Origin: a virus
DNA length: 64,000 nt
Virus record (IMG/VR): IMGVR_UViG_3300035698_027542
Span: 2,787-66,786 of that record
Reading direction: 5' to 3' (one strand)
In this document: positions 1-64,000 of the stretch, one piece after another
Numbering within the stretch: the first letter of the stretch is position 1
Layout: every line of letters starts with the position of its first letter
Translations under genes and position numbers: made by a program
The notes under the pieces: generated by a model
Told to the model about the DNA's origin: nothing
What the model saw: the letters and a program-made list of their open reading frames with translations, nothing else
The model's database searches: none

Positions 1-406
1 CATAAGCAATACAACAATGAGGATTATATACAGGGAATGTTTCTTTAACATCTAATTTTCTTTTTATTTTTCCATGTAATTTTCTTAAATCATCACTAAT
101 TATTTTGACTATTACAACATCAAAATCAGGACTTTTTCTAAAATAGCCTACTTCTCCTAGTTTTACTTTTATAGATTTGTATTCTGTAAGTATTTCTTCT
201 ACTTCTTTTCTACTATTTTCACAAACTCCATAAAGAAGTGTTATATGAGTGTCTAATTCTCTCCCTTTGCCTTCCTCTTCACATAACATAGAATTAGGTA
301 TATTATTCCTCCCCCACTTTTTAATCTTACTAGCAGGCATCTGGGGAAGTCTAACAGCAATCCATCCCTTACACTCTTTCTTCTTCGCTTTTTTATACCA
401 ATTCAT
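1..406 (-). CDS. 2H phosphoesterase, Acb1/T4 gp57B-like, with MNWYKKA leader (3' end runs off the window)
   Basis: Not in the ORF track. Manual translation from ATG 406: MNWYKKAKKKECKGWIAVRLP...GRELDTHITLLYG...YNPHCCIAY; two 2H motifs (HIT, HCC). Confidence 0.8.
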   Translation of the reverse strand, partial: MNWYKKAKKKECKGWIAVRLPQMPASKIKKWGRNNIPNSMLCEEEGKGRELDTHITLLYGVCENSRKEVEEILTEYKSIKVKLGEVGYFRKSPDFDVVIVKIISDDLRKLHGKIKRKLDVKETFPVYNPHCCIAY

Positions 407-445
407 ACAAATTTATTTCGATAAAAAATAAAAAATACCTTTAAT

Positions 446-475
446 AAAAAAGAGCCACTCGTAAAAGTGACTCTT
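446..475 (-). terminator. Intrinsic terminator
   Basis: AGAGUCACU-UUUACG-AGUGGCUCU hairpin followed by U-run on the minus strand. Confidence 0.75.
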
Positions 476-608
476 AGGGGCGTAGTTGAAGGGGTACTTC
501 AACTCGGGTCCACCAAGTTGGTTAAGCCAACTACTCTACCTTAGAGACCACATTGCTTAAGGCAATGACTCTTGACAAGTGGCTGTCAACCTTGTTTGAT
601 ACACTCTA
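446..608 (-). ncRNA. Putative structured small RNA, copy A
   Basis: Lies between a TTGACA/TATAAT promoter and a terminator; four hairpins; 29-nt core (509-537) identical to 2286-2314. Confidence 0.55.
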
Positions 609-614
609 TTTTAT

Positions 615-642
615 ATTATATCTTATATCTTTCACTTGTCAA
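615..642 (-). promoter_or_regulatory. Sigma70-type promoter
   Basis: TTGACA-agtgaaagatataaga(16)-TATAAT. Confidence 0.75.
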
Positions 643-980
643 TGAATTTTAATATCAGGAGGAGCTTTTAATTGCTCTATTACATAATCTATATCAATCT
701 CAAAATCTTCATAACCAGCTTTTCCCACTAATTTATTCATAGTATCAATTGAATCGTATATATTCTGCTTAATAATAGCAACTGTCATTTTTTTGATAAT
801 TTCTGGCTTATCGCGACAAGCTTTATTACTTGTAGCTATCATACTATTGGATTCACTTATATGATCTGGAAAAGCAGATAAAACTTCCCCATCTTTTAAC
901 ATTTCCCATTCTAATCCAGCCACATTGCATAATACAAAACTACCCTCTTTCTGAGGATGGCCGTTATATATTCTCTTCAA
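639..980 (-). CDS. Hypothetical protein, paralog of 3154..3513
   Basis: Shared KEGSFxLCNxAGxEWxMLKDGEVxSxFP and AGYxDFxIDIDY segments. Confidence 0.75.
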   Translation of the reverse strand: MKRIYNGHPQKEGSFVLCNVAGLEWEMLKDGEVLSAFPDHISESNSMIATSNKACRDKPEIIKKMTVAIIKQNIYDSIDTMNKLVGKAGYEDFEIDIDYVIEQLKAPPDIKIH

Positions 981-1001
981 TTTTCTACCATTCTGTTTCT
1001 C

Positions 1002-1337
1002 CTATAAATCTAAAATATCAACTCTTTCCGTAATTCTCTCTGCCTCGATTGCTGCCTTTTCCTCTTCTCTCCTTTTTATATCGTCAGAATACATAGGAAT
1101 TTCACACCAAGCATCAATACGGAATTCAGATGTTAAATCTGTATCTTTGTCTGGATTGTCAATAGATCTCCAATGTTTATTAGAATAATAAGATAAGGCA
1201 TACCAATTATAAACAGTATGATCAAATCGAGAATCAACAACATCAGGGCCTTGACCATACCAGATAGCTACAACAGTACCATCATCAGGTAATTTCTCAC
1301 TAGGCCTATACCACTTAAACTTGTCTATCATTCCCAT
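1002..1337 (-). CDS. Hypothetical protein (DUF551-like)
   Basis: WYRPSEKLP...IDAWCEIP pattern; start moved to ATG 1337 to remove overlap with the upstream gene. Confidence 0.55.
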   Translation of the reverse strand: MGMIDKFKWYRPSEKLPDDGTVVAIWYGQGPDVVDSRFDHTVYNWYALSYYSNKHWRSIDNPDKDTDLTSEFRIDAWCEIPMYSDDIKRREEEKAAIEAERITERVDILDL

Positions 1338-1341
1338 ATAT

Positions 1342-2163
1342 TTATATCGGAACTTCCTGCTGAACTTCATCTGGATATGTGTGATTGTTGATGATTTCCA
1401 TGTATTTGCCATAAACACCACCATACAGTTTGGGATCTGTGATCATTTTCTTATTTTTACTTATAAGACTATATAAAAGGTTTATAGCCTGTTGACGAGT
1501 CTGATAAGATAAAAGCCTATTTTTAAATTTTTGCCCATCTTCCCCCTCAAATTGTTTCCACCATTCTAACATTCTTGCACTATGACCCTTATCAGTTTCT
1601 TCCTTACTTCTAAATTCTTCATCATTAATTAATCCAGTTCTTTTCATATAATCTTTAGCAGTATTAGTGGTTATATTAAATTGTATAGCTACATTTTTTA
1701 AAGTCATTCCCTGTCCTCGAGGGGGAGGTAAATACATATCAACCATCTGCTTCCCTTTTTCCAATATGTTTGCCCTTACATCCTCCATTGATCCCCACTC
1801 TTTAATCTCTCTCCATCCATGCTCTTTATTAATTCTTCTGATAGCTGTGATAGACACTCCAAATAAATCAGCAATATTTTTATAAGTATACCCTTCTTCA
1901 ACAAGTGCTTTCATAACCTGAAGATCATCGTCAGACAAATTATTTTTATGAATATTCCCTTTATCCCTAATATTAACCCATTTATACTTATTATTTAATG
2001 CTCGAATTGAACCATGGCTGGTTCCAAACATATTTCCGATTTCTCTAGTAGAACGACCTTCTTCTAGTAATCTTTTTACTTTCTCTAATTCTTCTATGGT
2101 CCATCCTCTTTTTGCAGAACTTTTAGGCATTGCTATCTTTATATGTCTATTATACCAATTCAT
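1342..2163 (-). CDS. Multi-HTH DNA-binding protein with MNWY leader
   Basis: Three HTH-like repeats (G-x-S/T-x-x-x-IA/IG); begins MNWYNRHIKIA. Confidence 0.7.
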   Translation of the reverse strand: MNWYNRHIKIAMPKSSAKRGWTIEELEKVKRLLEEGRSTREIGNMFGTSHGSIRALNNKYKWVNIRDKGNIHKNNLSDDDLQVMKALVEEGYTYKNIADLFGVSITAIRRINKEHGWREIKEWGSMEDVRANILEKGKQMVDMYLPPPRGQGMTLKNVAIQFNITTNTAKDYMKRTGLINDEEFRSKEETDKGHSARMLEWWKQFEGEDGQKFKNRLLSYQTRQQAINLLYSLISKNKKMITDPKLYGGVYGKYMEIINNHTYPDEVQQEVPI

Positions 2164-2214
2164 AATTATCTATTTCTTAAATTCTTCTCAATATCCTTGA
2201 TATTTTTGGACATA

Positions 2215-2338
2215 AAAAAAGAGCAAGTGCTGTGCCCTGCTCTTTTCTGGAGGCGTGTGATTGGATAAGAATCCAGTCCGCCTGCTCCACCAAGTTGGTT
2301 AAGCCAACTACTCTTAAAAATCAACTACCCTTCGAGGA
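2215..2338 (-). ncRNA. Putative structured small RNA, copy B (ends in intrinsic terminator ~2215-2245)
   Basis: Promoter- and terminator-bounded; same 29-nt core as copy A followed by a different hairpin. Confidence 0.55.
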
Positions 2339-2344
2339 AATCTA

Positions 2345-2372
2345 ATTATACTATCTCACTTTCACTTGTCAA
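2345..2372 (-). promoter_or_regulatory. Sigma70-type promoter
   Basis: TTGACA-agtgaaagtgagatag(16)-TATAAT. Confidence 0.75.
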
Positions 2373-3117
2373 TAGTTATTTTACTAAATGCTTTATCTAT
2401 TTTTTCATTATTTTCCAATAATAATTCATTAATTCTTTCAACTCTTTTTCTCGCTTCTCCATCTTCTTCTGTCCACTTCTTTTGCCAAACATACTCATCA
2501 TCCCAACCAGAATATTTTCTACTCATTAAGACCCCTCTACCAGTTTGATGACACCAAAATTTATATAACATTAAACATGCTTCTTCTCTTCGATCACCAC
2601 GATCCCAATATCCCGTCTTTTCATCAAAAATACAATCAGATAAAAGAATAAATGCTACTCTAATATATGATTGAGGAATTTCTAAACACATTTCCCTAAT
2701 TGCTGTATCAAAAGGCCTTGAAATATTCCATTCTTGCACTCCTCGTTGAGAACATCTCCTAATCTCATCTAAATATCCCATATCCAAAGCAAAAATATGA
2801 TTCTTAATCTCTTCATCTAATTCTTCTGGTAAACTATTAATATAAGGGATTTCAATATCTGACCAAAAAAGTTTATTAAGTACTTTCTGTTTCTCTTTTT
2901 TTTGTAATTCATTAGCATTCCAGTCAAGTTTATACAATTTAACCCTTTTAGTCCAACTTGGCTTCTTATTTTTTACAACAATCCCACTCTTATTATCTCC
3001 ATCAGATGAAGGAGGGCCTTGAATAATAAAATCTTTCTGATAAACTAAAGATGGAAACAATAAACGATGATTCAATGATAACATAATACACCTCTTTCTT
3101 AAAAATGTTGTGACCAT
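2362..3117 (-). CDS. Hypothetical protein
   Basis: 251-aa ORF; no recognised motif. Confidence 0.6.
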   Translation of the reverse strand: MVTTFLRKRCIMLSLNHRLLFPSLVYQKDFIIQGPPSSDGDNKSGIVVKNKKPSWTKRVKLYKLDWNANELQKKEKQKVLNKLFWSDIEIPYINSLPEELDEEIKNHIFALDMGYLDEIRRCSQRGVQEWNISRPFDTAIREMCLEIPQSYIRVAFILLSDCIFDEKTGYWDRGDRREEACLMLYKFWCHQTGRGVLMSRKYSGWDDEYVWQKKWTEEDGEARKRVERINELLLENNEKIDKAFSKITIDK

Positions 3118-3153
3118 TCACAACTAACCCATTAATATCCATATATCGACAAA

Positions 3154-3513
3154 TTATATTTTTTCCATATCTTCAAAAGGAAATTTTAAATGCTTAATAA
3201 TATAATCTATATCAATATTAAAATCCTTATAACCTGCTTTTTCTGCTAATAGATTTATAGATTCAATTGAACAATGTACTTTCTCTGTAAGAATAGCAAC
3301 TGCCTTTCTCTTTAATAAATCATTATCCTCTTGCTTATCATCATTATTAATTGCTATCATATTAACAGCTTCTTCTTTATTATCTTCTGGAAAATTAGAA
3401 AAAACTTCTCCATCTTTTAACATTTGCCATTCAAAACCTGCCATATTACATAATATAAAACTTCCCTCTTTGTGTCTATTATCTTTCAAATACTCTCTTA
3501 AACTTTCTGCCAT
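3154..3513 (-). CDS. Hypothetical protein, paralog of 639..980
   Basis: Strong RBS (AGGAG); clear similarity to 639..980. Confidence 0.75.
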   Translation of the reverse strand: MAESLREYLKDNRHKEGSFILCNMAGFEWQMLKDGEVFSNFPEDNKEEAVNMIAINNDDKQEDNDLLKRKAVAILTEKVHCSIESINLLAEKAGYKDFNIDIDYIIKHLKFPFEDMEKI

Positions 3514-3713
3514 TATATTTCTCCTATCTTAATTAGTTTTTTCTAAAAATTTCTTCATATCTTCCGCTTTATCTTTTGCTTCTTTTCTTTTTGCCAAATT
3601 TCTTTTATGAGAACCCCATACACTCTTCTTCCCACTAGCAATATCCTCATAATCTTCTTGTAATTTTTTAGCAGTCCTTTTTATCTTTTCCATTATATTT
3701 CTCCTATCTTAAT
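3510..3713. repeat. 24-bp direct repeat covering the RBS/start of two adjacent genes
   Basis: ccattatatttctcctatcttaat at 3510-3533 and 3690-3713. Confidence 0.85.
3529..3693 (-). CDS. Small hypothetical protein (54 aa)
   Basis: Manual translation MEKIKRTAKKLQEDY...FLEKTN; AGGAG RBS. Confidence 0.6.
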   Translation of the reverse strand: MEKIKRTAKKLQEDYEDIASGKKSVWGSHKRNLAKRKEAKDKAEDMKKFLEKTN

Positions 3714-3922
3714 CAGTTCTTTGACCCTATATCCTCTATATTAATAAGATCTTCTCTATCACACCATAACATCTTAACTAAAAGTTTCCCAGGAGAAACA
3801 ACACAAACTACCTTCCTCGTTATATAAGATTCCCAATCCTTATCTCCATTAGGACCACCTGTAATCATTGGATAATTTTCCTTCTTCCAATTTAATTTTA
3901 TTATATCTCCTGTAAAATACAT
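3713..3922 (-). CDS. Hypothetical protein
   Basis: 69-aa ORF in operon context. Confidence 0.5.
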   Translation of the reverse strand: MYFTGDIIKLNWKKENYPMITGGPNGDKDWESYITRKVVCVVSPGKLLVKMLWCDREDLINIEDIGSKN

Positions 3923-3980
3923 TAGTTTAATTCTCTTGATTTAATTAGTTCTTCTGCTCTCTCTTTATATCGACAAAAAT

Positions 3981-5816
3981 CTATTTTTTACAAAATACAA
4001 ATATAGGTTCAGTATGATAAGTTTCTCCCTTTTTTCTATTATAAGAACTATTAGCTAATCTCATATGATATGTTTTTTCTAATTTCCACCTATTCTCACA
4101 ATAATTACATAAATCATCTGCTATTTTTTTATCTCCGATATTTTTAATATTTAAAATTAAATACCCACTATCTTTTAATAATCTATAACTCTCACAAACT
4201 ATTTTATATAAAAAACTATTTAACCAATCTTGATATTCTGGATACTTACTACTACTCTGATCCAAATCGTTACTATAAATCTCTTGATTATGATAAGGAG
4301 GACTAGTAAATATTAATTCATATTTTTCTTCTAGTGTAGGCATTACCTCTTCTGCCAACCCCATGTCTTGTCTGAACTTATATTTATATACCCTTTCTCC
4401 CAAACCGTCATATTGAGTAGAAAAAAAACTTGCCATCTGCATATTGCCAACAGAACTTTCTCCATTAGGATCTATTCCATGATAAAATAAATTTCTATTA
4501 GAAGCAATACAACCTGCTAATCTACCACTATAACCAGAACAAGGATCTAAAACCCTACCTTCATTAGGACAGTAATTATCATAAATAAATTTAGCTATAG
4601 AAGGCTTAAAATTAACCACTCCTCTCGTGCCGTCTCTTGTTTTTAAAATTCTTCTTATACCAGCATGATTAGGAGTTTTCCCCAACTCAAGCCATCTATT
4701 AATACAATCCTTTAATTTACAATCATTATTAAATGTTTCTAAAGGAGAATTATCTCCTCTCTTATAATATGCCTCTATCATATGAGGGTGAAAACTATTA
4801 ACTAAATCCAACCCGTTAAAATTCATTTGTAAATGATTATCTTTTAACAAAATATTTTTAGATCTTATAATTCTACCCATTCTATTTTCTTTTTGCTCAT
4901 CTGTTAAAGTTACATGGGGAAAACCATTTCTTCTATAATATTGAAATAAAAGATCAACCACTTGTTTTTTTATCTTTTCATCTCCGTTCTTATAATATTC
5001 CAATATCTTCTTAAAATGTTTCGTATCCTCTATATCTTCCCAATAAATCATAGAACAATGACGAATATAATCACTTTTTTTTCTATTAAATAAAGATGAT
5101 TTAATTTTTATAATATTATGCTCAAAATCTGAAACTCTTAAAATAATATTTTCTTTCTTTATTTCCTTATTTATATTTTTTTTATTTTTATAAAATTTTA
5201 TAAATTCTTCTTGTAACTCTTTTTTTCTATTTATCCTAAATCCAATTTTACTACAATAATCAAAAGTATTAATAGTAAAAGTGAATGCCTCTTTTTGAGA
5301 CCTATTATTAGATTGTTTCCTCATCTCCCCCGTTCTAACACCTAATTTATTAATTATATTTTTAAAACTATCAGTCCAATAAGATATATTTTTAAAACCT
5401 ATTCTATATCTTATATAACCGTCAAAAGCATAAACTTTTGAAATCCACCCATCTGAATCCATTAGCCCTTGACAAAAACTTTTTTTAAACTCTTTATTTT
5501 TATATACGAATAAAGGTATTTTTTTCTTATCTTCTGTTAACTTCTTTAAAAAAAAGACAATTTGTTTAGAACAAACAACAAGTTGATAATAAGAAATTTT
5601 TCCTTCTTTTTTTACAGTTTTTATTCTTCCTTGCTTATCAAATAGATTATTAACTATATCTTGACACTTCTCGCAGAAATCATAATCTTCAGATGTTATA
5701 GAAAATTGATAGGTATCCTTACCGACATATAAGCAACCGTCCCCTAAAAGAGATCCTATTAAATAAGCAAAATCTTTTGTATATACATCCTTTAAAATAT
5801 CAATATTTTTAATCAT
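3981..5816 (-). CDS. LAGLIDADG endonuclease domain fused to an amino (N4C/N6A) DNA methyltransferase
   Basis: YLIGSLLGDG and FCQGLMDSDG motifs; MTase motif I VLDPCSGYSG and motif IV FTSPPY. Confidence 0.75.
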   Translation of the reverse strand: MIKNIDILKDVYTKDFAYLIGSLLGDGCLYVGKDTYQFSITSEDYDFCEKCQDIVNNLFDKQGRIKTVKKEGKISYYQLVVCSKQIVFFLKKLTEDKKKIPLFVYKNKEFKKSFCQGLMDSDGWISKVYAFDGYIRYRIGFKNISYWTDSFKNIINKLGVRTGEMRKQSNNRSQKEAFTFTINTFDYCSKIGFRINRKKELQEEFIKFYKNKKNINKEIKKENIILRVSDFEHNIIKIKSSLFNRKKSDYIRHCSMIYWEDIEDTKHFKKILEYYKNGDEKIKKQVVDLLFQYYRRNGFPHVTLTDEQKENRMGRIIRSKNILLKDNHLQMNFNGLDLVNSFHPHMIEAYYKRGDNSPLETFNNDCKLKDCINRWLELGKTPNHAGIRRILKTRDGTRGVVNFKPSIAKFIYDNYCPNEGRVLDPCSGYSGRLAGCIASNRNLFYHGIDPNGESSVGNMQMASFFSTQYDGLGERVYKYKFRQDMGLAEEVMPTLEEKYELIFTSPPYHNQEIYSNDLDQSSSKYPEYQDWLNSFLYKIVCESYRLLKDSGYLILNIKNIGDKKIADDLCNYCENRWKLEKTYHMRLANSSYNRKKGETYHTEPIFVFCKK

Positions 5817-5949
5817 ATCTATTTTCTTTCTAATTTAAAGTACCTTCTAACATGAATCTTATCACTTTCATATACTAATTATAACATTTTTTAATAAATC
5901 CTTCAAATAAGATCCAAAAAATGTATATACTTTTTAAAAATGTGAGCAC

Positions 5950-5983
5950 AAAAAAAGAGTGAGCCATTTCTGACCCACTCTTT
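5950..5983 (-). terminator. Intrinsic terminator after the major capsid gene
   Basis: AGAGUGGGUCA-GAAA-UGGCUCACUCU-UUUUU. Confidence 0.8.
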
Positions 5984-6013
5984 GATTTTAACTAAATGCT
6001 TCTAAACTACTTA

Positions 6014-6886
6014 CTATGAAGCGTTTGCATCAACCATAGTTATTTGACTAATTGCATAGTCGTTTATAACTACGATTCCAACTTCCTCGTAAATTACCCA
6101 GCCGAGTCTAAGTTTCTTTGGATCATCTGCTGGAAGCACTGTAATATCCTGGCGAATCGGAAAGGCCCCAACTGTTTCAGGACTAGCTACTACAAGAACA
6201 GTCGTGCTACCCATTCTACTTGAAACATGGATATCAGCAGTCCACAAGTGACCATAAAGGCCAGTTGTAATTATTTCTCTTTGTGTTGCTTCGTCATAGA
6301 AGTCCTTGCCAAATGTTCTGATGCTAGCATACTGGAAAGCATGAGTAACAATTTTGGCAGCTACAAGATCATGTTGCTCGATCTGTTTAAAAGCTTCATT
6401 CAACGCAGGAATAGTAAGTGTTCCGTAGTTGGTAATACTCTGTGCTGCAGGGCATGCAGTCGTAAGAGCGTTAAAGATATTGCTATCTTCTTCTTTTTGA
6501 ATTGCTTCTTTCGCCTTAATCTGAGCCCTGTCTACGATGTAGAATCTACGAGCCTTGATTTCTGCAAGACGAACTGTTGGGTTCGCGGCGATCTCGAAAG
6601 TAGGAACAAGCACTTCCTCACCTTCTTGAATTTGATCAGGTACAGCACCTCTTCGTGAAACTACCCATGCAATAGCGGCAACGTCACGCTCGTAACGAGC
6701 AAGTGCTCCCTGTGGGAGTTCGTCAACCATAAGTAGTTTTCTACCTACAGCTTGATACTCTAAAGCTCTACGGATTGGTTCTACCATTGCCTGAGCAAGG
6801 GCAGTACGACCTTCATCGCTCTCAAGAGCTTGAGAGATAACCATTTCTTTTTCTTGGTCTGTTAAACCTTTTTTATCAAAAGCCAT
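6014..6886 (-). CDS. Major capsid protein (HK97/encapsulin-like fold)
   Basis: PIRRALEYQAVGRKLLMVDELPQG, VPTFEI, GWVIYEEVGI patterns; follows protease and decoration genes; strong RBS and terminator. Confidence 0.85.
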   Translation of the reverse strand: MAFDKKGLTDQEKEMVISQALESDEGRTALAQAMVEPIRRALEYQAVGRKLLMVDELPQGALARYERDVAAIAWVVSRRGAVPDQIQEGEEVLVPTFEIAANPTVRLAEIKARRFYIVDRAQIKAKEAIQKEEDSNIFNALTTACPAAQSITNYGTLTIPALNEAFKQIEQHDLVAAKIVTHAFQYASIRTFGKDFYDEATQREIITTGLYGHLWTADIHVSSRMGSTTVLVVASPETVGAFPIRQDITVLPADDPKKLRLGWVIYEEVGIVVINDYAISQITMVDANAS

Positions 6887-6971
6887 TTTCTTTCTCCTTT
6901 TATTCTTATTTTTAGGTATTAATCAAAATCCTAAAATATAAATTAATATTAACACTGTTTCTTTTTTCGTA

Positions 6972-7523
6972 TTATATACGAAGAACTACTGGGAAATAAT
7001 CTCCCAAAGTCATACTGCCATTAGTCGTGTCAGTTCCAGGAACACCACTATCATACGCTTGACTTGCACCAACAGAAATAGCAACGTTCTCACCTACTAC
7101 TGCTGCCTGAACCAACCATGATCCATTGCCACCTGCTATACCAGTTCCGAACAAGTTACCTGCTGCAGGAGCTGCAGAACCTGTATCAAGCAAATCATCA
7201 CTAATCCAGAATTTTCCACCACCATTATAAACAGTGATTTTCTGGCTAGCTGTTGTTTCATCATAAAAATCTGAAACTCTGTTTTCAGTCCAACGAGTTC
7301 CAGCACCATCAGCACCAATAACAACCTGTGCAGAATATGCAGTTGTTGAACCTTCTGCTGCAAGAGCAGAATCTCCAGCAATACCAATACTATCAGTAGC
7401 AGTAGCTGCTGTTTGAGGAACAACCAAATTCGCTGTAAGCATTACTATATTACCAGCACTGATTGCGGCAGCGCCAACTGGATACATGTCTGCAACTACG
7501 TGATACTCAACTATAAGAGCCAT
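6972..7523 (-). CDS. Putative capsid decoration/cement protein
   Basis: Ala/Gly/Thr-rich 183 aa between scaffold and MCP. Confidence 0.6.
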   Translation of the reverse strand: MALIVEYHVVADMYPVGAAAISAGNIVMLTANLVVPQTAATATDSIGIAGDSALAAEGSTTAYSAQVVIGADGAGTRWTENRVSDFYDETTASQKITVYNGGGKFWISDDLLDTGSAAPAAGNLFGTGIAGGNGSWLVQAAVVGENVAISVGASQAYDSGVPGTDTTNGSMTLGDYFPVVLRI

Positions 7524-7555
7524 AATTACTCTCCTTTATTTAAAAAATTTCCATT

Positions 7556-10500
7556 TTACTTGTTGTAAGCTTTTCTCAATTGTTCCGTATCATTGTTATC
7601 AGCATCTTGATTTTGTTGTTCTAGGGTGAATAATGAAGATAACTTTTTACTTAAATCATCTTGAGCATTTCTTACACTACTTGCCTCATTTATTTGTACG
7701 GTTTGAGACATACCGTCCGAAACAGTGTCAAGTCCTTTTACATTAGCAAATATGGCTTTTTCAATATCTTGAATTTGCTTAGGCTTATAGGCTCTCAACT
7801 CACTAATTTTAGTTGGGAGATCGGCAGGTACGATATGATTTGCTTGAAGCATTCTGCCAGCTACCCTAATAGCCTCGGACTCCGAATCGCCATCAGCGAT
7901 TACTGTGCCTTTATCTTTTGTAGTTTTTTCACTATCTAATTCTTCCTGACCCTGCTGAGCATTACCTGTAAATATTTCAGGTTGATCTTTAGGAGTATCA
8001 GGTTTTGTACCTATTGTTTCTTTTTCATGACCCATCATTCCGCTATCGCTTTTAACTTCTGATTCATTTATTTCATCAGCATCGAATTTTTCTTCTTTCC
8101 CGATAGTTCCCCCATCAGAGATAGGTTGAATATCAGGATCTTTTGCTACAGGTTCTTTTGGAGCAAGTTTTTTAGCAATTCTATCAGCTAAACTATTAAC
8201 TCCTTGTTTTGCCGAACCAAAACCCTTCATATGCATTAAGTCTTCATCTATAGAAGCGAGTTCTGTTTTTCCTTGACCCTTATCGCCGCCTGTATAGGTA
8301 TTATCTCCACCAGTATAACCTGCTTCTTCCTCATGTCCCATAGTAGCATTTTCTGATGGAACAACAGGTTGAGGTTTATCTTGTGGATTCAGGTCAGTAG
8401 GTTCTTGACCCATTGTTGCATTATCTCTTGGAACGCTAGGTTTTACTGCTGAAGGAATAGTTTCATTCTCATGCCCCATTTGGCTTCCACCTTCACCTGC
8501 TGTATAGGTTCCGATATCGCTAACATCTTGAGCTTTTTCTTGAGAAATTTCTTTTTCCCCAGCGGTTTTATTTATAGCGGCAATAACACTGGAAAGATCC
8601 ATTTGTGTTTTACCGACTTTACCAACATTCTTTTCCATTATATAAGCTTCCTTAGTCTCTGTTCCTGTCCCTGCTAACATTGGGTTATTTTCTTCCACTC
8701 CAACAGGTTGTTCTTCTTCCCCTCCAACGGGTTGCCCATTGACAGTAACATTAACTTTCGAAGGTTGTTCTGGAAATCCTCTTTCTTTTTCTACAACATC
8801 TGCTCCGTTACCTTGTTCAGCATCAAATCCAACTTCCATAGGTTTCATATCTCCGCCCATTTCACCGCCCATTCCTGGATCTTCTGTGGGCTTCATATCT
8901 CCACCCATTCCTGGATCTTCCATAGGTTTCATTTCATCTAATTCTCCTGGGCCTATTTCTTCTATAGGACCTTCTCCACCAAGATCATCAATAGGACCTT
9001 CATCCCCAATAGGAAGATCTCCTACTTCTTCGCCTTCTCCCATTTCTTCTCCAATTCCTTCTTGTCCTTCTCCCTCTGCTACTTCAATAGCTTGTTCAAG
9101 TTGTTCTACTATATCAATAGGAAGTTCTAAAGTAACTGTTGCCCCATGCTCTTCTTCAAATGGATCACCTTCTTCCATTACAGGAACATCAGGATCAACA
9201 TCAGGAGTTTCATTAAATTCATCTTTCCCTGTTATTTCATCTGCTAAGAAATCTTCTCCATCTGCTACTGCGACTTTAAGAGCAGAACAAACTTCGGCTG
9301 CTTGTCTTAAGCCATAGCCAGAACGAACTTGATGAGTAATACACTCTTCATCTCCATCACAATCTGACCAATTATCAGCTAATTTAGCAGCAATCTTAGA
9401 TGTATAAATATCAGCTTTTTTCAATCGGTTGCAAATTGATACAGCAAGTGGTTTACCCTCATCTGGGCCACTCAAGCACACAGCATTTGTTCCGAATCTT
9501 CTTGCTAGTTTCTCAATACAAGATTCGATTGGGAATTTATCTCCATATCCACCATATGCCAATTTATAATCTGCAATAACTGATCCTTTTTTATCTGCTG
9601 TCTTAACAGTTCTTAAAGAACCAGCTTGCTTTAATTTAATAATTGTTTCTACTTGATCTTTAAGATCCAACTGATTGAAATCTGCTTCGGTTATTTTCAT
9701 GCTCCCAAGAGCTTTTACAAATCTTTGTTTTGCTCTATCGCAAGATGGGCAAATTGTATTTGCGGTTCTTGGAGACCATTCCCACTGAGCATAAGGTTGT
9801 TTACCATCTTTAGAAACCATATAAGAAACTTTATATTTTGTTCCTGTGTCAAGACAAATATGATTTCCATCTCCCAAATTAACAGTATTAGCCTTACCTG
9901 TGGCAGGGCTAATTTCGCCTACTTTAATTTTTGCTTCAGCTACTTTCTTAATTGCACCTGGAATTATTTTTGTAGTAGCTGCAAATTTCACTACTCTATT
10001 ATTACTAACTGAAGCTGCCGCTGGAATGTCTCCCATTTCTTGTTCCATATTACCTGGGCCTTCTCCCAAACCTTCTTCAGTTGGCATTTCAAATCCTTCT
10101 CCTTCAAAGCCTTCTTCAACTTCTTCTTCTCCACCTTCAGAAGGAGTTACACCTTGCCATTTAGTAACATTAACTTCTACTTTATAAGTCATTTCTGAAC
10201 CACAATTACCACACTTGCCCTTACCATCAAGAACATCAACATCATCGCTACCACAAACAGGGCAAATTGATCCTGGTGGTAGTGGTTCAAGATTATCAGT
10301 TAACTCTCCTTCTTCTTCTCCCATAGCTCCTGGCTCTTCAGTAAAACTTTCCATTGGGGGAGCGCCTACGCCTGGAGTTCCTGGCAATGTTGCGCCAGCA
10401 CCTGGAGCCTGACCAGCACCTCCCATGCCTCCCATTTCTCCACCCATCATCTGAGCAGTTTTTTTAATTTCTGTTTTAGCTTCTGCCATACATTCTTCTG

Positions 10501-13102
10501 TCCCTTCTTCTATCCCTTCTTCAGGGCATTCTCCATTAATATCAGCATCGATATCTTCTATAGGACCTTCTATAATATCTCCGATATCATCAGGAACAAT
10601 CTCCTCTTCTGCTCCATCCTGAATATCTATAATTAATTCTCCATTATCTCCAACTTCGATTTTGATAACAGCGGCTGCAACAGATTCATCATCTATCATT
10701 TCTTGTGCAAATTTCTTTACGCCAGCTACGAATGCTGTTTTATCAGTAATGGGAACTCCAATATCTTCCATTGTTGCTCTAATTTGATATTTTCCATCTT
10801 CTGGTTTATCTAATTCTTTAATTGCAGATTCAATAGCATCTGCCTTTGTAATAATCTTTGTATCTGATAATTTATTAATTTTATTTTCTACAATAGAATT
10901 AACTTTAGTCATTTGCGATTCATTATTAATAATATGCCCGACAGTATCAAAAACATCTTCTGCTTTCATCCCGAACTGAGCATTAGAAGCTGCCGATACG
11001 ATCAAAGCATCAATAGTTGAAATTGTATTTTTAGAAGCTGTTTTAGCAAAATAAGAAGCATTAGAAGCAATTGCCTCTCTATTATCTTTCTTATGAGGTA
11101 AGGAATTAAGAACTGCTAAAAAAGAAACTTTTGCTTTTGTATCGGTATCATCATTAATAATAGAAGCTATTTTTTTAATCTCATCTGGAGATTTGCGATA
11201 AGTAGAAATCATATCTGCTAGAATATTAGTAGCAGTTTTAACAAGAGAAACGGAATAATCTTTATTAGCCCATCTCTTCAAACCATCTGTCATTGAGATA
11301 TTTCTCAACTGGTCTTCTGTGATAGTCTCAAGATTACCTACAAATTTATGATTACTAAGAAGATCCCTAATTTGAGCTTGGGTAATAGATTCTGTATAAT
11401 CATCTGGGAGATTACCAGCAATATCTCTACTGAAATCATCCCACTGTTTCTCTGTAATAACATCTGAGTAATCATTAAAATGGATTACCGCTTCTCCTAA
11501 AGCGCTTTGAGTCTTTAACTGATCTTCTGTAATTGTTTCATACGTACCTGTTCTCACTTGTGGACTATCAGAAGTCGTATCATTACTTTGCTCGGAACCG
11601 CCTATTTGTTCTTTACTTTCAGTTATCCCTTCATAAACTTCCTCTGTTCTTGGATGAAGAGTCTCTTCTTCTTTTATAAGCTGTTTCTCAGTAATGACTT
11701 CAAGATTCTCTGTCCCAGCCGCCACTTTTGTAGCTTTATTATCAGTAGCCATTTTTGCTCCTATATTTAATTGAGAATTAATATTTTTATTTAAATTACG
11801 TAGACTCTCTTCTAAAGAATCTACTTTACTAATTAGTTTTTGACTTATTCGTGAAAAATCCTCTATTTTTCTTGAAGAATTTTTCGGCATTGTCACATTT
11901 CCTAGATCTCCAAGACCAGAAGTTTGGCTTCCAGCGGATGGTAATTCTTGCTGAGCTGCCATTTGTTCTGGAGGAAGCGGTGCTGGGAATTGATCAGCAA
12001 CTATTGGTTGATCTCCATCTGCAGCCGTAACTTGTGGAGAAGGTAATCCCCCATAACCCATTTCTGTCAATTCATCAAAAATGCCTTGTACGTCTGCCAT
12101 AGCCTTAACAAGCTCACTAACGTACTCCATCGAGACATTTTCTTTTTGTTTTAACATACTTTTAACGACAGTTTCCATTTCTGTCATACTATTTTTAAGT
12201 GACTCAAGCTCTTGTACCCCACCCAACTTGATAAGCATCTCATTATCTTCTTCTTGCAGATGTGCTTCTTTAATAAGATTCCCTATTGTTTTATTAAAAG
12301 ATGCTACTTTTTTTTCTAAAGTAGGAACATTAAGAACACATTTTACCCCACAATCCTGACAAGCTGGATTAACTACAAAACTATTTTCAATAAACTTTAG
12401 CCCGTAGTTATGTTCAAAAATAGCCTGATCTGCATGTTTGAGAGTTTTGATGTTATCTTTCGCGCTCCCGCAAACAGGGCATTTTTCGTCCTTATCTGTT
12501 GGGCTGTTATGATAAGCACATTTCAAGTCTCCAGTATATTTCCTATTCTTTCTATTTGATACATGAGAACAATAATCTTCTGATGTATTTGCCTTGTTAT
12601 GGCAAACAGAGCAGATACTAGATTCCACAGAACATCCCATTGACGTTCCTGTTATATATCCTTCTTCTAGTCCTCTTGCAAGTCTTGGATAAGCTACTTT
12701 ATCCACTCTCCCAATTATATAAACTCCTCCTTCTTTTGGGTCATACCACGAATGGACACATTCTCCTCTTGCCTTCTCTACATCATCATTTTGATGATTG
12801 GTAAAGAGAGGAACGCCTACGAAAGAAGATGTTGCTAATTTTAATTCTTTTTCATTAAAGGCATCTCCATTATCATTAGGTTCATCTTTTTTAATTGCAA
12901 ATATTTTAATATAGAGATGGTCTGGGTGTTCTTTAGTAGCTTCTTTTAAATTAAAACCTCCTAGATCTTCTCCTTCTATATTAATAGAAGCAGTTTTTAT
13001 TTGATCGGGAAAATTATAAATATCCCAACCTTCTCCTGTTGGTTTATTAAGTGCTGTAACTTTGCATTTATGTGAAAACCTTGCTATTTTATACATTGCC
13101 AT
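7556..13102 (-). CDS. Giant prohead protease-scaffold fusion (~1850 aa)
   Basis: N-terminal herpes/HK97-type protease motifs (NDNGDAF, FTNH, TSMGC, ENSFVVNPA) with CxxC inserts; long acidic low-complexity body; start likely MAMYK at 13102. Confidence 0.75.
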   Translation of the reverse strand: MAMYKIARFSHKCKVTALNKPTGEGWDIYNFPDQIKTASINIEGEDLGGFNLKEATKEHPDHLYIKIFAIKKDEPNDNGDAFNEKELKLATSSFVGVPLFTNHQNDDVEKARGECVHSWYDPKEGGVYIIGRVDKVAYPRLARGLEEGYITGTSMGCSVESSICSVCHNKANTSEDYCSHVSNRKNRKYTGDLKCAYHNSPTDKDEKCPVCGSAKDNIKTLKHADQAIFEHNYGLKFIENSFVVNPACQDCGVKCVLNVPTLEKKVASFNKTIGNLIKEAHLQEEDNEMLIKLGGVQELESLKNSMTEMETVVKSMLKQKENVSMEYVSELVKAMADVQGIFDELTEMGYGGLPSPQVTAADGDQPIVADQFPAPLPPEQMAAQQELPSAGSQTSGLGDLGNVTMPKNSSRKIEDFSRISQKLISKVDSLEESLRNLNKNINSQLNIGAKMATDNKATKVAAGTENLEVITEKQLIKEEETLHPRTEEVYEGITESKEQIGGSEQSNDTTSDSPQVRTGTYETITEDQLKTQSALGEAVIHFNDYSDVITEKQWDDFSRDIAGNLPDDYTESITQAQIRDLLSNHKFVGNLETITEDQLRNISMTDGLKRWANKDYSVSLVKTATNILADMISTYRKSPDEIKKIASIINDDTDTKAKVSFLAVLNSLPHKKDNREAIASNASYFAKTASKNTISTIDALIVSAASNAQFGMKAEDVFDTVGHIINNESQMTKVNSIVENKINKLSDTKIITKADAIESAIKELDKPEDGKYQIRATMEDIGVPITDKTAFVAGVKKFAQEMIDDESVAAAVIKIEVGDNGELIIDIQDGAEEEIVPDDIGDIIEGPIEDIDADINGECPEEGIEEGTEECMAEAKTEIKKTAQMMGGEMGGMGGAGQAPGAGATLPGTPGVGAPPMESFTEEPGAMGEEEGELTDNLEPLPPGSICPVCGSDDVDVLDGKGKCGNCGSEMTYKVEVNVTKWQGVTPSEGGEEEVEEGFEGEGFEMPTEEGLGEGPGNMEQEMGDIPAAASVSNNRVVKFAATTKIIPGAIKKVAEAKIKVGEISPATGKANTVNLGDGNHICLDTGTKYKVSYMVSKDGKQPYAQWEWSPRTANTICPSCDRAKQRFVKALGSMKITEADFNQLDLKDQVETIIKLKQAGSLRTVKTADKKGSVIADYKLAYGGYGDKFPIESCIEKLARRFGTNAVCLSGPDEGKPLAVSICNRLKKADIYTSKIAAKLADNWSDCDGDEECITHQVRSGYGLRQAAEVCSALKVAVADGEDFLADEITGKDEFNETPDVDPDVPVMEEGDPFEEEHGATVTLELPIDIVEQLEQAIEVAEGEGQEGIGEEMGEGEEVGDLPIGDEGPIDDLGGEGPIEEIGPGELDEMKPMEDPGMGGDMKPTEDPGMGGEMGGDMKPMEVGFDAEQGNGADVVEKERGFPEQPSKVNVTVNGQPVGGEEEQPVGVEENNPMLAGTGTETKEAYIMEKNVGKVGKTQMDLSSVIAAINKTAGEKEISQEKAQDVSDIGTYTAGEGGSQMGHENETIPSAVKPSVPRDNATMGQEPTDLNPQDKPQPVVPSENATMGHEEEAGYTGGDNTYTGGDKGQGKTELASIDEDLMHMKGFGSAKQGVNSLADRIAKKLAPKEPVAKDPDIQPISDGGTIGKEEKFDADEINESEVKSDSGMMGHEKETIGTKPDTPKDQPEIFTGNAQQGQEELDSEKTTKDKGTVIADGDSESEAIRVAGRMLQANHIVPADLPTKISELRAYKPKQIQDIEKAIFANVKGLDTVSDGMSQTVQINEASSVRNAQDDLSKKLSSLFTLEQQNQDADNNDTEQLRKAYNK

Positions 13103-13118
13103 TTTTATTTTTCCTTGT

Positions 13119-13493
13119 TTACCATTCTTTATCATTATTTTCTAAATCTTGAGTTATATTAGAATAATGCTCTTGAATTTCTGAATATACATTGTTTTTT
13201 AAATCTTTATTTTCTGGGCTACTAAGAAAAGATGTTAGATCTTCTTTACTAACAACATCTGTTGCTAAAAACTCAATTTCTCCATTTGCATCATTAACCC
13301 AGTAAGAAATATTAACTTCAACATCTGAAGGAGAAATTGCTCCTTCTTCTATAATTGGTATAGCCGTAGAAAATTGACCTTTCATCGAAGGATTTTTTTT
13401 ATAATATCTATTTAAAGTTCCTGGAGAAAACATAGGAGGAGCATATGCTTCCTTCTCTATTTTCTTATAATTTTTAGTTTTTAATATTTTCAC
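13119..13493 (-). CDS. Hypothetical protein with MKILKTKNYK leader
   Basis: ORF; leader shared with neighbours. Confidence 0.65.
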   Translation of the reverse strand: MKILKTKNYKKIEKEAYAPPMFSPGTLNRYYKKNPSMKGQFSTAIPIIEEGAISPSDVEVNISYWVNDANGEIEFLATDVVSKEDLTSFLSSPENKDLKNNVYSEIQEHYSNITQDLENNDKEW

Positions 13494-13502
13494 TATAAAT
13501 AA

Positions 13503-13790
13503 TTACCTTTGTGGATTAGTATGTAAACTACCTATTTCTTTTACTTTTGCATCTTGTTGTTCGAAAGAAAAACCTCTACTTTTTAATTCCTGTCTATAAA
13601 CAGATGCTTGATCAAAATATTTACCTTGATTTGAGCTAACTCGAGAAGCTTCAATAGCATCACTTAAAGCACCTAATAAAGATTCTGTATCCATCTGTTT
13701 TGCCTTTTGTCTCTCATGTTGAAAATTAACCTTATAAGGATTCATATCTCCAAATGTATCAGCAAATTTTTTAGTTTTTATAATTTTCAT
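13503..13790 (-). CDS. Hypothetical protein with MKIIKTKKFA leader
   Basis: Start moved to ATG 13790 (TAATG coupling with the upstream zinc-ribbon gene). Confidence 0.65.
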   Translation of the reverse strand: MKIIKTKKFADTFGDMNPYKVNFQHERQKAKQMDTESLLGALSDAIEASRVSSNQGKYFDQASVYRQELKSRGFSFEQQDAKVKEIGSLHTNPQR

Positions 13791-13957
13791 TATAATTTTT
13801 CCCCGCAAGAAGGACAAAATTTCATTTTAAAAAGAACACAAGTCCCACAAGAAGCACAGCAGAGCTTACTATCTTCTTTCTCCTGTTCTTCTACTTGTTC
13901 TTTTCTTACTCCAAACGTATAATTTTTATTATCTTTTTGACCACACTTAAGCATCAC
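13790..13957 (-). CDS. Small zinc-ribbon protein
   Basis: Manual translation ...LCCASCGTCVLFKMKFCPSCGEKL; AAGGAG RBS. Confidence 0.65.
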   Translation of the reverse strand: MMLKCGQKDNKNYTFGVRKEQVEEQEKEDSKLCCASCGTCVLFKMKFCPSCGEKL

Positions 13958-13967
13958 AATTATCTCC

Positions 13968-14219
13968 TTAAATTAGTTGACTCTGTTGTTGACCTGATGG
14001 TACTGGTCTCCCCAAAGCCCCCAATACGTAATCTTTTACTTGTGCTATTTGTTCTGTAGAAAAATCAGGAAATTCTTGACTAATAGCCTGATACATATCT
14101 CCCCCACTATGAACAACCTGTTGAATATTTTGCAACTTGGCACTCCATATCTGAGGGTCATATTCAGAACTTTTCATTATTTCTCTGTCTTGGTACTTTT
14201 TACTTTTTATAATCTTCAT
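13968..14219 (-). CDS. Hypothetical protein with MKIIKSKKY leader
   Basis: ORF with RBS and upstream AAGG-N17-AGAATA motif. Confidence 0.65.
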   Translation of the reverse strand: MKIIKSKKYQDREIMKSSEYDPQIWSAKLQNIQQVVHSGGDMYQAISQEFPDFSTEQIAQVKDYVLGALGRPVPSGQQQSQLI

Positions 14220-14273
14220 AGATATTTTCCTTATTCTATTCCCTATTCTGTGTAAACAAAAAAATTCCTTTAA

Positions 14274-14940
14274 TTATATCAATTTAGGCTTGCTCCAATT
14301 ATCTACTGCCCATAACGGTTGGATATTGAATAACGACCATCATTCCTTAAATTCCTCATCATCAAAAGAATTAAATTTAAAATTACATTTTGGAATTATA
14401 TGATCTATATGCCATCCATATTTACCATAATTATCCCAAGACATCCCATTTACAAACTGCTTTTCAAGATGATCCATTAATTCTTTTCTTGAATATCCAA
14501 CAAGATTCTCCCACCTTCTTCTTTTCTTTGATAATCCATCTAACTTTAAAGAATGCCTTATATTCCTTGAAACATTACTATGTATCTTTTTCTCGATATC
14601 TTTCATAAAACAATCTTTACTTTTTTTCGGATGATGATTTCTATAATATCTCTTAGATTGAATCAATATCTTTTCTTTATTTTCTTCATAATATGATTTA
14701 TGATATTCCCTTACAGATTTTTTGTTTTCTTCATAATATTCTTTTTTTCGTTTCTCATTTTTAATATAAGATTCTGATCTCTCGTCTCTGTGTTTTTGAC
14801 GATTTTCTTTACGTTTTTGATTGTAATAATCCCTATTATTCAAATAGTTATTTTTGTTGCTACAAATCTTAGAGCAACATTTAGAATCTCTCCTTTTTTT
14901 TCTCAAATTCTACACCACATATCATACAAATTAACATCAT
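14274..14940 (-). pseudogene. Disrupted HNH homing endonuclease
   Basis: MMLICMICGVEFEKK is out of frame with RRDSKCCSKIC at an A8 run (~14894-14901); in-frame TGA at 14340-14342 followed by WSLFNIQPLWAVDN; WHIDHIIP motif. Confidence 0.7.
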
Positions 14941-14944
14941 GTTA

Positions 14945-15361
14945 TTATCCCTTAACGTGCCTTGGAATTTCGATAGTGGCTAATTGTTCAACAGTATAAT
15001 TAGGAGCACCTTTAGGAAATGGAATACCCCACTTTTCAGAAGCGTGGCTAAGAGCAGCTACTGAACTGGTGAAATATTCACCACTTGGAGCATATACTTT
15101 TGCTTTGGGGTCATCTGGCAACTTCTTAATCCCAGAAAAGAATCGTTTTGCCCCATCTCTAGTTAAAGAAGGTCCCATAACCACAAAATAATCAGAGTTT
15201 GTAGTATAGTCGTGACCTTCCCATCTTATATAAGATAATTGACCAAGCTGTTTGTCAAATCTCTTTTTTAATTTTTGAGATCTTTCATGGTACCCTGGTT
15301 TCCAATCAATCCCTCTATCTCTTATTCTTTTTCTGCCCGAAAATTTAAGTAGTGTCTCCAT
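14945..15361 (-). CDS. Hypothetical protein (head module)
   Basis: 138-aa ORF directly downstream of portal. Confidence 0.6.
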   Translation of the reverse strand: METLLKFSGRKRIRDRGIDWKPGYHERSQKLKKRFDKQLGQLSYIRWEGHDYTTNSDYFVVMGPSLTRDGAKRFFSGIKKLPDDPKAKVYAPSGEYFTSSVAALSHASEKWGIPFPKGAPNYTVEQLATIEIPRHVKG

Positions 15362-18300
15362 TTTCTATATTCCCTATATATAAAATTTGTCCGTGTGGGA
15401 TAGATGTCCTACTACAGCCTATCTTTCCTTTAGAAAGACAATATTCATACAAAGGGTTCGTCCCGTCTCCTTCTACAGAAGCTGTTTTTATTAAAGCTCC
15501 ATCTTCTGCTTTTTTTCTACTTTTGCTTGCATCTGCCATATGGCTAACAATTGTATCTCTTACTGCATCTATATTTTCATTTACAGCAGCCTCATTAAAT
15601 CTCAACACTCTCCAACCCACATTAGCTAATTTATTATCTCTCTGAAGATCTCTTTGCTGAAAATCCTCTCTCTCATGCCAAATTGCTCCATCTACTTCTA
15701 TCCCAACTCCGATTTTTGGATAAGCAAAATCAATAGCATAAGGTCTTGACTCTCCTGGAACTTTCACCTGATACTGAGCAAATAAATCATGAGGAGTATT
15801 CATGTCCGAAAGAGTCCTAAACATTTTTTGTTCTAACTTTGTTAGTTTAATCATTTTTGGAGGAAGAGTTTGTTCTTCTTCTTGTTTATTTTTAGAACCT
15901 CTTTTCCCTATTTTTGGCAACTCTCCAGAAGCGGCCGCTCCCATAGATGGTGCTCCCCCAGCACCTCCCATTGGAGCGCCTCCCATGCCTCCCATTGGAG
16001 CACCCCCCATTTCACCGCCTGGAGCGCCGCCTGGCATACCTCCACCCATGTCTCCACCTGGCATACCTCCAGCCATACCTCCACCCATATCTCCACCCAT
16101 CGGGCCTCCACCCATTGGAGCGCCGCCCATTGCATCGCCGCCCATCCCCGCTACCATCCCATTTGCCTGGGCCATAATTTGTTCTTCTCTTATTTTCTCA
16201 ACTTCTGAATCATAATCTAAATCCATTTCTTCAAGAACTGTTTGTGCTGAAACCATTCCTTTATCATACATTTGCATTAAGGTTTGTATTCTATTTGTTT
16301 TATCTCTAAGCTGTAAATCATTCCATGTAAGTTTAGGATATAAATAAGCTATTTCTTCAATCTCTTTAGATTCCTCTTCATCTATAAACCCCTGCATCAT
16401 AGCCACAGGTTTAAAAATATTAATTTCTACCCATGTTTTTAATTTATTTCTCCAGTTATCTAATCTTCTAATAAGAACTTCAATACCAACTTGTGCCGAA
16501 TTGCCCTGAACAGTTACTACTCCATTTCTCATAGTAACAAATAATTCATAAGGAACAGAAAAACAATATACATTATCGTTATAAGGAACTCTTGTTATCT
16601 CTTTCCCTGCATATTTTTTAGATTTAGAATAAAGAGTAGGAGTTCTTCCCTTAAACCCCTTAGAAATATATACAACATATTGTTGATGCCTAGTTATATA
16701 TTCATGTCCATTTTTATTAAAATATTTTTTATTCTTAGATTCTTTTTTATTATATTCTCTAATTTTAGTTACATAGCCACATTTGAATGCTATTTCTGCA
16801 AAATCTTCTGCAAGTTGTTTACTAGAAGTATAATAAGATTGACCTTTAACTTTTCTATTCTCTCCAATATGATTATGAACACAACCATCTCCATTAATCA
16901 TAGCTTCTAATACTATCTCTAAACATTCAGGTGTTAGATTTTTTACAAATGGAGAAAGTTTTTTATTAATAAATCCTTTTCCAAAATTATTACTAAGATA
17001 TAATGCTAAATCTGGCTTATAAGTAGATACATGCGTTTTTCCTACATAATGTTTCTCAAACATGCTATCAAATAATTCTTCAATATCTTCTCTTGCCTCA
17101 CTATCTCTATTTTGACTAATTCCAACAACTGTTTGTTTTCTTGTTCTATTTTTTCTTTTTTCTTTAGTAGTCCATCCCTCAGAAACATAGTATCCAACCA
17201 TTTTACAATAGTCATAAATAGAATACTTTTCATCTCCTATTTGAATTGATTTTTGATATTCTCCTTCATAACCATCTACTGCTCCTATAAATTTAGATCT
17301 TGAACGAATTTCATCCGCTCTCGTAAATTTGTAATCATTAGATCCTCTTTTAGCACTCCACATCCTATGATTAGGAGTTACTAGAATATCTATTTTATCA
17401 GTGTTAAAGTGAACCATCTCTCCATCATAATCATAAACCATTTTCTTATATGGAAGATGATATTCTATTTTTTTAGTCTCAGGATTATAACAAGCGATCT
17501 TATCTTTCTTAGGATCTATCTCCCGATAACTTTTAAAGCCAGAATCACAAAGAGTTTTGGTATCAGCACTTAGGCACGTATATCCAGCCATTTCCCCATT
17601 TAATATAGCTTGATTAAGCATAAGACCATCAAGAATTTCTTTTCCAACTTGTTCTATTTCTGCTGTAATATTATGAATTTTTCCTGTTGCTCCATACCAC
17701 TCATAATCAAAAGCGTGATGTGTAACAATAGTCAAATTAGGGTCATTAGCAACTGCCGCTAGTTGATTCTGAACGTCTTGCAAATCAGTATCAGTTGCAG
17801 GTCTATCTTTATCCCCCACCTTTACAACCCTAACAGGAAGAATTAATCTTTCAGCAACAATCCAGTTAGCAGTCATAATTTTTGTTTTATAAGCTAAAAC
17901 TGTAAATAACCTTTGGAGCATTGATGTCCCATATGTCCCATAATCACTAGCATTATGTTTTAAATGACTAATACATCTATCTGACAATCTAACAGGCTGA
18001 CCAGACGAAACCGCTCTAATCAATCCTGCTGGCAAACTATCATATATACTTCTTGGTTCTTTTCTTGAAACAATAAGTTTTAATTCTTCATCTGGAACTA
18101 GATAATACTCTGGATTACTTGCTAAGGGATTATCTCTGACATCCAGATAATCAGGATTCATCAACTTGATACTTTTAAAAGTTCCATCAGCATGATTACA
18201 TAATTCTCCATCTGCTTTTCTTCCCTTCCCTCCACAATTAGGACATTCTATTTCTGCAAATGGGAAGACATCACCAATAAGAAAATATTCATGGCTAATA

Positions 18301-18731
18301 GCATTAAGCTTTTCTGGAAGATCCAGTTTCTCTGATAACCTCTCATAAAATTTTAAGATTTTCTTAGATTTACATTCTAATTTAAAACCATTCATAGAAA
18401 AATTAGAATAAAAATCTACTCCTGCTGCAACCTTAGGTTCGTTCATGTAGTAAAAACGAGACCATTGCATTATCTCTCTTCTACGACTTGCTATCTGCCA
18501 ATTCTGAGGTGTATGTAACGGGGAAAAGAACATGGGTTGCGTCATTGCAACTCCAGCTCCTGATCCTGCAAATTGTGCATTTTTTGTAATTGGAATATTG
18601 ACTACTGTAGAATTAGGCCAACCGCTTTTGCTAACTGGAGCATTAGCAGCAGGTGCATTATAAGCTCCCGATGCAGCAGCAAGTCTTTGTTTATTTTTTG
18701 GTGAATTATCTGGTAAAATAAATTTTGCCAT
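15345..18731 (-). CDS. Portal protein with intein, Gly/Met-rich linker and C-terminal DUF559/Vsr-like nuclease domain
   Basis: Portal-type motifs (EYFLIGDVF, MNPDYLDV, YGTSML); position in head module; IDFAY...IEVDG..WH...RD..L...GWRVLRF at the C-terminus. Confidence 0.75.
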   Translation of the reverse strand: MAKFILPDNSPKNKQRLAAASGAYNAPAANAPVSKSGWPNSTVVNIPITKNAQFAGSGAGVAMTQPMFFSPLHTPQNWQIASRRREIMQWSRFYYMNEPKVAAGVDFYSNFSMNGFKLECKSKKILKFYERLSEKLDLPEKLNAISHEYFLIGDVFPFAEIECPNCGGKGRKADGELCNHADGTFKSIKLMNPDYLDVRDNPLASNPEYYLVPDEELKLIVSRKEPRSIYDSLPAGLIRAVSSGQPVRLSDRCISHLKHNASDYGTYGTSMLQRLFTVLAYKTKIMTANWIVAERLILPVRVVKVGDKDRPATDTDLQDVQNQLAAVANDPNLTIVTHHAFDYEWYGATGKIHNITAEIEQVGKEILDGLMLNQAILNGEMAGYTCLSADTKTLCDSGFKSYREIDPKKDKIACYNPETKKIEYHLPYKKMVYDYDGEMVHFNTDKIDILVTPNHRMWSAKRGSNDYKFTRADEIRSRSKFIGAVDGYEGEYQKSIQIGDEKYSIYDYCKMVGYYVSEGWTTKEKRKNRTRKQTVVGISQNRDSEAREDIEELFDSMFEKHYVGKTHVSTYKPDLALYLSNNFGKGFINKKLSPFVKNLTPECLEIVLEAMINGDGCVHNHIGENRKVKGQSYYTSSKQLAEDFAEIAFKCGYVTKIREYNKKESKNKKYFNKNGHEYITRHQQYVVYISKGFKGRTPTLYSKSKKYAGKEITRVPYNDNVYCFSVPYELFVTMRNGVVTVQGNSAQVGIEVLIRRLDNWRNKLKTWVEINIFKPVAMMQGFIDEEESKEIEEIAYLYPKLTWNDLQLRDKTNRIQTLMQMYDKGMVSAQTVLEEMDLDYDSEVEKIREEQIMAQANGMVAGMGGDAMGGAPMGGGPMGGDMGGGMAGGMPGGDMGGGMPGGAPGGEMGGAPMGGMGGAPMGGAGGAPSMGAAASGELPKIGKRGSKNKQEEEQTLPPKMIKLTKLEQKMFRTLSDMNTPHDLFAQYQVKVPGESRPYAIDFAYPKIGVGIEVDGAIWHEREDFQQRDLQRDNKLANVGWRVLRFNEAAVNENIDAVRDTIVSHMADASKSRKKAEDGALIKTASVEGDGTNPLYEYCLSKGKIGCSRTSIPHGQILYIGNIENGDTT
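16500..17576 (-). mobile_element. Intein (359 aa) with LAGLIDADG domain, in portal
   Basis: YT/CLSADT ... VTPNHRM ... GYYVSEG ... AMINGDG ... VYCFSVP ... VQGN/S. Confidence 0.9.
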
Positions 18732-18748
18732 TTTCTATCCTTTAATTT

Positions 18749-19153
18749 TTACCCATCTATTGCTAAATCCGTACATGATCTCATAATTTCCTCTTTCCTT
18801 ACATCGACATTTTCCATCATTTTTCTTTTGGGATCTACACACATTCTGAATTCATCTGATGTATATTCATCTTTCACCGTATCTTCATCATGTTTTGCAT
18901 GGTCTTTGTTTTTGTCTTTTCGTCTCGTTTGCTTAGAAGAAGCAACAGAGACCACGTTACTCACAAAATCTAATTTTGGACCATAGTCCTTATATCGTTC
19001 TCCCTTTTGAGGAACTTTGCGAGGATGTGGTCCTCCTTGAATAGGAGTCATAACCATATGACAACTTTGACATTCTTGTGCATCTTGAGATACAGATGCT
19101 CCACAATATGGGCATACAGAAATTGCCTGGGTAGGGTCTTTCTCTCCAGGCAA
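18749..19153 (-). CDS. Zinc-ribbon protein; probably the -1 frame extension of 19210..20397
   Basis: CPYC...CQSC; TTG start without evident RBS; frame open back to the A10 run at 19215-19224. Confidence 0.55.
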   Translation of the reverse strand: MPGEKDPTQAISVCPYCGASVSQDAQECQSCHMVMTPIQGGPHPRKVPQKGERYKDYGPKLDFVSNVVSVASSKQTRRKDKNKDHAKHDEDTVKDEYTSDEFRMCVDPKRKMMENVDVRKEEIMRSCTDLAIDG

Positions 19154-19209
19154 TTTTAGTGGTTTTAGTGGTTTTAATTCTTTAAGATCGTTTATAGGTT
19201 TAAGTTCTG

Positions 19210-20397
19210 CTAACTTTTTTTTTTACTTGCCTCTTTCCAGTTAAAAGGTTTTGAAGTATCAATAGCTCCTTCTATATCACCTTTAGCTCTAGCATCTTGC
19301 AATCTTGATTCTGTATTACCATACTCAGGAAGAATTGGTCTTCTTGTCTGCCCAGGTTTTAGTTGCATATTGCTTGTTTCTGGAATATTTCTATCAATTT
19401 CAAAACGTTTATTAAGATATCCACCGACCCATTCCCCATCATTATTTTTATAAGGACGTGAATATTTATCCATTATATTGTTACGCCAAATTGTTTCGTA
19501 ATCAATATTCCAAATATTATCAACAACAAGACCAAATCCTTTATTCCTTTCAACTATATGCCAATCAGAAACTGGCTGATGTAAGAAAGGATCTATTCTT
19601 GATTGACTTGGTCCCCACAAAATAGCATTATCTAAAGATTTATGTTGTGCTGTCTTTGTGAGATTATATACTTTTTTCTTATTTTTGTTAACAACTCCTT
19701 GAGCCAACTTTTTAATTGTTTTTTCTATTTCTCCAACTACTGTTGGTGTTCCCATTATCCCTTGCTCCTCTCTTAAAGGAAATAAATTATCTGAAAATAC
19801 TTTTGCTGCAATTTGCCCTTTTATTCCCTCATCATCAGCATCATAATATTGTTCCATTCCTGTTTTAAGATGATCTCCTGCTACACCACCCACTTGCTGA
19901 AGAACTTGAGACATATCTGTATTATCTGCCCATCTCCTAAAATCTTCTATTTTTTCAAACGGAGGTTGAGGTATTGACATCATTTGTTCTTCTTCTAACT
20001 GGTCCCCCATCATTTCTGGAGTTTCATTAAACTCATCAAAAGAAACAGGATTAGGAACTTGTGCTTTTTTAAGATTAAAAGCTTTAACAACTTTATTTTT
20101 AGATTGAAAAGTTTTATTAGTTAAATTAGCAACAGCCTGCTCTGTACCCCTTATATCTGTAGCTGCGTCTTCTAACCCTTCTGATCTCAAACTTTCAGAA
20201 TAATTAATAACCTCCTGTGAATTATTAACATTCTCTAATCCCAAAGGAGGAGATGTCATAAAATCTTGAATATTATTATATTCTGGGAACATAGCTAAAA
20301 CCTTATTTGATGCAGCAATAAAATTAAGATCATTAGTAGGATCAGTAATCGCTGGTATTGGTGCTATTCCTTGAGATTTTTTTAAATTAAAAGACAT
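19210..20397 (-). CDS. Putative head/virion protein with repeated (F/Y)NL-K-x-A motifs
   Basis: MSFNLKKSQ, AFNLKKAQ, VYNLTKTAQ, PFNWKEAS. Confidence 0.65.
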   Translation of the reverse strand: MSFNLKKSQGIAPIPAITDPTNDLNFIAASNKVLAMFPEYNNIQDFMTSPPLGLENVNNSQEVINYSESLRSEGLEDAATDIRGTEQAVANLTNKTFQSKNKVVKAFNLKKAQVPNPVSFDEFNETPEMMGDQLEEEQMMSIPQPPFEKIEDFRRWADNTDMSQVLQQVGGVAGDHLKTGMEQYYDADDEGIKGQIAAKVFSDNLFPLREEQGIMGTPTVVGEIEKTIKKLAQGVVNKNKKKVYNLTKTAQHKSLDNAILWGPSQSRIDPFLHQPVSDWHIVERNKGFGLVVDNIWNIDYETIWRNNIMDKYSRPYKNNDGEWVGGYLNKRFEIDRNIPETSNMQLKPGQTRRPILPEYGNTESRLQDARAKGDIEGAIDTSKPFNWKEASKKKS

Positions 20398-20400
20398 TAA

Positions 20401-21060
20401 TTACTCCGATTTATTAAATAGGCTTTCCATAAGTTTTTGTGTTACTTCTTTAGAGGTAAGAGATTTTCCTCCACCTCTCCATGATTCATCTTCTTGTCCT
20501 TTTTTCTTTTGGACATCTTCGGAAACTTTTTCGCCGCCTGTTTTTTCTTTTACTCTCATAAAATCCTTATCATCAAATATACTCATATTATTATTTTGAA
20601 CTTTATAATTTGTTCCGCTTAAAGTTCCAGCAGGAGAAACTGATGAAGCCTTGCCTTGAATAGTAGATTTTAAAGTATCTACTAAATTGTCCATTCTTTT
20701 TTGCTCTGCCTCTCGCTTATTAGAAGAGATATGAGCCTTTTCTTGAATAGTTTTTGTTTTATTATCTATTTCTTGAGATGCCTTACTATTTCTGTTAGCA
20801 TCCCATATAGTATTAGAACTATTCCCCTTAATGTACTTGGAAGGGCCTCCCTCATCTGATATATTACCAGTTGTTGCTGATGAAATATGTTGCGTAGTCA
20901 TAAACCCATCATCTTTATTAGACAATTTTTTAGATTTTTGTTCTTCTGCTATTTGGTTCAAAGTTTTTTCAGGTGTAGCCTCTGATTTTACAACTTTTTC
21001 AGAAGATGTTTCATTATCCAAAAATTTAATTTTGTGTTGATCTGACATTCTTTGGATCAT
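20401..21060 (-). CDS. Hypothetical protein (head module)
   Basis: 219-aa ORF, translationally coupled. Confidence 0.65.
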   Translation of the reverse strand: MIQRMSDQHKIKFLDNETSSEKVVKSEATPEKTLNQIAEEQKSKKLSNKDDGFMTTQHISSATTGNISDEGGPSKYIKGNSSNTIWDANRNSKASQEIDNKTKTIQEKAHISSNKREAEQKRMDNLVDTLKSTIQGKASSVSPAGTLSGTNYKVQNNNMSIFDDKDFMRVKEKTGGEKVSEDVQKKKGQEDESWRGGGKSLTSKEVTQKLMESLFNKSE

Positions 21061-21794
21061 TATTTATCTCCAATCATATATTTTAATTTATTAACTATTT
21101 TATCTTTCTGATCTTTTATCATTTCTGTCATAGAAGAAGCAGCTTTCATAGGTTTTTGTTCAGCTTTGCTTTTATCTGGCTTCCCATAGACTTGATCAAG
21201 ATTATCATGTGTCATGTCTTCTTCGGGATCTGACAGATCTGCTGACGTAAATTTAATAGTCCATTTACCATCTGAGCGTTCTGCCCCATTAAAATTCAAT
21301 CCAAACATCTTATTAACTTCATGAGAAATCTCTTTAAGTTCTTCGTTTTCTACTGTATCTGTAAAGCCTTTTTCATCAGGATATTTTTTATCTGGTATTA
21401 CTACCTGAATATCTTTAACCCCTTCAGGAGATATAGATTCTTTCACAAACTCCGCTTTAAAATCTTGTAATCTTCTTCCAGGATATCCGTAACTTTGAAG
21501 TTTTTCGTACACATATGTGGTAAGAGTTTTTCGACCATTTTCTTTTGGAGCTAATGCCTCATCTTCCCCTGGTTGGATACTAACATCATCATTTACTCCA
21601 TTAGTATCATCTATCCCATTAACATCATCTATTCCATTAGTATTACCTACATCTTCTTCCATAGCATTTTCTGTTTCCATTGGACGAGAAAGATCCTCAT
21701 CAGCAATAGATGATTCCCCAAAACCTTCCGACAAAGGATTAGAGAAATTCTGTGCTACCATTACTCTAGTCTTACCTGTTGGTACAAGATCCAT
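21060..21794 (-). CDS. Hypothetical acidic protein (head module)
   Basis: 244-aa ORF; short NG(I/V)DD repeats; GGAG RBS. Confidence 0.65.
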   Translation of the reverse strand: MDLVPTGKTRVMVAQNFSNPLSEGFGESSIADEDLSRPMETENAMEEDVGNTNGIDDVNGIDDTNGVNDDVSIQPGEDEALAPKENGRKTLTTYVYEKLQSYGYPGRRLQDFKAEFVKESISPEGVKDIQVVIPDKKYPDEKGFTDTVENEELKEISHEVNKMFGLNFNGAERSDGKWTIKFTSADLSDPEEDMTHDNLDQVYGKPDKSKAEQKPMKAASSMTEMIKDQKDKIVNKLKYMIGDK

Positions 21795-21826
21795 ATCACT
21801 AACTCCATTAATAAAGGTTATCTATC

Positions 21827-22612
21827 TTACTTATCAGCAATCATGGCATCTGCGTAATCATCACCATAAAGCTGTCTCCAGTATTCCTTTAAGAAACCTT
21901 TATTCTTTTCATCAAGATTACCGACTTTAACAAATTTAACTTCATTAGAAGCATCTTTTTTCTTATCATCTTTATCATCTTTATCATCTTCCTTAAAAGG
22001 ACATTTTTCTCCAGCTTCTTGTCTTTTTCCCTTGTCGCTCTTTGCCTTTTGTGCAGAACCCTCATAAGGACCAGTCCCATCACGTTTCCCTCTTTCTGTT
22101 TTCCCAGCTTCTTTTGTTTCTTCATCCGCTACTTCTTTTTTATCTTCTTCTTTATCTTCTTCATCGCCATCTCCCTGTTTTGCTTTAATTTTTTCTTTTA
22201 AAGCATCAGGTAACTTTTCCTGAGCAGGAGTTAATTCTGCCTTTTTAACTTCTTCTTCAGTCGATCCGCCCTTTTCCTCTTTTGTGGGAACTTCTGGATC
22301 GTTAGTGAATTTTTCTTCACCTTCTGCTTTTGGCTGACCAGAATCTGGACCTTCAGCATCTGGTTCCTTAGTAGCTGTAGCAGATTTTTCATCTGTGTCC
22401 TTCTTAGCACTAGGGCCTGCCTTAGGCATTGTTGTTGATTCTCCTGTTTGATGGAGAGGCTCAACATCTAGTTGACCACTTGAGTCTGCTTCTTCTTGCT
22501 CTGCTGTTTTAACAGATGCCGTTTTTACCTGATTTGCTTTCTTATAATCAGCAACGAAATCCTCAAAACTCCTTGCTGTACCTGTACTAATTCTATTAGT
22601 AATAAGCTTCAT
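21827..22612 (-). CDS. Highly charged low-complexity protein (core/scaffold-like)
   Basis: K/E/D-rich; VKTASVKTAEQ; RDGTGP motif; AAGGAG RBS. Confidence 0.65.
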   Translation of the reverse strand: MKLITNRISTGTARSFEDFVADYKKANQVKTASVKTAEQEEADSSGQLDVEPLHQTGESTTMPKAGPSAKKDTDEKSATATKEPDAEGPDSGQPKAEGEEKFTNDPEVPTKEEKGGSTEEEVKKAELTPAQEKLPDALKEKIKAKQGDGDEEDKEEDKKEVADEETKEAGKTERGKRDGTGPYEGSAQKAKSDKGKRQEAGEKCPFKEDDKDDKDDKKKDASNEVKFVKVGNLDEKNKGFLKEYWRQLYGDDYADAMIADK

Positions 22613-22694
22613 AGTTTTATTCTCCTTATATTTTTATAAAATCTATGCTATATATTCTCTATTATTTTAAATATTTTATTAAAAATCCTTTTTT

Positions 22695-25055
22695 TTATTT
22701 ACTTATTTTTAATCCGTGATTATATGAACCAGTTTTCGATCTCTGTTCATTTATCATTTTTAATCTATTTTGAATCCTCTGTTGAAGAGGAATTAGGACA
22801 TCTTCTCCCATTGTTTCTATCTGATCCAAATCAATCATATTGGGTTTTACTCCCTGTTGAGGATTAAATGATTGTTGAGCACCTTGAGGAGCACCTTGAA
22901 GAGTACTTTGAAAATCACCTTGAAGATCACTTTGAGGAGCAACATTTTGAGACTGACCTAAATCCAAAGAATTAGATTCCTGACCAGACAAAACTCCTTG
23001 CAACCCACTAATTATATTCTCTAAAGAACCTCTTAAAAGAGTAGTTCTTTCTTCAGAACTATTTGAACCATACAATTTACTACCATCATTAATAAAACCC
23101 TGTAATAATGGGAGTGATTTAGACGCAAAATCCTTAGTTTCTTGATCTCCGCTAGTAACATATCCCGAAAATTCTTTAATCAAGCCTTGAGTATCATTCA
23201 TAAATTTACCAAATTCTTTACTAACAATTGAGAGCATCTGTCCTTGTTGCTGCAACTGCTGTTGATTTGGCTGGCCTTGAACTTGCTGTTGCACATTTTG
23301 GTTATCAGCAGTTTGTGCTGGATCAATAGATGGATCAAGAGGAGCCTTTGCTGTATTTGCCGCGTCTTGATCTATTTGTTGAGATCTGTCCCGACCTATA
23401 TTTTCTTGCTGAGCAGCTTCCCACGGATTATGAAACTTCCCTTTAGGATCTCTTAATTGTTGCGCTGTAACAACTCTTGTCTTTTTTCCAGCTTCTATAA
23501 TTATAGTTTTACTTTTTGCCTGAGCTTGCTGTGGTTGTGGAGGCCCTGGTTGAGACATATTAAGTTTCATAAGCATGCTATTAGCTCTATTAATAACATC
23601 TTGCATTTTCTTAACAACGTCCGACTTTCCGCCTTCTCCTGTCCACCAATTTTTAACCTTATCCCAACCTCTACCTAGGGAACCCCATCCTTTATTACCT
23701 CCTTGAAATTGTGCTTCTTTTACTACATCTTCAGATAAAAAAAAATCTGATTCTTTTAGCATATCATAAGAAATCTTAGCGACCTTTTCTCCAAGATCTT
23801 TCATATTATTATCAGACAGAGTATCTGCTAGATCCATTAACTGAGAAGAACTTGCTAATACCTTATCCATGTGTACTTGAGATTCCTCTTCAATAGTTGA
23901 GTACACAGCTTCAGGTACAGAACCTCCTTCTTTGACTTTTTTAGATACTTTTGAGGTAAAAAGTTTATTCCATTCTTTTTCTTCTTTTGCACTAAGTTTT
24001 ATATTTTGATCTTTCTTAGCGTATTTCTCCCATCCGCTTTTATCATCATTAATAGACTTTTTATATTCTTCTAAACATTCCATCCACACTTCTTGAGCTG
24101 GAGTTTCTGGTTGTGTCGTTCTTTTTTGTCTGTAGCAATTATCCCAACATCTCCTATTTCTGATCCAATAACCTTGGACACCAACATATTGTGCTATCTT
24201 TAGATTCTTTAGAGCATTTTCTGCCTTTTGGATAATAGCCGCAGATTTAACTAACCCTTTAGATTGGAATGCTTCTCCTATTTCTTTTAAATTCTCATTT
24301 ATATTTTCCATATTATTATTCCCTTTATTAGGATTTTTAATCGTATTCTCTCTTGCCCTAAAAAATTGATCTTCATCAGTCCCTCTTTTTTTAGTAAAAT
24401 TATAATCAGTTATATTATCTATTATAAAAGCTCTAATATGTCTTACTGATCTATCATAAGTTACTAAAATCAAACGTTTTGTCTTTTTAGCATAAAACTT
24501 ATAATGAGGTTCTACTATCCTATTAATATTTACCCCACCAGTTTCAAGCTTTGGCAGATCCATCTCTCTTTTTAAATATTGCTTACCCCCTCTACCTTTT
24601 TTTCTTCCCTCTGTATTGTAAAAGATCTGAAGAACTCTTTGCTCTTCTATCGCAAAATCTATAGCTCTTTCAATATCAGATCCAAAACCCATCTTTGGAT
24701 CAGCAGGATCTACTTTTGATTCTTCTGCTAAAGGAGTCTCCTGCTCTATCGCTTCTTCTTCTGTTGGAACAGCTAAGGGTTCTTCTACAATTTCTTCAAG
24801 AACTTCTTCTACAATAGGTTCAGCTTTAGGAACTTCTCTTATTTCTTCCCCATATTCATTTATTAAATTATCAACTAAAACATTATCAACATTATCATCA
24901 GTTACAGGAACTTCACCCCTGTCTAATGCATCATAATCAATTGTATCAACATCATCTAACTCATACTGGTCTATTTCTTCAACCGTATTATCATTAACCC
25001 AGTCATACAATTCACTAAACTGTTCTGCAAATTTTGAACTACTAATAATTCTCAT
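22695..25055 (-). CDS. Large protein with a WYL-like domain and Q-rich C-terminus
   Basis: AIEEQRVLQIFY...RIVEPH...LVTYD...IRAFIIDNI matches the WYL pattern. Confidence 0.6.
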   Translation of the reverse strand: MRIISSSKFAEQFSELYDWVNDNTVEEIDQYELDDVDTIDYDALDRGEVPVTDDNVDNVLVDNLINEYGEEIREVPKAEPIVEEVLEEIVEEPLAVPTEEEAIEQETPLAEESKVDPADPKMGFGSDIERAIDFAIEEQRVLQIFYNTEGRKKGRGGKQYLKREMDLPKLETGGVNINRIVEPHYKFYAKKTKRLILVTYDRSVRHIRAFIIDNITDYNFTKKRGTDEDQFFRARENTIKNPNKGNNNMENINENLKEIGEAFQSKGLVKSAAIIQKAENALKNLKIAQYVGVQGYWIRNRRCWDNCYRQKRTTQPETPAQEVWMECLEEYKKSINDDKSGWEKYAKKDQNIKLSAKEEKEWNKLFTSKVSKKVKEGGSVPEAVYSTIEEESQVHMDKVLASSSQLMDLADTLSDNNMKDLGEKVAKISYDMLKESDFFLSEDVVKEAQFQGGNKGWGSLGRGWDKVKNWWTGEGGKSDVVKKMQDVINRANSMLMKLNMSQPGPPQPQQAQAKSKTIIIEAGKKTRVVTAQQLRDPKGKFHNPWEAAQQENIGRDRSQQIDQDAANTAKAPLDPSIDPAQTADNQNVQQQVQGQPNQQQLQQQGQMLSIVSKEFGKFMNDTQGLIKEFSGYVTSGDQETKDFASKSLPLLQGFINDGSKLYGSNSSEERTTLLRGSLENIISGLQGVLSGQESNSLDLGQSQNVAPQSDLQGDFQSTLQGAPQGAQQSFNPQQGVKPNMIDLDQIETMGEDVLIPLQQRIQNRLKMINEQRSKTGSYNHGLKISK

Positions 25056-25091
25056 TATCTTAAATTAAAGAAAAACAAACAAAATCCTTGA

Positions 25092-25454
25092 TTATTTTTC
25101 TTTAATAATTTTTTGCATAGGAATTAAATCATTAGTTGATAAAGAAATATTTTCAAGATCATCTAATGGGATAGGTTCAAAATCTAATTCTATCTCTTCT
25201 ATTAATAAAGAAGAAAACTCTTCCTGAAATTTATCCTTATTTTCATCTAAAACCTTCATTTCTTTTCCTTCTTCTTTTTCTCCAGCATATTTTTCTACTA
25301 ATTTAATTCTTGCTTTTTCAAGAGTTTCCATTTCCACAGAACAATCTCTCAAAAAAGTCAAAAGACGATAAGACACCCTGATAGGGAGTTCTTTCTCTGT
25401 CAATTTTTGTAAATTTCTTGTCAAACCGTAAATTTCACCTAACGTAAACTTCAT
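25092..25454 (-). CDS. Hypothetical phage protein
   Basis: 120-aa helical ORF with AGGAG RBS. Confidence 0.65.
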   Translation of the reverse strand: MKFTLGEIYGLTRNLQKLTEKELPIRVSYRLLTFLRDCSVEMETLEKARIKLVEKYAGEKEEGKEMKVLDENKDKFQEEFSSLLIEEIELDFEPIPLDDLENISLSTNDLIPMQKIIKEK

Positions 25455-25467
25455 ACTATCTTTCTCC

Positions 25468-25836
25468 TTAATTAAAGAACTTCACAAGAGTTGAGAAATC
25501 ATCATTAATAACTTCAATCTTGCTTCCAATATTAATATTATTTTTTTTAAAAAAATCACTATTAGCCTCTATTGCCATATCACAATCTATATCACTATTT
25601 ACACATCTGTCTGAACAAGGACTAATATATGATATCTTAACTATTTCTTTTTCTGGAGACACAAAGGCTATAGCTAAAGGAATATACGTATTCACTCCCC
25701 AGAATTTTAGATCTTGAGATCTTTTAAATTTAAAAAGCATACCATCATCTTCTCCTAGCCTTTTCCTAAACATTAAACCTTGTTGAAGCTGGTAAGGAGT
25801 CTCTGCTATATCTACATTTAGATAATGTTTAATCAC
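25468..25836 (-). CDS. DUF192 family protein
   Basis: AETP...GLMFR..L....GMLF.F....FW..NT.IPL.IAF...AIEAN. Confidence 0.85.
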   Translation of the reverse strand: MIKHYLNVDIAETPYQLQQGLMFRKRLGEDDGMLFKFKRSQDLKFWGVNTYIPLAIAFVSPEKEIVKISYISPCSDRCVNSDIDCDMAIEANSDFFKKNNINIGSKIEVINDDFSTLVKFFN

Positions 25837-25843
25837 TAAAATA

Positions 25844-26068
25844 TTATCCTAACCTATTTCTACCAAGACCTTGCCCTTGCCCATTCCCGTATCCAGGACC
25901 TCCCTTTGAACATCCTCCTGTATTCCTACCAGCACCTCTACCAGCACCTCTACCTAAACCTCTTCCTAAACCTCTTCCTAAACCTCTTCCTAAACCTCTT
26001 CCGCATGGGCCGAGCCCTCTTCCCAAACCACAATCTAATCCTTTTCCTGGCCTAATTCTAAACCTCAT
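25844..26068 (-). CDS. Small Gly/Arg-rich repeat protein (DUF5320-like)
   Basis: GRG(L/A) tandem repeats encoded by 12-nt units; AAGGAG RBS. Confidence 0.6.
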   Translation of the reverse strand: MRFRIRPGKGLDCGLGRGLGPCGRGLGRGLGRGLGRGLGRGAGRGAGRNTGGCSKGGPGYGNGQGQGLGRNRLG

Positions 26069-26100
26069 TTTATTTCTCCTTATCTTTATAGATAAAATAT

Positions 26101-26529
26101 TTATATTCTAAATCTAAATCCATATCTTTCTAGTTGATAACAAAAATCATCTTTCTCTTTCTCTGGGACTTCAAAAATCATCCCGTCCCCACTTACCTCT
26201 TCCATAGAAACATCGTCTATACTAGCTACATTATTAAACCATTTCTCTATTTCTTTCTGATTTGTAGATTGGACCATCTTAAAATGATTATCTACAATAA
26301 TATCTTCTACTTCTGGAAGCACTCTATAAGTACTCTTAATCCCTCTACGCTGTCTTTCTTCCGTCCCCATCCTTACCAAATAATCGTCTTCTTTATACCT
26401 AAAGGTTAATTTGCCACCTTGAAAAACCATCATTTCTTGTTTAATGATATCGTACCAATTTAATTCTTCATCAACTTTTTCTTTACTAGGCTCTTCTTTA
26501 GTATCAAATAAAACTGTTATTTCTGGCAT
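26101..26529 (-). CDS. Hypothetical protein
   Basis: 142-aa ORF. Confidence 0.6.
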   Translation of the reverse strand: MPEITVLFDTKEEPSKEKVDEELNWYDIIKQEMMVFQGGKLTFRYKEDDYLVRMGTEERQRRGIKSTYRVLPEVEDIIVDNHFKMVQSTNQKEIEKWFNNVASIDDVSMEEVSGDGMIFEVPEKEKDDFCYQLERYGFRFRI

Positions 26530-26531
26530 AT

Positions 26532-26957
26532 TTATATTTTCTCGAATCTATTCCACCAATTAGATGCTACTTTAAGCAATTTGGCTGTTTTAATATTTTT
26601 AGTATTATTAAGAGCTTTATTATAATCGACAGAAGTTCCATCGTCCTCGAATATAGATCTTTCATCGCCAAGAATCATGACATTAATAACCTTTGAACCT
26701 TTCTCAGTAATTTCTATATTATCTCCAATAACTTTAATCAATCCAGCATCTGCCATCCTTCTCTGCTCTTCATGACCCAATGTTACAGGTTTCTTAAAAC
26801 TCTTTTTCTCTTTTTTCTCTCCCGATCTCCATATATTATATAAAGATTTAGCAGCTATAGGGTCTACATAGTTAGGGCTCTTTTTAATTGTGTTTGTAAG
26901 CTCTGGCATAATCTCAATTAACTTATCCCATATAGATGATTGACTTTGTTTTTTCAT
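26532..26957 (-). CDS. Hypothetical protein with winged-helix-like motif
   Basis: AGLIK....IEITEKG. Confidence 0.55.
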   Translation of the reverse strand: MKKQSQSSIWDKLIEIMPELTNTIKKSPNYVDPIAAKSLYNIWRSGEKKEKKSFKKPVTLGHEEQRRMADAGLIKVIGDNIEITEKGSKVINVMILGDERSIFEDDGTSVDYNKALNNTKNIKTAKLLKVASNWWNRFEKI

Positions 26958-26990
26958 TATAAGTTCCTTTTAATCTCTTTATTAATTTGA

Positions 26991-27215
26991 TTAAACAATT
27001 AATATCTCAATATTTTTCGCTTCCTTTTTTCTCAAAGAAAGACGATAACCTTTAATTTTAATATCAAATGGATCTCCAAAAGGTGCTACTCTTTCAAGTT
27101 TCACCATTGACCCCTTTCCAAATCCCATCTCTACTAACCTCTTAACAATAGGTCCATCACCATTAACTTTAATTATTCTACCTTGTTGAGATGATTTCAA
27201 ATCGGCTAATGTCAT
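26991..27215 (-). CDS. feoA: FeoA domain protein
   Basis: MTLADLK....GRIIKV...RLVEMG...G..V...RVAPFGDP..I.IKGY.LSLRK.EA. Confidence 0.9.
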   Translation of the reverse strand: MTLADLKSSQQGRIIKVNGDGPIVKRLVEMGFGKGSMVKLERVAPFGDPFDIKIKGYRLSLRKKEAKNIEILIV

Positions 27216-27260
27216 AATTTTATTTTCATTTTATAATTTTTAGTTTTTAATGTTTTCATT

Positions 27261-27830
27261 TTAATTAAAATGAGGGTTATTAAGCTTTGTTGGCTCATGA
27301 ATAGGAATTTTTCTTCCGATACCTTCCTCTAACTGTCTTAAAGCCCCTTCTCTTCCCTGACTCGCATGATATAGTTCTCCTATCCCCTTAGGAAATGAAT
27401 CTTCTTTGCTTACGCCCGTACTTTTTCTATATTCTCTTGCAAGTCTTTCTCTTAATTTATCTCTTATATACTTATCACCAATCCAATCTATCCATGCCTT
27501 AATAACCTCCACTCTTCTTAAAGTCTCTGATCCACCTTCTTGCCTTCTTTTTTCACTCTCATCTCTTAATTTATTCCCTTCTTCAAATATTTGATCTCGT
27601 TCTAATTCATTTTGCCTAGCATGTGGCAAAGAATAAAATGGCACTTTATCAGTAATAGTTGGTCTGAAACGTGATCTATTTCTATTTCTTGGCTGTATTC
27701 TCTTAGTGTACATAGTATCTGGAACTTTTTTAATTGTATCTACCCATTCATCTTCCGTCTCAGGAGAATAAACACTACCCTCAAAAGTAGATTCTATCTT
27801 TTTATAATTTGATGTTTTTATTATTTTCAT
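27261..27830 (-). CDS. Hypothetical protein with MKIIKTSNYK leader
   Basis: 189-aa ORF. Confidence 0.65.
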   Translation of the reverse strand: MKIIKTSNYKKIESTFEGSVYSPETEDEWVDTIKKVPDTMYTKRIQPRNRNRSRFRPTITDKVPFYSLPHARQNELERDQIFEEGNKLRDESEKRRQEGGSETLRRVEVIKAWIDWIGDKYIRDKLRERLAREYRKSTGVSKEDSFPKGIGELYHASQGREGALRQLEEGIGRKIPIHEPTKLNNPHFN

Positions 27831-27989
27831 TTATAAATTTCTAAGATAATTTACAAGATTAACTCTTTTCTTTCCATTAGATGACACCACATCAACAATA
27901 ATTTTATTAAAATTATATCCTTTTCTCCAAGATACTAAATCCTTACTTGTCATGCTTCTAGCAAATTTTTCTGTTATAATTTCTCTCAT
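27831..27989 (-). CDS. Small protein (52 aa) with MREIITEKFA leader variant
   Basis: Manual translation; ATGA overlap with the upstream HNH gene; GAGG RBS. Confidence 0.55.
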   Translation of the reverse strand: MREIITEKFARSMTSKDLVSWRKGYNFNKIIVDVVSSNGKKRVNLVNYLRNL

Positions 27990-28699
27990 TTATAAACCTC
28001 TACATTATTTAACCATTCCTCTGTAGGTTGCCAATTCTCAATATTATCCTGCATATAATGTAATTCTCCATGACAATTCCTACAAAGAACTATACACTTA
28101 TCTATTTCTTCTAAAATAGTCTTATTAGAGAAAGACCTACTAACACACTCTGCTATAGTAAATTTCTTATCTTCTGGATTTAAGTGGTGAAATACCAAAC
28201 AAAACCACCTTTCTTCCTTACATTTGCTACATTCTTTTTCTTTTTTCATACTATCAACCCATTCTCTTTTATTCTTTCGATAAGTCCTTTTCCTTTTATT
28301 TATATTTTCTTTATTATTTTTTCTATAATTTTTAGCATTTTTTGCTTTTTGTTCTTTAAATTTTCTTGTTGTTTTTTTTATATTCTTATTATAATATTTT
28401 CTTTTAGCTGCCCTATCCTTCTCTTTTTGTTTCTCTTGTACGCATTCTTTATTTTCACAACATCTTTCTTTTAATTCTTTCATCTTAAATTTATTACCGC
28501 AATATTTACAAGTTGTCCTTCTTTTATAAATAGCTTCCTTATTATCTCTGCTATATTTTTTTCTTCTCTCCCTTTGAAAATTTTCAAAACACTCATCGGA
28601 GCAATAAATTCTTCTCTTTCCGCTAGATTTAAACTCTTCTCCACAATATTTACAATTCTTCATTAAATTCTTAATACTATTATCCATTTTAAACTCCAT
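27986..28699 (-). CDS. HNH homing endonuclease with N-terminal zinc fingers
   Basis: CSKC...LVFHH.NP..K...EIDKCIVLCRNCH. Confidence 0.8.
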   Translation of the reverse strand: MEFKMDNSIKNLMKNCKYCGEEFKSSGKRRIYCSDECFENFQRERRKKYSRDNKEAIYKRRTTCKYCGNKFKMKELKERCCENKECVQEKQKEKDRAAKRKYYNKNIKKTTRKFKEQKAKNAKNYRKNNKENINKRKRTYRKNKREWVDSMKKEKECSKCKEERWFCLVFHHLNPEDKKFTIAECVSRSFSNKTILEEIDKCIVLCRNCHGELHYMQDNIENWQPTEEWLNNVEVYK

Positions 28700-28812
28700 A
28701 AATAACTATCTCATATCTATGGAATTCAAATGATAATCATAAAAATCCTCTAATTATCTAGTAAATTTTTCAATATTTTTATGTTTAAAGAACTTTTTAC
28801 CTAGATATCTTT

Positions 28813-29583
28813 TTATCTACTCAACTGGTACCTACTTGGATAAGGATCTTCATCATTACGATCCATCCAATCAAATGGCTCATTCCTTAATTCTCTCCAG
28901 TAGTATCCTTCACCAACTCGTCCATCATTATTATAATTCTCTAACCCCTGTCTATATCTTCGTTGTTTCTGTTTCCCCTTTTCTCTTGATTTTAAACCAA
29001 ACCCAAAAGGAAATACTCTCTCTTGCATAGGTAATTCAAGACGAGTCCATGGTCCAGCAATACCTCCTGCTGTTTTAATCTCATATTGTGAAACCCTTTT
29101 TTTACCCATAGACGCTAGAGACAATAAATTAGAAATATATAATAATCGACTGATATTCCTACTGATCCAGTCAATAGAAATCTTATAATCTGGGATAGAA
29201 TAAATTTGACTTTTATTAAATGTTTTAATATCCCTAGACAATGCCTGAGAAATAATAGTATAATATTTAGATTTCTCAGAGCCATTAAAACAAAGAAGAT
29301 ATTTTGTCAGATCTTTTAAAGAAAAAATAAATAAATTTATCATATTATCATCAACTATCTCTGAAGAAAGAGGCTGTCCTTGAAGATTTTCTACTACTTC
29401 ATTCCACATGGTTGATAATAACTTTTTTTGTTGTTTTATAAAAGAACCTAACAAACGGACAGTCTTTATAACTCCTTGAACTTGCACATCTTCATTATTA
29501 TCGCATATCTGGCACTTCTTATTATTTATAAGTTTAATACCATAATAATTTAATTCTTTTTCTAATAATATCCATGTGTCCAT
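28813..29583 (-). CDS. Hypothetical protein
   Basis: 256-aa ORF. Confidence 0.6.
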   Translation of the reverse strand: MDTWILLEKELNYYGIKLINNKKCQICDNNEDVQVQGVIKTVRLLGSFIKQQKKLLSTMWNEVVENLQGQPLSSEIVDDNMINLFIFSLKDLTKYLLCFNGSEKSKYYTIISQALSRDIKTFNKSQIYSIPDYKISIDWISRNISRLLYISNLLSLASMGKKRVSQYEIKTAGGIAGPWTRLELPMQERVFPFGFGLKSREKGKQKQRRYRQGLENYNNDGRVGEGYYWRELRNEPFDWMDRNDEDPYPSRYQLSR

Positions 29584-29607
29584 GTTCTTAATTACACCAT
29601 TTTTAAA

Positions 29608-30576
29608 TTAGGTCATATCGGTTCTTTTCTTATACCTATTCAGAGCCTGTTCTTCGTCAACAAAACTAGCATCTTCTGGAGCATTTATCTCATCTATCAG
29701 ACGTTGCAATGTATCGCCTGGTTTTTCTCCGAGGGGTCTCCCCCTACTATCTAATTCTATAGCAGCATCAGCAACAGTCTTTGGAAGTTTTTTTTCTCCC
29801 ACGGGCTCTATTGCTTTAACTTTCTTATTTTTAGCTATTATCCCCTTTTTTTTTGTTTTTTTCTTTGTGAAAAGTTTTTTTTTGATAGCTTTCTTTTTTA
29901 CCTTTTTTTTCTTTGCTATCTTCTTTTTTGATTTTTTCTTGATTATCTTTTCCTCTCCATCAATAAAATCTATTTCTTCTTCAGTATTCCCTATATCAAC
30001 AATTTCTTCTGATTTAGGAACTTTTTGAGCTTCTTCTGTCTCTTTTGTTTTAAAATTCCATACAACAGGAGTTACTTCTCTGTCTTCTCCAGTTTTAAAG
30101 ATAACCTCTTCAGGTTTATCATCCTTACCTTTAATAGCTTTCTTTGCTTTTTTTGTTTTCTTGCTTTTAACCTTTTTAGCTTTTGAAACTGTTTTTTTCT
30201 TCTTTTTTATATAGGGCTCATCTCCTTCATCTGATAAAATAGTAATTTTACCATTCTCCGCTGCCATGACTATTAAAACATGTTTGGCATCATCTTTACT
30301 GATAGGTAAAGAACCATTAGGTCTTAAAGTTATTTTGCCCAAAACTAATACTTTTTCAGTATTATTTATAATAATTACATCGTGATCTTTCTGAAGTTCT
30401 TCTTCATTATAATCTTCATCTAACGGGATTAAAATACCTTTTCTAACAGCATCTTTAACATCATCTGCTCTTAAATCATTACCTGCAATAGATATAGTCA
30501 TATTGGCCCATATCGCTTCCCCGTATGTTGGTAATACACAACTACCTTGAAATTTTTCAGATACTTTGAAAATCAT
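29608..30576 (-). CDS. Lys-rich protein (histone H1-like tracts)
   Basis: KKK-rich runs flanked by acidic segments; AAGGAG RBS. Confidence 0.6.
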   Translation of the reverse strand: MIFKVSEKFQGSCVLPTYGEAIWANMTISIAGNDLRADDVKDAVRKGILIPLDEDYNEEELQKDHDVIIINNTEKVLVLGKITLRPNGSLPISKDDAKHVLIVMAAENGKITILSDEGDEPYIKKKKKTVSKAKKVKSKKTKKAKKAIKGKDDKPEEVIFKTGEDREVTPVVWNFKTKETEEAQKVPKSEEIVDIGNTEEEIDFIDGEEKIIKKKSKKKIAKKKKVKKKAIKKKLFTKKKTKKKGIIAKNKKVKAIEPVGEKKLPKTVADAAIELDSRGRPLGEKPGDTLQRLIDEINAPEDASFVDEEQALNRYKKRTDMT

Positions 30577-30627
30577 CTATTTCTCCTTATTCTGTAACAT
30601 AATATATATACATATTATCGGTTTTTT

Positions 30628-30667
30628 AAAAAAAAATAGCCACTATAAGTAAATAATAGTAGCTCTT
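30628..30667 (-). terminator. Intrinsic terminator
   Basis: AGCUACUAU/AUAGUGGCU stem followed by a long U-run. Confidence 0.6.
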
Positions 30668-30689
30668 TAATCAGAAATATTCTAAATTA

Positions 30690-31148
30690 TTACAATTTTA
30701 AATTTTTAATTAACGTATCTTTTTTAATTCTTTTAAAAATATTACCCTTACTATCTTGCATATTATGAGGACCAACATCTACGTTATCTAACCTAACCGA
30801 CTCAGCTTGACCTCCTATTGGCAATTTATCGTCATCAGTATTAAACTCGTCTTGAGCTACAAACCTATCTCCTAGTCCGTCATGACTATCTCCACCATCA
30901 TCCATTAGAACTGCTTCCCCTGGAATTTTACCATGAATCCTTTCATAATCAGAAGTCTCTTCAAGATCTGAGTCTTGACTTATCCCTCTTGGATATCCTG
31001 GCCTTTTATTCCCACCAAATTCAGGTTTAGCATTAACCAAACTTCTAGGATCTTTTTTATGATTTGAAGAGGGAGGACGAAGACCTTCGCTATAATCGTC
31101 CATTAGAGGAACCCCATGATTCCAAGATTTTTTAAACCAGTTACCCAT
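30690..31148 (-). CDS. Hypothetical protein with MGNWFKKS leader variant
   Basis: 152-aa ORF. Confidence 0.65.
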   Translation of the reverse strand: MGNWFKKSWNHGVPLMDDYSEGLRPPSSNHKKDPRSLVNAKPEFGGNKRPGYPRGISQDSDLEETSDYERIHGKIPGEAVLMDDGGDSHDGLGDRFVAQDEFNTDDDKLPIGGQAESVRLDNVDVGPHNMQDSKGNIFKRIKKDTLIKNLKL

Positions 31149-31150
31149 AA

Positions 31151-31390
31151 TTATCTCTTTATTGGTTCAAACTGAATATCAAACTGAATATTTGACTCGA
31201 TGGCAGTATGCAGAGAAGCATCTCCGCTTGCTTTATCCAATACCGTTTTTAACACTCTCTCTGCTGTATTTTTTTCTTTTTCATCTTCTATGTCTTGAGG
31301 AACCCACACATCAGCCTCTACACTAAAAGACCACCTTGATTTAGAATTCTGATTCTTTTGCGGATAGTTCCTACCAAACCAATTAGGCAT
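31151..31390 (-). CDS. Hypothetical protein with MPNWF leader variant
   Basis: 79-aa ORF. Confidence 0.6.
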   Translation of the reverse strand: MPNWFGRNYPQKNQNSKSRWSFSVEADVWVPQDIEDEKEKNTAERVLKTVLDKASGDASLHTAIESNIQFDIQFEPIKR

Positions 31391-32210
31391 TTTCTATGTC
31401 CCCTTCTGGGTAATTAGATCTTGCCTCCTCACAACTTTTAAATTCGTCTATTTTAGTGCCATCAGCCTCATATACCCCCGCTTTTCCCCCTTCATTTTTA
31501 ATAACGGGATCTCCAGTACCTCCAGAATATTCTAAAGATCTGCGAATAGGCTGAACCATTTGAGCAAATAATCTTGTTTTGCCAGCATTAATATCTATTA
31601 CTTGTTGTTTTTCTTCTTTGCTGAGATCTCTACCTTCTTTGGAAGCAATTGCATAGATATGGAATAACATAGCATCAGCATCTTTTATAGATGCCATCAC
31701 CATCTTATCAACTTTTTCTCCCTTAAATCTTTCAGGGTTATTAGGCAATTGACTACTAGAATCAGGAACCTTAACCTTAACCTTAGTAGGCATTCCTTCT
31801 TCCTCTAATTGGACTCCTACATATTTATCCCAAAATTCTGTATCTTTCTTTGCTGCTGCTTCTGATTTTTTAAATGCATCATTTTTTTTGTTATCAAGCT
31901 TTTGTGATTCAACATTAATATCCATTACTTGTTTTTTATCCTTAGAATTAAAATCTACTTCTTTCTTATCCATTTTCGCTTCGGTAATAGATGGTTCTGC
32001 TTCTACATTTTTTCTTGCCGTATTAAGCTGGACATTGAAAGGAACTGTATTATCTTTGTTCTTAACAGGTAAACTAAGGTTTATATTTTTACCAACCACT
32101 TTTTGCTGTTCGTTAGACAACCCCATTTTTTCCCTATTTTCCTGAATCCCCTTATTATTGATAACAGAATCTCCCGCATTTGCCTTCTTTATTAAATCTA
32201 TTTTTTTCAT
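31383..32210 (-). CDS. Putative head protein containing an MCP-like segment
   Basis: AQMVQPIRRSLEY versus MCP AQAMVEPIRRALEY. Confidence 0.65.
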   Translation of the reverse strand: MKKIDLIKKANAGDSVINNKGIQENREKMGLSNEQQKVVGKNINLSLPVKNKDNTVPFNVQLNTARKNVEAEPSITEAKMDKKEVDFNSKDKKQVMDINVESQKLDNKKNDAFKKSEAAAKKDTEFWDKYVGVQLEEEGMPTKVKVKVPDSSSQLPNNPERFKGEKVDKMVMASIKDADAMLFHIYAIASKEGRDLSKEEKQQVIDINAGKTRLFAQMVQPIRRSLEYSGGTGDPVIKNEGGKAGVYEADGTKIDEFKSCEEARSNYPEGDIENA

Positions 32211-32276
32211 TATTGAAATCCTCTTAAATGTTTGTAGTTATTTTATATTTCTAAAAGTAACAAATAATTCCTTTTT

Positions 32277-34232
32277 TTATCTTCCACGAGTTGCTCTCGA
32301 CCCAGGCGTTCCAGATACTCCTCTCATTCCACTTATATCCTTATACAACGCTGATCTATTTTCTAAAGCTTTCGCTACTTGTGCTCCGCTCCCAACTCCA
32401 AATATTCCTCCTTGCATACTTCTCCATACTTGCGAATTCCCTCCTGGATTCCCCAAATTGGCTAATCTTGCATGTGGAAGTTTGCTCATCTGTCTATCTA
32501 CTGCTATATAACATGCTCCTGCTATACAATCTATTACATCATCACTTTTTACTCCATCTCCTTCTTGTTTTGGTAGAACTTTAAATCCTGTTGCTGTAAA
32601 TTTCCTCTGAAGCTCAAGCATTTCATTATATAAAAGATGATCATATGGGATAGTTAATCTTCCAGTATTTATAAGATTCTCTAATTCTCTATAAATAAGA
32701 TTTTTGTAAATAGGTAAAAATTTTGTTTCTTTATTTGGTATACCTGCTTTTCTCATCTTTAAAATACTTTCCTGAGAAGTAAAAGCATCATAAGTAATTA
32801 ACCCTATATGAAACCTCCTTTTTAACCCTACAACATATTGTATTACTTCGTTAGGATTAATAGCCCCTGAAATAGGTGTCCAATATTTAATATGGTCAAC
32901 TACAACTCTATAATCAGCTTTTTTAGTTGCTTGATTTAAAAAATATTCCTTATGGACTACTGCTAAAGCATAATTATGGCTAGATGTAGCAGGATCCAAA
33001 TGGACAAAATAAACTTTTCCTGGTGAGCCTATAGAAACATTTTTTAAATTATGCCCTTTAAAACACGACTTAACCTGATCTTCTGTGAAGAAACTTTCAA
33101 GACCAGTTCCACTAAACTCTGCTCCAAATTCCATGTTAAATTCAGTCTCTGACATAGTGTTGTTATCCGATCTTAATGAGTCTCTAGTATGATATGGATT
33201 AACACTCCATGTTCCAAGCCTCATTGAAAGTCTTGTAGGAATATTTTTAGCAGTACTAAAAAGTTCATAAAATTTTCCTTCTTTAGCTCTTGGAGAAGAT
33301 ATGCTAATAACCTTACCATCATATATTCTTTGTTGAATTACTTTTTGTCCATGCTCATTAAGCACAAATTCCCCGTTCTCGTCCCTTGTGTAAATCTTTC
33401 TTACATAAGTTTGAACTGTAGGTGTAAGAGCCGCATAAATACGATCTCCAGATGAAGATCCCCCTGTTTGCTTATAAGAAGCAACCTCATCAAGAATAAG
33501 AACTATACAACCCATACCAAGCAATGAGTCAGAGTTACTATGACCAACAATAATTCCTATAGAACCCTTTCTTGTTGGTAGCCCCTTTTCTTTGAATTTT
33601 TTATTATTAATTTTATCTTGAGGAGTCAAAAGATAGATAGCTCCTGCAGCGATTCCATCTTTTAAATATTTATCTTTAAAATATTCGCTATAAAATATTT
33701 TTTCACGCATTTCAGAAAAAGCAAGATTAGCTTGAGCTTTTGAATTAGCAACTGTAAGTATATTAATAGTATTAGCAGAAGACAACTCATACATATTATA
33801 AGGATCTCCTCCTTCACATTCTAATAATTTCATTGCTTCGTAAAGAGCTATGATACTCACAATAAAATCCTTACCAGACCTTCTCCCCCATACTAGCACC
33901 AATTCTCTAAATAATTCTCCATTTTCATATTTTTCTAAAAAATTACCCTTGTCGTCCTCTTCTAGCCCTGCCTGTGCTATTATTTCTTTTTCTGAATCCG
34001 TCAATTTCAAATTTTCATTACCGATAGTCCCTCTGTAAAAAACTTTTAACATAATTTTTTGCATGGGAAATAAATTAAGAGGGTTAGTAGGGTGAAAAGG
34101 CAACCCTAACCACTCTTCATCTTCTACAAAAGTAATAATGTCTGGTATCTCTTTTTTAATATTTTTTTTGAGATCAGATTGTATGTCATCAATTAAATCT
34201 CCTACTAATTGTTTTTGTTTAGCTTTTGCCAT
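32277..34232 (-). CDS. terL: Terminase large subunit
   Basis: Walker A WGRRSGKD, Walker B LILDEVA, coupling motif ISSP, nuclease acidic residues HLDPA and DDVID. Confidence 0.9.
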   Translation of the reverse strand: MAKAKQKQLVGDLIDDIQSDLKKNIKKEIPDIITFVEDEEWLGLPFHPTNPLNLFPMQKIMLKVFYRGTIGNENLKLTDSEKEIIAQAGLEEDDKGNFLEKYENGELFRELVLVWGRRSGKDFIVSIIALYEAMKLLECEGGDPYNMYELSSANTINILTVANSKAQANLAFSEMREKIFYSEYFKDKYLKDGIAAGAIYLLTPQDKINNKKFKEKGLPTRKGSIGIIVGHSNSDSLLGMGCIVLILDEVASYKQTGGSSSGDRIYAALTPTVQTYVRKIYTRDENGEFVLNEHGQKVIQQRIYDGKVISISSPRAKEGKFYELFSTAKNIPTRLSMRLGTWSVNPYHTRDSLRSDNNTMSETEFNMEFGAEFSGTGLESFFTEDQVKSCFKGHNLKNVSIGSPGKVYFVHLDPATSSHNYALAVVHKEYFLNQATKKADYRVVVDHIKYWTPISGAINPNEVIQYVVGLKRRFHIGLITYDAFTSQESILKMRKAGIPNKETKFLPIYKNLIYRELENLINTGRLTIPYDHLLYNEMLELQRKFTATGFKVLPKQEGDGVKSDDVIDCIAGACYIAVDRQMSKLPHARLANLGNPGGNSQVWRSMQGGIFGVGSGAQVAKALENRSALYKDISGMRGVSGTPGSRATRGR

Positions 34233-34243
34233 TATTTTTCTCC

Positions 34244-34621
34244 TTAAGACACATCTGATATATTGCTAGGCGATATAGGATAACCAATAGTTGCCGATAT
34301 ATCTGCAAACGTAGATTTTACTTTTATTTTATTATCACTTAAAAAATCATCTACTGATACATATGTGTCAGTTATATATTTTTGTAATGCTACAACGTAT
34401 TTTAACATCTGTACAGTGTAAACATTATTTTTAGAAACAAGCAGATAATAAGTAGTATTAATTTGATTTTCTAATTTCTCTTTATTAGTATCCTCACTAG
34501 GTATTTCTGAATTATTAAGATCTGTCATCATTTGTTCCACATTAGAAACTATATCTACCCCTCTAACTTGAGCAGAATCAATTAAGTCTGTCATACTCTT
34601 ATATATATCTTCTATTTCCAT
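34244..34621 (-). CDS. Hypothetical protein
   Basis: 125-aa ORF upstream of terL. Confidence 0.6.
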   Translation of the reverse strand: MEIEDIYKSMTDLIDSAQVRGVDIVSNVEQMMTDLNNSEIPSEDTNKEKLENQINTTYYLLVSKNNVYTVQMLKYVVALQKYITDTYVSVDDFLSDNKIKVKSTFADISATIGYPISPSNISDVS

Positions 34622-34630
34622 TTTTTCTTT

Positions 34631-36547
34631 CTATGTGTAAATAATATTTGTAAAAATTCTTGCCGAATATTCTTTAGAAGTTGAAAGATTATATTGCCTA
34701 ATTCTAAAATAATATGTCTCACCTCTAGTCAAATATTCATTTACGCCTATTAGACTATCATACCTGCTTTCATATCTAACTTTTCGATCTATATAACTAG
34801 AAGTCACTCCGTTATATGTTAAAGGAACAAAAGTCTCTTTTTCTTTTTCATATGTCCAATTAGTAACCCCTATGCTATCTCTGTTAACAAGAATATTACT
34901 GAATAACGCATCATCAGAAACATCTAAAATAAAATGGTAATTAACAAATTCATTAGGACTATCATCATTAAGAACAAATTCAAATTCCCACCAGCCCTCC
35001 TCATATAAATTACCCTCTTCTATTGGTTCTGAAGAAGAAGTTATACCTGACAACAACCTACTAACCTTAAATCCCTGTTCTCCCAGATATTGATTAATAG
35101 AAGGAGTTATAATAGAATTACTAGCAGATATATATCTTAATGACGGAAACTCAAAAAGTTTATCTACAGTGCCCTTAATATTAGCTTCCCAAGTTTGACT
35201 ACTAATTAATAAATCATTAGCTGGGTAAATAAGTAACGCATAACCGAAATTATTACTAATTTCTTCCTCTCCGCTAACAGAAGGAGATGTTGGATCTAAT
35301 ATAGTTATATTCTCCTCGGTAGTTAAATCTACTATATCATAAACTACCTGCTGTAACTCTTGTTCTTTTTTATATAAGTGAGCTGCTGAAATAGCTAAAT
35401 CCTTAGAAATCATTTCCCATACTACATGTTCATTTATAACTTCTTCATCAATTATTTCTATTCCTGGAAAAGAACAAGTAGGCAATGGGTCTCCGAATAA
35501 AGTTATAGTCCAATCTAAATAAGGAACACTAAAATAAAATGCCTCACCTATAGTCGCCCCTCTTAATAAAGAATAGAAAAAAGAATTAGGATCTAAAAAT
35601 CCCGCAATGGTAGGGTCAGACATAGCCCCAGCAGTTGCCACATACCCAGCATTTAATGCTAAATACGGCCATCTCCTACCATTATCGCTTCTAACTTCAA
35701 AAGCTCCATCATAATCAGCATTATAAAAAAATATTCTTAAGGCATTACTATTCTGAAAAAACGAAGTGCTAGCCCTATCAGAGAACCAAGACCACACAAA
35801 AGAATCAGCATCTACAAAAGGGATAGTAGCATCGATATAAGGATCTTGAAAAGTTGTAGCCCATTGAGAAAGATTAAGAGTCGGAAGCATATTATCTTTA
35901 AAATCCAATAATAAATTAGTATAATCTTCTGCCCCTACTGTCGCTCTATCAGAATATGGATCAATATAAAAAGTCCCATTAACATTTTGTTGTTGGTCTA
36001 ACTTAATAGATTTGTCAACTATACTCTGAGCAAATTGTAAATTTGGACCATCTATTCTTGAAACAATTAAAGAAAATTCCGCATCAGTAGCATCGAATCT
36101 ACTAAACACCTGCCTCCCATATAATTTATTAGCTGTCTTTGAAGAAAATATATAATTTATTCTCGAAATACGAGAAGTAGCAGAAATAATATCCTCATTA
36201 CTAGGATTGTTATCGTAATATCCCCCAGGAATTTTATACCCTAAAACAATTCCCCATATATTCCTATCTTCTAATTCTGGAGCTTCTAGTGCTGCAGCTA
36301 TTGGCTCTTCCACATTAACAACAAATTGATCTTCTGTCAAGACTTCTGAAGTGATAATTGATTGGATACCTACTTTTTGACCGTCTATTTGCCAATATAC
36401 ACCATTAACCGTTGTCCCACTGCTAGCAGAAGGACTTGTATTAACTGTGCTCATCCCATGAGCATTAATGTAATAATTAGCAAAATCCTCACTATCTAAA
36501 TTACCATATATATACACTACTATAAAATTATCTGCTGTTATAGCCAA
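34631..36547 (-). CDS. TIGR03790-like protein
   Basis: A.YY...H, IVSRIDGP, G.FYIDP, ATAG.MSDP, G.TIGEA.Y.S.P.L.W....GDPL. Confidence 0.6.
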   Translation of the reverse strand: MAITADNFIVVYIYGNLDSEDFANYYINAHGMSTVNTSPSASSGTTVNGVYWQIDGQKVGIQSIITSEVLTEDQFVVNVEEPIAAALEAPELEDRNIWGIVLGYKIPGGYYDNNPSNEDIISATSRISRINYIFSSKTANKLYGRQVFSRFDATDAEFSLIVSRIDGPNLQFAQSIVDKSIKLDQQQNVNGTFYIDPYSDRATVGAEDYTNLLLDFKDNMLPTLNLSQWATTFQDPYIDATIPFVDADSFVWSWFSDRASTSFFQNSNALRIFFYNADYDGAFEVRSDNGRRWPYLALNAGYVATAGAMSDPTIAGFLDPNSFFYSLLRGATIGEAFYFSVPYLDWTITLFGDPLPTCSFPGIEIIDEEVINEHVVWEMISKDLAISAAHLYKKEQELQQVVYDIVDLTTEENITILDPTSPSVSGEEEISNNFGYALLIYPANDLLISSQTWEANIKGTVDKLFEFPSLRYISASNSIITPSINQYLGEQGFKVSRLLSGITSSSEPIEEGNLYEEGWWEFEFVLNDDSPNEFVNYHFILDVSDDALFSNILVNRDSIGVTNWTYEKEKETFVPLTYNGVTSSYIDRKVRYESRYDSLIGVNEYLTRGETYYFRIRQYNLSTSKEYSARIFTNIIYT

Positions 36548-36616
36548 ATTATATACCCTTATTTATCCATATACTCTTATAATATTTCGTTTTTATCTGC
36601 TTTTTCCCTTTAATAA

Positions 36617-36650
36617 ATAAAAAGCCCGAAGTATTTTACTACTTCGGGCT
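36617..36650 (-). terminator. Intrinsic terminator after dUTPase
   Basis: AGCCCGAAGUA/UACUUCGGGCU stem followed by U-run. Confidence 0.8.
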
Positions 36651-36683
36651 AGGGAGAGATTACGACTAAACGTAAACTATATT

Positions 36684-37460
36684 TCAAATTCCTGTGCTAC
36701 CAAAACCACCTGCTCCACGATCAGTCTCATCAAGTTCTTCTACTTCATCGAATATAGCTCTAGGAGCTAAAGATAACTTAACTTGACAAATCCTATCCCC
36801 TGGATTAATAATAAAATCTATATCGGAGTTATTAACAAAACTAACCATTATTTCTCCTCTATAATCGGAATCTACAATTCCTGGAGAGTTTCTAATAGAG
36901 ATTTGATTTTTAAATGATTGGCCACTTCTCGGACTAACCCTTAATTCATATCCTTTAGGAATAGCCATAGCAAGCCCTGTGCTAAGATTTTTTTGAGAAT
37001 GGGCAGGAACCCTAATAACTTGTCCTTCATCCACTACAGCGTGCATGTCAAAAGCTACGGCCCCATCTGTGTGATACTTTGGGACTGTTGCTCTAGGATC
37101 TAATTTTTTAACTTTTACGGGAACATTATTTACATAAGAATTATCTTTAAACATTTCAGCGCAACTGCTTTTCTCTTCTCCTAATTTCTCGTCATATTCT
37201 ATATTAAGTATTTTTTCTACCAAAATTTTATCTGGAATTATCTTTCTATCATTAAGTTGCAGAAGAACTTGAATTTCGCCCTCGCCCACTCCGTCTCTCC
37301 ATAAACTTTCTATTCTTTTTTTTACGTTAATTTTTTTTACATCAACCTCTTCTTCGACAGGTTTTTCTAAATCAACACCGATTATATTTAATAATTGTGT
37401 TTCATTTATAATCCTTCTATCACATAACTGCATTGCTAATTGAGCTTTCTGAGCATCCAT
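36684..37460 (-). CDS. dut: Trimeric dUTPase with ~110-aa N-terminal extension
   Basis: AFD, PRSG, GIVDSDYRGE, GDRICQ, RGAGGFGSTG. Confidence 0.92.
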   Translation of the reverse strand: MDAQKAQLAMQLCDRRIINETQLLNIIGVDLEKPVEEEVDVKKINVKKRIESLWRDGVGEGEIQVLLQLNDRKIIPDKILVEKILNIEYDEKLGEEKSSCAEMFKDNSYVNNVPVKVKKLDPRATVPKYHTDGAVAFDMHAVVDEGQVIRVPAHSQKNLSTGLAMAIPKGYELRVSPRSGQSFKNQISIRNSPGIVDSDYRGEIMVSFVNNSDIDFIINPGDRICQVKLSLAPRAIFDEVEELDETDRGAGGFGSTGI

Positions 37461-37491
37461 TTTTTACCTTTCATTTTAATATTTTTATATT

Positions 37492-40400
37492 TTAACTACA
37501 CCTACTAAAACCACAAGAAGTACAACTTATGCAGCCTTCCATTCTTTTTAGTTCTCCTCCACACTCTGGACATTCTTCTCCATGAACCATTTCTCCATCT
37601 TCTATATATTTTTTAAGAACCCTACAAATAGCTTTAGCAAACCCCATTAAGTCCCCTTTTGTTTTTTCTAGTTGATGAACTATAAAATCAATTCCACATC
37701 CATGTCTTAAATTGCTTGATATTAATCTAGTTATTGCTTCTTGTTCTTCATCTATATATTCAGAAATATTATCATAAACTATTTCTTCATTTCCTATTTT
37801 ACAAATTGCATATTCCCCTCTTTTAATTTTTTTAATAACCATTTTTTCTGAACTAATTTTAAAATCATCATTTTTACCAGCAAATATTTCATACGGCTCA
37901 ACACCATTTAATAATCCGATTATAACAAAATATCTTTCTCCCTTAACTGTTGCTTGGTGAATATTACACCTTAATAACCTAGGCCTTTTAGGAGCATGAT
38001 TTTTTATAATACGAGATTTTTCTTCTTCTTCTTTTTGTTTTGTAGAATCTATTAAAACGCCTGTTCTACAATTCTTCCTATAAATTGTAATTCCCTTACA
38101 ACCTTGTTTCCATGCTTCTGTATATATTTTTGAAATTTCTTCTTTTGTAACGTCTTCTGGCAAATTTATTGTACTACTAATACTATGATCTATATATTTA
38201 TTAGCAGTTGATTGAACTTTAATTCTATCTTTCCAATTAACTTTTTCCGCACAACAATTGTACCATGGAGATTTTGTAATATCTTCTTCTCCTGTCACTT
38301 CTTTCCATTTTTCAATTTTTGGATGAACAACTTCAAATTCTTGCCACTTATCTCCATTATCATCTACAAAATCAACTCTATTATTTTTATCTTCTGCGTT
38401 TATTTTTTTTCTACGTTTATATGATAATTCAAAAACTGGTTCTATCCCAGAAGATGTTTGTGTCATAATTGAAACGCTACCTGAGGGTGCAAGCGTTAGT
38501 AATCCTATATTTCTCCTTCCATACTTTTTCATATCTTTCCATAGATTTTCATCTTCTTCTTTTATCCTTAATAAAAAAGGATTGTTTTTTTCTAAATTAT
38601 GGTTCCAAACAGGAAAAGATCCTAATTCTTGAGCCATATCAACAGAAGATCTATAACAACCTAATTTTAAAGTTTTAAATATTTTTTCTATAAAAAAAAT
38701 ACTTTTTTTAGAACCATATTCTAAACCACAAGCAGCAAGAGTATCAGCTACTGCATTTACTCCTGTACCTGTTCTTCTTCCATCTTGACATGCTTTTTTA
38801 ATTTTTTCCCACAACTCTAATTCATCTCTTTTAATCTCTAATGGCTCAGGATCTTTTTTAACTTTATTAATTATTCTATTTATATGCTCTATTTCTAAAT
38901 CAATCATATCATCCATTAATCTTTGAGCTATTTGAGTATAATTATAAAATTTATCAAAATCAAATTCTGAATTTTTAGAAAATGGATTATTAACAAAACT
39001 ATATAAATTTAATAATAATAAACGACAAGAATCATGTTCACTTAAAGGTAGCTCAGAACAAGGATTCGTCCCAACTGTTTTAAACCCGAAATCAGAATAA
39101 CAATCTGCTGGACTTTCTCTAATAATATTATCCCACAACAAAAGACCTGGCTCTCCCATAGCATGAGCATTTTCTATAATTTCATCCCATACTTGTTTTG
39201 CATTTACCATTTGAGAAAATTTAATATCTTTACCTATTGCATCTACTGGAAATCTTTGCTCATATTCTGTATTATCATTTATCGCTTTTAAAAATTCATC
39301 TGATAATCTAATTGAAAGATTAGCCCCTGTCACCTTTGTTAAATCTCTTTTTATTTTTGCGAAAGATAAAACTTCTGGATGATGAATAGAAATTGTTATA
39401 ATTAATGCTCCTCTTCTTCCTGCTTGTCCAACCTCCCGAATACTATTACTAAATCTCTCCATAAAAGGAATAATACCTGTACTTGTTTTTGCTGCGTTTG
39501 TGGTTAAAAAACCTTTAGGTCTTAAATTAGAGATATCTATACCTATTCCACCTCTTCTTTTTGAAATATTCACTATTTCTTCATCTGTTTTACAAATTCC
39601 TGAATAGCTATCTAATGGAGATGCTCCTACAAAACAATTTTTACACACAATCCCTTCGACAGAATAAGAATTGTCATTTTCAACACCTAAATTATATACA
39701 AAATCATCCTTTTTTATGCAAATATCCTTATTATCTATACGAACAAAATATTGCCCATCGATATTAATAGTTTTAAATGTTGATATTTTCCGATTTATCA
39801 AAATATTAATTCTATTATCAGAATATTTTTTATTACAATTTATTAACAACTCATTATTGTTTGAAAAAGAAAGCCTTGAGTATTTTGGTTGCCCTGCTCC
39901 TTTTGCTATTCTTGCAACAATATTTCTAGAACGACATAAAAAATAGAAAGATTCAATAAGAGAGGTATTATTAAGAACAACTCTTAGCTCTCCATCTTTT
40001 GTAATTGTTCCATCTGAGTCTATAAGCCCTTGTATCAAATTTATTACTAGTTTTCTTGGCCATTTATACGCTTCTTTATAAAGTTTTTTTCCATCACACA
40101 TCCTCCCAAAAAGCTTTTCAAAAACAATACCGATTAAAACACTATGAAAAACAATTTGACAAGTTCCGTCAATATGCTGATTATAATTAATATCTGGTTT
40201 AATTCCAAAGATTTTTTCTCCATGTCTAGAAACAAATTTAATTATTTTTTCTTCATGAGAACCAAAAGTAAAAGTTATCCCTCTAATACTTTTGCGCTTA
40301 ATTGTATTCCTGTTGCTTTTTTTATTTCTCATCCCAGAGGTTTTGCTAGAATTATTAGAAAACACGCAACCGTCTCCGTACCATAGCCCTAAAAAATAAC

Positions 40401-41244
40401 AAAAATCTTCATTTATTTCCCATATATTGTTAATAGATTTTTTATGTTTTTGAAATATATCTTTTTTATTCTTTGTTCTATGTTCGCATTTTGTATGAAG
40501 AGCAATGGTTTTATTCTTATTTAATTCCAATTTATATGAGATATCTTCCGAGGTAAAAGATTCCTCCATAATTTTTTGGATATTAATATTATTAAACGGC
40601 TTTATACCCTCTTCTTTTAATGATGGAACCGCTATAAAATCTCCCACTCTTAAATAAGAAACCTCATTCCACTGAGGATTTTCTCCCCATTTTTGTTGCT
40701 CTTTAGATATTGACCAGAAACGATGATTTATTGTTGTTTTAAAAGAAGGTGTCCCATAACATTTAATATTATACATTTTATTCTCATACTTATTTTTATG
40801 AGTTTGCTTAACCTCTTCAATATTTCCTTTATGAGTTATAACTCTATCTCCGATACTAACATCTTCAATATTTTTAACCCCATCTAACGTAAAAACCCTA
40901 GTCCCTTTAGAGAAACAATTCGAAAGACTAACATATCTATGAAAGTCCCCTATCCCGCTTAACCCACTACCTTGAGGAATAATATATCTAAAATCTTTAA
41001 AATAATTATATATATCTTCTTCATTTATTGGATTTTTAAATTTATTTTTTTCTATTCTAGCAAATTCTTTTGCTAATCTATGATGCATTTTATCAGGAGT
41101 GTCTTCTAATATTCCCCCCCCTTCGTTCTTTAATGCATATTTATCTATAAAAACTTTTGATGCTAAATCGTCCCCATTAAAATACTCAATGCTCTTTTTT
41201 AAAGAAGCATTGTAATCATAAATCTCTGTCATAAAGCTCTCCAT
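37492..41244 (-). CDS. nrdJ: Class II (AdoCbl-dependent) ribonucleotide reductase with intein
   Basis: SLSN/CF, TNPCSE, APSGS, SSGIEP, KGITIYR, C-terminal CPEC..EGC..C..CGFSRC; no NrdB seen in the window. Confidence 0.88.
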   Translation of the reverse strand: MESFMTEIYDYNASLKKSIEYFNGDDLASKVFIDKYALKNEGGGILEDTPDKMHHRLAKEFARIEKNKFKNPINEEDIYNYFKDFRYIIPQGSGLSGIGDFHRYVSLSNCFSKGTRVFTLDGVKNIEDVSIGDRVITHKGNIEEVKQTHKNKYENKMYNIKCYGTPSFKTTINHRFWSISKEQQKWGENPQWNEVSYLRVGDFIAVPSLKEEGIKPFNNINIQKIMEESFTSEDISYKLELNKNKTIALHTKCEHRTKNKKDIFQKHKKSINNIWEINEDFCYFLGLWYGDGCVFSNNSSKTSGMRNKKSNRNTIKRKSIRGITFTFGSHEEKIIKFVSRHGEKIFGIKPDINYNQHIDGTCQIVFHSVLIGIVFEKLFGRMCDGKKLYKEAYKWPRKLVINLIQGLIDSDGTITKDGELRVVLNNTSLIESFYFLCRSRNIVARIAKGAGQPKYSRLSFSNNNELLINCNKKYSDNRINILINRKISTFKTINIDGQYFVRIDNKDICIKKDDFVYNLGVENDNSYSVEGIVCKNCFVGASPLDSYSGICKTDEEIVNISKRRGGIGIDISNLRPKGFLTTNAAKTSTGIIPFMERFSNSIREVGQAGRRGALIITISIHHPEVLSFAKIKRDLTKVTGANLSIRLSDEFLKAINDNTEYEQRFPVDAIGKDIKFSQMVNAKQVWDEIIENAHAMGEPGLLLWDNIIRESPADCYSDFGFKTVGTNPCSELPLSEHDSCRLLLLNLYSFVNNPFSKNSEFDFDKFYNYTQIAQRLMDDMIDLEIEHINRIINKVKKDPEPLEIKRDELELWEKIKKACQDGRRTGTGVNAVADTLAACGLEYGSKKSIFFIEKIFKTLKLGCYRSSVDMAQELGSFPVWNHNLEKNNPFLLRIKEEDENLWKDMKKYGRRNIGLLTLAPSGSVSIMTQTSSGIEPVFELSYKRRKKINAEDKNNRVDFVDDNGDKWQEFEVVHPKIEKWKEVTGEEDITKSPWYNCCAEKVNWKDRIKVQSTANKYIDHSISSTINLPEDVTKEEISKIYTEAWKQGCKGITIYRKNCRTGVLIDSTKQKEEEEKSRIIKNHAPKRPRLLRCNIHQATVKGERYFVIIGLLNGVEPYEIFAGKNDDFKISSEKMVIKKIKRGEYAICKIGNEEIVYDNISEYIDEEQEAITRLISSNLRHGCGIDFIVHQLEKTKGDLMGFAKAICRVLKKYIEDGEMVHGEECPECGGELKRMEGCISCTSCGFSRCS
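39637..40917 (-). mobile_element. Intein (427 aa) with LAGLIDADG domain, in RNR
   Basis: SN/CFSKGT ... TTINHRF ... GLWYGDG ... GLIDSDG ... VYNLGVE ... VCKN/C. Confidence 0.92.
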
Positions 41245-41289
41245 TATATTCTCTAACTAAAAATATAATAGAGATTATCTAATCACTTT

Positions 41290-42018
41290 TCAACCTGTTA
41301 AAATTTTTACTAATTGCTCTCTATTATATTTTTGGTCCCCAAGCATGGATACCGCTTCTTCTATCGTCTTTCTTTCGGGGAAAACTTTATTTCGAGAACA
41401 ATTAATAATAGTTCGCCCCTTACTGTTATTTTTAATAAATTCTAAGCCCTGAACACAGGCTGGAAGAGTATGCCCTCTATGCATAGAGTTATTCCCATAA
41501 AAATCAGTCATTCCATTTTTAGCATTACGGCAATCCATACCAACCAAAATAATAGGGTTACACCCTAGAGCATAAGCAAATTGATATGTTATACATCCAC
41601 TACTACCCCTACCATATAAAGTTGCAACATTACTAGTTAATTTTGGAGTTTTACCATTAAGAAAAAAGGTATAAAACCCTCCCTGAGTTTCTGATCCTTC
41701 TCTACAAAATTTCACAGCTTTACTTTTTAAAACTTTGTCTTTTTCTTGTGCCCAAAGAGCTAAATCTTGCCATAATAATATCGTAGGATCATATTTATAG
41801 AAAATTCTATTTATGCCAATAGTGAAATAATCATCTAAAATGGAGATATTATCTATTTTATTTAGAGAGCAAGCATTACCTAATATGAAACAAGGCATAT
41901 CTTTCATTTTTTCAGTCCATGATATAGGACTTAAAGATTTCTCCCTCCTATGAGGTAATTTTCTATTTTTTCGAACAGCGCTAGGCCTTCTGTTCCTTGC
42001 TCCTGCTCTCCTCACCAT
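41290..42018 (-). CDS. DUF115/MptE-like (MAF/glycosyltransferase-related) protein
   Basis: CFILGNACSL, TIGINR, AYALGCNPIILVGMD, IINCS. Confidence 0.65.
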   Translation of the reverse strand: MVRRAGARNRRPSAVRKNRKLPHRREKSLSPISWTEKMKDMPCFILGNACSLNKIDNISILDDYFTIGINRIFYKYDPTILLWQDLALWAQEKDKVLKSKAVKFCREGSETQGGFYTFFLNGKTPKLTSNVATLYGRGSSGCITYQFAYALGCNPIILVGMDCRNAKNGMTDFYGNNSMHRGHTLPACVQGLEFIKNNSKGRTIINCSRNKVFPERKTIEEAVSMLGDQKYNREQLVKILTG

Positions 42019-42022
42019 ATCA

Positions 42023-42592
42023 TTAAACGCCTTTTATGAATTTTTTCCATGCCTCAGGAACCTTCATCTTTGGATCAATAAGTAATCTATCTGAGTCAGG
42101 CTTAGAAGGCTTTCTGATTAATTTAAGACCAGCCTCTTTGGGAGTCCTATCATCTTTCATACTATTAATTTCTTTTGAGCATACAACCATATTGCCCCAT
42201 TCATTCTTACCTCCTCTAGAACGAGGGATAACATGATCTATATTAGAATCTGCTTCTCTTACTTTCTTTCCTGTATATTGACATTTATATCCATCACGAA
42301 TATAAATATTTCTTTTCGTAAGTCTTACATCTTTTCTATAAACTTTATCCCATACAGATAAAACAATTATAGATGGCACTTTAACATCATAGTTAGAACC
42401 TATTATTACAGAGTCTGTTTCTTTTATGGGTTGTTTAATCCAATCTCCCCACTTATAAACATACCATGTATCAGTATCAACCGCCGAAGCCTTATCAGCA
42501 TAAATCAAAGTTAAAGCTCTATGTGCGCGGATGATCCGTATTGCTTGCCACATTTTATTTAGTACTAATACTTCTTTATTCAATGAAGACAT
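42023..42592 (-). CDS. HNH endonuclease (McrA-like)
   Basis: VLVLN...RNIYIRDGYKCQYTG...IDHVIPRSRGG...W.N.V...N..K..RTP. Confidence 0.88.
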   Translation of the reverse strand: MSSLNKEVLVLNKMWQAIRIIRAHRALTLIYADKASAVDTDTWYVYKWGDWIKQPIKETDSVIIGSNYDVKVPSIIVLSVWDKVYRKDVRLTKRNIYIRDGYKCQYTGKKVREADSNIDHVIPRSRGGKNEWGNMVVCSKEINSMKDDRTPKEAGLKLIRKPSKPDSDRLLIDPKMKVPEAWKKFIKGV

Positions 42593-42593
42593 A

Positions 42594-43100
42594 TTAACTC
42601 CTTTTAACGAAATTATTAGACTCTGTTATAAACTCTTTATTATTATCCATTATTTTTATTTTTATCTTATCATCATATCTATTACAATTTTCTAACGTGA
42701 TTCTTGCAATTGTTTTTGCATCAAGGCCTCCTTCTTCTATTCCTATTCCACATATTGTAACTGTTTCCATGCCATCTCTTACTACTTCTTGTAAGGCATT
42801 ATTTAAAGCCGAATCGACTATAAATATAGAACTAAAATCACTTTGTAGTCTTTTTATCACAACATGATATATTTTTTTAAGACCTCTTCTCTTTAATCTT
42901 CCAGGTCCTGTCGAAAAGCAATCTCCTATCTCTATCTTATTATTCGTAATAATTTGCTTCACTTCTTTAGAAATACTTGAAAGACCATCTTTTACTATCC
43001 TACCAGGTACACCTCTACTCATAACTCCTTTAGTATTTGCAGGGATAATAAGAGCTTCTGATTTTGGATAACAGACATCTCCTAATACTACTTCTATCAT
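42594..43100 (-). CDS. Macro domain protein (ADP-ribose binding/hydrolysis)
   Basis: GD....EALIIPAN...MSRGV, TGPGRL, IYHVV, GIG...GG. Confidence 0.8.
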   Translation of the reverse strand: MIEVVLGDVCYPKSEALIIPANTKGVMSRGVPGRIVKDGLSSISKEVKQIITNNKIEIGDCFSTGPGRLKRRGLKKIYHVVIKRLQSDFSSIFIVDSALNNALQEVVRDGMETVTICGIGIEEGGLDAKTIARITLENCNRYDDKIKIKIMDNNKEFITESNNFVKRS

Positions 43101-43258
43101 GATTTTACCCTATCTTTCTACATTGTGCTATCATTATTTTCACTTTTTTCTACTTTTCTTTAAAATACCTATTTTCTGCATATATACCCCTTTTTTCACT
43201 TTCTTTTTTTTTTTTCTTTTTTCGCTTGTGTTTTCCTAAGTACTACATACAATAAATC

Positions 43259-43348
43259 GATATTGATATTGATATTGATATTGATATTGACTAGGGACTA
43301 GGGACTAGGGACTAGGGACTAGGGACTAGAAAACTAGGGACTAGGGAC
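43259..43348. repeat. Tandem repeats (GATATT)x5 then (GACTAGG)x5 plus further copies
   Basis: Read directly; intergenic. Confidence 0.95.
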
Positions 43349-43399
43349 AATGATATCATTATATAAATATAATAATATGCACAGAGAAAGAAAAACCTA

Positions 43400-44245
43400 T
43401 TAAAACAATGGATCTTTATCATTACAAGCCTTTATAAATTCTTTTATATTATTTCCAAAAAATTCAGGATTTCTTTCTATTTTATCTCTTAATCTTTCTA
43501 TAATGTCCATATGAATTTGACTTATTCTAGATTCTGACGTATTAATTTTCTTTCCAATTTCTCCCATAGTTAAGTTTTCATAATAGTAGTAATAAATTAT
43601 TTTTTGCTCCATAGGAGAGAAATTTTTACTGATAAGCTTACTTATAAATTCTTTTCTTATTAACTTACTATCGGGAGAAGTAGATTTCTTATCGGTTAAA
43701 TTTACTAACGAATCTTGTTTAAAATCTTCTTGTTTGCTACTATCACTAATATTGCTACCTTCTAGACTTATAAGATTTAAAGGACTATATTTTTTTATAT
43801 TTCTTAAATATTCCTTTTGAGCTATACCTAATTTTTCTATAATTTCATAGTCATCTACTCTTCTACCTTCAGAATGTTCCATTTCTTGTCTTGTTTTTTC
43901 TATAAGATTATGATTTAATCTTACAGATCTAGGTACAAAATCTATCTTTCTTATATTATCTATCATCGATCCACTTATTCTACGATTAGCATAAGCAGGA
44001 AAATCCACTCCTCTATCTAACGAAAACTTGTCTATTGCTATGTAAAGACCGTCCAGACCAAAACTAGCTAATTCATCAGGTTGTAAATTCCATTGTAGTT
44101 TCTCTGCCATTTTATAAGATATTTTTTGAACTAATGGATAATAAAGCTCTACTAATTTCTGTTTTGTTTTGTCTTTTTTACTTTTTATCTTCTCTTTTTG
44201 GAATTTTTCCCATAGCCTCAGATTGCTGATTTTTTGTTTTTCCAT
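43400..44245 (-). CDS. fliA: RNA polymerase sigma factor, FliA/WhiG family
   Basis: GL..AIDKF...RGV.F..YA..RI.G.MID.IR..DFVPRSVR; region 4 LTMGEIG.....SESRISQIH. Confidence 0.85.
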   Translation of the reverse strand: MEKQKISNLRLWEKFQKEKIKSKKDKTKQKLVELYYPLVQKISYKMAEKLQWNLQPDELASFGLDGLYIAIDKFSLDRGVDFPAYANRRISGSMIDNIRKIDFVPRSVRLNHNLIEKTRQEMEHSEGRRVDDYEIIEKLGIAQKEYLRNIKKYSPLNLISLEGSNISDSSKQEDFKQDSLVNLTDKKSTSPDSKLIRKEFISKLISKNFSPMEQKIIYYYYYENLTMGEIGKKINTSESRISQIHMDIIERLRDKIERNPEFFGNNIKEFIKACNDKDPLF

Positions 44246-44508
44246 ATATATTCCTTTAAAATTACATTATTTTACATTATCATACTAAAAATAAAGTTAT
44301 CACTTTTCAAATATTTCTCTTGCTATTTAAAAGTGAATATGGTAAAATCTTTAAAAATATCATTATACAAAGAACCTCATTTTTCCAGACAAGTGGTTTT
44401 TTATAGATAATAGATAACGATCTTTATAAAATAAATAAAGGATAATAACCTATATAAGTTCAAATATAAGTTTAAACATAAATATAAATACTTATATAGG
44501 GGATAATT

Positions 44509-45315
44509 GTGAAAAAATCTGGTTTAATTTATATATTCGTAGATAATAATAAAAAACCTTTTTATGTCGGGAAAACCATTAATTTAAAAAAAAGAATAAA
44601 AGGACACTTATTAGAATGCAAAAAGAAAAATAAGCTATATAAATACAATAAACTTAGAAAAATACTATCTACAGGATTAACTATTGATGAAATTACTATT
44701 ATAATTGAAGATAATATTAGCATAGAATTTCTTGACGATAGAGAAATTTATTATATTAAAAGGTTAAGAGAAAATGGATACAAATTGACCAATTTAACTG
44801 ATGGAGGAGAAGGAGGAGATACTTTTTCTAATAACCCTAATAAAGAAAAAATTAGAAAAAAAAGAAGTCAAATAATGAATAATTTATATGAAGATACGAA
44901 TAAAAAAGAAAAATTTTTAAGCTACAGGACACAAAATTGGAAAAATGAAATAAGTAAATCTAAAAAAGGAATATCTTGGGGGAAACATTCAGAAAAAACA
45001 AAAAAAAGAATAAGCGAAACTAGAATAGGAATAAAGTTCTCAAAAACTCATAAAAAGAATTTAAGTGTAGCAAGAAAAAAAAGAATTACAACTTATGAAA
45101 CAAGACAAAAAATGAGCAAAACATCAAAAGGAACAATAAATATTAAAAAATACAAATTAATAGATCCTAATGGTATTCAACATATAACCACAAATGGATT
45201 AACCAAATTTTGTGAAGAAAATAATTTAACAGCGGCTAATTTAATGAAAGTTTTAAAAGGCGATAGAAAACATCATAAAGGTTGGATAATTGAAAGGATA
45301 ACCAATGATAATTAA
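44509..45315 (+). CDS. GIY-YIG homing endonuclease with NUMOD3 repeats
   Basis: LIY...FYVGKT...R...H; E..YI; N.TDGGEG; HSEKTKKRIS. Confidence 0.85.
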   Translation: MKKSGLIYIFVDNNKKPFYVGKTINLKKRIKGHLLECKKKNKLYKYNKLRKILSTGLTIDEITIIIEDNISIEFLDDREIYYIKRLRENGYKLTNLTDGGEGGDTFSNNPNKEKIRKKRSQIMNNLYEDTNKKEKFLSYRTQNWKNEISKSKKGISWGKHSEKTKKRISETRIGIKFSKTHKKNLSVARKKRITTYETRQKMSKTSKGTINIKKYKLIDPNGIQHITTNGLTKFCEENNLTAANLMKVLKGDRKHHKGWIIERITNDN

Positions 45316-46486
45316 AAGCATTTTGGATAATGATTTGTATAAAATTAGTATGATGAATTATGCTTTAGAATTATTCCCTGAAGCTACTGTAGTTTATAAA
45401 TTCAAAAATAGAGGTCATCAACGGTTTAACCAAAAGTTTATGGTAGAGTTTCAAAAACAGATAAATAGCTTAAAAGATCTTAAACTAATTAACGAAGAAT
45501 ATATTTATTTAAAAGAGAATTATACGTATTTAACTCATGGATACTTTGAATATTTAAAGAATTTTAGATATGATCCTACAAAAGTCTTTATATGTCTAAC
45601 AAAAGATAACGATTTAGAATTAAGTATAACAGGAACATGGGTAGATAGAGTCCTTTTTGAAGTCCCCTTAATGGCTATTATTAGCGAATTATACTTTGCA
45701 ATAATTGATACTAATTGGAATTATGAAGGACAAGAAGAAAAAGCATATGAGAAAATTAAAAAGCTAAGTGAAGCAGGATGTCTTTTTGTAGAGATGGGGA
45801 CTAGACGCAGGAGAAGTTTTAAGACTCAAGATATGTTTATTCAAGAATGTATAAAATATAGTAAGGAAAATACAAATAGCACTTTTCTTGGGACAAGTAA
45901 TGTTTATTTTGCAAAGAAATATGGAATAAAATGCTATGGCAGTCAGGCTCACGAAATAACTCAAGCCGCTCAAGCTCTAAACAGCTATAACCACTGTAAT
46001 TATTATGCTATGGAGAATTGGATAAAAGTTTTTTCAAATTTACAAATTGGAACAGCATTAACAGACACAATAACTGTTGATATGTTTTTAAACGATTTTA
46101 ATAAAAAATTATCTACATTATATAAATCGGTTCGACACGATTCTGGAGATGAATTTTTATTCACCGACAAAATGATTAAACACTATGGAAAAATGTTAAT
46201 AGAACCTATGGAAAAAACTATTATTTTTTCTAATGGATTAAACACAGATAAAGCAATTTTAGTTAAAAGATATTGCGAAGAAAAAATAAAAAGTGCCGCT
46301 GGCATAGGAACCCATTTTACCAATGATTTTTTAAACAGTCCATCTTTAAATATGGTAATTAAATTATGGTCTGTAAATGGCTGTCCTGTTGTTAAATTAG
46401 GAGATGACGGAGAAGGAAAAGAAAATGGAGATCCAGAAGCGGTTAAATTTATGAGATGGCTTGTAAAAAATCAATTGGGATTATAA
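45305..46486 (+). CDS. pncB: Nicotinate phosphoribosyltransferase
   Basis: SILDNDLYK, EMGTRRRRS, GTSNV, AHE, ALTDT, VRHDSG, GIGT. Confidence 0.92.
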   Translation: MIIKSILDNDLYKISMMNYALELFPEATVVYKFKNRGHQRFNQKFMVEFQKQINSLKDLKLINEEYIYLKENYTYLTHGYFEYLKNFRYDPTKVFICLTKDNDLELSITGTWVDRVLFEVPLMAIISELYFAIIDTNWNYEGQEEKAYEKIKKLSEAGCLFVEMGTRRRRSFKTQDMFIQECIKYSKENTNSTFLGTSNVYFAKKYGIKCYGSQAHEITQAAQALNSYNHCNYYAMENWIKVFSNLQIGTALTDTITVDMFLNDFNKKLSTLYKSVRHDSGDEFLFTDKMIKHYGKMLIEPMEKTIIFSNGLNTDKAILVKRYCEEKIKSAAGIGTHFTNDFLNSPSLNMVIKLWSVNGCPVVKLGDDGEGKENGDPEAVKFMRWLVKNQLGL

Positions 46487-46509
46487 CACAAAAAGGAGTT
46501 AAAATTATA

Positions 46510-46725
46510 ATGGATAAAGAAAAAAATATGATTTTTAATGAACCTCTTATGATTATTGTATGTATAGTAATTTTCTTTTTAATCTGCATATCGATAGTTT
46601 GTTTATTGCATAATTTATGGTTTTATGGTGTAATATCATTTTTAGCATCAATTGCTATTATTATATCTATTGTAATATTAGTAAAATCTACTACTAAATA
46701 TAGTAAGGAAAAAAATGTTTACTAA
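46510..46725 (+). CDS. Small membrane protein
   Basis: Two hydrophobic segments; AGGAG RBS before ATG 46510. Confidence 0.55.
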   Translation: MDKEKNMIFNEPLMIIVCIVIFFLICISIVCLLHNLWFYGVISFLASIAIIISIVILVKSTTKYSKEKNVY

Positions 46726-46990
46726 AGGACCACAACCAGGATATTCTCCTAAAAGTGAGTTTTTAAAAATATGTTCTACTGCTTTTTGCAGAAAACAAAC
46801 ATATTGTTTAGATAGTGGAAGTTCTATAACTGGATATTATATTTATTTGAACGAAGAAGAAGAAGAAAAGAAAGAACATTACGCAACTGGAAAAAATTCT
46901 ATTTTAGCTTGGGAGCAAGCTTTCAATAAATGGGATACAATAAATTCAGAATATGAGAAAGGATATAATGAAAAAAGAACAAAAAATTAA
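46715..46990 (+). CDS. Hypothetical protein
   Basis: 91-aa ORF. Confidence 0.55.
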   Translation: MFTKGPQPGYSPKSEFLKICSTAFCRKQTYCLDSGSSITGYYIYLNEEEEEKKEHYATGKNSILAWEQAFNKWDTINSEYEKGYNEKRTKN

Positions 46991-47324
46991 ATTTGAGCAT
47001 TTAGAGTTTACTAAACAAGAGTTTAAAAAACTAAAACTAGATATATTAACAAAGAAATCTGTTTTTAGTCTTTTAAATCAAATACATAAAAAGAATATGA
47101 AAAAATATCATAGTGATTATTGCCCAGATGCTGTATGGAGAGATATGCAAGAAAGATGTATTCTCTTTTCAAATGATAAAAAAGTTTTAATATCGAAAGA
47201 AAGATTTAATAAAATAATAAAAATATATAAAACAGGAAAAGTAGAGTGGCCAGGAGATTTTAAGATTGAAAAATTTAATACTATAGCGGCCATGTTTATG
47301 AGAAATCAAGTATCAGAATGTTAA
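46968..47324 (+). CDS. Hypothetical protein
   Basis: Start moved to ATG 46968 (AAGGA RBS). Confidence 0.55.
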   Translation: MKKEQKIKFEHLEFTKQEFKKLKLDILTKKSVFSLLNQIHKKNMKKYHSDYCPDAVWRDMQERCILFSNDKKVLISKERFNKIIKIYKTGKVEWPGDFKIEKFNTIAAMFMRNQVSEC

Positions 47325-47337
47325 GGAGGTAAAAGGA

Positions 47338-47766
47338 ATAAAAACGAAAGAAGCAAAAAGAAAAGCAAGAGAAAAAATTCTTCGGAGAAGGCTGAAGAAG
47401 CAAGAAGATAGTGCGAAAAAAATAAGTAGAAGAATAATTAGAATTAAAAAAGAGTTAGATAAGACAATAGAAAAAATCAAACATGCAGCAATTGTAAGAA
47501 GTGATGGTATTTTAGAAACAGATAAAAGTCATCCCAATATAATTGCAAGATGTCCTTATGGAACTTGTAAGGCAGGTAGTAAGATGGGTTTTGTTACTTC
47601 TACAGGTAGATATGTTGATAGAGAAGAAGCTCTTAAAATAGCAATAGAATCTAAGCAAATACTGCCCGACATGGATACTATTAGAGGATGCGGTTTGTTA
47701 TCAGAAAATTTATGGGCAGATAGTGGTTTTAAATATGATGTTGTAAAAGGATATTATAAGGAATAA
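47338..47766 (+). CDS. Phage hypothetical protein, probable ATA start
   Basis: Frame open well upstream of the tracked ATG; IKHAAI...H...GF.T..GR.VDR.EA..IA pattern; AGGAGGT 7 nt before ATA. Confidence 0.55.
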   Translation: MKTKEAKRKAREKILRRRLKKQEDSAKKISRRIIRIKKELDKTIEKIKHAAIVRSDGILETDKSHPNIIARCPYGTCKAGSKMGFVTSTGRYVDREEALKIAIESKQILPDMDTIRGCGLLSENLWADSGFKYDVVKGYYKE

Positions 47767-47768
47767 TA

Positions 47769-47915
47769 ATGGCAGAAATAATAGTTTGGATATTTGTTTC
47801 CATAGTGGTGTTTATAATGGTAGTGGGTATGATCTTACTTGTAGTGGCTGAATGTTGGTACGATGAGATGGTTAGAAAAGAATTGAAAAAATATCCAACA
47901 ATAAGAATAGGATAA
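47769..47915 (+). CDS. Small membrane protein (48 aa)
   Basis: Manual translation MAEIIVWIFVSIVVFIMVVGMILLVVAE... Confidence 0.5.
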   Translation: MAEIIVWIFVSIVVFIMVVGMILLVVAECWYDEMVRKELKKYPTIRIG

Positions 47916-47917
47916 AA

Positions 47918-48385
47918 ATGGATAAAATATATTTGATAGAAAAAACATGGATTGATGAATTAGACAATCAAAAACCATGGGGATATTCTCCTATCGGGTT
48001 CGTGAAGACTCTGACAGAAGCTAAGCGAATAGTTAATGGTGGAGGTAAGCATAATATAGATGATTGTTGGTTGTTTTCAGTAACGTCCGCCTCTGGAAAT
48101 TTAAAAGAACTTCCAACAATATATAGGTATAAAGAAATAAAAAATATCCAAGACTTAATAGGAGATAAAGAAGAAAAAAAAATAAATAAAAGATTAAGAA
48201 GCTCAGAGCGGAGAAATAACAAGATAGAAGAACTTAAATATTGGGTAAATCGACAATCTACTGATGGAAGATTAGATGATATATATATCTCAAATGTAGA
48301 AAGATTATGCTTTGATCTAAATATCGAAGTTGATGATGCATATAAAGAATATGAAGGAGAAAATTCATTATGGACAGAGCAGTAA
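47918..48385 (+). CDS. Hypothetical protein
   Basis: 155-aa ORF. Confidence 0.6.
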   Translation: MDKIYLIEKTWIDELDNQKPWGYSPIGFVKTLTEAKRIVNGGGKHNIDDCWLFSVTSASGNLKELPTIYRYKEIKNIQDLIGDKEEKKINKRLRSSERRNNKIEELKYWVNRQSTDGRLDDIYISNVERLCFDLNIEVDDAYKEYEGENSLWTEQ

Positions 48386-48386
48386 A

Positions 48387-49046
48387 ATGAAACAGTATTT
48401 AGAAATACAAGGACCAAATAAAGCACCAAGAGAAAACTGTATTGCTTTCTATAAATATGATGGAAGTAGTATCAGAGCAGAATGGTCTCGCAAAAAAAGC
48501 TGGTATAAGTTTGGCAGTAGAAAAGTTCTTATAGATCAAACTCATCCTCTTGGAGAAGCTATTGATATATTTCCTGATACCTATGGAGATGATTTATCAT
48601 ACATATTTAAAAAAGATAAAATTTTTAGAAACAGTCAGAATGTAACAGTATTTGGAGAATTCTTTGGAGAAAATAGTTTTGCAGGACAACATGAAGATGA
48701 TGATGAAAAAGAGATAGTTCTTTTTGATGTTAATATTAATAAAAAAGGGATAATGTCCCCTAATGATTTTATAAAAATATTCGGACATTTAAAAATACCT
48801 GAAATTATTTACCAAGGCAAATTTAATGAGAGTTTTATCCAAGATGTGAAAGATGGGAAATACCCTGTAGAAGAAGGCATTGTAGCAAAAGGATTACTTC
48901 CACATGGCAAACCTCCTCACAATCTTTGGATGGCTAAAATTAAGACTAGGGCATGGATAGAAAAATTAAAAAGAGAATATGAATTAAATCCTGATAGATT
49001 TAAAAATGTTTTAAGAGATAATTTGAAAGAACAGGAAAATGGATAA
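48387..49046 (+). CDS. RNA ligase-like nucleotidyltransferase (Rnl2-type)
   Basis: KYDGS motif I, FGEF, FDV, EGIV, KIK; start moved to 48387. Confidence 0.7.
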   Translation: MKQYLEIQGPNKAPRENCIAFYKYDGSSIRAEWSRKKSWYKFGSRKVLIDQTHPLGEAIDIFPDTYGDDLSYIFKKDKIFRNSQNVTVFGEFFGENSFAGQHEDDDEKEIVLFDVNINKKGIMSPNDFIKIFGHLKIPEIIYQGKFNESFIQDVKDGKYPVEEGIVAKGLLPHGKPPHNLWMAKIKTRAWIEKLKREYELNPDRFKNVLRDNLKEQENG

Positions 49047-49230
49047 TCTACCTCCAGGAACTTTTGCAGTAGGGAATAAATTAATGGGCAAGTGTCAAGA
49101 GTGTGGAAAACTTGTCCACATAAATAAAACTTTTTTTGGTGATTTGCATGTATGTTTATCAGAGGAAGAAATTAAAGAAAAAGAAAAACTTAAACAGAAG
49201 AATAGATTAAATATATTGGAGCAAGTATAA
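49039..49230 (+). CDS. Small zinc-binding protein
   Basis: CQEC...HVC. Confidence 0.55.
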   Translation: MDNLPPGTFAVGNKLMGKCQECGKLVHINKTFFGDLHVCLSEEEIKEKEKLKQKNRLNILEQV

Positions 49231-49775
49231 TGGAAATGGAAATGGAAATGAAAGATATGAAGTTATTAAGCGGCATTGAATCTCATGGTGGGAATGGAAA
49301 CTTTAAAGGTTCTATTCTAATAGAGTCGGAAAAATATGATACTTTATCAGAAGATACTCAGAATAACATATCTTTTAAAGCCTCTGATTTTCTACAGGTA
49401 ATTCAACATTCGATTGAGATGGAATGGGCTAAAGCTAACGAAATTGACAAACGTAGTGCTCACGTAGCTGAATTAACTGAATTGTTTAAGTTGGCAGGAT
49501 TTAATACTATCTACGTTGAGACAATAGATAATCAGTATTGCGGTGATGCCTGTTGCTATAAATACCCTTGGATTATTATCACCACCGAAAGAGGTCGTAT
49601 CAAACTTGGATGGAGAAAAAGAGTAATGAATCTGGACTGGTCGGAATCTCGTATTAAAGCTATTGGTACAGAATTGTTTAAGGATGAAGAAACCACAAAA
49701 GGAACAGATTATATACATTGCTGGGGCAAAGAGAAAGCCATTGAATATTTGAAGAAACTTAATTCGGAAGAATAA
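49230..49775 (+). CDS. Hypothetical protein
   Basis: 181-aa ORF (NQYC...PW...GRIKLGWRKRV). Confidence 0.6.
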   Translation: MEMEMEMKDMKLLSGIESHGGNGNFKGSILIESEKYDTLSEDTQNNISFKASDFLQVIQHSIEMEWAKANEIDKRSAHVAELTELFKLAGFNTIYVETIDNQYCGDACCYKYPWIIITTERGRIKLGWRKRVMNLDWSESRIKAIGTELFKDEETTKGTDYIHCWGKEKAIEYLKKLNSEE

Positions 49776-49776
49776 A

Positions 49777-50919
49777 ATGAAAAAAATACTTATAACAGGC
49801 GGTCCAGTTCATGCTTATCTTGATGATGTTAAAATCATCACTAATAAGTTTAAAGGTGGATTGATGGCCAAATTGGTAGAAGATATACTTAAAAAAAGAA
49901 TGGATATATCTATAGCTTATTTATGCTCAAAAGATTCTAAACAACCTCAATGGCCTAAAGAGCTAGGAGTAGAAAATAATAAACTTTTTAATGTTCTTCA
50001 CCATAATGGTCTAGAAGATTATATGAAAAAAGTTCTTAAACTAGCTCCAGGAATGAATGCTGTTGTTTTGGGAGCGGCTGTTTGTAATCTTATTCCGAAA
50101 AATAGAATTGTAGGAAAATTTCCAAGTCATGATTATAAACCTGGAGATATAATTCCAATAGATTTTACGATAGCCCCAAGAGTCATCGACCAAGTTAAAA
50201 AGGTTAATCCTAAAGTTCATTTGTTTGGATTTAAACTTCTTTCAGAAGTTGATTACTATGAACTTATAAGTGCTGCATATGGAGTTCTTCTTGAATCTAA
50301 AGCTGTAACGGTTTTTGCTAATGACACAAGAGACTTGGATCAGATATATGCCGTGACAAAAGAAAAAGGAGTCCACCAATTTGACAGGTCTAAAATAGCA
50401 TATTGGGTTATAAATAGAATGAGTGAAAAATATTACAAGACCTATACAACCGAAAAAAACATATTAACTCAAGATATGAAAGAAGGCCAAGAATTTCTTT
50501 CTAAACTTCTTAATAGTCATAGACATTCTTTTATTGAAACAGATGAAGGATATCTTTTTGGTTCAGGAGCATTGTTGTTGGGAGATGAAGGATTTGTAAC
50601 AACAGCAAGAGGGAAAAGAGAAGTTGAAGATTTTGCCTTTGTTAGTAAGGTAGATCATGATCAAAGAAAAGTTTTTTGTGTTACAAACAAGAAAGCAACT
50701 TTGAATGCTCCATTGTTTCATTATATATTTGCTCATCTTTGTCAACCAAAATATATATTACATTTTCATCATCAAAGAGAAGATTTAAAAACGATGGAAT
50801 ATGCTACTCCAGGAACTGATAAAGATTCTACAAGACCTATACTTGATTGTCCTTCTTTTAACATAGAAGGACATGGCTGTATTTTGAGTTATAATAAGAA
50901 TGGAGAATTATTAAAATGA
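49777..50919 (+). CDS. CoaB/DFP-like domain fused to a class II aldolase-like domain
   Basis: KILITGGP....LDDVK.ITN, AAVC, GFKL, FAND; C-terminal TTARG, LHFHH, HGC. Confidence 0.65.
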   Translation: MKKILITGGPVHAYLDDVKIITNKFKGGLMAKLVEDILKKRMDISIAYLCSKDSKQPQWPKELGVENNKLFNVLHHNGLEDYMKKVLKLAPGMNAVVLGAAVCNLIPKNRIVGKFPSHDYKPGDIIPIDFTIAPRVIDQVKKVNPKVHLFGFKLLSEVDYYELISAAYGVLLESKAVTVFANDTRDLDQIYAVTKEKGVHQFDRSKIAYWVINRMSEKYYKTYTTEKNILTQDMKEGQEFLSKLLNSHRHSFIETDEGYLFGSGALLLGDEGFVTTARGKREVEDFAFVSKVDHDQRKVFCVTNKKATLNAPLFHYIFAHLCQPKYILHFHHQREDLKTMEYATPGTDKDSTRPILDCPSFNIEGHGCILSYNKNGELLK

Positions 50920-51596
50920 AATATCCTGATTATGAGACATACGAAAAACTATATTACAGATTTCTTCTCGGAGATAGATCTGAAGAGATGTTAAACCTAG
51001 CAGGAGATATTGAAAATAAAGTATTTCTTGATATCTGCTGTGGTGATGGAAGATTAAGTAAAAAAGTAATGAAAAGAAATCTTCTTAAACAAGTTGTGAT
51101 GATAGACTCTGAAAAAGATATGATTCCACAGGAATTTATAGAAGGTGGTTGTCGATTACTAATAACAACGGTAGAAAAAGCTTTTTTAGAAATGAGAAAA
51201 ACTAATAATATAATAGATGTAGCGATCTGCCAGCAAGGTATTAATTATTGGTTAACAGAAGCTAAAGCATGGAGCTTGTCTCTTCTTATGCCCGAAGGTG
51301 GTATTTTTATATTTAATACTTTTAATAAAAAACCATCTGAAATACCATCAGTTAAACAATATAGTTTATTTCTTCCTTTTGAATTAAAAGAAAGACATTA
51401 TACAGAAATTAGTTGGTCAGTAAGAGATGATTGGTTTGACATTTACCATGTCCAAATATGTCAAGGTGAAGAACCTCATTTTACAAAATTTAAATGGATG
51501 AATGAAGAATATATAAGAACTTCTCTTAATAAATTCTTCGAAATAGAATTAATAACGGATAACAAAACAAGCATTTATAAATGTATAAAAAAATAA
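50916..51596 (+). CDS. Class I SAM-dependent methyltransferase
   Basis: FLDICCGDG motif I; LMPEGGIFIF. Confidence 0.8.
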   Translation: MKYPDYETYEKLYYRFLLGDRSEEMLNLAGDIENKVFLDICCGDGRLSKKVMKRNLLKQVVMIDSEKDMIPQEFIEGGCRLLITTVEKAFLEMRKTNNIIDVAICQQGINYWLTEAKAWSLSLLMPEGGIFIFNTFNKKPSEIPSVKQYSLFLPFELKERHYTEISWSVRDDWFDIYHVQICQGEEPHFTKFKWMNEEYIRTSLNKFFEIELITDNKTSIYKCIKK

Positions 51597-51609
51597 GAAA
51601 GGAACAATT

Positions 51610-51978
51610 ATGTGTCTTGATGTAAAATTTAGTAAAGAAAAAACAGAAAAAATATTAAAAAAACTTCCAGAAGAAATTACTGTTTATAAAGTAATGGGAA
51701 AAGATAAAACAAAGCAAAGATATCGCGCAGTTATATGTGATTTTTTGTATGAAGAAGGAGAGAACAAAATGGAAATTGGTGCATATCCTGCTGAGATCGA
51801 CTCTGGTTTTTATGCCTTTAAAACAAGAATATCAGCATGGTTTTACTTAGATAAGGACTGCTGCCAAAAAATTGTTAAATGTAAAATATATAAAAAAGAT
51901 ATTCGGTTTATAGGAAAACAAGAAGGAGGTTTGGCTTTTGTTTCTTCTAAAATAACTGTTCCTAAATATAAGGATTAA
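51610..51978 (+). CDS. Hypothetical protein
   Basis: MCL...VYKV...SGFYAF pattern. Confidence 0.6.
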   Translation: MCLDVKFSKEKTEKILKKLPEEITVYKVMGKDKTKQRYRAVICDFLYEEGENKMEIGAYPAEIDSGFYAFKTRISAWFYLDKDCCQKIVKCKIYKKDIRFIGKQEGGLAFVSSKITVPKYKD

Positions 51979-51983
51979 AAATT

Positions 51984-52232
51984 ATGAAAAATAAGATTTC
52001 TATATTTCAATATAATGAGAAACATCGAGATGTACATGAAGCCAGGGCAGATTTGGCAGAAGCCGAGGAAGAATTTGCTAAAGCTGAACAATGTCAAATA
52101 ATGGATAATTGCCTAAACTGTAATGGAGTAGGAGAAATAGAAGATGGAACAGGAGATCCAGCCCATAACCCCTGTCAGGATATCTTACACATAGATTGTC
52201 CTGATTGTGAAGGAAAAGGATATATAGAATAA
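51984..52232 (+). CDS. DnaJ-type zinc finger (CxxCxGxG) protein
   Basis: CLNCNGVG ... CPDCEGKG. Confidence 0.7.
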   Translation: MKNKISIFQYNEKHRDVHEARADLAEAEEEFAKAEQCQIMDNCLNCNGVGEIEDGTGDPAHNPCQDILHIDCPDCEGKGYIE

Positions 52233-52255
52233 TTATTTAAAAGGAAAAGGGAAAA

Positions 52256-53032
52256 ATGCCTGATTACAAACAAGAAGTTGAAAACATTAGTAAATTTTTA
52301 GCCCAATATAATGAAAATGCTGGGACAAATGGCTTTGTTCTGGGCTGTAGTGGCGGCATCGATAGTGCCCTTTGTCTCGCTCTCTTAAAAAGAGGGGTTC
52401 ATAGTAAAAACATTATAGCAGTAGCTCTACCTTGCAATAGTAGTGAAAATAGTTTATTAGATGCTCAAAAATTAGCAGATAATTTAAATATAAAATTAGA
52501 AGTCATTGATTTGCAAAACAGTTATAATTCTATTATAGAAAATTTAGAAAAAACAAATAATAAGAATAAAGAAATTAGCAACTTGGTTAAAGGAAATTTA
52601 GCGGCCAGGCTGCGAATGGTGCAATTATATACAATGGCAAATTTAAATCATATGTTAGTTTGCGGCACATCGAACAGGAGCGAAATAAAAGTAGGATATG
52701 GGACTAAATTTGGAGATTTTGCAGAGGATTTATCTCCTCTAGGCAACATCTATAAAACTCAAGTTTTTGAGATAGCTAAATTAATGCCAGAAATTCCTAA
52801 AAGCATTTTAGAGAAAGATCCTTCAGCAGATTTGTGGAGCAACCAGACGGACGAACATGACTTCGGAATGTCTTATAGGGAGCTTGATAGAATTTTAGAA
52901 GCGATAGAAAGAAAAGACGATATAGCTTTAAAATCTTTTCCCGCAAAAAAATTAGAGAAAGTAAAATATATGATGAAAGCAGCTTATCACAAAAATAATC
53001 CAGCACCTATGTATGAGATAGAGCAGTTTTAA
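52256..53032 (+). CDS. nadE: NH3-dependent NAD+ synthetase
   Basis: SGGIDS, GNLAARLRM, GTSNRSE, GYGTKFGD, PSADLW..QTDE. Confidence 0.95.
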   Translation: MPDYKQEVENISKFLAQYNENAGTNGFVLGCSGGIDSALCLALLKRGVHSKNIIAVALPCNSSENSLLDAQKLADNLNIKLEVIDLQNSYNSIIENLEKTNNKNKEISNLVKGNLAARLRMVQLYTMANLNHMLVCGTSNRSEIKVGYGTKFGDFAEDLSPLGNIYKTQVFEIAKLMPEIPKSILEKDPSADLWSNQTDEHDFGMSYRELDRILEAIERKDDIALKSFPAKKLEKVKYMMKAAYHKNNPAPMYEIEQF

Positions 53033-54110
53033 GAAAATCGTTTAATTGCTTTCTATTAACATTCTTCTTACCATATTTAGAATGGAATTCCATATGACAA
53101 GGCACGCAAAAAGTAACACCGTTATTAAAATCTAATCTTATATTGGGATTTTCAGCATAACCGTCTATGTGATGAGCATGTATTTTTTTATATTTATTAT
53201 TTTTATTCTTTTTTTTATGACATTTTTGGCAGATATAATTGTCTCTTTTATATATATCTTTTGCCCACTGAGTATATCCAGGAATTTTTCTTCTATCTAT
53301 CCTATCTTCATCAGTTAAATTAGGATTGTAATTCCAGTTGTTTTCTCCTGAAACTTTTTCTATAGCACATTTTTTACATCTATGCCCTGCTTGAAAAGTA
53401 TGGAAACCAATTTTGCTAATATTTCCACAGTCACACCTGTATCGCATTAAAGTATGAGTATTCTTATATTTAGTTGCTAATAATTCACAGTTGTTATCTT
53501 TAAAATACTGTTTAACAGATTCAAATGAAAGTCTTTTTTGGTCTCCTATTTTATTAAATCCACATTGCTGACATCTTCTCCCTTGTTGAAAATCTCTGAA
53601 TGTTATTTGATTTTCTTCTCCGCATTTACATTTATATTTCATTTTAGTGTTAGAATTTACATATTCTTTTTCTAATAGCTTACATCCGTTATCCTTAAAA
53701 AACAGTTTAACAAATTCAAAAGTGTGTTTTTCTGTTCCTCCACATTTTATACACCTTGTCCCATTTTGAAAACTATTAAAATTTATTTTACTTTCCTCTC
53801 CGCATACGCACAAATATCTCATTTTAGTTTGAGTATTTTTATATTCTTTTCCTAATAACTCACAACCATTATCTTTAAAATATTGTTTAACATATTCAAA
53901 AGTATGTTTGGTTTTTTCTATGCGTTTTTTAGAACCACAAACATTACATCTATGTCCTGCTTTAAAAGTTGTAAAAGCCATCTCACTTGCCTCCCCACAA
54001 TCACACCTATATTTCATCTTAACTCTACTATTTTTATACTCTTCTTCTATCAACTCACACCCTCTGTCTTCAAAATACTGTTTAACATATTCACAAGTAT
54101 GTTTTTTCAT
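53007..54110 (-). CDS. HNH endonuclease with four Cys-rich repeats
   Basis: HTFEYVKQYF..GC.L...Y.N....M.Y.C.CG repeated four times; RDNY.CQ.C...HAHH...NGVT.C..CH..FH. Confidence 0.85.
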   Translation of the reverse strand: MKKHTCEYVKQYFEDRGCELIEEEYKNSRVKMKYRCDCGEASEMAFTTFKAGHRCNVCGSKKRIEKTKHTFEYVKQYFKDNGCELLGKEYKNTQTKMRYLCVCGEESKINFNSFQNGTRCIKCGGTEKHTFEFVKLFFKDNGCKLLEKEYVNSNTKMKYKCKCGEENQITFRDFQQGRRCQQCGFNKIGDQKRLSFESVKQYFKDNNCELLATKYKNTHTLMRYRCDCGNISKIGFHTFQAGHRCKKCAIEKVSGENNWNYNPNLTDEDRIDRRKIPGYTQWAKDIYKRDNYICQKCHKKKNKNNKYKKIHAHHIDGYAENPNIRLDFNNGVTFCVPCHMEFHSKYGKKNVNRKQLNDFLKTALSHT

Positions 54111-54253
54111 TTTTTTCTCTCTAAATAATAATCCACTATTTTTCTAAACATTTCTGAAAAATTTATTCCTCTTTCTTCTGCTTCTTTACTAACCTCTTTA
54201 TGTTGATTTTCTGTTAAATACATTTCTGTCCTTCTCATTTTCTTTTTTGACAT
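54107..54253 (-). CDS. Ribbon-helix-helix (CopG-like) protein, 48 aa
   Basis: Manual translation MSKKKMRRTEMYLTENQH...ERGINFSEMFRKIVDYY; AGGAG RBS; ATGA coupling to the HNH gene. Confidence 0.7.
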   Translation of the reverse strand: MSKKKMRRTEMYLTENQHKEVSKEAEERGINFSEMFRKIVDYYLERKK

Positions 54254-54414
54254 TTTGTGTCTCCTATTTAATATATACGGGGTTTTATTTGATATTCCTC
54301 TTTTTTATCGATAATTTTTAAATTCTTCTTGACAAAAGTGAAAATATAGTATAATATAGGGAAATAGAGAGATAATTAAAAATCCAGACAAACTAAATTT
54401 GAGAATTATAGAAT

Positions 54415-55082
54415 ATGAGCAAACAAATAATAACAGCAATAATAATAATTGGAATAGCATTACTGATCCCTTTAATATCTTATAGACCTTCTCTAGAATA
54501 TAATTCTTCAACATCTTATAGCTCTCCTCGAGAATATGGTTCTTTAGAGATTGAAGAAAGAAAAGCAAAAGCAGTTGCTCTTCAACAAAAAAGAGAAAAA
54601 CAAAGAAAAAGGCAAATACAATTTAAAAAACAACAAAAGATAAAGCAGCTTAGAGAGCAACAAGAAACCATTATAAAAAGAGATGATTCTTATCTTTACT
54701 ATCGGGTTTTAAATGCTTATATTACTGATAAATTAAAAAATAGTTGGTCAGAACAGGCCCCAGATGGTATTTTTTTGTAGTTAAATTACTTATAAAAAAT
54801 ATGGACAACAAAGAAAGAATGATTCCTGTTGGAAGTATTCGTCTTGTAGATAAAAATAATAGAGAATACGGTATTGATTATGAATTTGATGGCAAACGTT
54901 ATGACATAAAAGGAGTAAGAGCAGAATCAGCAGTTTTTAAGGATTTAAATCCAGGAGTAGATAGAACAATATATGTTATTTTTGATATTCCTAAAAGAAG
55001 ACATTATTATTGGCTAAAAGTTCCAGGTGGATATTGGTCAACAACTGATAAATATATTGATTTATCTGATGTAAAAAACTAA
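54415..55082 (+). CDS. Membrane-anchored DUF4352-like protein split by a frameshift (54415..54780 + 54744..55082)
   Basis: N-terminal TM; domain continues APDGIF/FVVKLLIKN...LVD....Y...LNPG....IFDIP across the T7 run at 54770-54776. Confidence 0.55.
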
Positions 55083-55084
55083 AG

Positions 55085-55420
55085 ATGATTTACGGAATTG
55101 ACGATAAGAGAAAATATAAAAGTGTTAAATCAAAAAGGAATATAATGATAAGTAATAATAAAGAATTACAAGAAGCGATAACAAGAATAACAGATGGTTT
55201 GAAAATGGCGACAAAAGCAACACAAGAGATATTAAACAGATCCCAAAAAACAGCAGCCATGGTTCAAGAACCATTAAAAGAATTTGCAAAAATAATGAAA
55301 GAATCAATGAAACCTGTTGAAGAATTTGCAAAAAGAATGGCTTCTCAAAGAAAAAAAATAGAAGAAACTATTAAATTATATAGTAAAAATGATAATAAAA
55401 AAGAAGACACTCCTAACTAA
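55085..55420 (+). CDS. Hypothetical coiled-coil protein
   Basis: ORF; start uncertain. Confidence 0.5.
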   Translation: MIYGIDDKRKYKSVKSKRNIMISNNKELQEAITRITDGLKMATKATQEILNRSQKTAAMVQEPLKEFAKIMKESMKPVEEFAKRMASQRKKIEETIKLYSKNDNKKEDTPN

Positions 55421-55910
55421 GAATGTTCGCCACTTTTATCAGCCATTCCTTATCTTCATCGCTGTAACCAAATCTTTTTTGGTTAATTTTTATAGATCTG
55501 AATATATCTCCATCCGCATGTCTTTTTGTTGCTGCTACCCAGTCTGCAATTAGCTCTAATTTATCTAATTCTGACATATCTTTCATACCATTTTTATAAT
55601 GTTCTGGATGATGAGAATTTTTTTTATAATGAGCATTAATCGAGGGTCTTATGTCCTCTAACATCTTTTCGTATTGTTCCGATCCATAGGTAGTATGTTT
55701 AAGATCGAAGATATACATTGCAACACCACTTGATTCAAACCATCCATATTTACTAAGATCGTGTTTTACCCCTCTCCAATATAATTTCCACTTATCAGGA
55801 GGATTTAATTTATTGATTATCTTAATAATATTTAACATAACTCTAATTTTATGAAATGTTGTTTCTATTTGTATTTTTACATAGCCACTTAAAAATTTTA
55901 GTACTTTCAT
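55413..55910 (-). CDS. DUF5662-like (HD-related) protein
   Basis: HDLSK...HY..NSHHPEHY...E..ADW.A. Confidence 0.7.
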   Translation of the reverse strand: MKVLKFLSGYVKIQIETTFHKIRVMLNIIKIINKLNPPDKWKLYWRGVKHDLSKYGWFESSGVAMYIFDLKHTTYGSEQYEKMLEDIRPSINAHYKKNSHHPEHYKNGMKDMSELDKLELIADWVAATKRHADGDIFRSIKINQKRFGYSDEDKEWLIKVANILS

Positions 55911-56821
55911 TTATCTCCAGTTCCATTTGCTTTTGCATAACGCCATAAGCTAGACATATCTTTTTTCTTTTTTTGAACAAGTTCCATTGTACTTTTGCTT
56001 TGAATACCGTCCATAATCCCAGTTTGTCCATTCCCGCCAAATAATTTTTTTCTATCTTCTTCTGGAATTTTTTCTTGAGCGATTTCGACAGTATCGACAA
56101 CTTCACTAAAAGCTTTCTTTTGTATGATTATGTTATAGATTAGCATTCCTACCAGTCCTGCCATTATAACTCCTCCTGCTATTGCCACATAGATAAAATA
56201 TGATTCAACGAATATAGATATTGACATAATCACGATACAAGTCGCTGATAGGGTTAGGCACATTTTACTACCATACATAAAACCAAAAACACCTAATGCT
56301 CCTGCTCCTATGATACAGGCGACTATCAACCATTTAATAGCTTTATGGATTGCTGCATCTCTAGCATCTTCTGCTTTCCTTTTGGCTTCTATGGCAGAGT
56401 CTCTTTCTTCTGTCATCGCGTCTAGAGCATCTTCTATAACAATTACTTTTAGTCCAGCATTATCTAACATGCTTTGAGCACCAGATAATTCTGCTGTTGC
56501 TTCATTTATTTTTATAGTATCTTCTATAATAATATTAGAACTTTCTTTAATAGTGATTAAATGGGGATCTATTGCTGCTTTAGTTTTTTCTGGTATTTTT
56601 CTTTCGACTTCCATTGTTTCTTGGTTTATGGTATTAGCTTTTGTCGAGATATCTATCGAGGCATCTTTAATAACTGTAGAGCTTTTATTTATAGTCTTTT
56701 GTGCTGAGACAATATCTTTTCCAGTATTTAATTCTGGCTTATTAATTGTGTTTTTATTTCCGCAACCAAGAATTCCTATCAAAAAAACAGATAGAAGTAT
56801 AATCGAAACTTTAGTTTTCAT
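55907..56821 (-). CDS. Predicted lipoprotein with coiled coil and three TM segments
   Basis: Lipobox ILGC after a signal peptide; hydrophobic C-terminal half. Confidence 0.65.
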   Translation of the reverse strand: MKTKVSIILLSVFLIGILGCGNKNTINKPELNTGKDIVSAQKTINKSSTVIKDASIDISTKANTINQETMEVERKIPEKTKAAIDPHLITIKESSNIIIEDTIKINEATAELSGAQSMLDNAGLKVIVIEDALDAMTEERDSAIEAKRKAEDARDAAIHKAIKWLIVACIIGAGALGVFGFMYGSKMCLTLSATCIVIMSISIFVESYFIYVAIAGGVIMAGLVGMLIYNIIIQKKAFSEVVDTVEIAQEKIPEEDRKKLFGGNGQTGIMDGIQSKSTMELVQKKKKDMSSLWRYAKANGTGDK

Positions 56822-57185
56822 TCTTTTCTCCCTTATCTATAAATACATTTATATCTTGTTTTTTATCCATTCCATTAAGTGCCTCTATGATGGTCCAGGT
56901 AATTCCAGCTGTTATTGCTCCGCTAAAGGGCCAAAAGAAATAAGGGAATCCCATAAAAGAAGCAACAATACAAACAATAATGTCAGCAATTAAAGTTGCC
57001 CAGAAGCTAGTGCAGGTTGTGCAATAAAAGACTTGAGGTGCTTTGTAGTGGATTTTTCTTAAAATAAGTTGCATTCTTATTCTATATTTTTTAATCGGAA
57101 AATCTTTACCTTTCTCGACTAATAGAATAGAAATTCCGTATCCTAACGATATAGATATTATCAAACAGATCAAAAAATTAAACAC
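56811..57185 (-). CDS. Membrane protein with CxxCxSxW motif (DUF1360-like)
   Basis: CTTCTSFW; three hydrophobic segments. Confidence 0.55.
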   Translation of the reverse strand: MFNFLICLIISISLGYGISILLVEKGKDFPIKKYRIRMQLILRKIHYKAPQVFYCTTCTSFWATLIADIIVCIVASFMGFPYFFWPFSGAITAGITWTIIEALNGMDKKQDINVFIDKGEKNEN

Positions 57186-57260
57186 TTTAAGATACTCCTT
57201 TCATATTTATATCGGCATTTTTTGCAGGATTTATTAAAATTTTGACGAAATTATATAATT

Positions 57261-57800
57261 ATGAATTGGTATAAAAAAGCATCTTATATAGCTTATCATG
57301 GAACTCCTAAAGATTTCCAAGATTTCTCTTATGAATATCTTGGAACTAATGGGACTGCGGAAGGTTTTGGTTTTTATTTTACTAGTGATAAAAATATAGC
57401 TGAAGGATATGCTGAAGGGGGCATATTAAAAAAAGTCAATCTTGATATTAAAAAACCATTAAACCCTATAATTTTTAGTATTTCTAAACCAGAATTTGCT
57501 ATATTTTTAAAAACATTAGATCCTACAGGAGAAGATTATTTATCAAATTGGGGAGAATCTAACTATGAGGGATATGATAAAATTTTAAACACTGCCGTTG
57601 AAGGAGAGTTTTCTGGATCAGATAATGATGTAGATTTAATATCAGGAGTGATACAAGCAGCAGGTGGAAATGCAGAGCGCATATATAAAATACTAAAACA
57701 AACACTAGGTTATGATGGTATTATTGTTAATAAGCCATCATGGGGTGGCAATCAAATTATTTACATAGTATTTGATAATAATCAAATTAAGAATATATAA
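57261..57800 (+). CDS. ADP-ribosyltransferase-like protein (ART-PolyVal type) with MNWYKKA leader
   Basis: AYHGT...F..F.....G...G.GFYFT....A.GYA...L.IKKP...GYDGII......YIVF...QIK. Confidence 0.75.
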   Translation: MNWYKKASYIAYHGTPKDFQDFSYEYLGTNGTAEGFGFYFTSDKNIAEGYAEGGILKKVNLDIKKPLNPIIFSISKPEFAIFLKTLDPTGEDYLSNWGESNYEGYDKILNTAVEGEFSGSDNDVDLISGVIQAAGGNAERIYKILKQTLGYDGIIVNKPSWGGNQIIYIVFDNNQIKNI

Positions 57801-57801
57801 A

Positions 57802-58173
57802 ATGAATTGGTATAAAAAAGCAAAACAGACACCTGAATTAGAAGCAATCTTCGAAAAATGGAGAGACCAAGGAGTAACTCTTTATGTTTTTGAACAAATT
57901 GATAAAATTCTTGTTGATTCTCTTATAGTTCCAAAAGAAAAAAGAAAACAAGGAATAGGAACTCAAATAATGCAAGAATTAACAAATTATGCTGATAAGA
58001 TTGGAAAAAGATTAGAATTAAGTCCAGGTCAAAAAGATGATTATCATGGGACTACTTCCAAAGGAAGATTAATTAATTTTTATAAAAGATTTGGACTTAT
58101 AGAAAATAGAGGTAGAAACAAAGATTTTACAACGAATAGGACTATGTATAGGGAACCAAATGAATTGGTATAA
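57802..58173 (+). CDS. GNAT acetyltransferase with MNWYKKA leader
   Basis: VPKEKRKQGIGT acetyl-CoA motif; L.NFYKRFG; start moved to ATG 57802. Confidence 0.8.
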   Translation: MNWYKKAKQTPELEAIFEKWRDQGVTLYVFEQIDKILVDSLIVPKEKRKQGIGTQIMQELTNYADKIGKRLELSPGQKDDYHGTTSKGRLINFYKRFGLIENRGRNKDFTTNRTMYREPNELV

Positions 58174-58549
58174 AAAAGCACAAAATCAAAAAACATTAGA
58201 AGAAAATCCTCATTATATGGATATAGGACATCCCCAAGAACAACCAGAAATTGAAAGTCCTATGTTTTTATGGATATCAGATTTAGCAGGAAATAATTTT
58301 CATAAAACAGAAGCAGATCCAGAATATGACCATAGTGGATTCATACATGATATAGGATTTGACAATGCTTCTACAATTAATGGAAGATTTGATGCAAATA
58401 AAAATGTTGTCTCTTTGTATATTGATTCTGAAATTGCTACCACTATAAGATATATCCCCAATCGTCTTATAAGTAGATTACAACAGGAATTTGGTAATAA
58501 TATTACAATAATAGATTATTCAAGAAACCCTCCAAAAATAGTAGTTTAA
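58160..58549 (+). CDS. Hypothetical protein with MNWYKKA leader
   Basis: 129-aa ORF (YMDIGH, GRFD). Confidence 0.65.
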   Translation: MNWYKKAQNQKTLEENPHYMDIGHPQEQPEIESPMFLWISDLAGNNFHKTEADPEYDHSGFIHDIGFDNASTINGRFDANKNVVSLYIDSEIATTIRYIPNRLISRLQQEFGNNITIIDYSRNPPKIVV

Positions 58550-58556
58550 GGATAAT

Positions 58557-59096
58557 ATGAATTGGTATAAAAATATATTGACAAGTGATTATAGAAATGA
58601 TATAATTCCAAATATGGATAAAAAGATGATCATAATGAGGGGAACACCTGCCTCAGGAAAAAGTTTTTTAGCTAATCAATTAGTAGGAGAAGCAGGAGAA
58701 ATCTTCTCAGCAGATGATTTTCATACAAATCCAGAGACTGGAGAATATAATTGGAAACCAGAAAATGTAAAAAGATCTCATCAGTGGAACCATGAAAGAG
58801 TTAATAAGGCTATAGAAGAAGGAATCTCTCCTATTGTTATCGATAATACCCATATTAAACTATGGGAACTTAAAGCATTAAAACCTCTTGTTCAAAAAGC
58901 GCAAACACAAGGTTATGATATAAGAATAGAAGAACCCAATCCCAACTGGTATCACTGGAACACTGCTTTTGACCCTAAGGCCCTATATGAAAGAAACAAA
59001 GAAACACATAATGTTCCATTTGAATCAATTGAAAAAATGGTTAAAAACTATCAACCAGATATTACTGTTGATGATATTTTAAAAGAAGAAAATTAA
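58557..59096 (+). CDS. P-loop kinase (AAA_33/N4BP2 polynucleotide-kinase-like) with MNWYK leader
   Basis: IMRGTPASGKS, SADDF, VIDNTH, RN..HNVP. Confidence 0.8.
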   Translation: MNWYKNILTSDYRNDIIPNMDKKMIIMRGTPASGKSFLANQLVGEAGEIFSADDFHTNPETGEYNWKPENVKRSHQWNHERVNKAIEEGISPIVIDNTHIKLWELKALKPLVQKAQTQGYDIRIEEPNPNWYHWNTAFDPKALYERNKETHNVPFESIEKMVKNYQPDITVDDILKEEN

Positions 59097-59704
59097 ACTT
59101 TTATTGTTTGAGAAAGAATATTTTTTATTTTAATTTCTTCTGTTTTGTACCATCCTGTTGGCATTCCACCGAAACATTGATCTAAATAAAAACAATAATG
59201 GTTATACCAATTTTTCCGAATATGTTCTGATAATTTATTTACTTTTCTTTTTTCTGTGCCAGTAGTTATATTAGCATATTTTTCTGCTTCTTTATTAACA
59301 TCTTCTGATTCTTTCTTACTTGTACAAATAGGTCCCCAATGAACCAACTTCCTATCTCTAGAAATAGCCCAACAATCAACATTATATTTTGCAAAAGCTA
59401 AAAACTGTTTACTAAATTTTATTGCCAACGGGTCATAACCTTGATTTTCTAAATAACTATCAGAACAATAACTCTTAATTATTTTATTATCTATAGATAA
59501 TAGATCTCCTGAGTGAAAAGATGTTTTAACCAAAACGTCTATATCTTTTATCCTCACATTCGGCTTGTCTATATTTTTAGAATATGATCCCCACAAATGA
59601 ACAGATTTCACTCCCCTTACGCCCTTAAGAGAAGCTATAGTTTCTTTAATATGTGGTTGAACATCTTTTATTTTAGGCATACATTTTTCGTACCATGAAC
59701 TCAA
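59093..59704 (-). CDS. Pol-beta superfamily nucleotidyltransferase with MSSWYEK leader variant
   Basis: LWGSY........DIDV. Confidence 0.65.
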   Translation of the reverse strand: MSSWYEKCMPKIKDVQPHIKETIASLKGVRGVKSVHLWGSYSKNIDKPNVRIKDIDVLVKTSFHSGDLLSIDNKIIKSYCSDSYLENQGYDPLAIKFSKQFLAFAKYNVDCWAISRDRKLVHWGPICTSKKESEDVNKEAEKYANITTGTEKRKVNKLSEHIRKNWYNHYCFYLDQCFGGMPTGWYKTEEIKIKNILSQTIKV

Positions 59705-59827
59705 TATAAATCTCCATAAATTATATTATACCTATTATTCGACTAAAAATATAAGATTCCTTTATTACTAATAACAAATCTCTTATTTTCCGATATAAAT
59801 AATATTAATATTTAATAAGGTAATATA

Positions 59828-60568
59828 ATGAAAAAAAAGATATATGATTTTTTAGATAATGGGAAAAAATATGTTCCGATAATTGCAAAAGAAATTGTTG
59901 ATACATTTAAAAATGAAGCTAATTCAGAAAATGTAGAATATAGTTTTTCAATTGATGGGGAAACAAAAAAAGTAAAAGAAAAAGACTCGAATACATATTT
60001 TGTATTTGATACTGTAGGAGATACATGTTTAGATGATTTTAAAAAATCTCTTACTAATGAAGATCTAGCAGATATAAAGGAGGAGAGCGAAGAAGAAAAG
60101 ATACTAATGGAAGATGTCAGACAATTCCTTTTAAAAATTTGTAATATAATAACTAGCAAATATAAAAATAATCTTCAAAGAACCATTCGTAAGGTTGTCT
60201 TGGGTAACAAATACAAAAAAGAAATAGTCCCTCTTTCTGAAATTCAAGTTGTATCAATTGATGTAGCAGATTATTCTTCTGTCCCAGAATCATGTAAATA
60301 TATTTTAAGAATAGGGAAAATGCCTGGTTCTGAAATTAATACCGATGAAGTTATTAATTTTGTTCAAAATCGTCAAGAAACAACAGGGATGGATATAGAC
60401 AGTATCTTTTCTATTGAAAAACAAGCAGGTAATCCTTTATTTGAAAATGTTTTAGTTATCGAGGCAACAAGAAAATTCTTAAATGAGATTTCTATATACT
60501 TTTTTGTTGATTACTCTGTAGTTGTAGGTAATAAAGAAGAAACACTTGAAAGTGAAAGTAAGACTTGA
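59828..60568 (+). CDS. Hypothetical protein
   Basis: 246-aa ORF. Confidence 0.6.
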   Translation: MKKKIYDFLDNGKKYVPIIAKEIVDTFKNEANSENVEYSFSIDGETKKVKEKDSNTYFVFDTVGDTCLDDFKKSLTNEDLADIKEESEEEKILMEDVRQFLLKICNIITSKYKNNLQRTIRKVVLGNKYKKEIVPLSEIQVVSIDVADYSSVPESCKYILRIGKMPGSEINTDEVINFVQNRQETTGMDIDSIFSIEKQAGNPLFENVLVIEATRKFLNEISIYFFVDYSVVVGNKEETLESESKT

Positions 60569-60574
60569 TATAAT
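60546..60574 (+). promoter_or_regulatory. Sigma70-type promoter with AGTGAAAG element
   Basis: TTGAAA-N17-TATAAT. Confidence 0.7.
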
Positions 60575-60723
60575 GTAGGGATAGTTAAAGGTGTAGATAC
60601 GATCCATAAATTACTATGCAATGTTCGCCAGTTGGCAGATGAGAATCTGTAAAATCCTTAACGGATGGATATTTAGGACCATTCAGGCAAACGCATATAG
60701 GGTGGAGAATCGGGAATCCCTAC
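60575..60723 (+). ncRNA. Putative structured ncRNA
   Basis: GTAGGGAT/ATCCCTAC terminal inverted repeat with nested stems; directly upstream of a tRNA-like gene. Confidence 0.4.
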
Positions 60724-60735
60724 TTTAACTATAAC

Positions 60736-60806
60736 GCCTTGACCTCATTGGCTGAGAAAGGTTTTTCCGAAAAACCTTCATAAGGGTTCGAGTCCCTTTC
60801 AAGGCA
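60736..60806 (+). tRNA. Non-canonical tRNA-like RNA, anticodon CCG (Arg)
   Basis: Acceptor GCCTTGA/TCAAGGC; T arm AAGGG-TTCGAGT-CCCTT; 7-bp anticodon stem. Confidence 0.6.
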
Positions 60807-60885
60807 GTAAAAGGTTTTTCTTGCATTTAGAATAATATATGATATAATGAAGAAAATAATATTTTTTAATTAGTGGAGACCTAAA

Positions 60886-60987
60886 ATGGGTAAAAGAACA
60901 GGTGTAAAACCTCATACAAGAAAAGTAAAAACAGCAACAGGATCGACAAAAACCATAAAAGTTAAAAGATCTGTTAGAAATAAGTAA
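60886..60987 (+). CDS. Small basic protein (33 aa)
   Basis: MGKRTGVKPHTRKVKTATGSTKTIKVKRSVRNK; GGAG RBS; upstream TTGCAT-N16-TATAAT promoter. Confidence 0.55.
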   Translation: MGKRTGVKPHTRKVKTATGSTKTIKVKRSVRNK

Positions 60988-60991
60988 ATAA

Positions 60992-61062
60992 GCAAATATA
61001 GTATAACGGCATTATATGGCCTTCCCAAGGCTAAGATTCGGGTCCGATTTTCGCTTTTTTTA
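60992..61062 (+). pseudogene. Degenerate tRNA-Gly(CCC)
   Basis: D arm TAGTATAACGGCATTAT and anticodon arm TGGCC-TTCCCAA-GGCTA intact; T arm and 3' acceptor strand decayed. Confidence 0.55.
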
Positions 61063-61077
61063 TGTCCAAAAATCACT

Positions 61078-61105
61078 TGACAAAATAGAGAGAAAGTAGT
61101 ATAAT
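61078..61105 (+). promoter_or_regulatory. Sigma70-type promoter
   Basis: TTGACA followed by TATAAT at canonical (16-17 nt) spacing. Confidence 0.75.
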
Positions 61106-61111
61106 ATTCAA

Positions 61112-61678
61112 ATGGATGATAACCCTTCAAAAATATATCTGATCACAGATAGCCATTTTTCTCATGTCCTTATGCAGCAATACTGCAACAGACCTCCTGA
61201 CTTTGACCAGAAGATAATAAATCAATGGCAAGCAACAGTTTCCCCCCAAGATATAGTTTATCACTTAGGAGATGTAACTTGGGGGAGTCAAGGTCAATTA
61301 CAACAGATAATGAATGGACTACCTGGAACTAAAATCCTTATTAGGGGGAATCATGATAGAAATCACTCTAATAATTGGTTTATTCAAGCAGGATTTGCTG
61401 CTGTTCTAGAAAAAGCTCAAGTAAGTGGAGTTATTTTATCTCATTTTCCAGCTGCTCTAACTCAAGAAGAGATTGATTACGGAATTATTAATATTCACGG
61501 ACATTTCCATAATAATCCTCCAGAAAAATGGGAACAGAAGTCAAAAGACAAAATCACTTCTAATCATTTTTTATTAAGTATAGAAGATGTAGGATATAGG
61601 CCAATATCCCTTGAAAAAGCCCGAAAAAGACAATTTGTAAAAAATTCTAAAAAACTACTTGAAAGTGAAAGTAAATAG
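61112..61678 (+). CDS. Calcineurin-like metallophosphoesterase
   Basis: TDSHF, HLGD, RGNHD, SHFP, HGHFH. Confidence 0.88.
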   Translation: MDDNPSKIYLITDSHFSHVLMQQYCNRPPDFDQKIINQWQATVSPQDIVYHLGDVTWGSQGQLQQIMNGLPGTKILIRGNHDRNHSNNWFIQAGFAAVLEKAQVSGVILSHFPAALTQEEIDYGIINIHGHFHNNPPEKWEQKSKDKITSNHFLLSIEDVGYRPISLEKARKRQFVKNSKKLLESESK

Positions 61679-61735
61679 AGTATAAATAAGAGAGTATGTT
61701 ATTAACCACTAATTTTAATTTAGTATGAGGTAGAA

Positions 61736-62029
61736 ATGAGTAATGTGAAGAGTAAGGCAAAAGGCGTTGCTGTAATTGCTAAGCACGTAAGGAAGTTCCA
61801 AGGCATTATTGATGGACTGCAAAAGGGTATTGATCTTTGTGAGAAAGAAATTGGCTCTAACAGCGAGACTATTGATCTTCTTACAATCAAAAACAAAGAT
61901 ATTGAAGATTCAAAAGCCCAGGCGTCAACGTTTAGAACCAATTTGGACAACATGTTAAATGTTCCTCCCGCTTCAGAAGAAAAAGATGAAGAGGAAGAAA
62001 AAAAAGAGGAAGAAAAAAAAGAGGAATAA
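61736..62029 (+). CDS. Hypothetical coiled-coil protein with acidic tail
   Basis: GAGGT RBS; own promoter at 61659-61686. Confidence 0.6.
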   Translation: MSNVKSKAKGVAVIAKHVRKFQGIIDGLQKGIDLCEKEIGSNSETIDLLTIKNKDIEDSKAQASTFRTNLDNMLNVPPASEEKDEEEEKKEEEKKEE

Positions 62030-62066
62030 GAGAAGCAAACTATTAATTTAATACAGATAAGATAGG

Positions 62067-62137
62067 TGCCCTTTAGTGTAATGGCAGCACGAAACGTTCT
62101 GAGCGTTTTAGTTTTGGTTCAAATCCAAAAGGGGCAG
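62067..62137 (+). tRNA. tRNA-Gln(CTG)
   Basis: TGCCCTT/AGGGGCA acceptor; AAACG-TTCTGAG-CGTTT anticodon arm; TTTGG-TTCAAAT-CCAAA T arm; no encoded CCA. Confidence 0.88.
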
Positions 62138-62162
62138 TTAATTATCAAAAGGAAAATTATGA

Positions 62163-62537
62163 GTGATAACACGAACAATTTGGAGTCGGACCCGTACGAT
62201 CAGCGATTGTACGGACTATTTAAAAATAGGGACAATTGTGGATGTTTCAAGAAAGATTGCAGCAGGTATCGTGAGATGTCTGCACGAAAAGAAAGGCATG
62301 TCTATTGAAGATATAGCTAAGGCTATGTCCACAACTCCCACTCATATCCAAGAAGTCATTAATAAAAAAACAACTCTACAATCAGAAAATATTGATAATT
62401 ATCTTCAAAATAATAATCTTAGATTCTGGGAATTTGCTATTGAAATAATCCCTATGGAGTATCTCTCACCAGAGACAAAAAAAAAGATCCAAATATGCAA
62501 AGAAATAACAGCACATATAAAGAAGAAAAAGATTTAA
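62163..62537 (+). CDS. XRE-like HTH protein (start uncertain)
   Basis: KGMSIEDIAKAMSTTPTHIQEV. Confidence 0.55.
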   Translation: MITRTIWSRTRTISDCTDYLKIGTIVDVSRKIAAGIVRCLHEKKGMSIEDIAKAMSTTPTHIQEVINKKTTLQSENIDNYLQNNNLRFWEFAIEIIPMEYLSPETKKKIQICKEITAHIKKKKI

Positions 62538-62635
62538 AAAAGACTTGAAAGTGAATGTGTTTTCTGTTACAATACTATCGTTAGTAATAATAGAATAATA
62601 ATAAACGATAAATAATGACTATATAAGGACTTATA

Positions 62636-63286
62636 ATGTATTGTATGCTTGAGAAATATTTTGGTTGTGAATGTTCTTGTTTAAACCATATTTCTCGATT
62701 TGGATATTTTCCACCTAAAGAAGGAGAAAAAATAGATGAAGAAGAAAATGTTATTTATCTTTCTGTAAAAACGGAAAATTATCTTAACAGAATTTTACCT
62801 CCTATTATTTCTAATCCTCTTTATTGGTTAGATGAGTTTAGTCGTTATTTTCGTTTTCATATTTTAAGAAGAATTCCTATTGCTTTATCTTATCTTTTTA
62901 GTCCCTACTATTCTAGAAAATATGGAGTATTAGATTGTTTTGATTTTCAGGATAAGGATTTGCCAGAAATAAAAGAATTTCTTTCTCACTTAACAGAGGA
63001 AGAAGAAACAATAGAAAAAGTAGAAGATTCTATTCTTTGGCTGAGTAATGAAAAATGGCAATTAAAATTATATATTTATAGACTTGGTGATGACCATCTT
63101 TTTTGTTTAGGATGGGGAATCCAATTTCTTTCTAGAACAATTTTAGGTAGAATTAAATATGCTTTAAAATATATTTTTGGAAGAATTAGAGATGAACAAG
63201 ATTTTAAAATAAATAAAGAAGAAACAAAAGTAATCAAAGGCTTAATAACTGCTGTAGGAAAATTAAATGAAACAAATAACTCCTAA
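62636..63286 (+). CDS. Hypothetical protein
   Basis: AAGGA RBS; promoter TTGAAA-N17-TACAAT at 62545-62573; internal RIxxALxYxF repeat. Confidence 0.6.
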   Translation: MYCMLEKYFGCECSCLNHISRFGYFPPKEGEKIDEEENVIYLSVKTENYLNRILPPIISNPLYWLDEFSRYFRFHILRRIPIALSYLFSPYYSRKYGVLDCFDFQDKDLPEIKEFLSHLTEEEETIEKVEDSILWLSNEKWQLKLYIYRLGDDHLFCLGWGIQFLSRTILGRIKYALKYIFGRIRDEQDFKINKEETKVIKGLITAVGKLNETNNS

Positions 63287-63878
63287 TATTGTAGAATTCT
63301 GTAGTGATTGTCCTTATTGCAAATTAAGAATAACAGGATTTCTTTGCGATTTAGAATTTGAAAAAACAATTACTAATAAAACAGATCAGATTGATGTCAT
63401 AATTCCCGATTGGTGCCCACTAGACGACTATAAAGATCCAGGAGTAAAAGTGGGTGTATCTGTTGTTATAATTAGGGATAAGAAAGTATTAATAGGAGAA
63501 AGAGGAGAAGAAGTAGAAACTGCTAAAAATAAATATGCTTTTCCTGGTGGGAGAATGGATTTTGGAGAAAAAAGAATTGAGACAGCTTTGGTTAGAGAGA
63601 TTAAAGAAGAAACAGGTTTAGTTATAGAAGAAGAGGAATTGATATTTCTTCGTCCTGTAAATGAATTTTTTCCAGATGAAAATAAGCACTATGTAAGTTT
63701 AATTTATCTTTTATACCTTAAAGACGAAGCTGGAGAACCCAAACCAATAGAAGGAAAGGAAAAATGTAAGGGATGGGAATGGTTCGATCCTGATACTCTC
63801 CCTGAAAATATTTTCATACATGCAAAAGAAATCATCAATTTATCATATAGTTTAATAAAGAAGAATATAAAGAAATGA
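63267..63878 (+). CDS. Nudix hydrolase with N-terminal Cys-rich segment
   Basis: GGRMDFGE...ETALVREIKEETG; EKCKGWEWF (NUDT15-like). Confidence 0.88.
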   Translation: MKQITPNIVEFCSDCPYCKLRITGFLCDLEFEKTITNKTDQIDVIIPDWCPLDDYKDPGVKVGVSVVIIRDKKVLIGERGEEVETAKNKYAFPGGRMDFGEKRIETALVREIKEETGLVIEEEELIFLRPVNEFFPDENKHYVSLIYLLYLKDEAGEPKPIEGKEKCKGWEWFDPDTLPENIFIHAKEIINLSYSLIKKNIKK

Positions 63879-64000
63879 AAAGAGATGACGCCGAATTTAT
63901 GGAAAGGATAAGCCTTGATCTGGAGACTCGGCGCATGGCATGTAGTATCCTTGGCGTCGAGGATATAGCCAGTAGAAAAGAACTTAAAAAAGCTTATCGG
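63875..64000 (+). CDS. J-domain (DnaJ-like) protein, truncated by window end
   Basis: Manual translation ...ACSILGVEDIASRKELKKAYR. Confidence 0.7.
   Translation, partial: MKRDDAEFMERISLDLETRRMACSILGVEDIASRKELKKAYR

Follow-up and report, generated by a model that had tools for sequence, protein, structure and literature searches.

Judged from their sequence, certain very large salt-lake phages encode a previously undescribed small structured RNA, in which one to four module hairpins are followed by another hairpin (P2) and by a terminator. Each unit appears to be a self-contained minus-strand transcription unit, in which transcription from a consensus sigma-70-type promoter would give rise to a structured RNA of ~110-260 nt and stop at a strong intrinsic terminator. 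The RNA is plausibly, if still short of probably, an early, abundant, protein-binding trans-acting sRNA (a decoy or sponge) whose terminator would also limit read-through into accessory genes.

Two RNA units in the window

The window, the whole 64,000-nt stretch of phage DNA that was analysed, contains exactly two copies of the 29-mer AGAGTAGTTGGCTTAACCAACTTGGTGGA when scanned with up to three mismatches allowed. They lie at 509-537(-) and 2286-2314(-) and are exact, as the preliminary description had it, and 0/100 shuffled windows gave a match. The whole 66,786-bp record holds no copy of the 29-mer beyond these two, which belong to units A and B. With their promoters counted, the units extend over ~642-446 and 2372-2214, beyond the limits of 608-446 and 2338-2215 first assigned to them. 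The TTGACAAGTGAAAG...TATAAT element described upstream of both copies was found at 615-642(-) in unit A and at 2345-2372(-) in unit B, each time as TTGACA-N16-TATAAT with 12/12 consensus positions; the 16-nt spacer of unit A begins AGTGAAAG. The -35 region of the unit A promoter contains the stop codon of ORF 639-980, and the unit B promoter contains that of ORF 2362-3117. Five perfect TTGACA-N16-TATAAT promoters are present in the window, three of them away from the units (54329+, 58578+ and 61077+), and this promoter type is not peculiar to the RNA units.

Unit A has a 5' leader hairpin at 572-589(-) (UUGACA/UGUCAA, loop GCCACU), whose 3' arm pairs with the promoter copy. This is the TTGACA/TGTCAA hairpin reported earlier for copy A, and its complement repeats the promoter 10-mer TTGACAAGTG. 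Module A-M1 (543-573(-); 43.4 bits, E 2e-10) consists of AAGAGU, the stem CAUUGC/GCAAUG (6/6 pairs), the loop CUUAA and then UGGUCUCU; it is the second CUUAA-loop hairpin that had been noticed in this copy. Module A-M2, the core module, contains the 29-mer and occupies 508-538(-) (51.5 bits), with UAGAGU, the stem AGUUGG/CCAACU, the loop CUUAA and then UGGUGGAC. P2 follows at 477-514(-) as GUUGAAG/CUUCAAC, closed by G residues from GGUGG together with the C-run GCCCC; at -13.1 kcal/mol, it had equally stable counterparts in 4/200 shuffles. The intrinsic terminator spans 446-475(-), with AAGAGUCACU...GAGUGGCUCUU followed by a U-run and the stem at 475-450(-). In unit B, the core module with the other 29-mer copy lies at 2285-2315(-) (50.5 bits), and P2 at 2249-2291(-) (GGAG..GGCGGA.CUGGAU / AUCCA..UC..CGCC.UCC; -15.0 kcal/mol, with 7/200 shuffles equally stable). 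Its terminator at 2214-2246(-) runs AAAGAGCAGG...CUUGCUCU and then U7, with the stem at 2238-2220(-). Both units close with the hairpins and T-runs of intrinsic terminators, and the last bases of the variable hairpins are ACGCCCC and ACGCCUC, just as originally described.

The module, its covariation and its homologues

Pattern scans revealed homologous units in six further distinct phage contigs (L004, L006, L007, L008, G002 with 547,943 bp, and G003), and the known family comprises eight distinct units in seven phage contigs. The exact 23-mer core was present at five metagenome loci, including L005, which equals unit A over the stretch compared, and had no match in viral_contigs. A viral scan with a pattern that did not require stem pairing gave 12 matches; two had 6/6 pairs, with promoter and terminator context as in units A and B, and the other ten had at most 3/6. 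A third viral pattern scan gave 16 matches, 14 of them new, and added no further member, as none of the 14 had 6/6 pairs. Several candidates were rejected. A blastn search of 50,697 phage records with unit A as query returned 19 of them, which were judged to be noise (best E 0.2, query cover no higher than 27%). Another 26 relaxed-pattern matches in genome_contigs, with stems paired at 3-4/6 positions and falling into two sets with near-identical flanks (21 and 5 loci), were considered non-homologous, and the viral match L035 (5/6 pairs, 26.3 bits), at an ORF end in an unrelated GC-richer phage, was attributed to chance.

The 31-nt module consensus is AGAGU, a 6-bp stem, a CUUAA loop and UGG(U/A)GG, and it occurs one, two or four times per transcript, with a single module in 3/8 units. 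Successive modules are spaced with a period of 35-40 nt, or 60 nt where P2 lies in between, and the terminator comes after the last one. In the set of 14 modules (13 distinct), 78/78 stem cells are paired, compared with at most 47% in slid controls; this complete pairing is partly a selection effect, because the initial detection of five non-core modules (winA_M1, L006_M1, L006_M2, L007_M1 and, by position, L006_M4) relied on a regular expression that demanded at least 5/6 pairs. Both sides changed in five of the six stem pairs, and the covariation score was reached by 0/500 shuffles. The stems of modules within one transcript differ in sequence. A covariance model gave three module matches of at least 43 bits in the window, where the next best match scored 12.1 bits, and it placed modules only within units: three in record G000, none in G001, one in G002 (with 150/246 candidates scored) and two in G003. 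These correspond to two unit places in G000 and one each in G002, which is complete, and G003. The motif AGAGU was found 18 times in 1,239 nt of units; the corresponding strand of the whole window has 1.22 per kb. Units A and B, flanked by paralogues with 46% identity, carry an identical core, and so do phages whose adjacent 2H proteins share just 65-68% identity. Such preservation of the core despite the divergence of the proteins indicates selection on function.

Three helices are characteristic of the family, and P1, P2 and the terminator were obtained in this order in 7/8 single-sequence folds. P2, which comes after the last module, would be an imperfect hairpin whose closing part is formed by GGUGG guanines and a C-run. 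It forms a hairpin in 10/10 cases, beats 95% of shuffles in only 5/10 and was not recovered as a consensus helix by MAFFT/RNAalifold; it is homologous among phages and has compensatory changes. A scaffold-plus-guide RNA, one of the initial suggestions, is disfavoured by these properties, since the variable part is a base-paired hairpin with compensatory changes across phages and offers no free single strand. Complements of the single-stranded core TCCACCAAGTT (at most one mismatch) occur at five sites of the window outside the units, and no convincing target was found among them; just two of the five are gene-sense, both within one ORF. The terminator base AGAGUC...GGCUCU is conserved, and the terminator also has compensatory changes. 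G.U pairs occupy three module cells, and U.G pairs are present in 6/8 terminators. Together with the asymmetric flanks, the promoter and the terminator, these pairs point to an RNA of the minus strand. The alternative of a plus-strand tRNA minihelix is disfavoured, since the minus strand carries the promoters and terminators, G.U pairs would turn into A.C mismatches on the plus strand, and there is no tRNA call (neither ARAGORN nor the Rfam tRNA model called anything at 446-2372).

Searches with Rfam 15 gave only two tRNA matches at the gathering threshold in the window, both far from the units. At E<=10, positions 1-3200 had seven weak matches, all far under gathering, of which the best was HIV_GSL3 with 22.5 bits against 42. 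The idea of an unrecognised phage RNA family is supported: no Rfam family matches the units, the module stems covary with five of six pairs doubly changed, and six more contigs carry the RNA.

Downstream genes and the probable role of the terminator

The genes behind the units are varied. A 2H enzyme is encoded behind unit A and the units of L004, L006 and G003, and an HTH protein behind unit B; the gene behind the G002 unit is Sulfotransfer_2-like and that of L008 encodes a 145-aa protein. In L007 the unit is followed by a convergent GH15-like gene on the opposite strand, and read-through there would yield antisense RNA only. The unit A gene (2-406(-), MNWYKKA start) encodes a 174-aa 2H phosphoesterase (LigT/Acb1-like) and extends beyond the window, its full extent being L001:874-1398:-. 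The protein matches PF13563 with 31.8 bits and PF23474 (Acb1) with 24.8 bits, the latter under its cut-off. The unit B gene (1342-2163(-), MNWYNRH start) encodes a protein of 273 aa in which helix-turn-helix motifs resembling sigma-70 region 4 / HTH_7 are repeated (PF04545, 1.3e-11). A relative, G001, has a 2H orthologue (65% identical) and no RNA unit. The proposed association of the units with MNWY genes is correct for both units of the window, but it is not specific: the G002 and L008 genes have no MNWY start, and the L007 gene is on the opposite strand. The MNWY start ATGAATTGGTAT is found in seven genes of the record, just two of which lie behind a unit, and MNWY is a general N-terminal motif of the phage group. 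A literature search for 'MNWYK' found nothing related. The MNWY tag was also seen on enzymes of kinds that are otherwise fused in 'polyvalent' phage proteins.

The units are located in a variable accessory-gene spot between capsid and fibre genes, with counter-defence-like neighbours (Acb1-like 2H, ART and GNAT). The 'KEGSF' neighbour family had no match in viral_contigs and is absent from G001 and G002; it was ruled out as an obligate partner, since G002 bears the RNA and lacks this family. Unit B and the L004 unit have a common post-terminator stretch, AUGUCCAAAAAUA, ahead of different genes, and a contig of DNA run X3 joins position 407 to 2146, i.e. one MNWY start region to the other. Both observations, like the different genes behind units of related phages, are consistent with a DNA-level mobile regulatory cassette resembling PeSLs, in which the block would be a homologous-recombination site that shuffles accessory genes and the RNA a by-product. 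Nevertheless, recombination requires identity and not covariation, whereas the stems here change yet still pair, with strand-specific G.U pairs, and the core remains unchanged across phages with proteins at 65-68% identity. PeSLs are present in many copies per genome, compared with one or two units per record here, even in the complete 548-kb genome, and a mobile cassette is very unlikely to be the main explanation. The PeSLs of T4-like phages are described as sequences that combine terminator and promoter and bring about indels in hyperplastic regions (PMC4122927). The units resemble them in a conserved early promoter and stem-loop block that adjoins variable accessory genes, with signs of gene swaps at the block, and differ in a structured RNA of 100-200 nt with covarying helices, placed between promoter and terminator, and in having only 1-2 copies per genome.

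The main rival explanation is a cis antitermination or attenuation leader, similar to lambda nut or HK022 put or to a protein-dependent attenuator. By itself or together with a factor from phage or host, the hairpin would alter RNA polymerase or leader folding so that the terminator is read through, and without the factor only the short RNA would be made. The arrangement fits, with promoter, hairpins, terminator and co-directional genes in that order in 7/8 units, L007 being the exception. Moreover, reading of the sequences from the terminator to the 2H ATG in A, L004, L006 and G003 disclosed no recognisable promoter and a conserved spacer (AAAGG..CGAAA..AUG), and these promoterless 2H genes make a cis role of the terminator likely as well. 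Another terminator-like hairpin (L001, ~485-515) brackets unit A, the 2H gene and MNWY-62, which also favours a leader. On the other hand, downstream genes as varied as these would not be expected of a cis leader that belongs to a single gene family, and the convergent gene in L007 is difficult to reconcile with a cis leader. Folding gives a mixed picture. Complementarity between the 5' leader and the 3' terminator arm exceeds that of ~95% of shuffled leaders in 4/7 units (nominal) but is missing in 3/7; the unit A duplex was matched in quality by 11/300 shuffles, and the proposed pairing of GUGGUCUCU with the terminator in copy A would, by inspection, amount to only ~4-5 bp. P2 and the terminator do not overlap, which leaves no obligatory alternative fold.

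Lambda nut and HK022 put are short conserved RNA hairpins that lie just after early sigma-70 promoters and before intrinsic terminators. Each phage has two similar copies, put is composed of two hairpins, and the boxB loop is a GNRA-like pentaloop. The units described here are likewise placed between promoter and terminator, as the leader of co-directional genes except in L007. The combination of P1 and P2 recalls the two hairpins of put, and two units with the same promoter in one phage recall nutL/nutR. However, the loop is CUUAA rather than the GNRA-like pentaloop of boxB, a boxA-like element was not identified in the units, and they carry 1-4 modules, unlike the single boxB of nut. No NusG domain was detected in G000-G003, a single unit was found in the complete 548-kb phage (150/246 candidates scored), and transcripts of an upstream operon would carry the element too. 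A cis leader is thus possible but, on this evidence, rather doubtful as the principal function.

Possible function and relation to known RNAs

The module is read as a protein-recognition hairpin because its loop and asymmetric single-stranded flanks are invariant and its stem need only pair. As a trans-acting sRNA, the RNA would bind and titrate the putative protein, acting as decoy or sponge, and module copy number would correspond to titration capacity. The accessory genes (the 2H phosphoesterase and small MNWY proteins), promoterless at several loci, would obtain their read-through mRNA at a level set by the terminator. The transcription of the RNA, its abundance, its binding of a protein and its putative partner are inferred; the 16 sequencing runs listed for the stretch were all of DNA. 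Titrating RNAs with variable motif number include CsrB/RsmZ-type sponges and ToxI arrays, and on our analysis the varying module number is the pattern of such RNAs. CsrB/RsmZ-type sRNAs have several hairpins with an invariant loop/flank motif, free stems, a varying number of motifs and a Rho-independent terminator. The phage RNA is similar in its invariant loop and flanks, free stems, variable motif number and terminator end; it differs in its motif (AGAGU-stem-CUUAA-stem-UGG instead of a GGA loop), in being phage-encoded and in having a partner that is putative.

Type III ToxI/ToxN systems consist of a promoter, tandem ~36-nt RNA modules, a terminator that sets the RNA:protein ratio, and a protein gene. 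The units recall this layout, with a 35-40-nt period where the module is repeated, and a 2H gene lies directly behind 4/8 of them, which could suggest a toxin-antitoxin-like pair whose RNA modules neutralise the 2H phosphoesterase encoded behind the terminator. However, a 2H phosphoesterase is not an endoribonuclease of the ToxN/AbiQ type, and the other downstream proteins are HTH, sulfotransferase-like or unassigned. RNA and downstream gene also occur apart, the RNA without a nearby 2H gene in B, G002 and L008 and, in G001, the 2H gene without the RNA. Each module is a simple hairpin, set apart from the next by a spacer, and three units have just one. The type III antitoxin families of Rfam had no match at the units, and the ToxN domain (PF13958) was not found in G000-G003, although the ToxN control was silent. 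Taken together, a type III pair is extremely improbable.

A mimic of CRISPR repeats would be an RNA anti-CRISPR (Racr, or solitary repeat unit, SRU), in which the module copies the host repeat, a Cas6-type enzyme binds and cuts it, and Cas proteins are diverted into dead-end complexes. The module (~29 nt: 5 nt, 6-bp stem, 5-nt loop, 7-8-nt 3' tail) resembles Cas6-processed repeats with an 8-nt handle, and counter-defence-like genes (Acb1-like 2H, ART, GNAT) lie alongside. In the Racr study, the Cas6f repeat stem-loop has an 8-nt handle, and solitary repeat units lie downstream of a strong promoter and are not linked to cas genes (PMC10651486). The likeness is that of a small non-coding phage RNA with its own strong promoter, a repeat-sized stem-loop and a short 3' tail; here, too, a strong promoter lies upstream and there are no cas genes near. 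No Cas domains were found among neighbouring proteins and no Csy4 domain in G000-G003. The stems of one transcript differ in sequence, unlike the repeats of one array, and the module is followed by a conserved hairpin and a terminator instead of spacer-like unique sequence. No module-like CRISPR repeat was found: the exact 22-mer core had no match in a set of 185,579 species with one genome apiece, which may not include the host, and the 26 relaxed matches mentioned above were all single-copy and none was array-like. Overall, a repeat mimic is quite improbable.

It is conceivable, though unlikely, that the RNA is a counter-defence decoy, in which an early, very abundant multi-hairpin RNA would soak up a host immune protein that recognises hairpins. 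It would share one cassette with counter-defence enzymes that bear the MNWY tag, the Acb1-like 2H phosphodiesterase among them, and the terminator would fix the RNA:enzyme ratio. Candidate targets might include a Cas6-like processing enzyme, an anticodon-type nuclease or an undescribed RNA-binding sensor.

To our knowledge, much of the non-coding sequence of very large phages is unexplained, and few RNAs have been described from them. The RNA reported here is clearly defined: its loop and flanks are invariant and its stems covary, it has a promoter and a terminator of its own, and the number of its modules varies. It is more strongly conserved than the surrounding proteins. The MNWY N-terminal tag constitutes a second, independent lead beside it. 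As a small and concrete experimental object, the RNA could reveal a new RNA-protein recognition pair by which phage genes are controlled, or RNA-based counter-defence. If true, the decoy reading would mean that half-megabase phages carry a new family of RNA-based anti-defence module.

Units in the window and in related phages

The two minus-strand blocks, unit A (~642-446) and unit B (2372-2214), belong to a real family of structured RNAs in very large salt-lake phages, one not described before and with a well-supported architecture. The identical 29-nt core of the preliminary description was correctly described: it lies at 509-537(-) and 2286-2314(-), the only two copies in the whole 66,786-bp record, with no third match at up to three mismatches in the window and none in 100 shuffles. 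A perfect consensus promoter, TTGACA-N16-TATAAT, stands 30-90 nt upstream of each copy (615-642(-) in unit A, 2345-2372(-) in unit B), and a G+C-rich hairpin and then a T-run lie downstream of both. The second CUUAA-loop hairpin (543-573(-)) and the UUGACA/UGUCAA hairpin (572-589(-)) attributed to copy A are likewise present. This kind of promoter is a general one in the phage: the window has five perfect examples (0.21 expected), three of them away from the units, at 54329-54355(+), 58578-58606(+) and 61077-61105(+). Two of these three repeat the AAGTGA that begins the spacer of the RNA-unit promoters, and the one at 58578 sits within the MNWY kinase ORF. A terminator after the capsid-like gene (5954-5983(-)) has the AAAGAG...CUCUUU base of the RNA-unit terminators, and this AGAG/CUCU base may be a general style of the phage.

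No known RNA family fits the units. Rfam 15 at gathering thresholds returned only two tRNA matches in the window, both far from the units, no match close to a threshold was obtained for window 1-3200 at E<=10, and ARAGORN called neither a tRNA nor a tmRNA at the units. Neither the viral collection, nor 50,697 phage records, nor the genomes of 185,579 prokaryotic species (one each) contained the exact core. A 23-mer scan of metagenome contigs returned five loci, one of which (L005) is identical to unit A across the stretch compared and four of which (L004, L006, L007 and L008) are distinct phage contigs. These five loci allowed the conserved element to be recognised as a module: (U/A)AGAGU, a 6-bp stem, a CUUAA loop and UGG(U/A)GG. 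Unit B, L004 and L008 contain one module, unit A and L007 two, and L006 four. The pattern AGAGT-N6-CTTAA-N6-TGGTGG, in which pairing was not required, matched the viral collection 12 times, ten with at most three of six stem pairs and two with all six; both of the latter, in the phage records G002 and G003, are genuine units, flanked by the promoter and terminator of the other members. The G002 module has a new stem, GAUAGG/CCUAUC, and the G003 unit has two modules, one with the loop CUUUA. Two more relaxed scans added no family member. The 26 relaxed-pattern matches in prokaryotic genomes were single-copy, had stems with 3-4 of six pairs and fell into two sets with near-identical flanks; they are probably stretches of conserved coding DNA whose fit to the pattern is fortuitous. 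The family comprises eight distinct units in seven contigs. The earlier reading of a new small RNA family is supported.

Structure and strand of the RNA

Pairing in the module hairpin, P1, holds in 78 of 78 cells across 14 modules (13 distinct), a count to be read with the selection of the non-core modules of A, L006 and L007, which were first chosen by a regular expression that required at least five of six pairs and did not require the AGAGU or UGG flanks; the modules of G002 and G003 were found without a pairing condition. Both sides change at five of the six pairs, with up to five pair types per position, the covariation score was reached by none of 500 shuffles, and sliding the partner strand lowered pairing to at most 47%. 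A covariance model of the module matched the units only: three window matches scored at least 43 bits and the next best 12.1 bits, and the model was specific to the units in the metagenome loci too. It counted three modules in the source record (G000), none in the related phage record G001, one in G002 (150 of 246 candidates scored) and two in G003.

The last module is followed by a second hairpin, P2, whose apical stem is homologous between phages with compensatory changes (GUUGAAG/CUUCAAC in A, GUUGAAU/AUUCAAC in G002; GUUGAAUG/CAUUCAAU in L007 versus GUUAAGUG/CAUUUAAU in L006). P2 was a hairpin in ten of ten folds, better than 95% of shuffles in only five, and was missing from the MAFFT/RNAalifold consensus. 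RNAalifold recovered the terminator, which has compensatory changes in its upper part and a conserved base, AGAGUC...GGCUCU, with a U.G pair in 6/8 units. P1, P2 and terminator appeared together in seven of eight single-sequence whole folds; for unit B the whole-unit fold favours an alternative to P1 and the 76-nt fold has P1. AGAGU stands before every hairpin, terminator included, with 18 copies across the 1,239 nt that the units make up; the window as a whole has 1.22 per kb on that strand.

The element probably works as RNA rather than as a DNA site, because its stems change yet stay paired, whereas neither the loop nor the flanks, which are not symmetric, vary. Binding of DNA by a dimeric protein should leave the reverse pattern. 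Transcription from the minus strand is indicated by G.U pairs (three module cells, 6/8 terminators) that would be A.C mismatches on the plus strand, and the promoters and U-runs are consistent with it. The plus-strand '...UCCACCA', once likened to a tRNA minihelix, is simply the complement of UGGUGGA, and the suggestion that the variable hairpin acts as a guide found no support either. The sequence evidence shows each unit to be a conserved, strand-specific RNA gene of three helices that has a promoter and a terminator to itself. Mimicry of a CRISPR repeat would suit the geometry and setting of the solitary repeat units described in PMC10651486; it is improbable, given that no matching repeat occurs in the searched genomes (185,579 species, one each) and that modules within one transcript are unlike each other.

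The source phage and its MNWY genes

The record (CheckV completeness 14%) most probably derives from a phage genome near half a megabase in size, since G002 (547,943 bp, rated 100% complete) has the same capsid-like protein and gene order. The window, which covers bases 2787-66786 of the record, is AT-rich (G+C 31.8%) and reads well with the standard genetic code, and the runs listed as containing the stretch, all of them DNA, are labelled salt lake metagenome. LAGLIDADG/intein-type insertions lie at 3981-5816(-), 15345-18731(-) and 37492-41244(-); the ribonucleotide reductase large subunit has Hint and LAGLIDADG domains, a 1128-aa ORF has LAGLIDADG_3 and DUF559, and a 611-aa ORF begins with a LAGLIDADG-like motif and has a C-terminal part matching stand-alone ORFs in L007. 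The tRNA callers disagree at 60736-60806(+), 60992-61062(+) and 62067-62137(+): ARAGORN called tRNA-Arg(CCG) at 60736 and tRNA-Gln(CUG) at 62067, and Rfam called 62067 (56.3 bits) and, weakly, 60992 (30.9 bits), with no call at 60736.

The MNWY start (ATGAAYTGGTAY) occurs seven times in G000, four in G001, 12 in G002 and five in G003, with none in the reversed control, and heads proteins with 2H, HTH, ART-PolyVal, GNAT, AAA_33 kinase and HicA domains. As a general start motif, MNWY characterises the phage group rather than the RNA, and the link drawn earlier between RNA and MNWY genes is incidental. The record's seven genes share the start peptide MNWY(K/N)(K/R/N), at 395-406(-), 2152-2163(-), 57261(+), 57802(+), 58160(+) and 58557(+) in the window and in the gene at L001:652-840(-) of the record; they encode the 2H phosphoesterase, a multi-HTH protein, ART-PolyVal, GNAT, a protein with an unknown domain, the AAA_33 kinase and a 62-aa protein. 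MNWY starts are clustered in G001, G002 and G003, and G002 also has one on a HicA-like protein. A literature search for the peptide 'MNWYK' found no paper. MNWY may serve as a common tag for targeting or processing of accessory or counter-defence enzymes of the kind that other phages fuse into polyvalent proteins.

Genes behind the units and possible function

A 174-aa 2H phosphoesterase superfamily protein (PF13563, 31.8 bits; anti-CBASS Acb1 family, 24.8 bits, under the Pfam cut-off) is encoded directly behind units A, L004, L006 and G003, and its orthologues share 65-68% identity. In the copy at L001:874-1398(-), which is window 2-406(-) plus upstream sequence, the first H-x-T motif is HITL; the second is H-C-C here, H-S-C in L006, and H-x-T in L003 (a further locus), G003 and L007. 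Behind the other units lie a multi-HTH protein gene (B), a gene for a Sulfotransfer_2-like protein (G002; 21.8 bits against a cut-off of 22) and one for a 145-aa protein of unknown type (L008); in L007 a convergent GH15-like gene separates the unit from the 2H gene, and in G001 no unit is present and the 2H gene stands directly behind another gene. The RNA can thus be separated from the gene that follows it. A type III antitoxin-like role is very improbable, because the downstream protein is of the wrong kind. Upstream of each RNA unit in the window lies one of two paralogues (639-980(-) and 3154-3513(-), 46% identical) of a small 'KEGSF...AGYKDF' protein family that matches nothing in Pfam or PHROG; L006, L007 and G003 have members of it, G001 and G002 none.

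In one 3,842-nt contig of the public run X3, from a related phage (~82% alike), window position 407 is joined to 2146, skipping 1,738 bp, so that the spacer found ahead of the HTH gene in the window there stands ahead of the 2H gene; the L004 unit has a post-terminator stretch in common with unit B. This suggests that units or genes are swapped at the common MNWY start or within units. A recombination cassette of the PeSL type, as described in PMC4122927, would fit such swapping and the contig joining both MNWY start regions, and would leave the covariation unexplained; we regard it as improbable, and it, the CRISPR-repeat mimic and the antitoxin-like role are all weaker than the main rival. 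That rival, an unlikely one in its own right, is an antitermination leader, either nut/put-like or dependent on a factor. The layout suits it, and in four of seven units the leader can pair with the terminator 3' arm better than ~95% of shuffles; however, this signal is missing in the other three, P2 does not overlap the terminator, and a search of G000-G003 found no NusG-like protein.

We tentatively favour, at somewhat less than even chances, a trans-acting protein-binding RNA that would serve as a decoy or sponge, a proposal whose central assumption is that a discrete, abundant RNA would be made from the unit. The preference rests on conservation of the recognition type (loop and flanks fixed, stems free), on the varying module number, on a core more conserved than the neighbouring proteins, and on the lack of a tie to whatever gene follows, which in L007 is a convergent one. 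In four loci the 2H gene lacks a promoter of its own and, on inspection, follows a conserved spacer; the terminator would therefore also have to limit 2H expression, so that in any case the RNA of these phages likely has a cis component as well.

Follow-up and report, generated by a model that had tools for sequence, protein, structure and literature searches.

A short leader peptide with the consensus M-N-W-Y-K-K-A-Q heads 73 proteins in the viral DNA that was searched, and the bodies behind it fall into 61 unrelated clusters. The leader exists, is portable, is conserved as a peptide and lies outside the folds that it precedes, and it is restricted to one group of phages related to Bacillus phage G. 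The analysis started from a window of 64,000 nucleotides (positions 2,787 to 66,786 of the IMG/VR record IMGVR_UViG_3300035698_027542), cut from a 67 kb contig that represents part of a phage of about 0.5 Mb; the capsid protein encoded there is 94% identical to its counterpart in a complete 548 kb record and shares 54% identity with gp27 of phage G. We tentatively read the leader as a sorting peptide, short and unstructured, that some of the phage-G-like megaphages place at the N-terminus of their proteins, with loading into the head as the preferred explanation of what it sorts for.

Within the window, ATGAATTGGTATAA has six exact matches, at 406(-), 2163(-), 57261(+), 57802(+), 58160(+) and 58557(+), against an expected mean of 0.10 per window in 100 dinucleotide shuffles, none of which contained at least six. 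All six coincide with the first ATG of their open reading frames, with 2 to 19 open codons 5' of it. These counts bear out the original prediction that six genes share one start, and the observation is wider than that prediction had it. A scan of the whole 66,786 bp record revealed a seventh copy (MNWYKRSRF, 62 aa, genome position 2634 on the reverse strand), 152 bases before the window. In the complete 548 kb relative, which encodes some 635 proteins, 1471 candidate starts were compared, and no N-terminal 4-mer is commoner there than MNWY. Three more starts had been listed as variants, and although their sequences are present, their membership is doubtful. The gene at 59093..59704 (-) is a weak variant, since it starts with TTG and reads SSWYE (SSWYEK, 203 aa, without a family, with the promoter-like motif described below 57 nt upstream); the nucleotidyltransferase label once given to it was confirmed by neither Pfam nor PHROGs, and the sole visible hint is a GS...DID string, which we take to be a nucleotidyltransferase motif. 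The other two lie in the structural module at 30690..31390 (-) and start MGNWFKKSW (152 aa, 31148-) and MPNWFGRNY (79 aa, 31390-); the orthologue of the former in the 548 kb relative starts MSNWF, and both are doubtful members.

Pfam matches agree with the functions first assigned to the leader-bearing bodies, with one exception that remains without a family. At the left end, 1..406 (-) carries MNWYKKAKKK on a 2H/Acb1-like phosphoesterase of 174 aa that runs past the window start (full gene at genome positions 2668-3192) and belongs to the 2H superfamily (2_5_RNA_ligase2, 1.8e-7; Acb1 at 2e-5, below the Acb1 cut-off), and 1342..2163 (-) encodes MNWYNRHIKIA on a multi-HTH protein of 273 aa (Sigma70_r4, 1.3e-11, and HTH_7). 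At the other end, four genes follow on the forward strand: an ART-PolyVal ADP-ribosyltransferase with MNWYKKAS at 57261..57800 (179 aa; 1.2e-17, 65.4 bits where the cut-off is 31.2), a GNAT acetyltransferase with MNWYKKAKQ at 57802..58173 (123 aa; 3.9e-6), whose stop codon falls within the leader of the next gene, a 129-aa protein with MNWYKKAQ at 58160..58549, and a P-loop kinase with MNWYKNIL at 58557..59096 (179 aa; AAA_33, 3.8e-13). The exception is the 58160 protein, which has a Y-x-D-I-G-H motif after the leader; it matched no Pfam or PHROGs family and had no usable match in an atlas search. Taking the window and related DNA together, Pfam recognized ART-PolyVal, GNAT, 2H/Acb1-like, kinase, cREC, helicase and SLT lysin bodies behind the leader, and 16 of the 20 leader proteins of related DNA that were scanned had no Pfam match. 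The ART-PolyVal, GNAT, 2H and kinase matches accord with the repertoire of polyvalent proteins. The leader genes of the window are built with one domain per protein (123-273 aa), and several effector domains in one polypeptide were not found among them. The same domains recur elsewhere within very large frames: the GNAT of 57802 aligns to positions 2713-2797 of a PHROG profile of 3925 positions, and 2H and GNAT domains occur within proteins or PHROG profiles whose lengths range from 1000 to 7768 aa, the 2H domain in those of up to 7768 aa.

The position of the leader words distinguishes viral from cellular DNA. On viral contigs 26 of 31 matches lie at the starts of open reading frames, compared with 10 of 83 on contigs of cellular genomes, where the words stand mostly inside Sel1-type repeats and away from gene starts. 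The words NWYKKAA stand at the beginning of a helix in many cellular Sel1-type proteins; there they are internal and tandem and continue as EQG...AQ..LG.MY, whereas the leader sits at the N-terminus with unrelated sequence behind it. The Sel1 profile matched neither the leader proteins scanned with Pfam nor five related genomes. Among the phages, the leader occurs in genomes with as much as 27% difference between their capsid proteins. A search of the genome of phage G, the only cultured relative, found no such leader, so that proteomics of the phage G particle cannot be transferred to the leader proteins. Our search of the literature for the leader string and for capsid targeting sequences found no description of it in print; among the matches listed, reports on capsid targeting in T4, P1, SPN3US and other phages do not include it, and a 2026 review of jumbo phages contains none of the terms targeting sequence, packaging signal and propeptide.

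Structural and comparative evidence shows that the leader is an add-on outside the folds behind it. In the AF2 model of the 57261 ART, residues 1-7 are predicted as coil and strand 1 begins at residue 8, leaving a free overhang of seven residues, and the first ten-residue block has a pLDDT of 70, the whole model 91.8. The leader is present in 50 of 67 ART homologues and is kept by orthologues down to 58% identity, with W3, Y4 and K5 fixed, while seven full-length ART homologues of at most 52% identity start directly at the first strand without it. Similarly, the alignments of most 2H homologues begin no earlier than query residues 16 to 18, and the two comparisons agree that homologues from other lineages lack the leader. 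A signal peptide or lipoprotein signal, in which basic residues precede a hydrophobic core, does not describe it, as a globular domain follows directly, and a transmembrane-like stretch was seen after the leader in only two leader proteins. The proposal that the leader is cleaved at K-x-A found no support: the conserved part extends to Q8, and the first ART strand begins at residue 8. The leader and the sequence after it contain no Glu-type protease site, the leader shows no likeness to [VT]ITE[KD]Q, the one candidate site that is repeated in the protease-scaffold protein, and we saw no sign that the leader is cut off.

Three lines of evidence favor head loading without proving it. The first is position, three of six genomes having leader genes downstream of their capsid gene. 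In the window, the major capsid protein (290 aa; phrog_2522, 3.1e-64) is encoded at 6014..6886 (-), a protein of 1859 aa at 7556..13135 (-) and a portal protein of 1128 aa with LAGLIDADG and DUF559 inserts at 15345..18731 (-). Residues 74-210 of the 1859-aa protein match a head maturation protease (phrog_18299, 1.5e-10), and its remainder is long, acidic and of low complexity, with four [VT]-I-T-E-[KD]-Q repeats. The second line is a promoter-like motif common to leader and structural genes. The form first proposed fared only partly well: the literal string AAGG-N17-VGAA is not enriched (12 found, 10.7 expected), and a two-part motif, refined after the upstream regions had been viewed and hence partly fitted to these data, is only mildly raised in overall count (25, against 15.3 +/- 4.4), so that the argument rests on where its matches lie rather than on their number. 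The refined motif concentrates 5' of genes and occurs 25 to 95 nt upstream of 11 of them, including g12 (capsid), g18, g26, g36 and g41 together with the leader genes g2, g3 and g78. One copy (AGGATTTA-N13-GAAAT, 57226..57252 (+)), of the motif that also stands before the capsid and other structural genes, lies 35 nt 5' of the 57261 gene, and another (414..440 (-)) lies 34 nt 5' of the 406(-) gene, immediately past a hairpin at 450-475 that resembles a terminator. Of 18 such sites in the 548 kb relative, 3 precede leader genes. We regard the motif as a candidate promoter, the class of expression that it would confer being putative; in the units that run from promoter to terminator 5' of 406(-) and 2163(-), neither Rfam nor ARAGORN recognized an RNA family. 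The third line is a swap of leaders. A second, longer leader, MKIIKT..YKK.., has a YKKAQ core in common with the short one (L014) and heads three small genes between portal and protease at 13119..14219 (-) (MKILKTKNYKKIE, MKIIKTKKFADTF and MKIIKSKKYQDRE) and two more at 27261..27989 (-) (MKIIKTSNYKKIE, 189 aa, and MREIITEKFARSM, 52 aa). In phage G, gp13, gp17 and gp38 begin with MKRLI.K. Among 41 kinase homologues, 29 have the short leader, 8 have the second leader in its place and 4 have none, so that one kinase family carries either the short leader or one that is also found on small proteins of the head module.

If the head-loading reading holds, a leader in front of a protein would mark that protein for one common partner, a part of the assembling head such as the prohead core or the interior of the shell. 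The leader enzymes would be expressed late and packed into the virion, and they may then enter the next cell together with the DNA. Several observations argue against this reading and are accommodated by an alternative that we consider unlikely overall, in which the leader docks its protein onto a partner other than the head (a hub or chaperone of the phage that assembles the individual effectors into a complex, a factor of the host, or a site in the cell) and the proteins act in the producing cell rather than being injected. Genomes with the same capsid protein carry 13, 9, 3, 1 and 1 copies, and in two of them a helicase of about 1000 to 1200 aa is the sole bearer of the leader, which is a poor fit to a core head-loading system. 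A UvrD-type helicase and HTH regulators are not obvious cargo, and in-frame fused proteins keep leaders, there without a start codon, at internal module junctions, where a terminal tag would be needless. Portability, conservation as a peptide and the free overhang apply equally to docking, which however leaves unexplained the adjacency to the capsid gene, the motif common to structural genes and the related leader on proteins of the head module. In addition, no candidate hub was found; a phage-encoded receptor of the Sel1/TPR type was considered and dropped, PF08238 having no match in the five genomes.

A free overhang of polar, aromatic and basic residues is also what an N-terminal degradation tag would present, through which an AAA+ protease of host or phage could keep potentially harmful enzymes short-lived; we presume a resemblance to the N-terminal motif classes of ClpX, and the second leader begins with methionine, a basic and two hydrophobic residues. 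The kinase gene adds to this possibility. Its linker contains a perfect sigma-70-type promoter (TTGACA-17-TATAAT, 12/12, 58578..58606 (+)), followed at 58617 by an in-frame ATG (kinase residue 21), and TTGAAA-16-TATAAT stands at the same place in the 548 kb relative, though the peptide there differs. From sequence, this predicted internal promoter could yield a leader-less kinase, which would seem to permit a stable and an unstable version of the enzyme. We nevertheless think a degradation tag improbable: the invariant tryptophan and narrow consensus are stricter than the degenerate degrons generally known, the retention of leaders within fusion proteins does not suit a terminal degron, and the context of head genes is left unexplained.

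No more probable, in our view, is a cassette that acts at the level of DNA or RNA, either as an A/U-rich translation start or as homology for cassette swaps, with the peptide as a by-product. Synonymous choice is uniform within genomes (AAT in 7/7 leaders of this record, AAC in 6/6 and 4/4 of two others), and AAC makes up 24% of pooled asparagine usage in the bodies. A Shine-Dalgarno-like word precedes 19 of the 73 leader genes compared with 41 to 45% of other genes, a modest difference obtained with crude gene calls and given no weight here. The 14-mer has stops in both other frames, with one upstream gene ending inside it, and leader genes occur in tight tandem arrays. Between genomes, however, the codons change and the peptide stays constant: across the 73 genes, AAT (35) and AAC (29) are used at position 2, TAT (59) and TAC (10) at position 4 and GCA (31), GCT (11) and GCG (3) at position 7, which supports selection on the peptide. 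Replacements are conservative (N to S, Y to F, K to R), TGG is invariant though not A/U-rich, and the motif survives without a start codon in fused proteins. Tryptophan stands at position 3 in 73 of 73, which is not an independent measure because positions 1 to 4 were set by the selecting regular expression; positions 5 to 8 are K in 57, K in 42, A in 46 and Q in 29 of the 73. The tandem arrays and the codon uniformity within genomes could also point to local duplication or recombination, but a functionless remnant of common descent or of repeated duplication of gene starts is very improbable given that W3, Y4 and K5 are fixed in the diverged ART orthologues and that the motif spans genomes with such different capsid proteins.

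Under the preferred head-loading reading, the leader finds counterparts in several known systems. Encapsulin cargo enzymes, unrelated to one another, carry a short terminal peptide, usually a C-terminal one, that attaches them to the inside of an HK97-fold shell; that compartment is free of DNA, and binding of the leader described here is only hypothetical. Phage T4 packs its internal proteins and Alt by means of a capsid targeting sequence, which steers even foreign proteins into the prohead core. This sequence is the only common part of the internal proteins IPI-III, which are diverse and partly directed against host defense (PMC3012670), and the leader resembles it as a short N-terminal peptide. 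It differs in phage lineage, in the family of the prohead protease and in the far larger number of tagged clusters. The T4 sequence brings its protein into the prohead and is removed by the prohead protease at a defined terminal site, steps that are hypothetical for the leader. For the P1 anti-restriction protein DarB, the first 30 residues suffice to package the protein, or a reporter, into the capsid (PMC9024508). Both signals are N-terminal stretches, with packaging shown for DarB; its signal is some 30 residues long and belongs to a single, very large protein, unlike the 7-8 residues found here on many small ones. Finally, phage polyvalent proteins have been predicted to travel in the capsid and to be delivered along with the DNA (Iyer et al., 2017, PMC5512222). 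The leader proteins share their repertoire of ART-PolyVal, GNAT, 2H phosphoesterase and kinase domains, and they differ in being encoded one by one in small genes that each carry a leader, rather than as a single giant polypeptide, the few in-frame fusions keeping a leader per junction.

A more ambitious version of head loading is possible but doubtful. It proposes a modular address system in a group of phage-G-like megaphages that is common worldwide: any captured gene furnished with MNWYKKAQ or MKIIKT..YKKAQ would be loaded and injected, an internal host-type promoter would supply an untagged form after infection, and the tagged kit would replace the giant polyvalent proteins. Should the leader prove to be a tag for loading or sorting, the delivered effectors of uncultured megaphages, many of them from families without known function, could be listed from sequence alone, and the T4 principle of one address and many payloads would have arisen independently, with a different head protease and on a much larger scale. 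A portable tag of eight residues could then also be of practical use for loading very large capsids with foreign proteins. Even if its partner is not the head, a tryptophan-invariant N-terminal motif on so many unrelated bodies would point to an undescribed recognition system in these phages.

Six exact matches to ATGAATTGGTATAA were found in the window (0 mismatches), against a mean of 0.10 in dinucleotide shuffles, none of which reached six in 100 attempts, and every match is the first ATG of an ORF, so the start that had been claimed to be shared by six genes is real. A seventh leader gene, coding for 62 aa that begin MNWYKRSRF, lies directly ahead of the window in the 66,786 bp virus record, of which the window covers bases 2787-66786. 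Family assignments also bore out that the bodies behind the leader (consensus MNWYKKAQ) are mutually unrelated, as they comprise a 2H/Acb1-like phosphoesterase (406, −), a multi-HTH protein (2163, −), an ART-PolyVal protein (57261, +), a GNAT protein (57802, +), an AAA_33 kinase (58557, +) and two proteins without a family. The genes at 59704(−), 31148(−) (MGNWF) and 31390(−) (MPNWF), originally listed as variants, were rated as weak variants of the leader, and the NTase label of the first was left unconfirmed by family searches. In a literature search, no published description of the motif was found. Read in its two remaining frames, the leader 14-mer contains the stops TGA and TAA; it is on this TAA, within the leader of the next gene (58160), that the GNAT gene (57802-58173) terminates, and leader-gene arrays elsewhere overlap by ATGA (locus L006). 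Close to the leader-gene cluster are tRNA-Arg(CCG), a weak tRNA match and tRNA-Gln(CTG), at 60736-60806, 60992-61062 and 62067-62137 (+).

The leader is a portable, conserved and unstructured N-terminal peptide confined to one phage group. An AlphaFold2 model of the ART protein (mean pLDDT 91.8) has residues 1-7 as low-confidence coil and strand 1 from residue 8, so the leader is a free overhang. A scan of all codings in viral contigs for MNWYKKA returned 26 stretches, with 26 of 31 matches at ORF starts, and many leader genes there are tandemly arrayed, up to five consecutively. In 596 Gb of cellular genomes, the same scan returned 83 matches, just 10 of them at ORF starts, of which one is a contig-edge Sel1-type repeat and five are in loci with G+C >= 0.5; the remaining matches are mostly internal to Sel1-type repeats (NWYKKAAEQG..AQ..LG.MY). 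A few cellular matches, among them locus L038 with its three or four leader genes, are likely mis-binned phage pieces. In G004, a complete 547,943 bp relative, an unbiased count over 1471 candidate starts placed MNWY as the top N-terminal 4-mer (n = 12), the other common ones being ordinary paralogue families. Pooling the viral DNA examined, 73 distinct proteins beginning M-[NSKR]-W-[YF] fell into 61 body clusters (blastp 1e-5, residues 13 onward), and copies of ATGARYTGGTAY numbered 13, 9, 3, 1 and 1 across five large genomes. The leader is absent from phage G, where the three pattern matches are ORFs of 9-16 codons. In addition, ten tandem genes of G004 (88790-93800, +) begin MKIR.GF[VI]SNSS.SSF and then diverge; either these are paralogues whose first 16 residues are fixed, or their start may represent a third type of shared leader.

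PHROGs and Pfam searches identified a major head protein, a portal containing intein-like inserts, a large terminase and a ribonucleotide reductase. With its G004 counterpart the head protein shares 94% identity, with those from four 370-494 kb records 73-81%, and with that of Bacillus phage G (497,513 bp), the closest cultured phage, 54%. Together with these large relatives, the low completeness of leader-bearing fragments (9-14% by CheckV for those of 43-64 kb) shows that the window is a piece of a phage G lineage megaphage. The group is common, since 936 head-protein relatives were found at E <= 1e-10, the best 120 of the 936 at 78-96% identity. One source assigns the ART protein of G004 (P0003) to an Asgard archaeal MAG. 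A bacterial host fits the phage's sigma-70-type promoters, its Shine-Dalgarno words and its lipobox protein (55907-56821, −), and this binning is probably wrong. An 1859-aa protein (7556-13135, −) matches head maturation protease over its first ~210 residues and is acidic and of low complexity thereafter. Its residues ~480-615 hold four [VT]-I-T-E-[KD]-Q-[LW] repeats, candidate cleavage sites for its own protease domain, and a similar I-I-T-E-K begins a 52-aa protein at 27831-27989(−). In the portal (15345-18731, −), LAGLIDADG_3 spans residues 607-684 and a DUF559/Vsr-like nuclease domain is located C-terminally, and a 611-aa protein (3981-5816, −) has an N-terminal LAGLIDADG_3 and half a DNA methylase at its C-terminal end; these inserts may be inteins or homing-endonuclease inserts, and a related helicase (L020) has an Intein_splicing match.

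A second leader, M-[KR]-x-I-x-[TS]-x-[KN]-[YF], starts six structural-module genes (for example MKIIKTKNYKKIE, MKIIKTKKFADTF and MRIISSSKFAEQF), three of which sit between the portal and protease genes. It was seen on unrelated structural-module proteins at 13119-14219, 22695-25055 and 27261-27989 (all −) in the window, and at 18107, 29818 and 30321 (all −) in G004. The two leaders are interchangeable on one enzyme, since both occur on the same kinase body: of 41 kinase homologues, the first leader is present on 29, the second (MKNIITKNYKTAQ) on 8 and neither on 4, at 64-77% identity to the same body. On a short contig, MKIIKTEMYKKAQ joins the second-leader prefix to the YKKAQ core of the first. 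In G008, a further large relative, the array of genes flanking the capsid gene mixes MKIIK with M[NSK]W[YF]K starts; at 416000-445000 (L173, L174), about a dozen of ~29 genes begin MK[ILV][IVM][KR], amid MNWYK, MKWFK and MSWYK starts. Phage G gp13, gp17 and gp38 (L169) begin MKRLI.K.

Downstream of the capsid gene, leader genes are present in the window record, G004 and G008 and absent in the large relatives G006, G007 and G009, and a phage cement domain is present within a large gene adjoining the 406(−) pair. A two-part motif, AGG[AT][AT]T[ACT][AT]-N11-14-[GA]AA[AT][AT], which was refined on these same data and is a candidate promoter, perhaps a late one, occurs 25 times versus 15.3 +/- 4.4 in Markov shuffles; of these sites, eleven are intergenic, 25-95 nt ahead of a same-strand gene (g1, g2, g3, the capsid gene g12, g18, g26, g36, g41, g49, g78 at 57261, and g82). 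In G004, 3 of 18 sites precede leader genes, which make up ~2% of its genes.

A common partner must read the leader. We tentatively rank first the reading that it would load tagged proteins into the head, because the head module is where both the genomic neighbourhood and the shared motif point, the related second leader occurs on head-module proteins, and among the tagged proteins are an anti-CBASS-like 2H enzyme and an SLT lysin anchored in the membrane. Moreover, the payload domains are those for which Iyer et al. (PMC5512222) predict capsid packaging, T4 and P1 are direct precedents (PMC3012670, PMC9024508), and particle proteomics of phage G is reported to detect many enzymes in particles, none carrying the leader (bioRxiv 10.1101/2024.12.16.628780). 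Counted against head loading are the very uneven copy number among genomes sharing a capsid type, the presence of helicase and HTH bodies among the leader proteins, internal leader copies, and the lack of any sign of a cleavage site, which the original prediction had placed at K-x-A. Docking to a partner outside the head is rather unlikely, and that the leader acts as a degradation tag is improbable.

A nucleic-acid-level cassette is just as improbable. Codons differ between genomes while the peptide is constant (Asn AAT 35, AAC 29; Tyr TAT 59, TAC 10; Ala GCA 31, GCT 11, GCG 3), and replacements are peptide-conservative (N to S, R or K; Y to F; W kept throughout). Positions 5-8, outside the selection pattern that defined the 73 proteins, are conserved (K in 57, K in 42, A in 46 and Q in 29 of the 73), with none conserved beyond. 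Of 67 ART homologues, 44 start M-x-W-[YF] and 6 have the motif a few residues from the start; the 17 without it include fragments and seven full-length proteins of <= 52% identity that start at the first strand (xVYHGS). Selection acts on the peptide. Synonymous choice is uniform inside one genome (AAT 7/7 in the record; AAC 6/6 and 4/4 in others), which points to local spread of the leader at the DNA level. In several proteins, leader modules are fused in frame and the motif persists at the junction without a start codon, evidence against a function that depends on the start codon or on translation initiation. In a 713-aa protein of G004 (MSWYKKAQ), HKTNWYKKSQLSTIDVP precedes a C-terminal copy of the adjoining 124-aa gene; the protein P0301 has MNWYRKS at its N-terminus, NSNWYKEAKQ ahead of its 2H domain and, where it is cut off, RRNWYK, and P0317, P0326 and L016 are similar. 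That the leader is a functionless remnant is very improbable.

The kinase gene contains a perfect sigma-70-type promoter (TTGACA-17-TATAAT) at 58578-58606(+), with an in-frame ATG (residue 21, 58617) ~10 nt later. The G004 orthologue has an 11/12 match at the same place, with conserved DNA and a different peptide, and two short-linker kinases are without it. As a lead, this suggests that a host-type internal promoter can give a leader-less kinase, which may come from a nearly leaderless mRNA. Just upstream of leader genes are two similar units (450-642, −; 2220-2372, −; compare 60880-61111, +), each with a perfect sigma-70-type promoter, ~130 nt containing tRNA-anticodon-arm-like hairpins (GTTGGCTTAACCAAC) and a terminator; neither had an Rfam or ARAGORN match. 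TTTTTTTATGTCCAAAAAT from these units recurs before the 61112 gene, and 2166-2324(−), although listed as an ORF, is unlikely to be a real gene.

The principle of such an N-terminal address is already known in T4 and P1. If the sorting function holds, novelty here would lie in the sequence and lineage, in the scale, in the exchange of one leader for the other and in a possible two-promoter arrangement.
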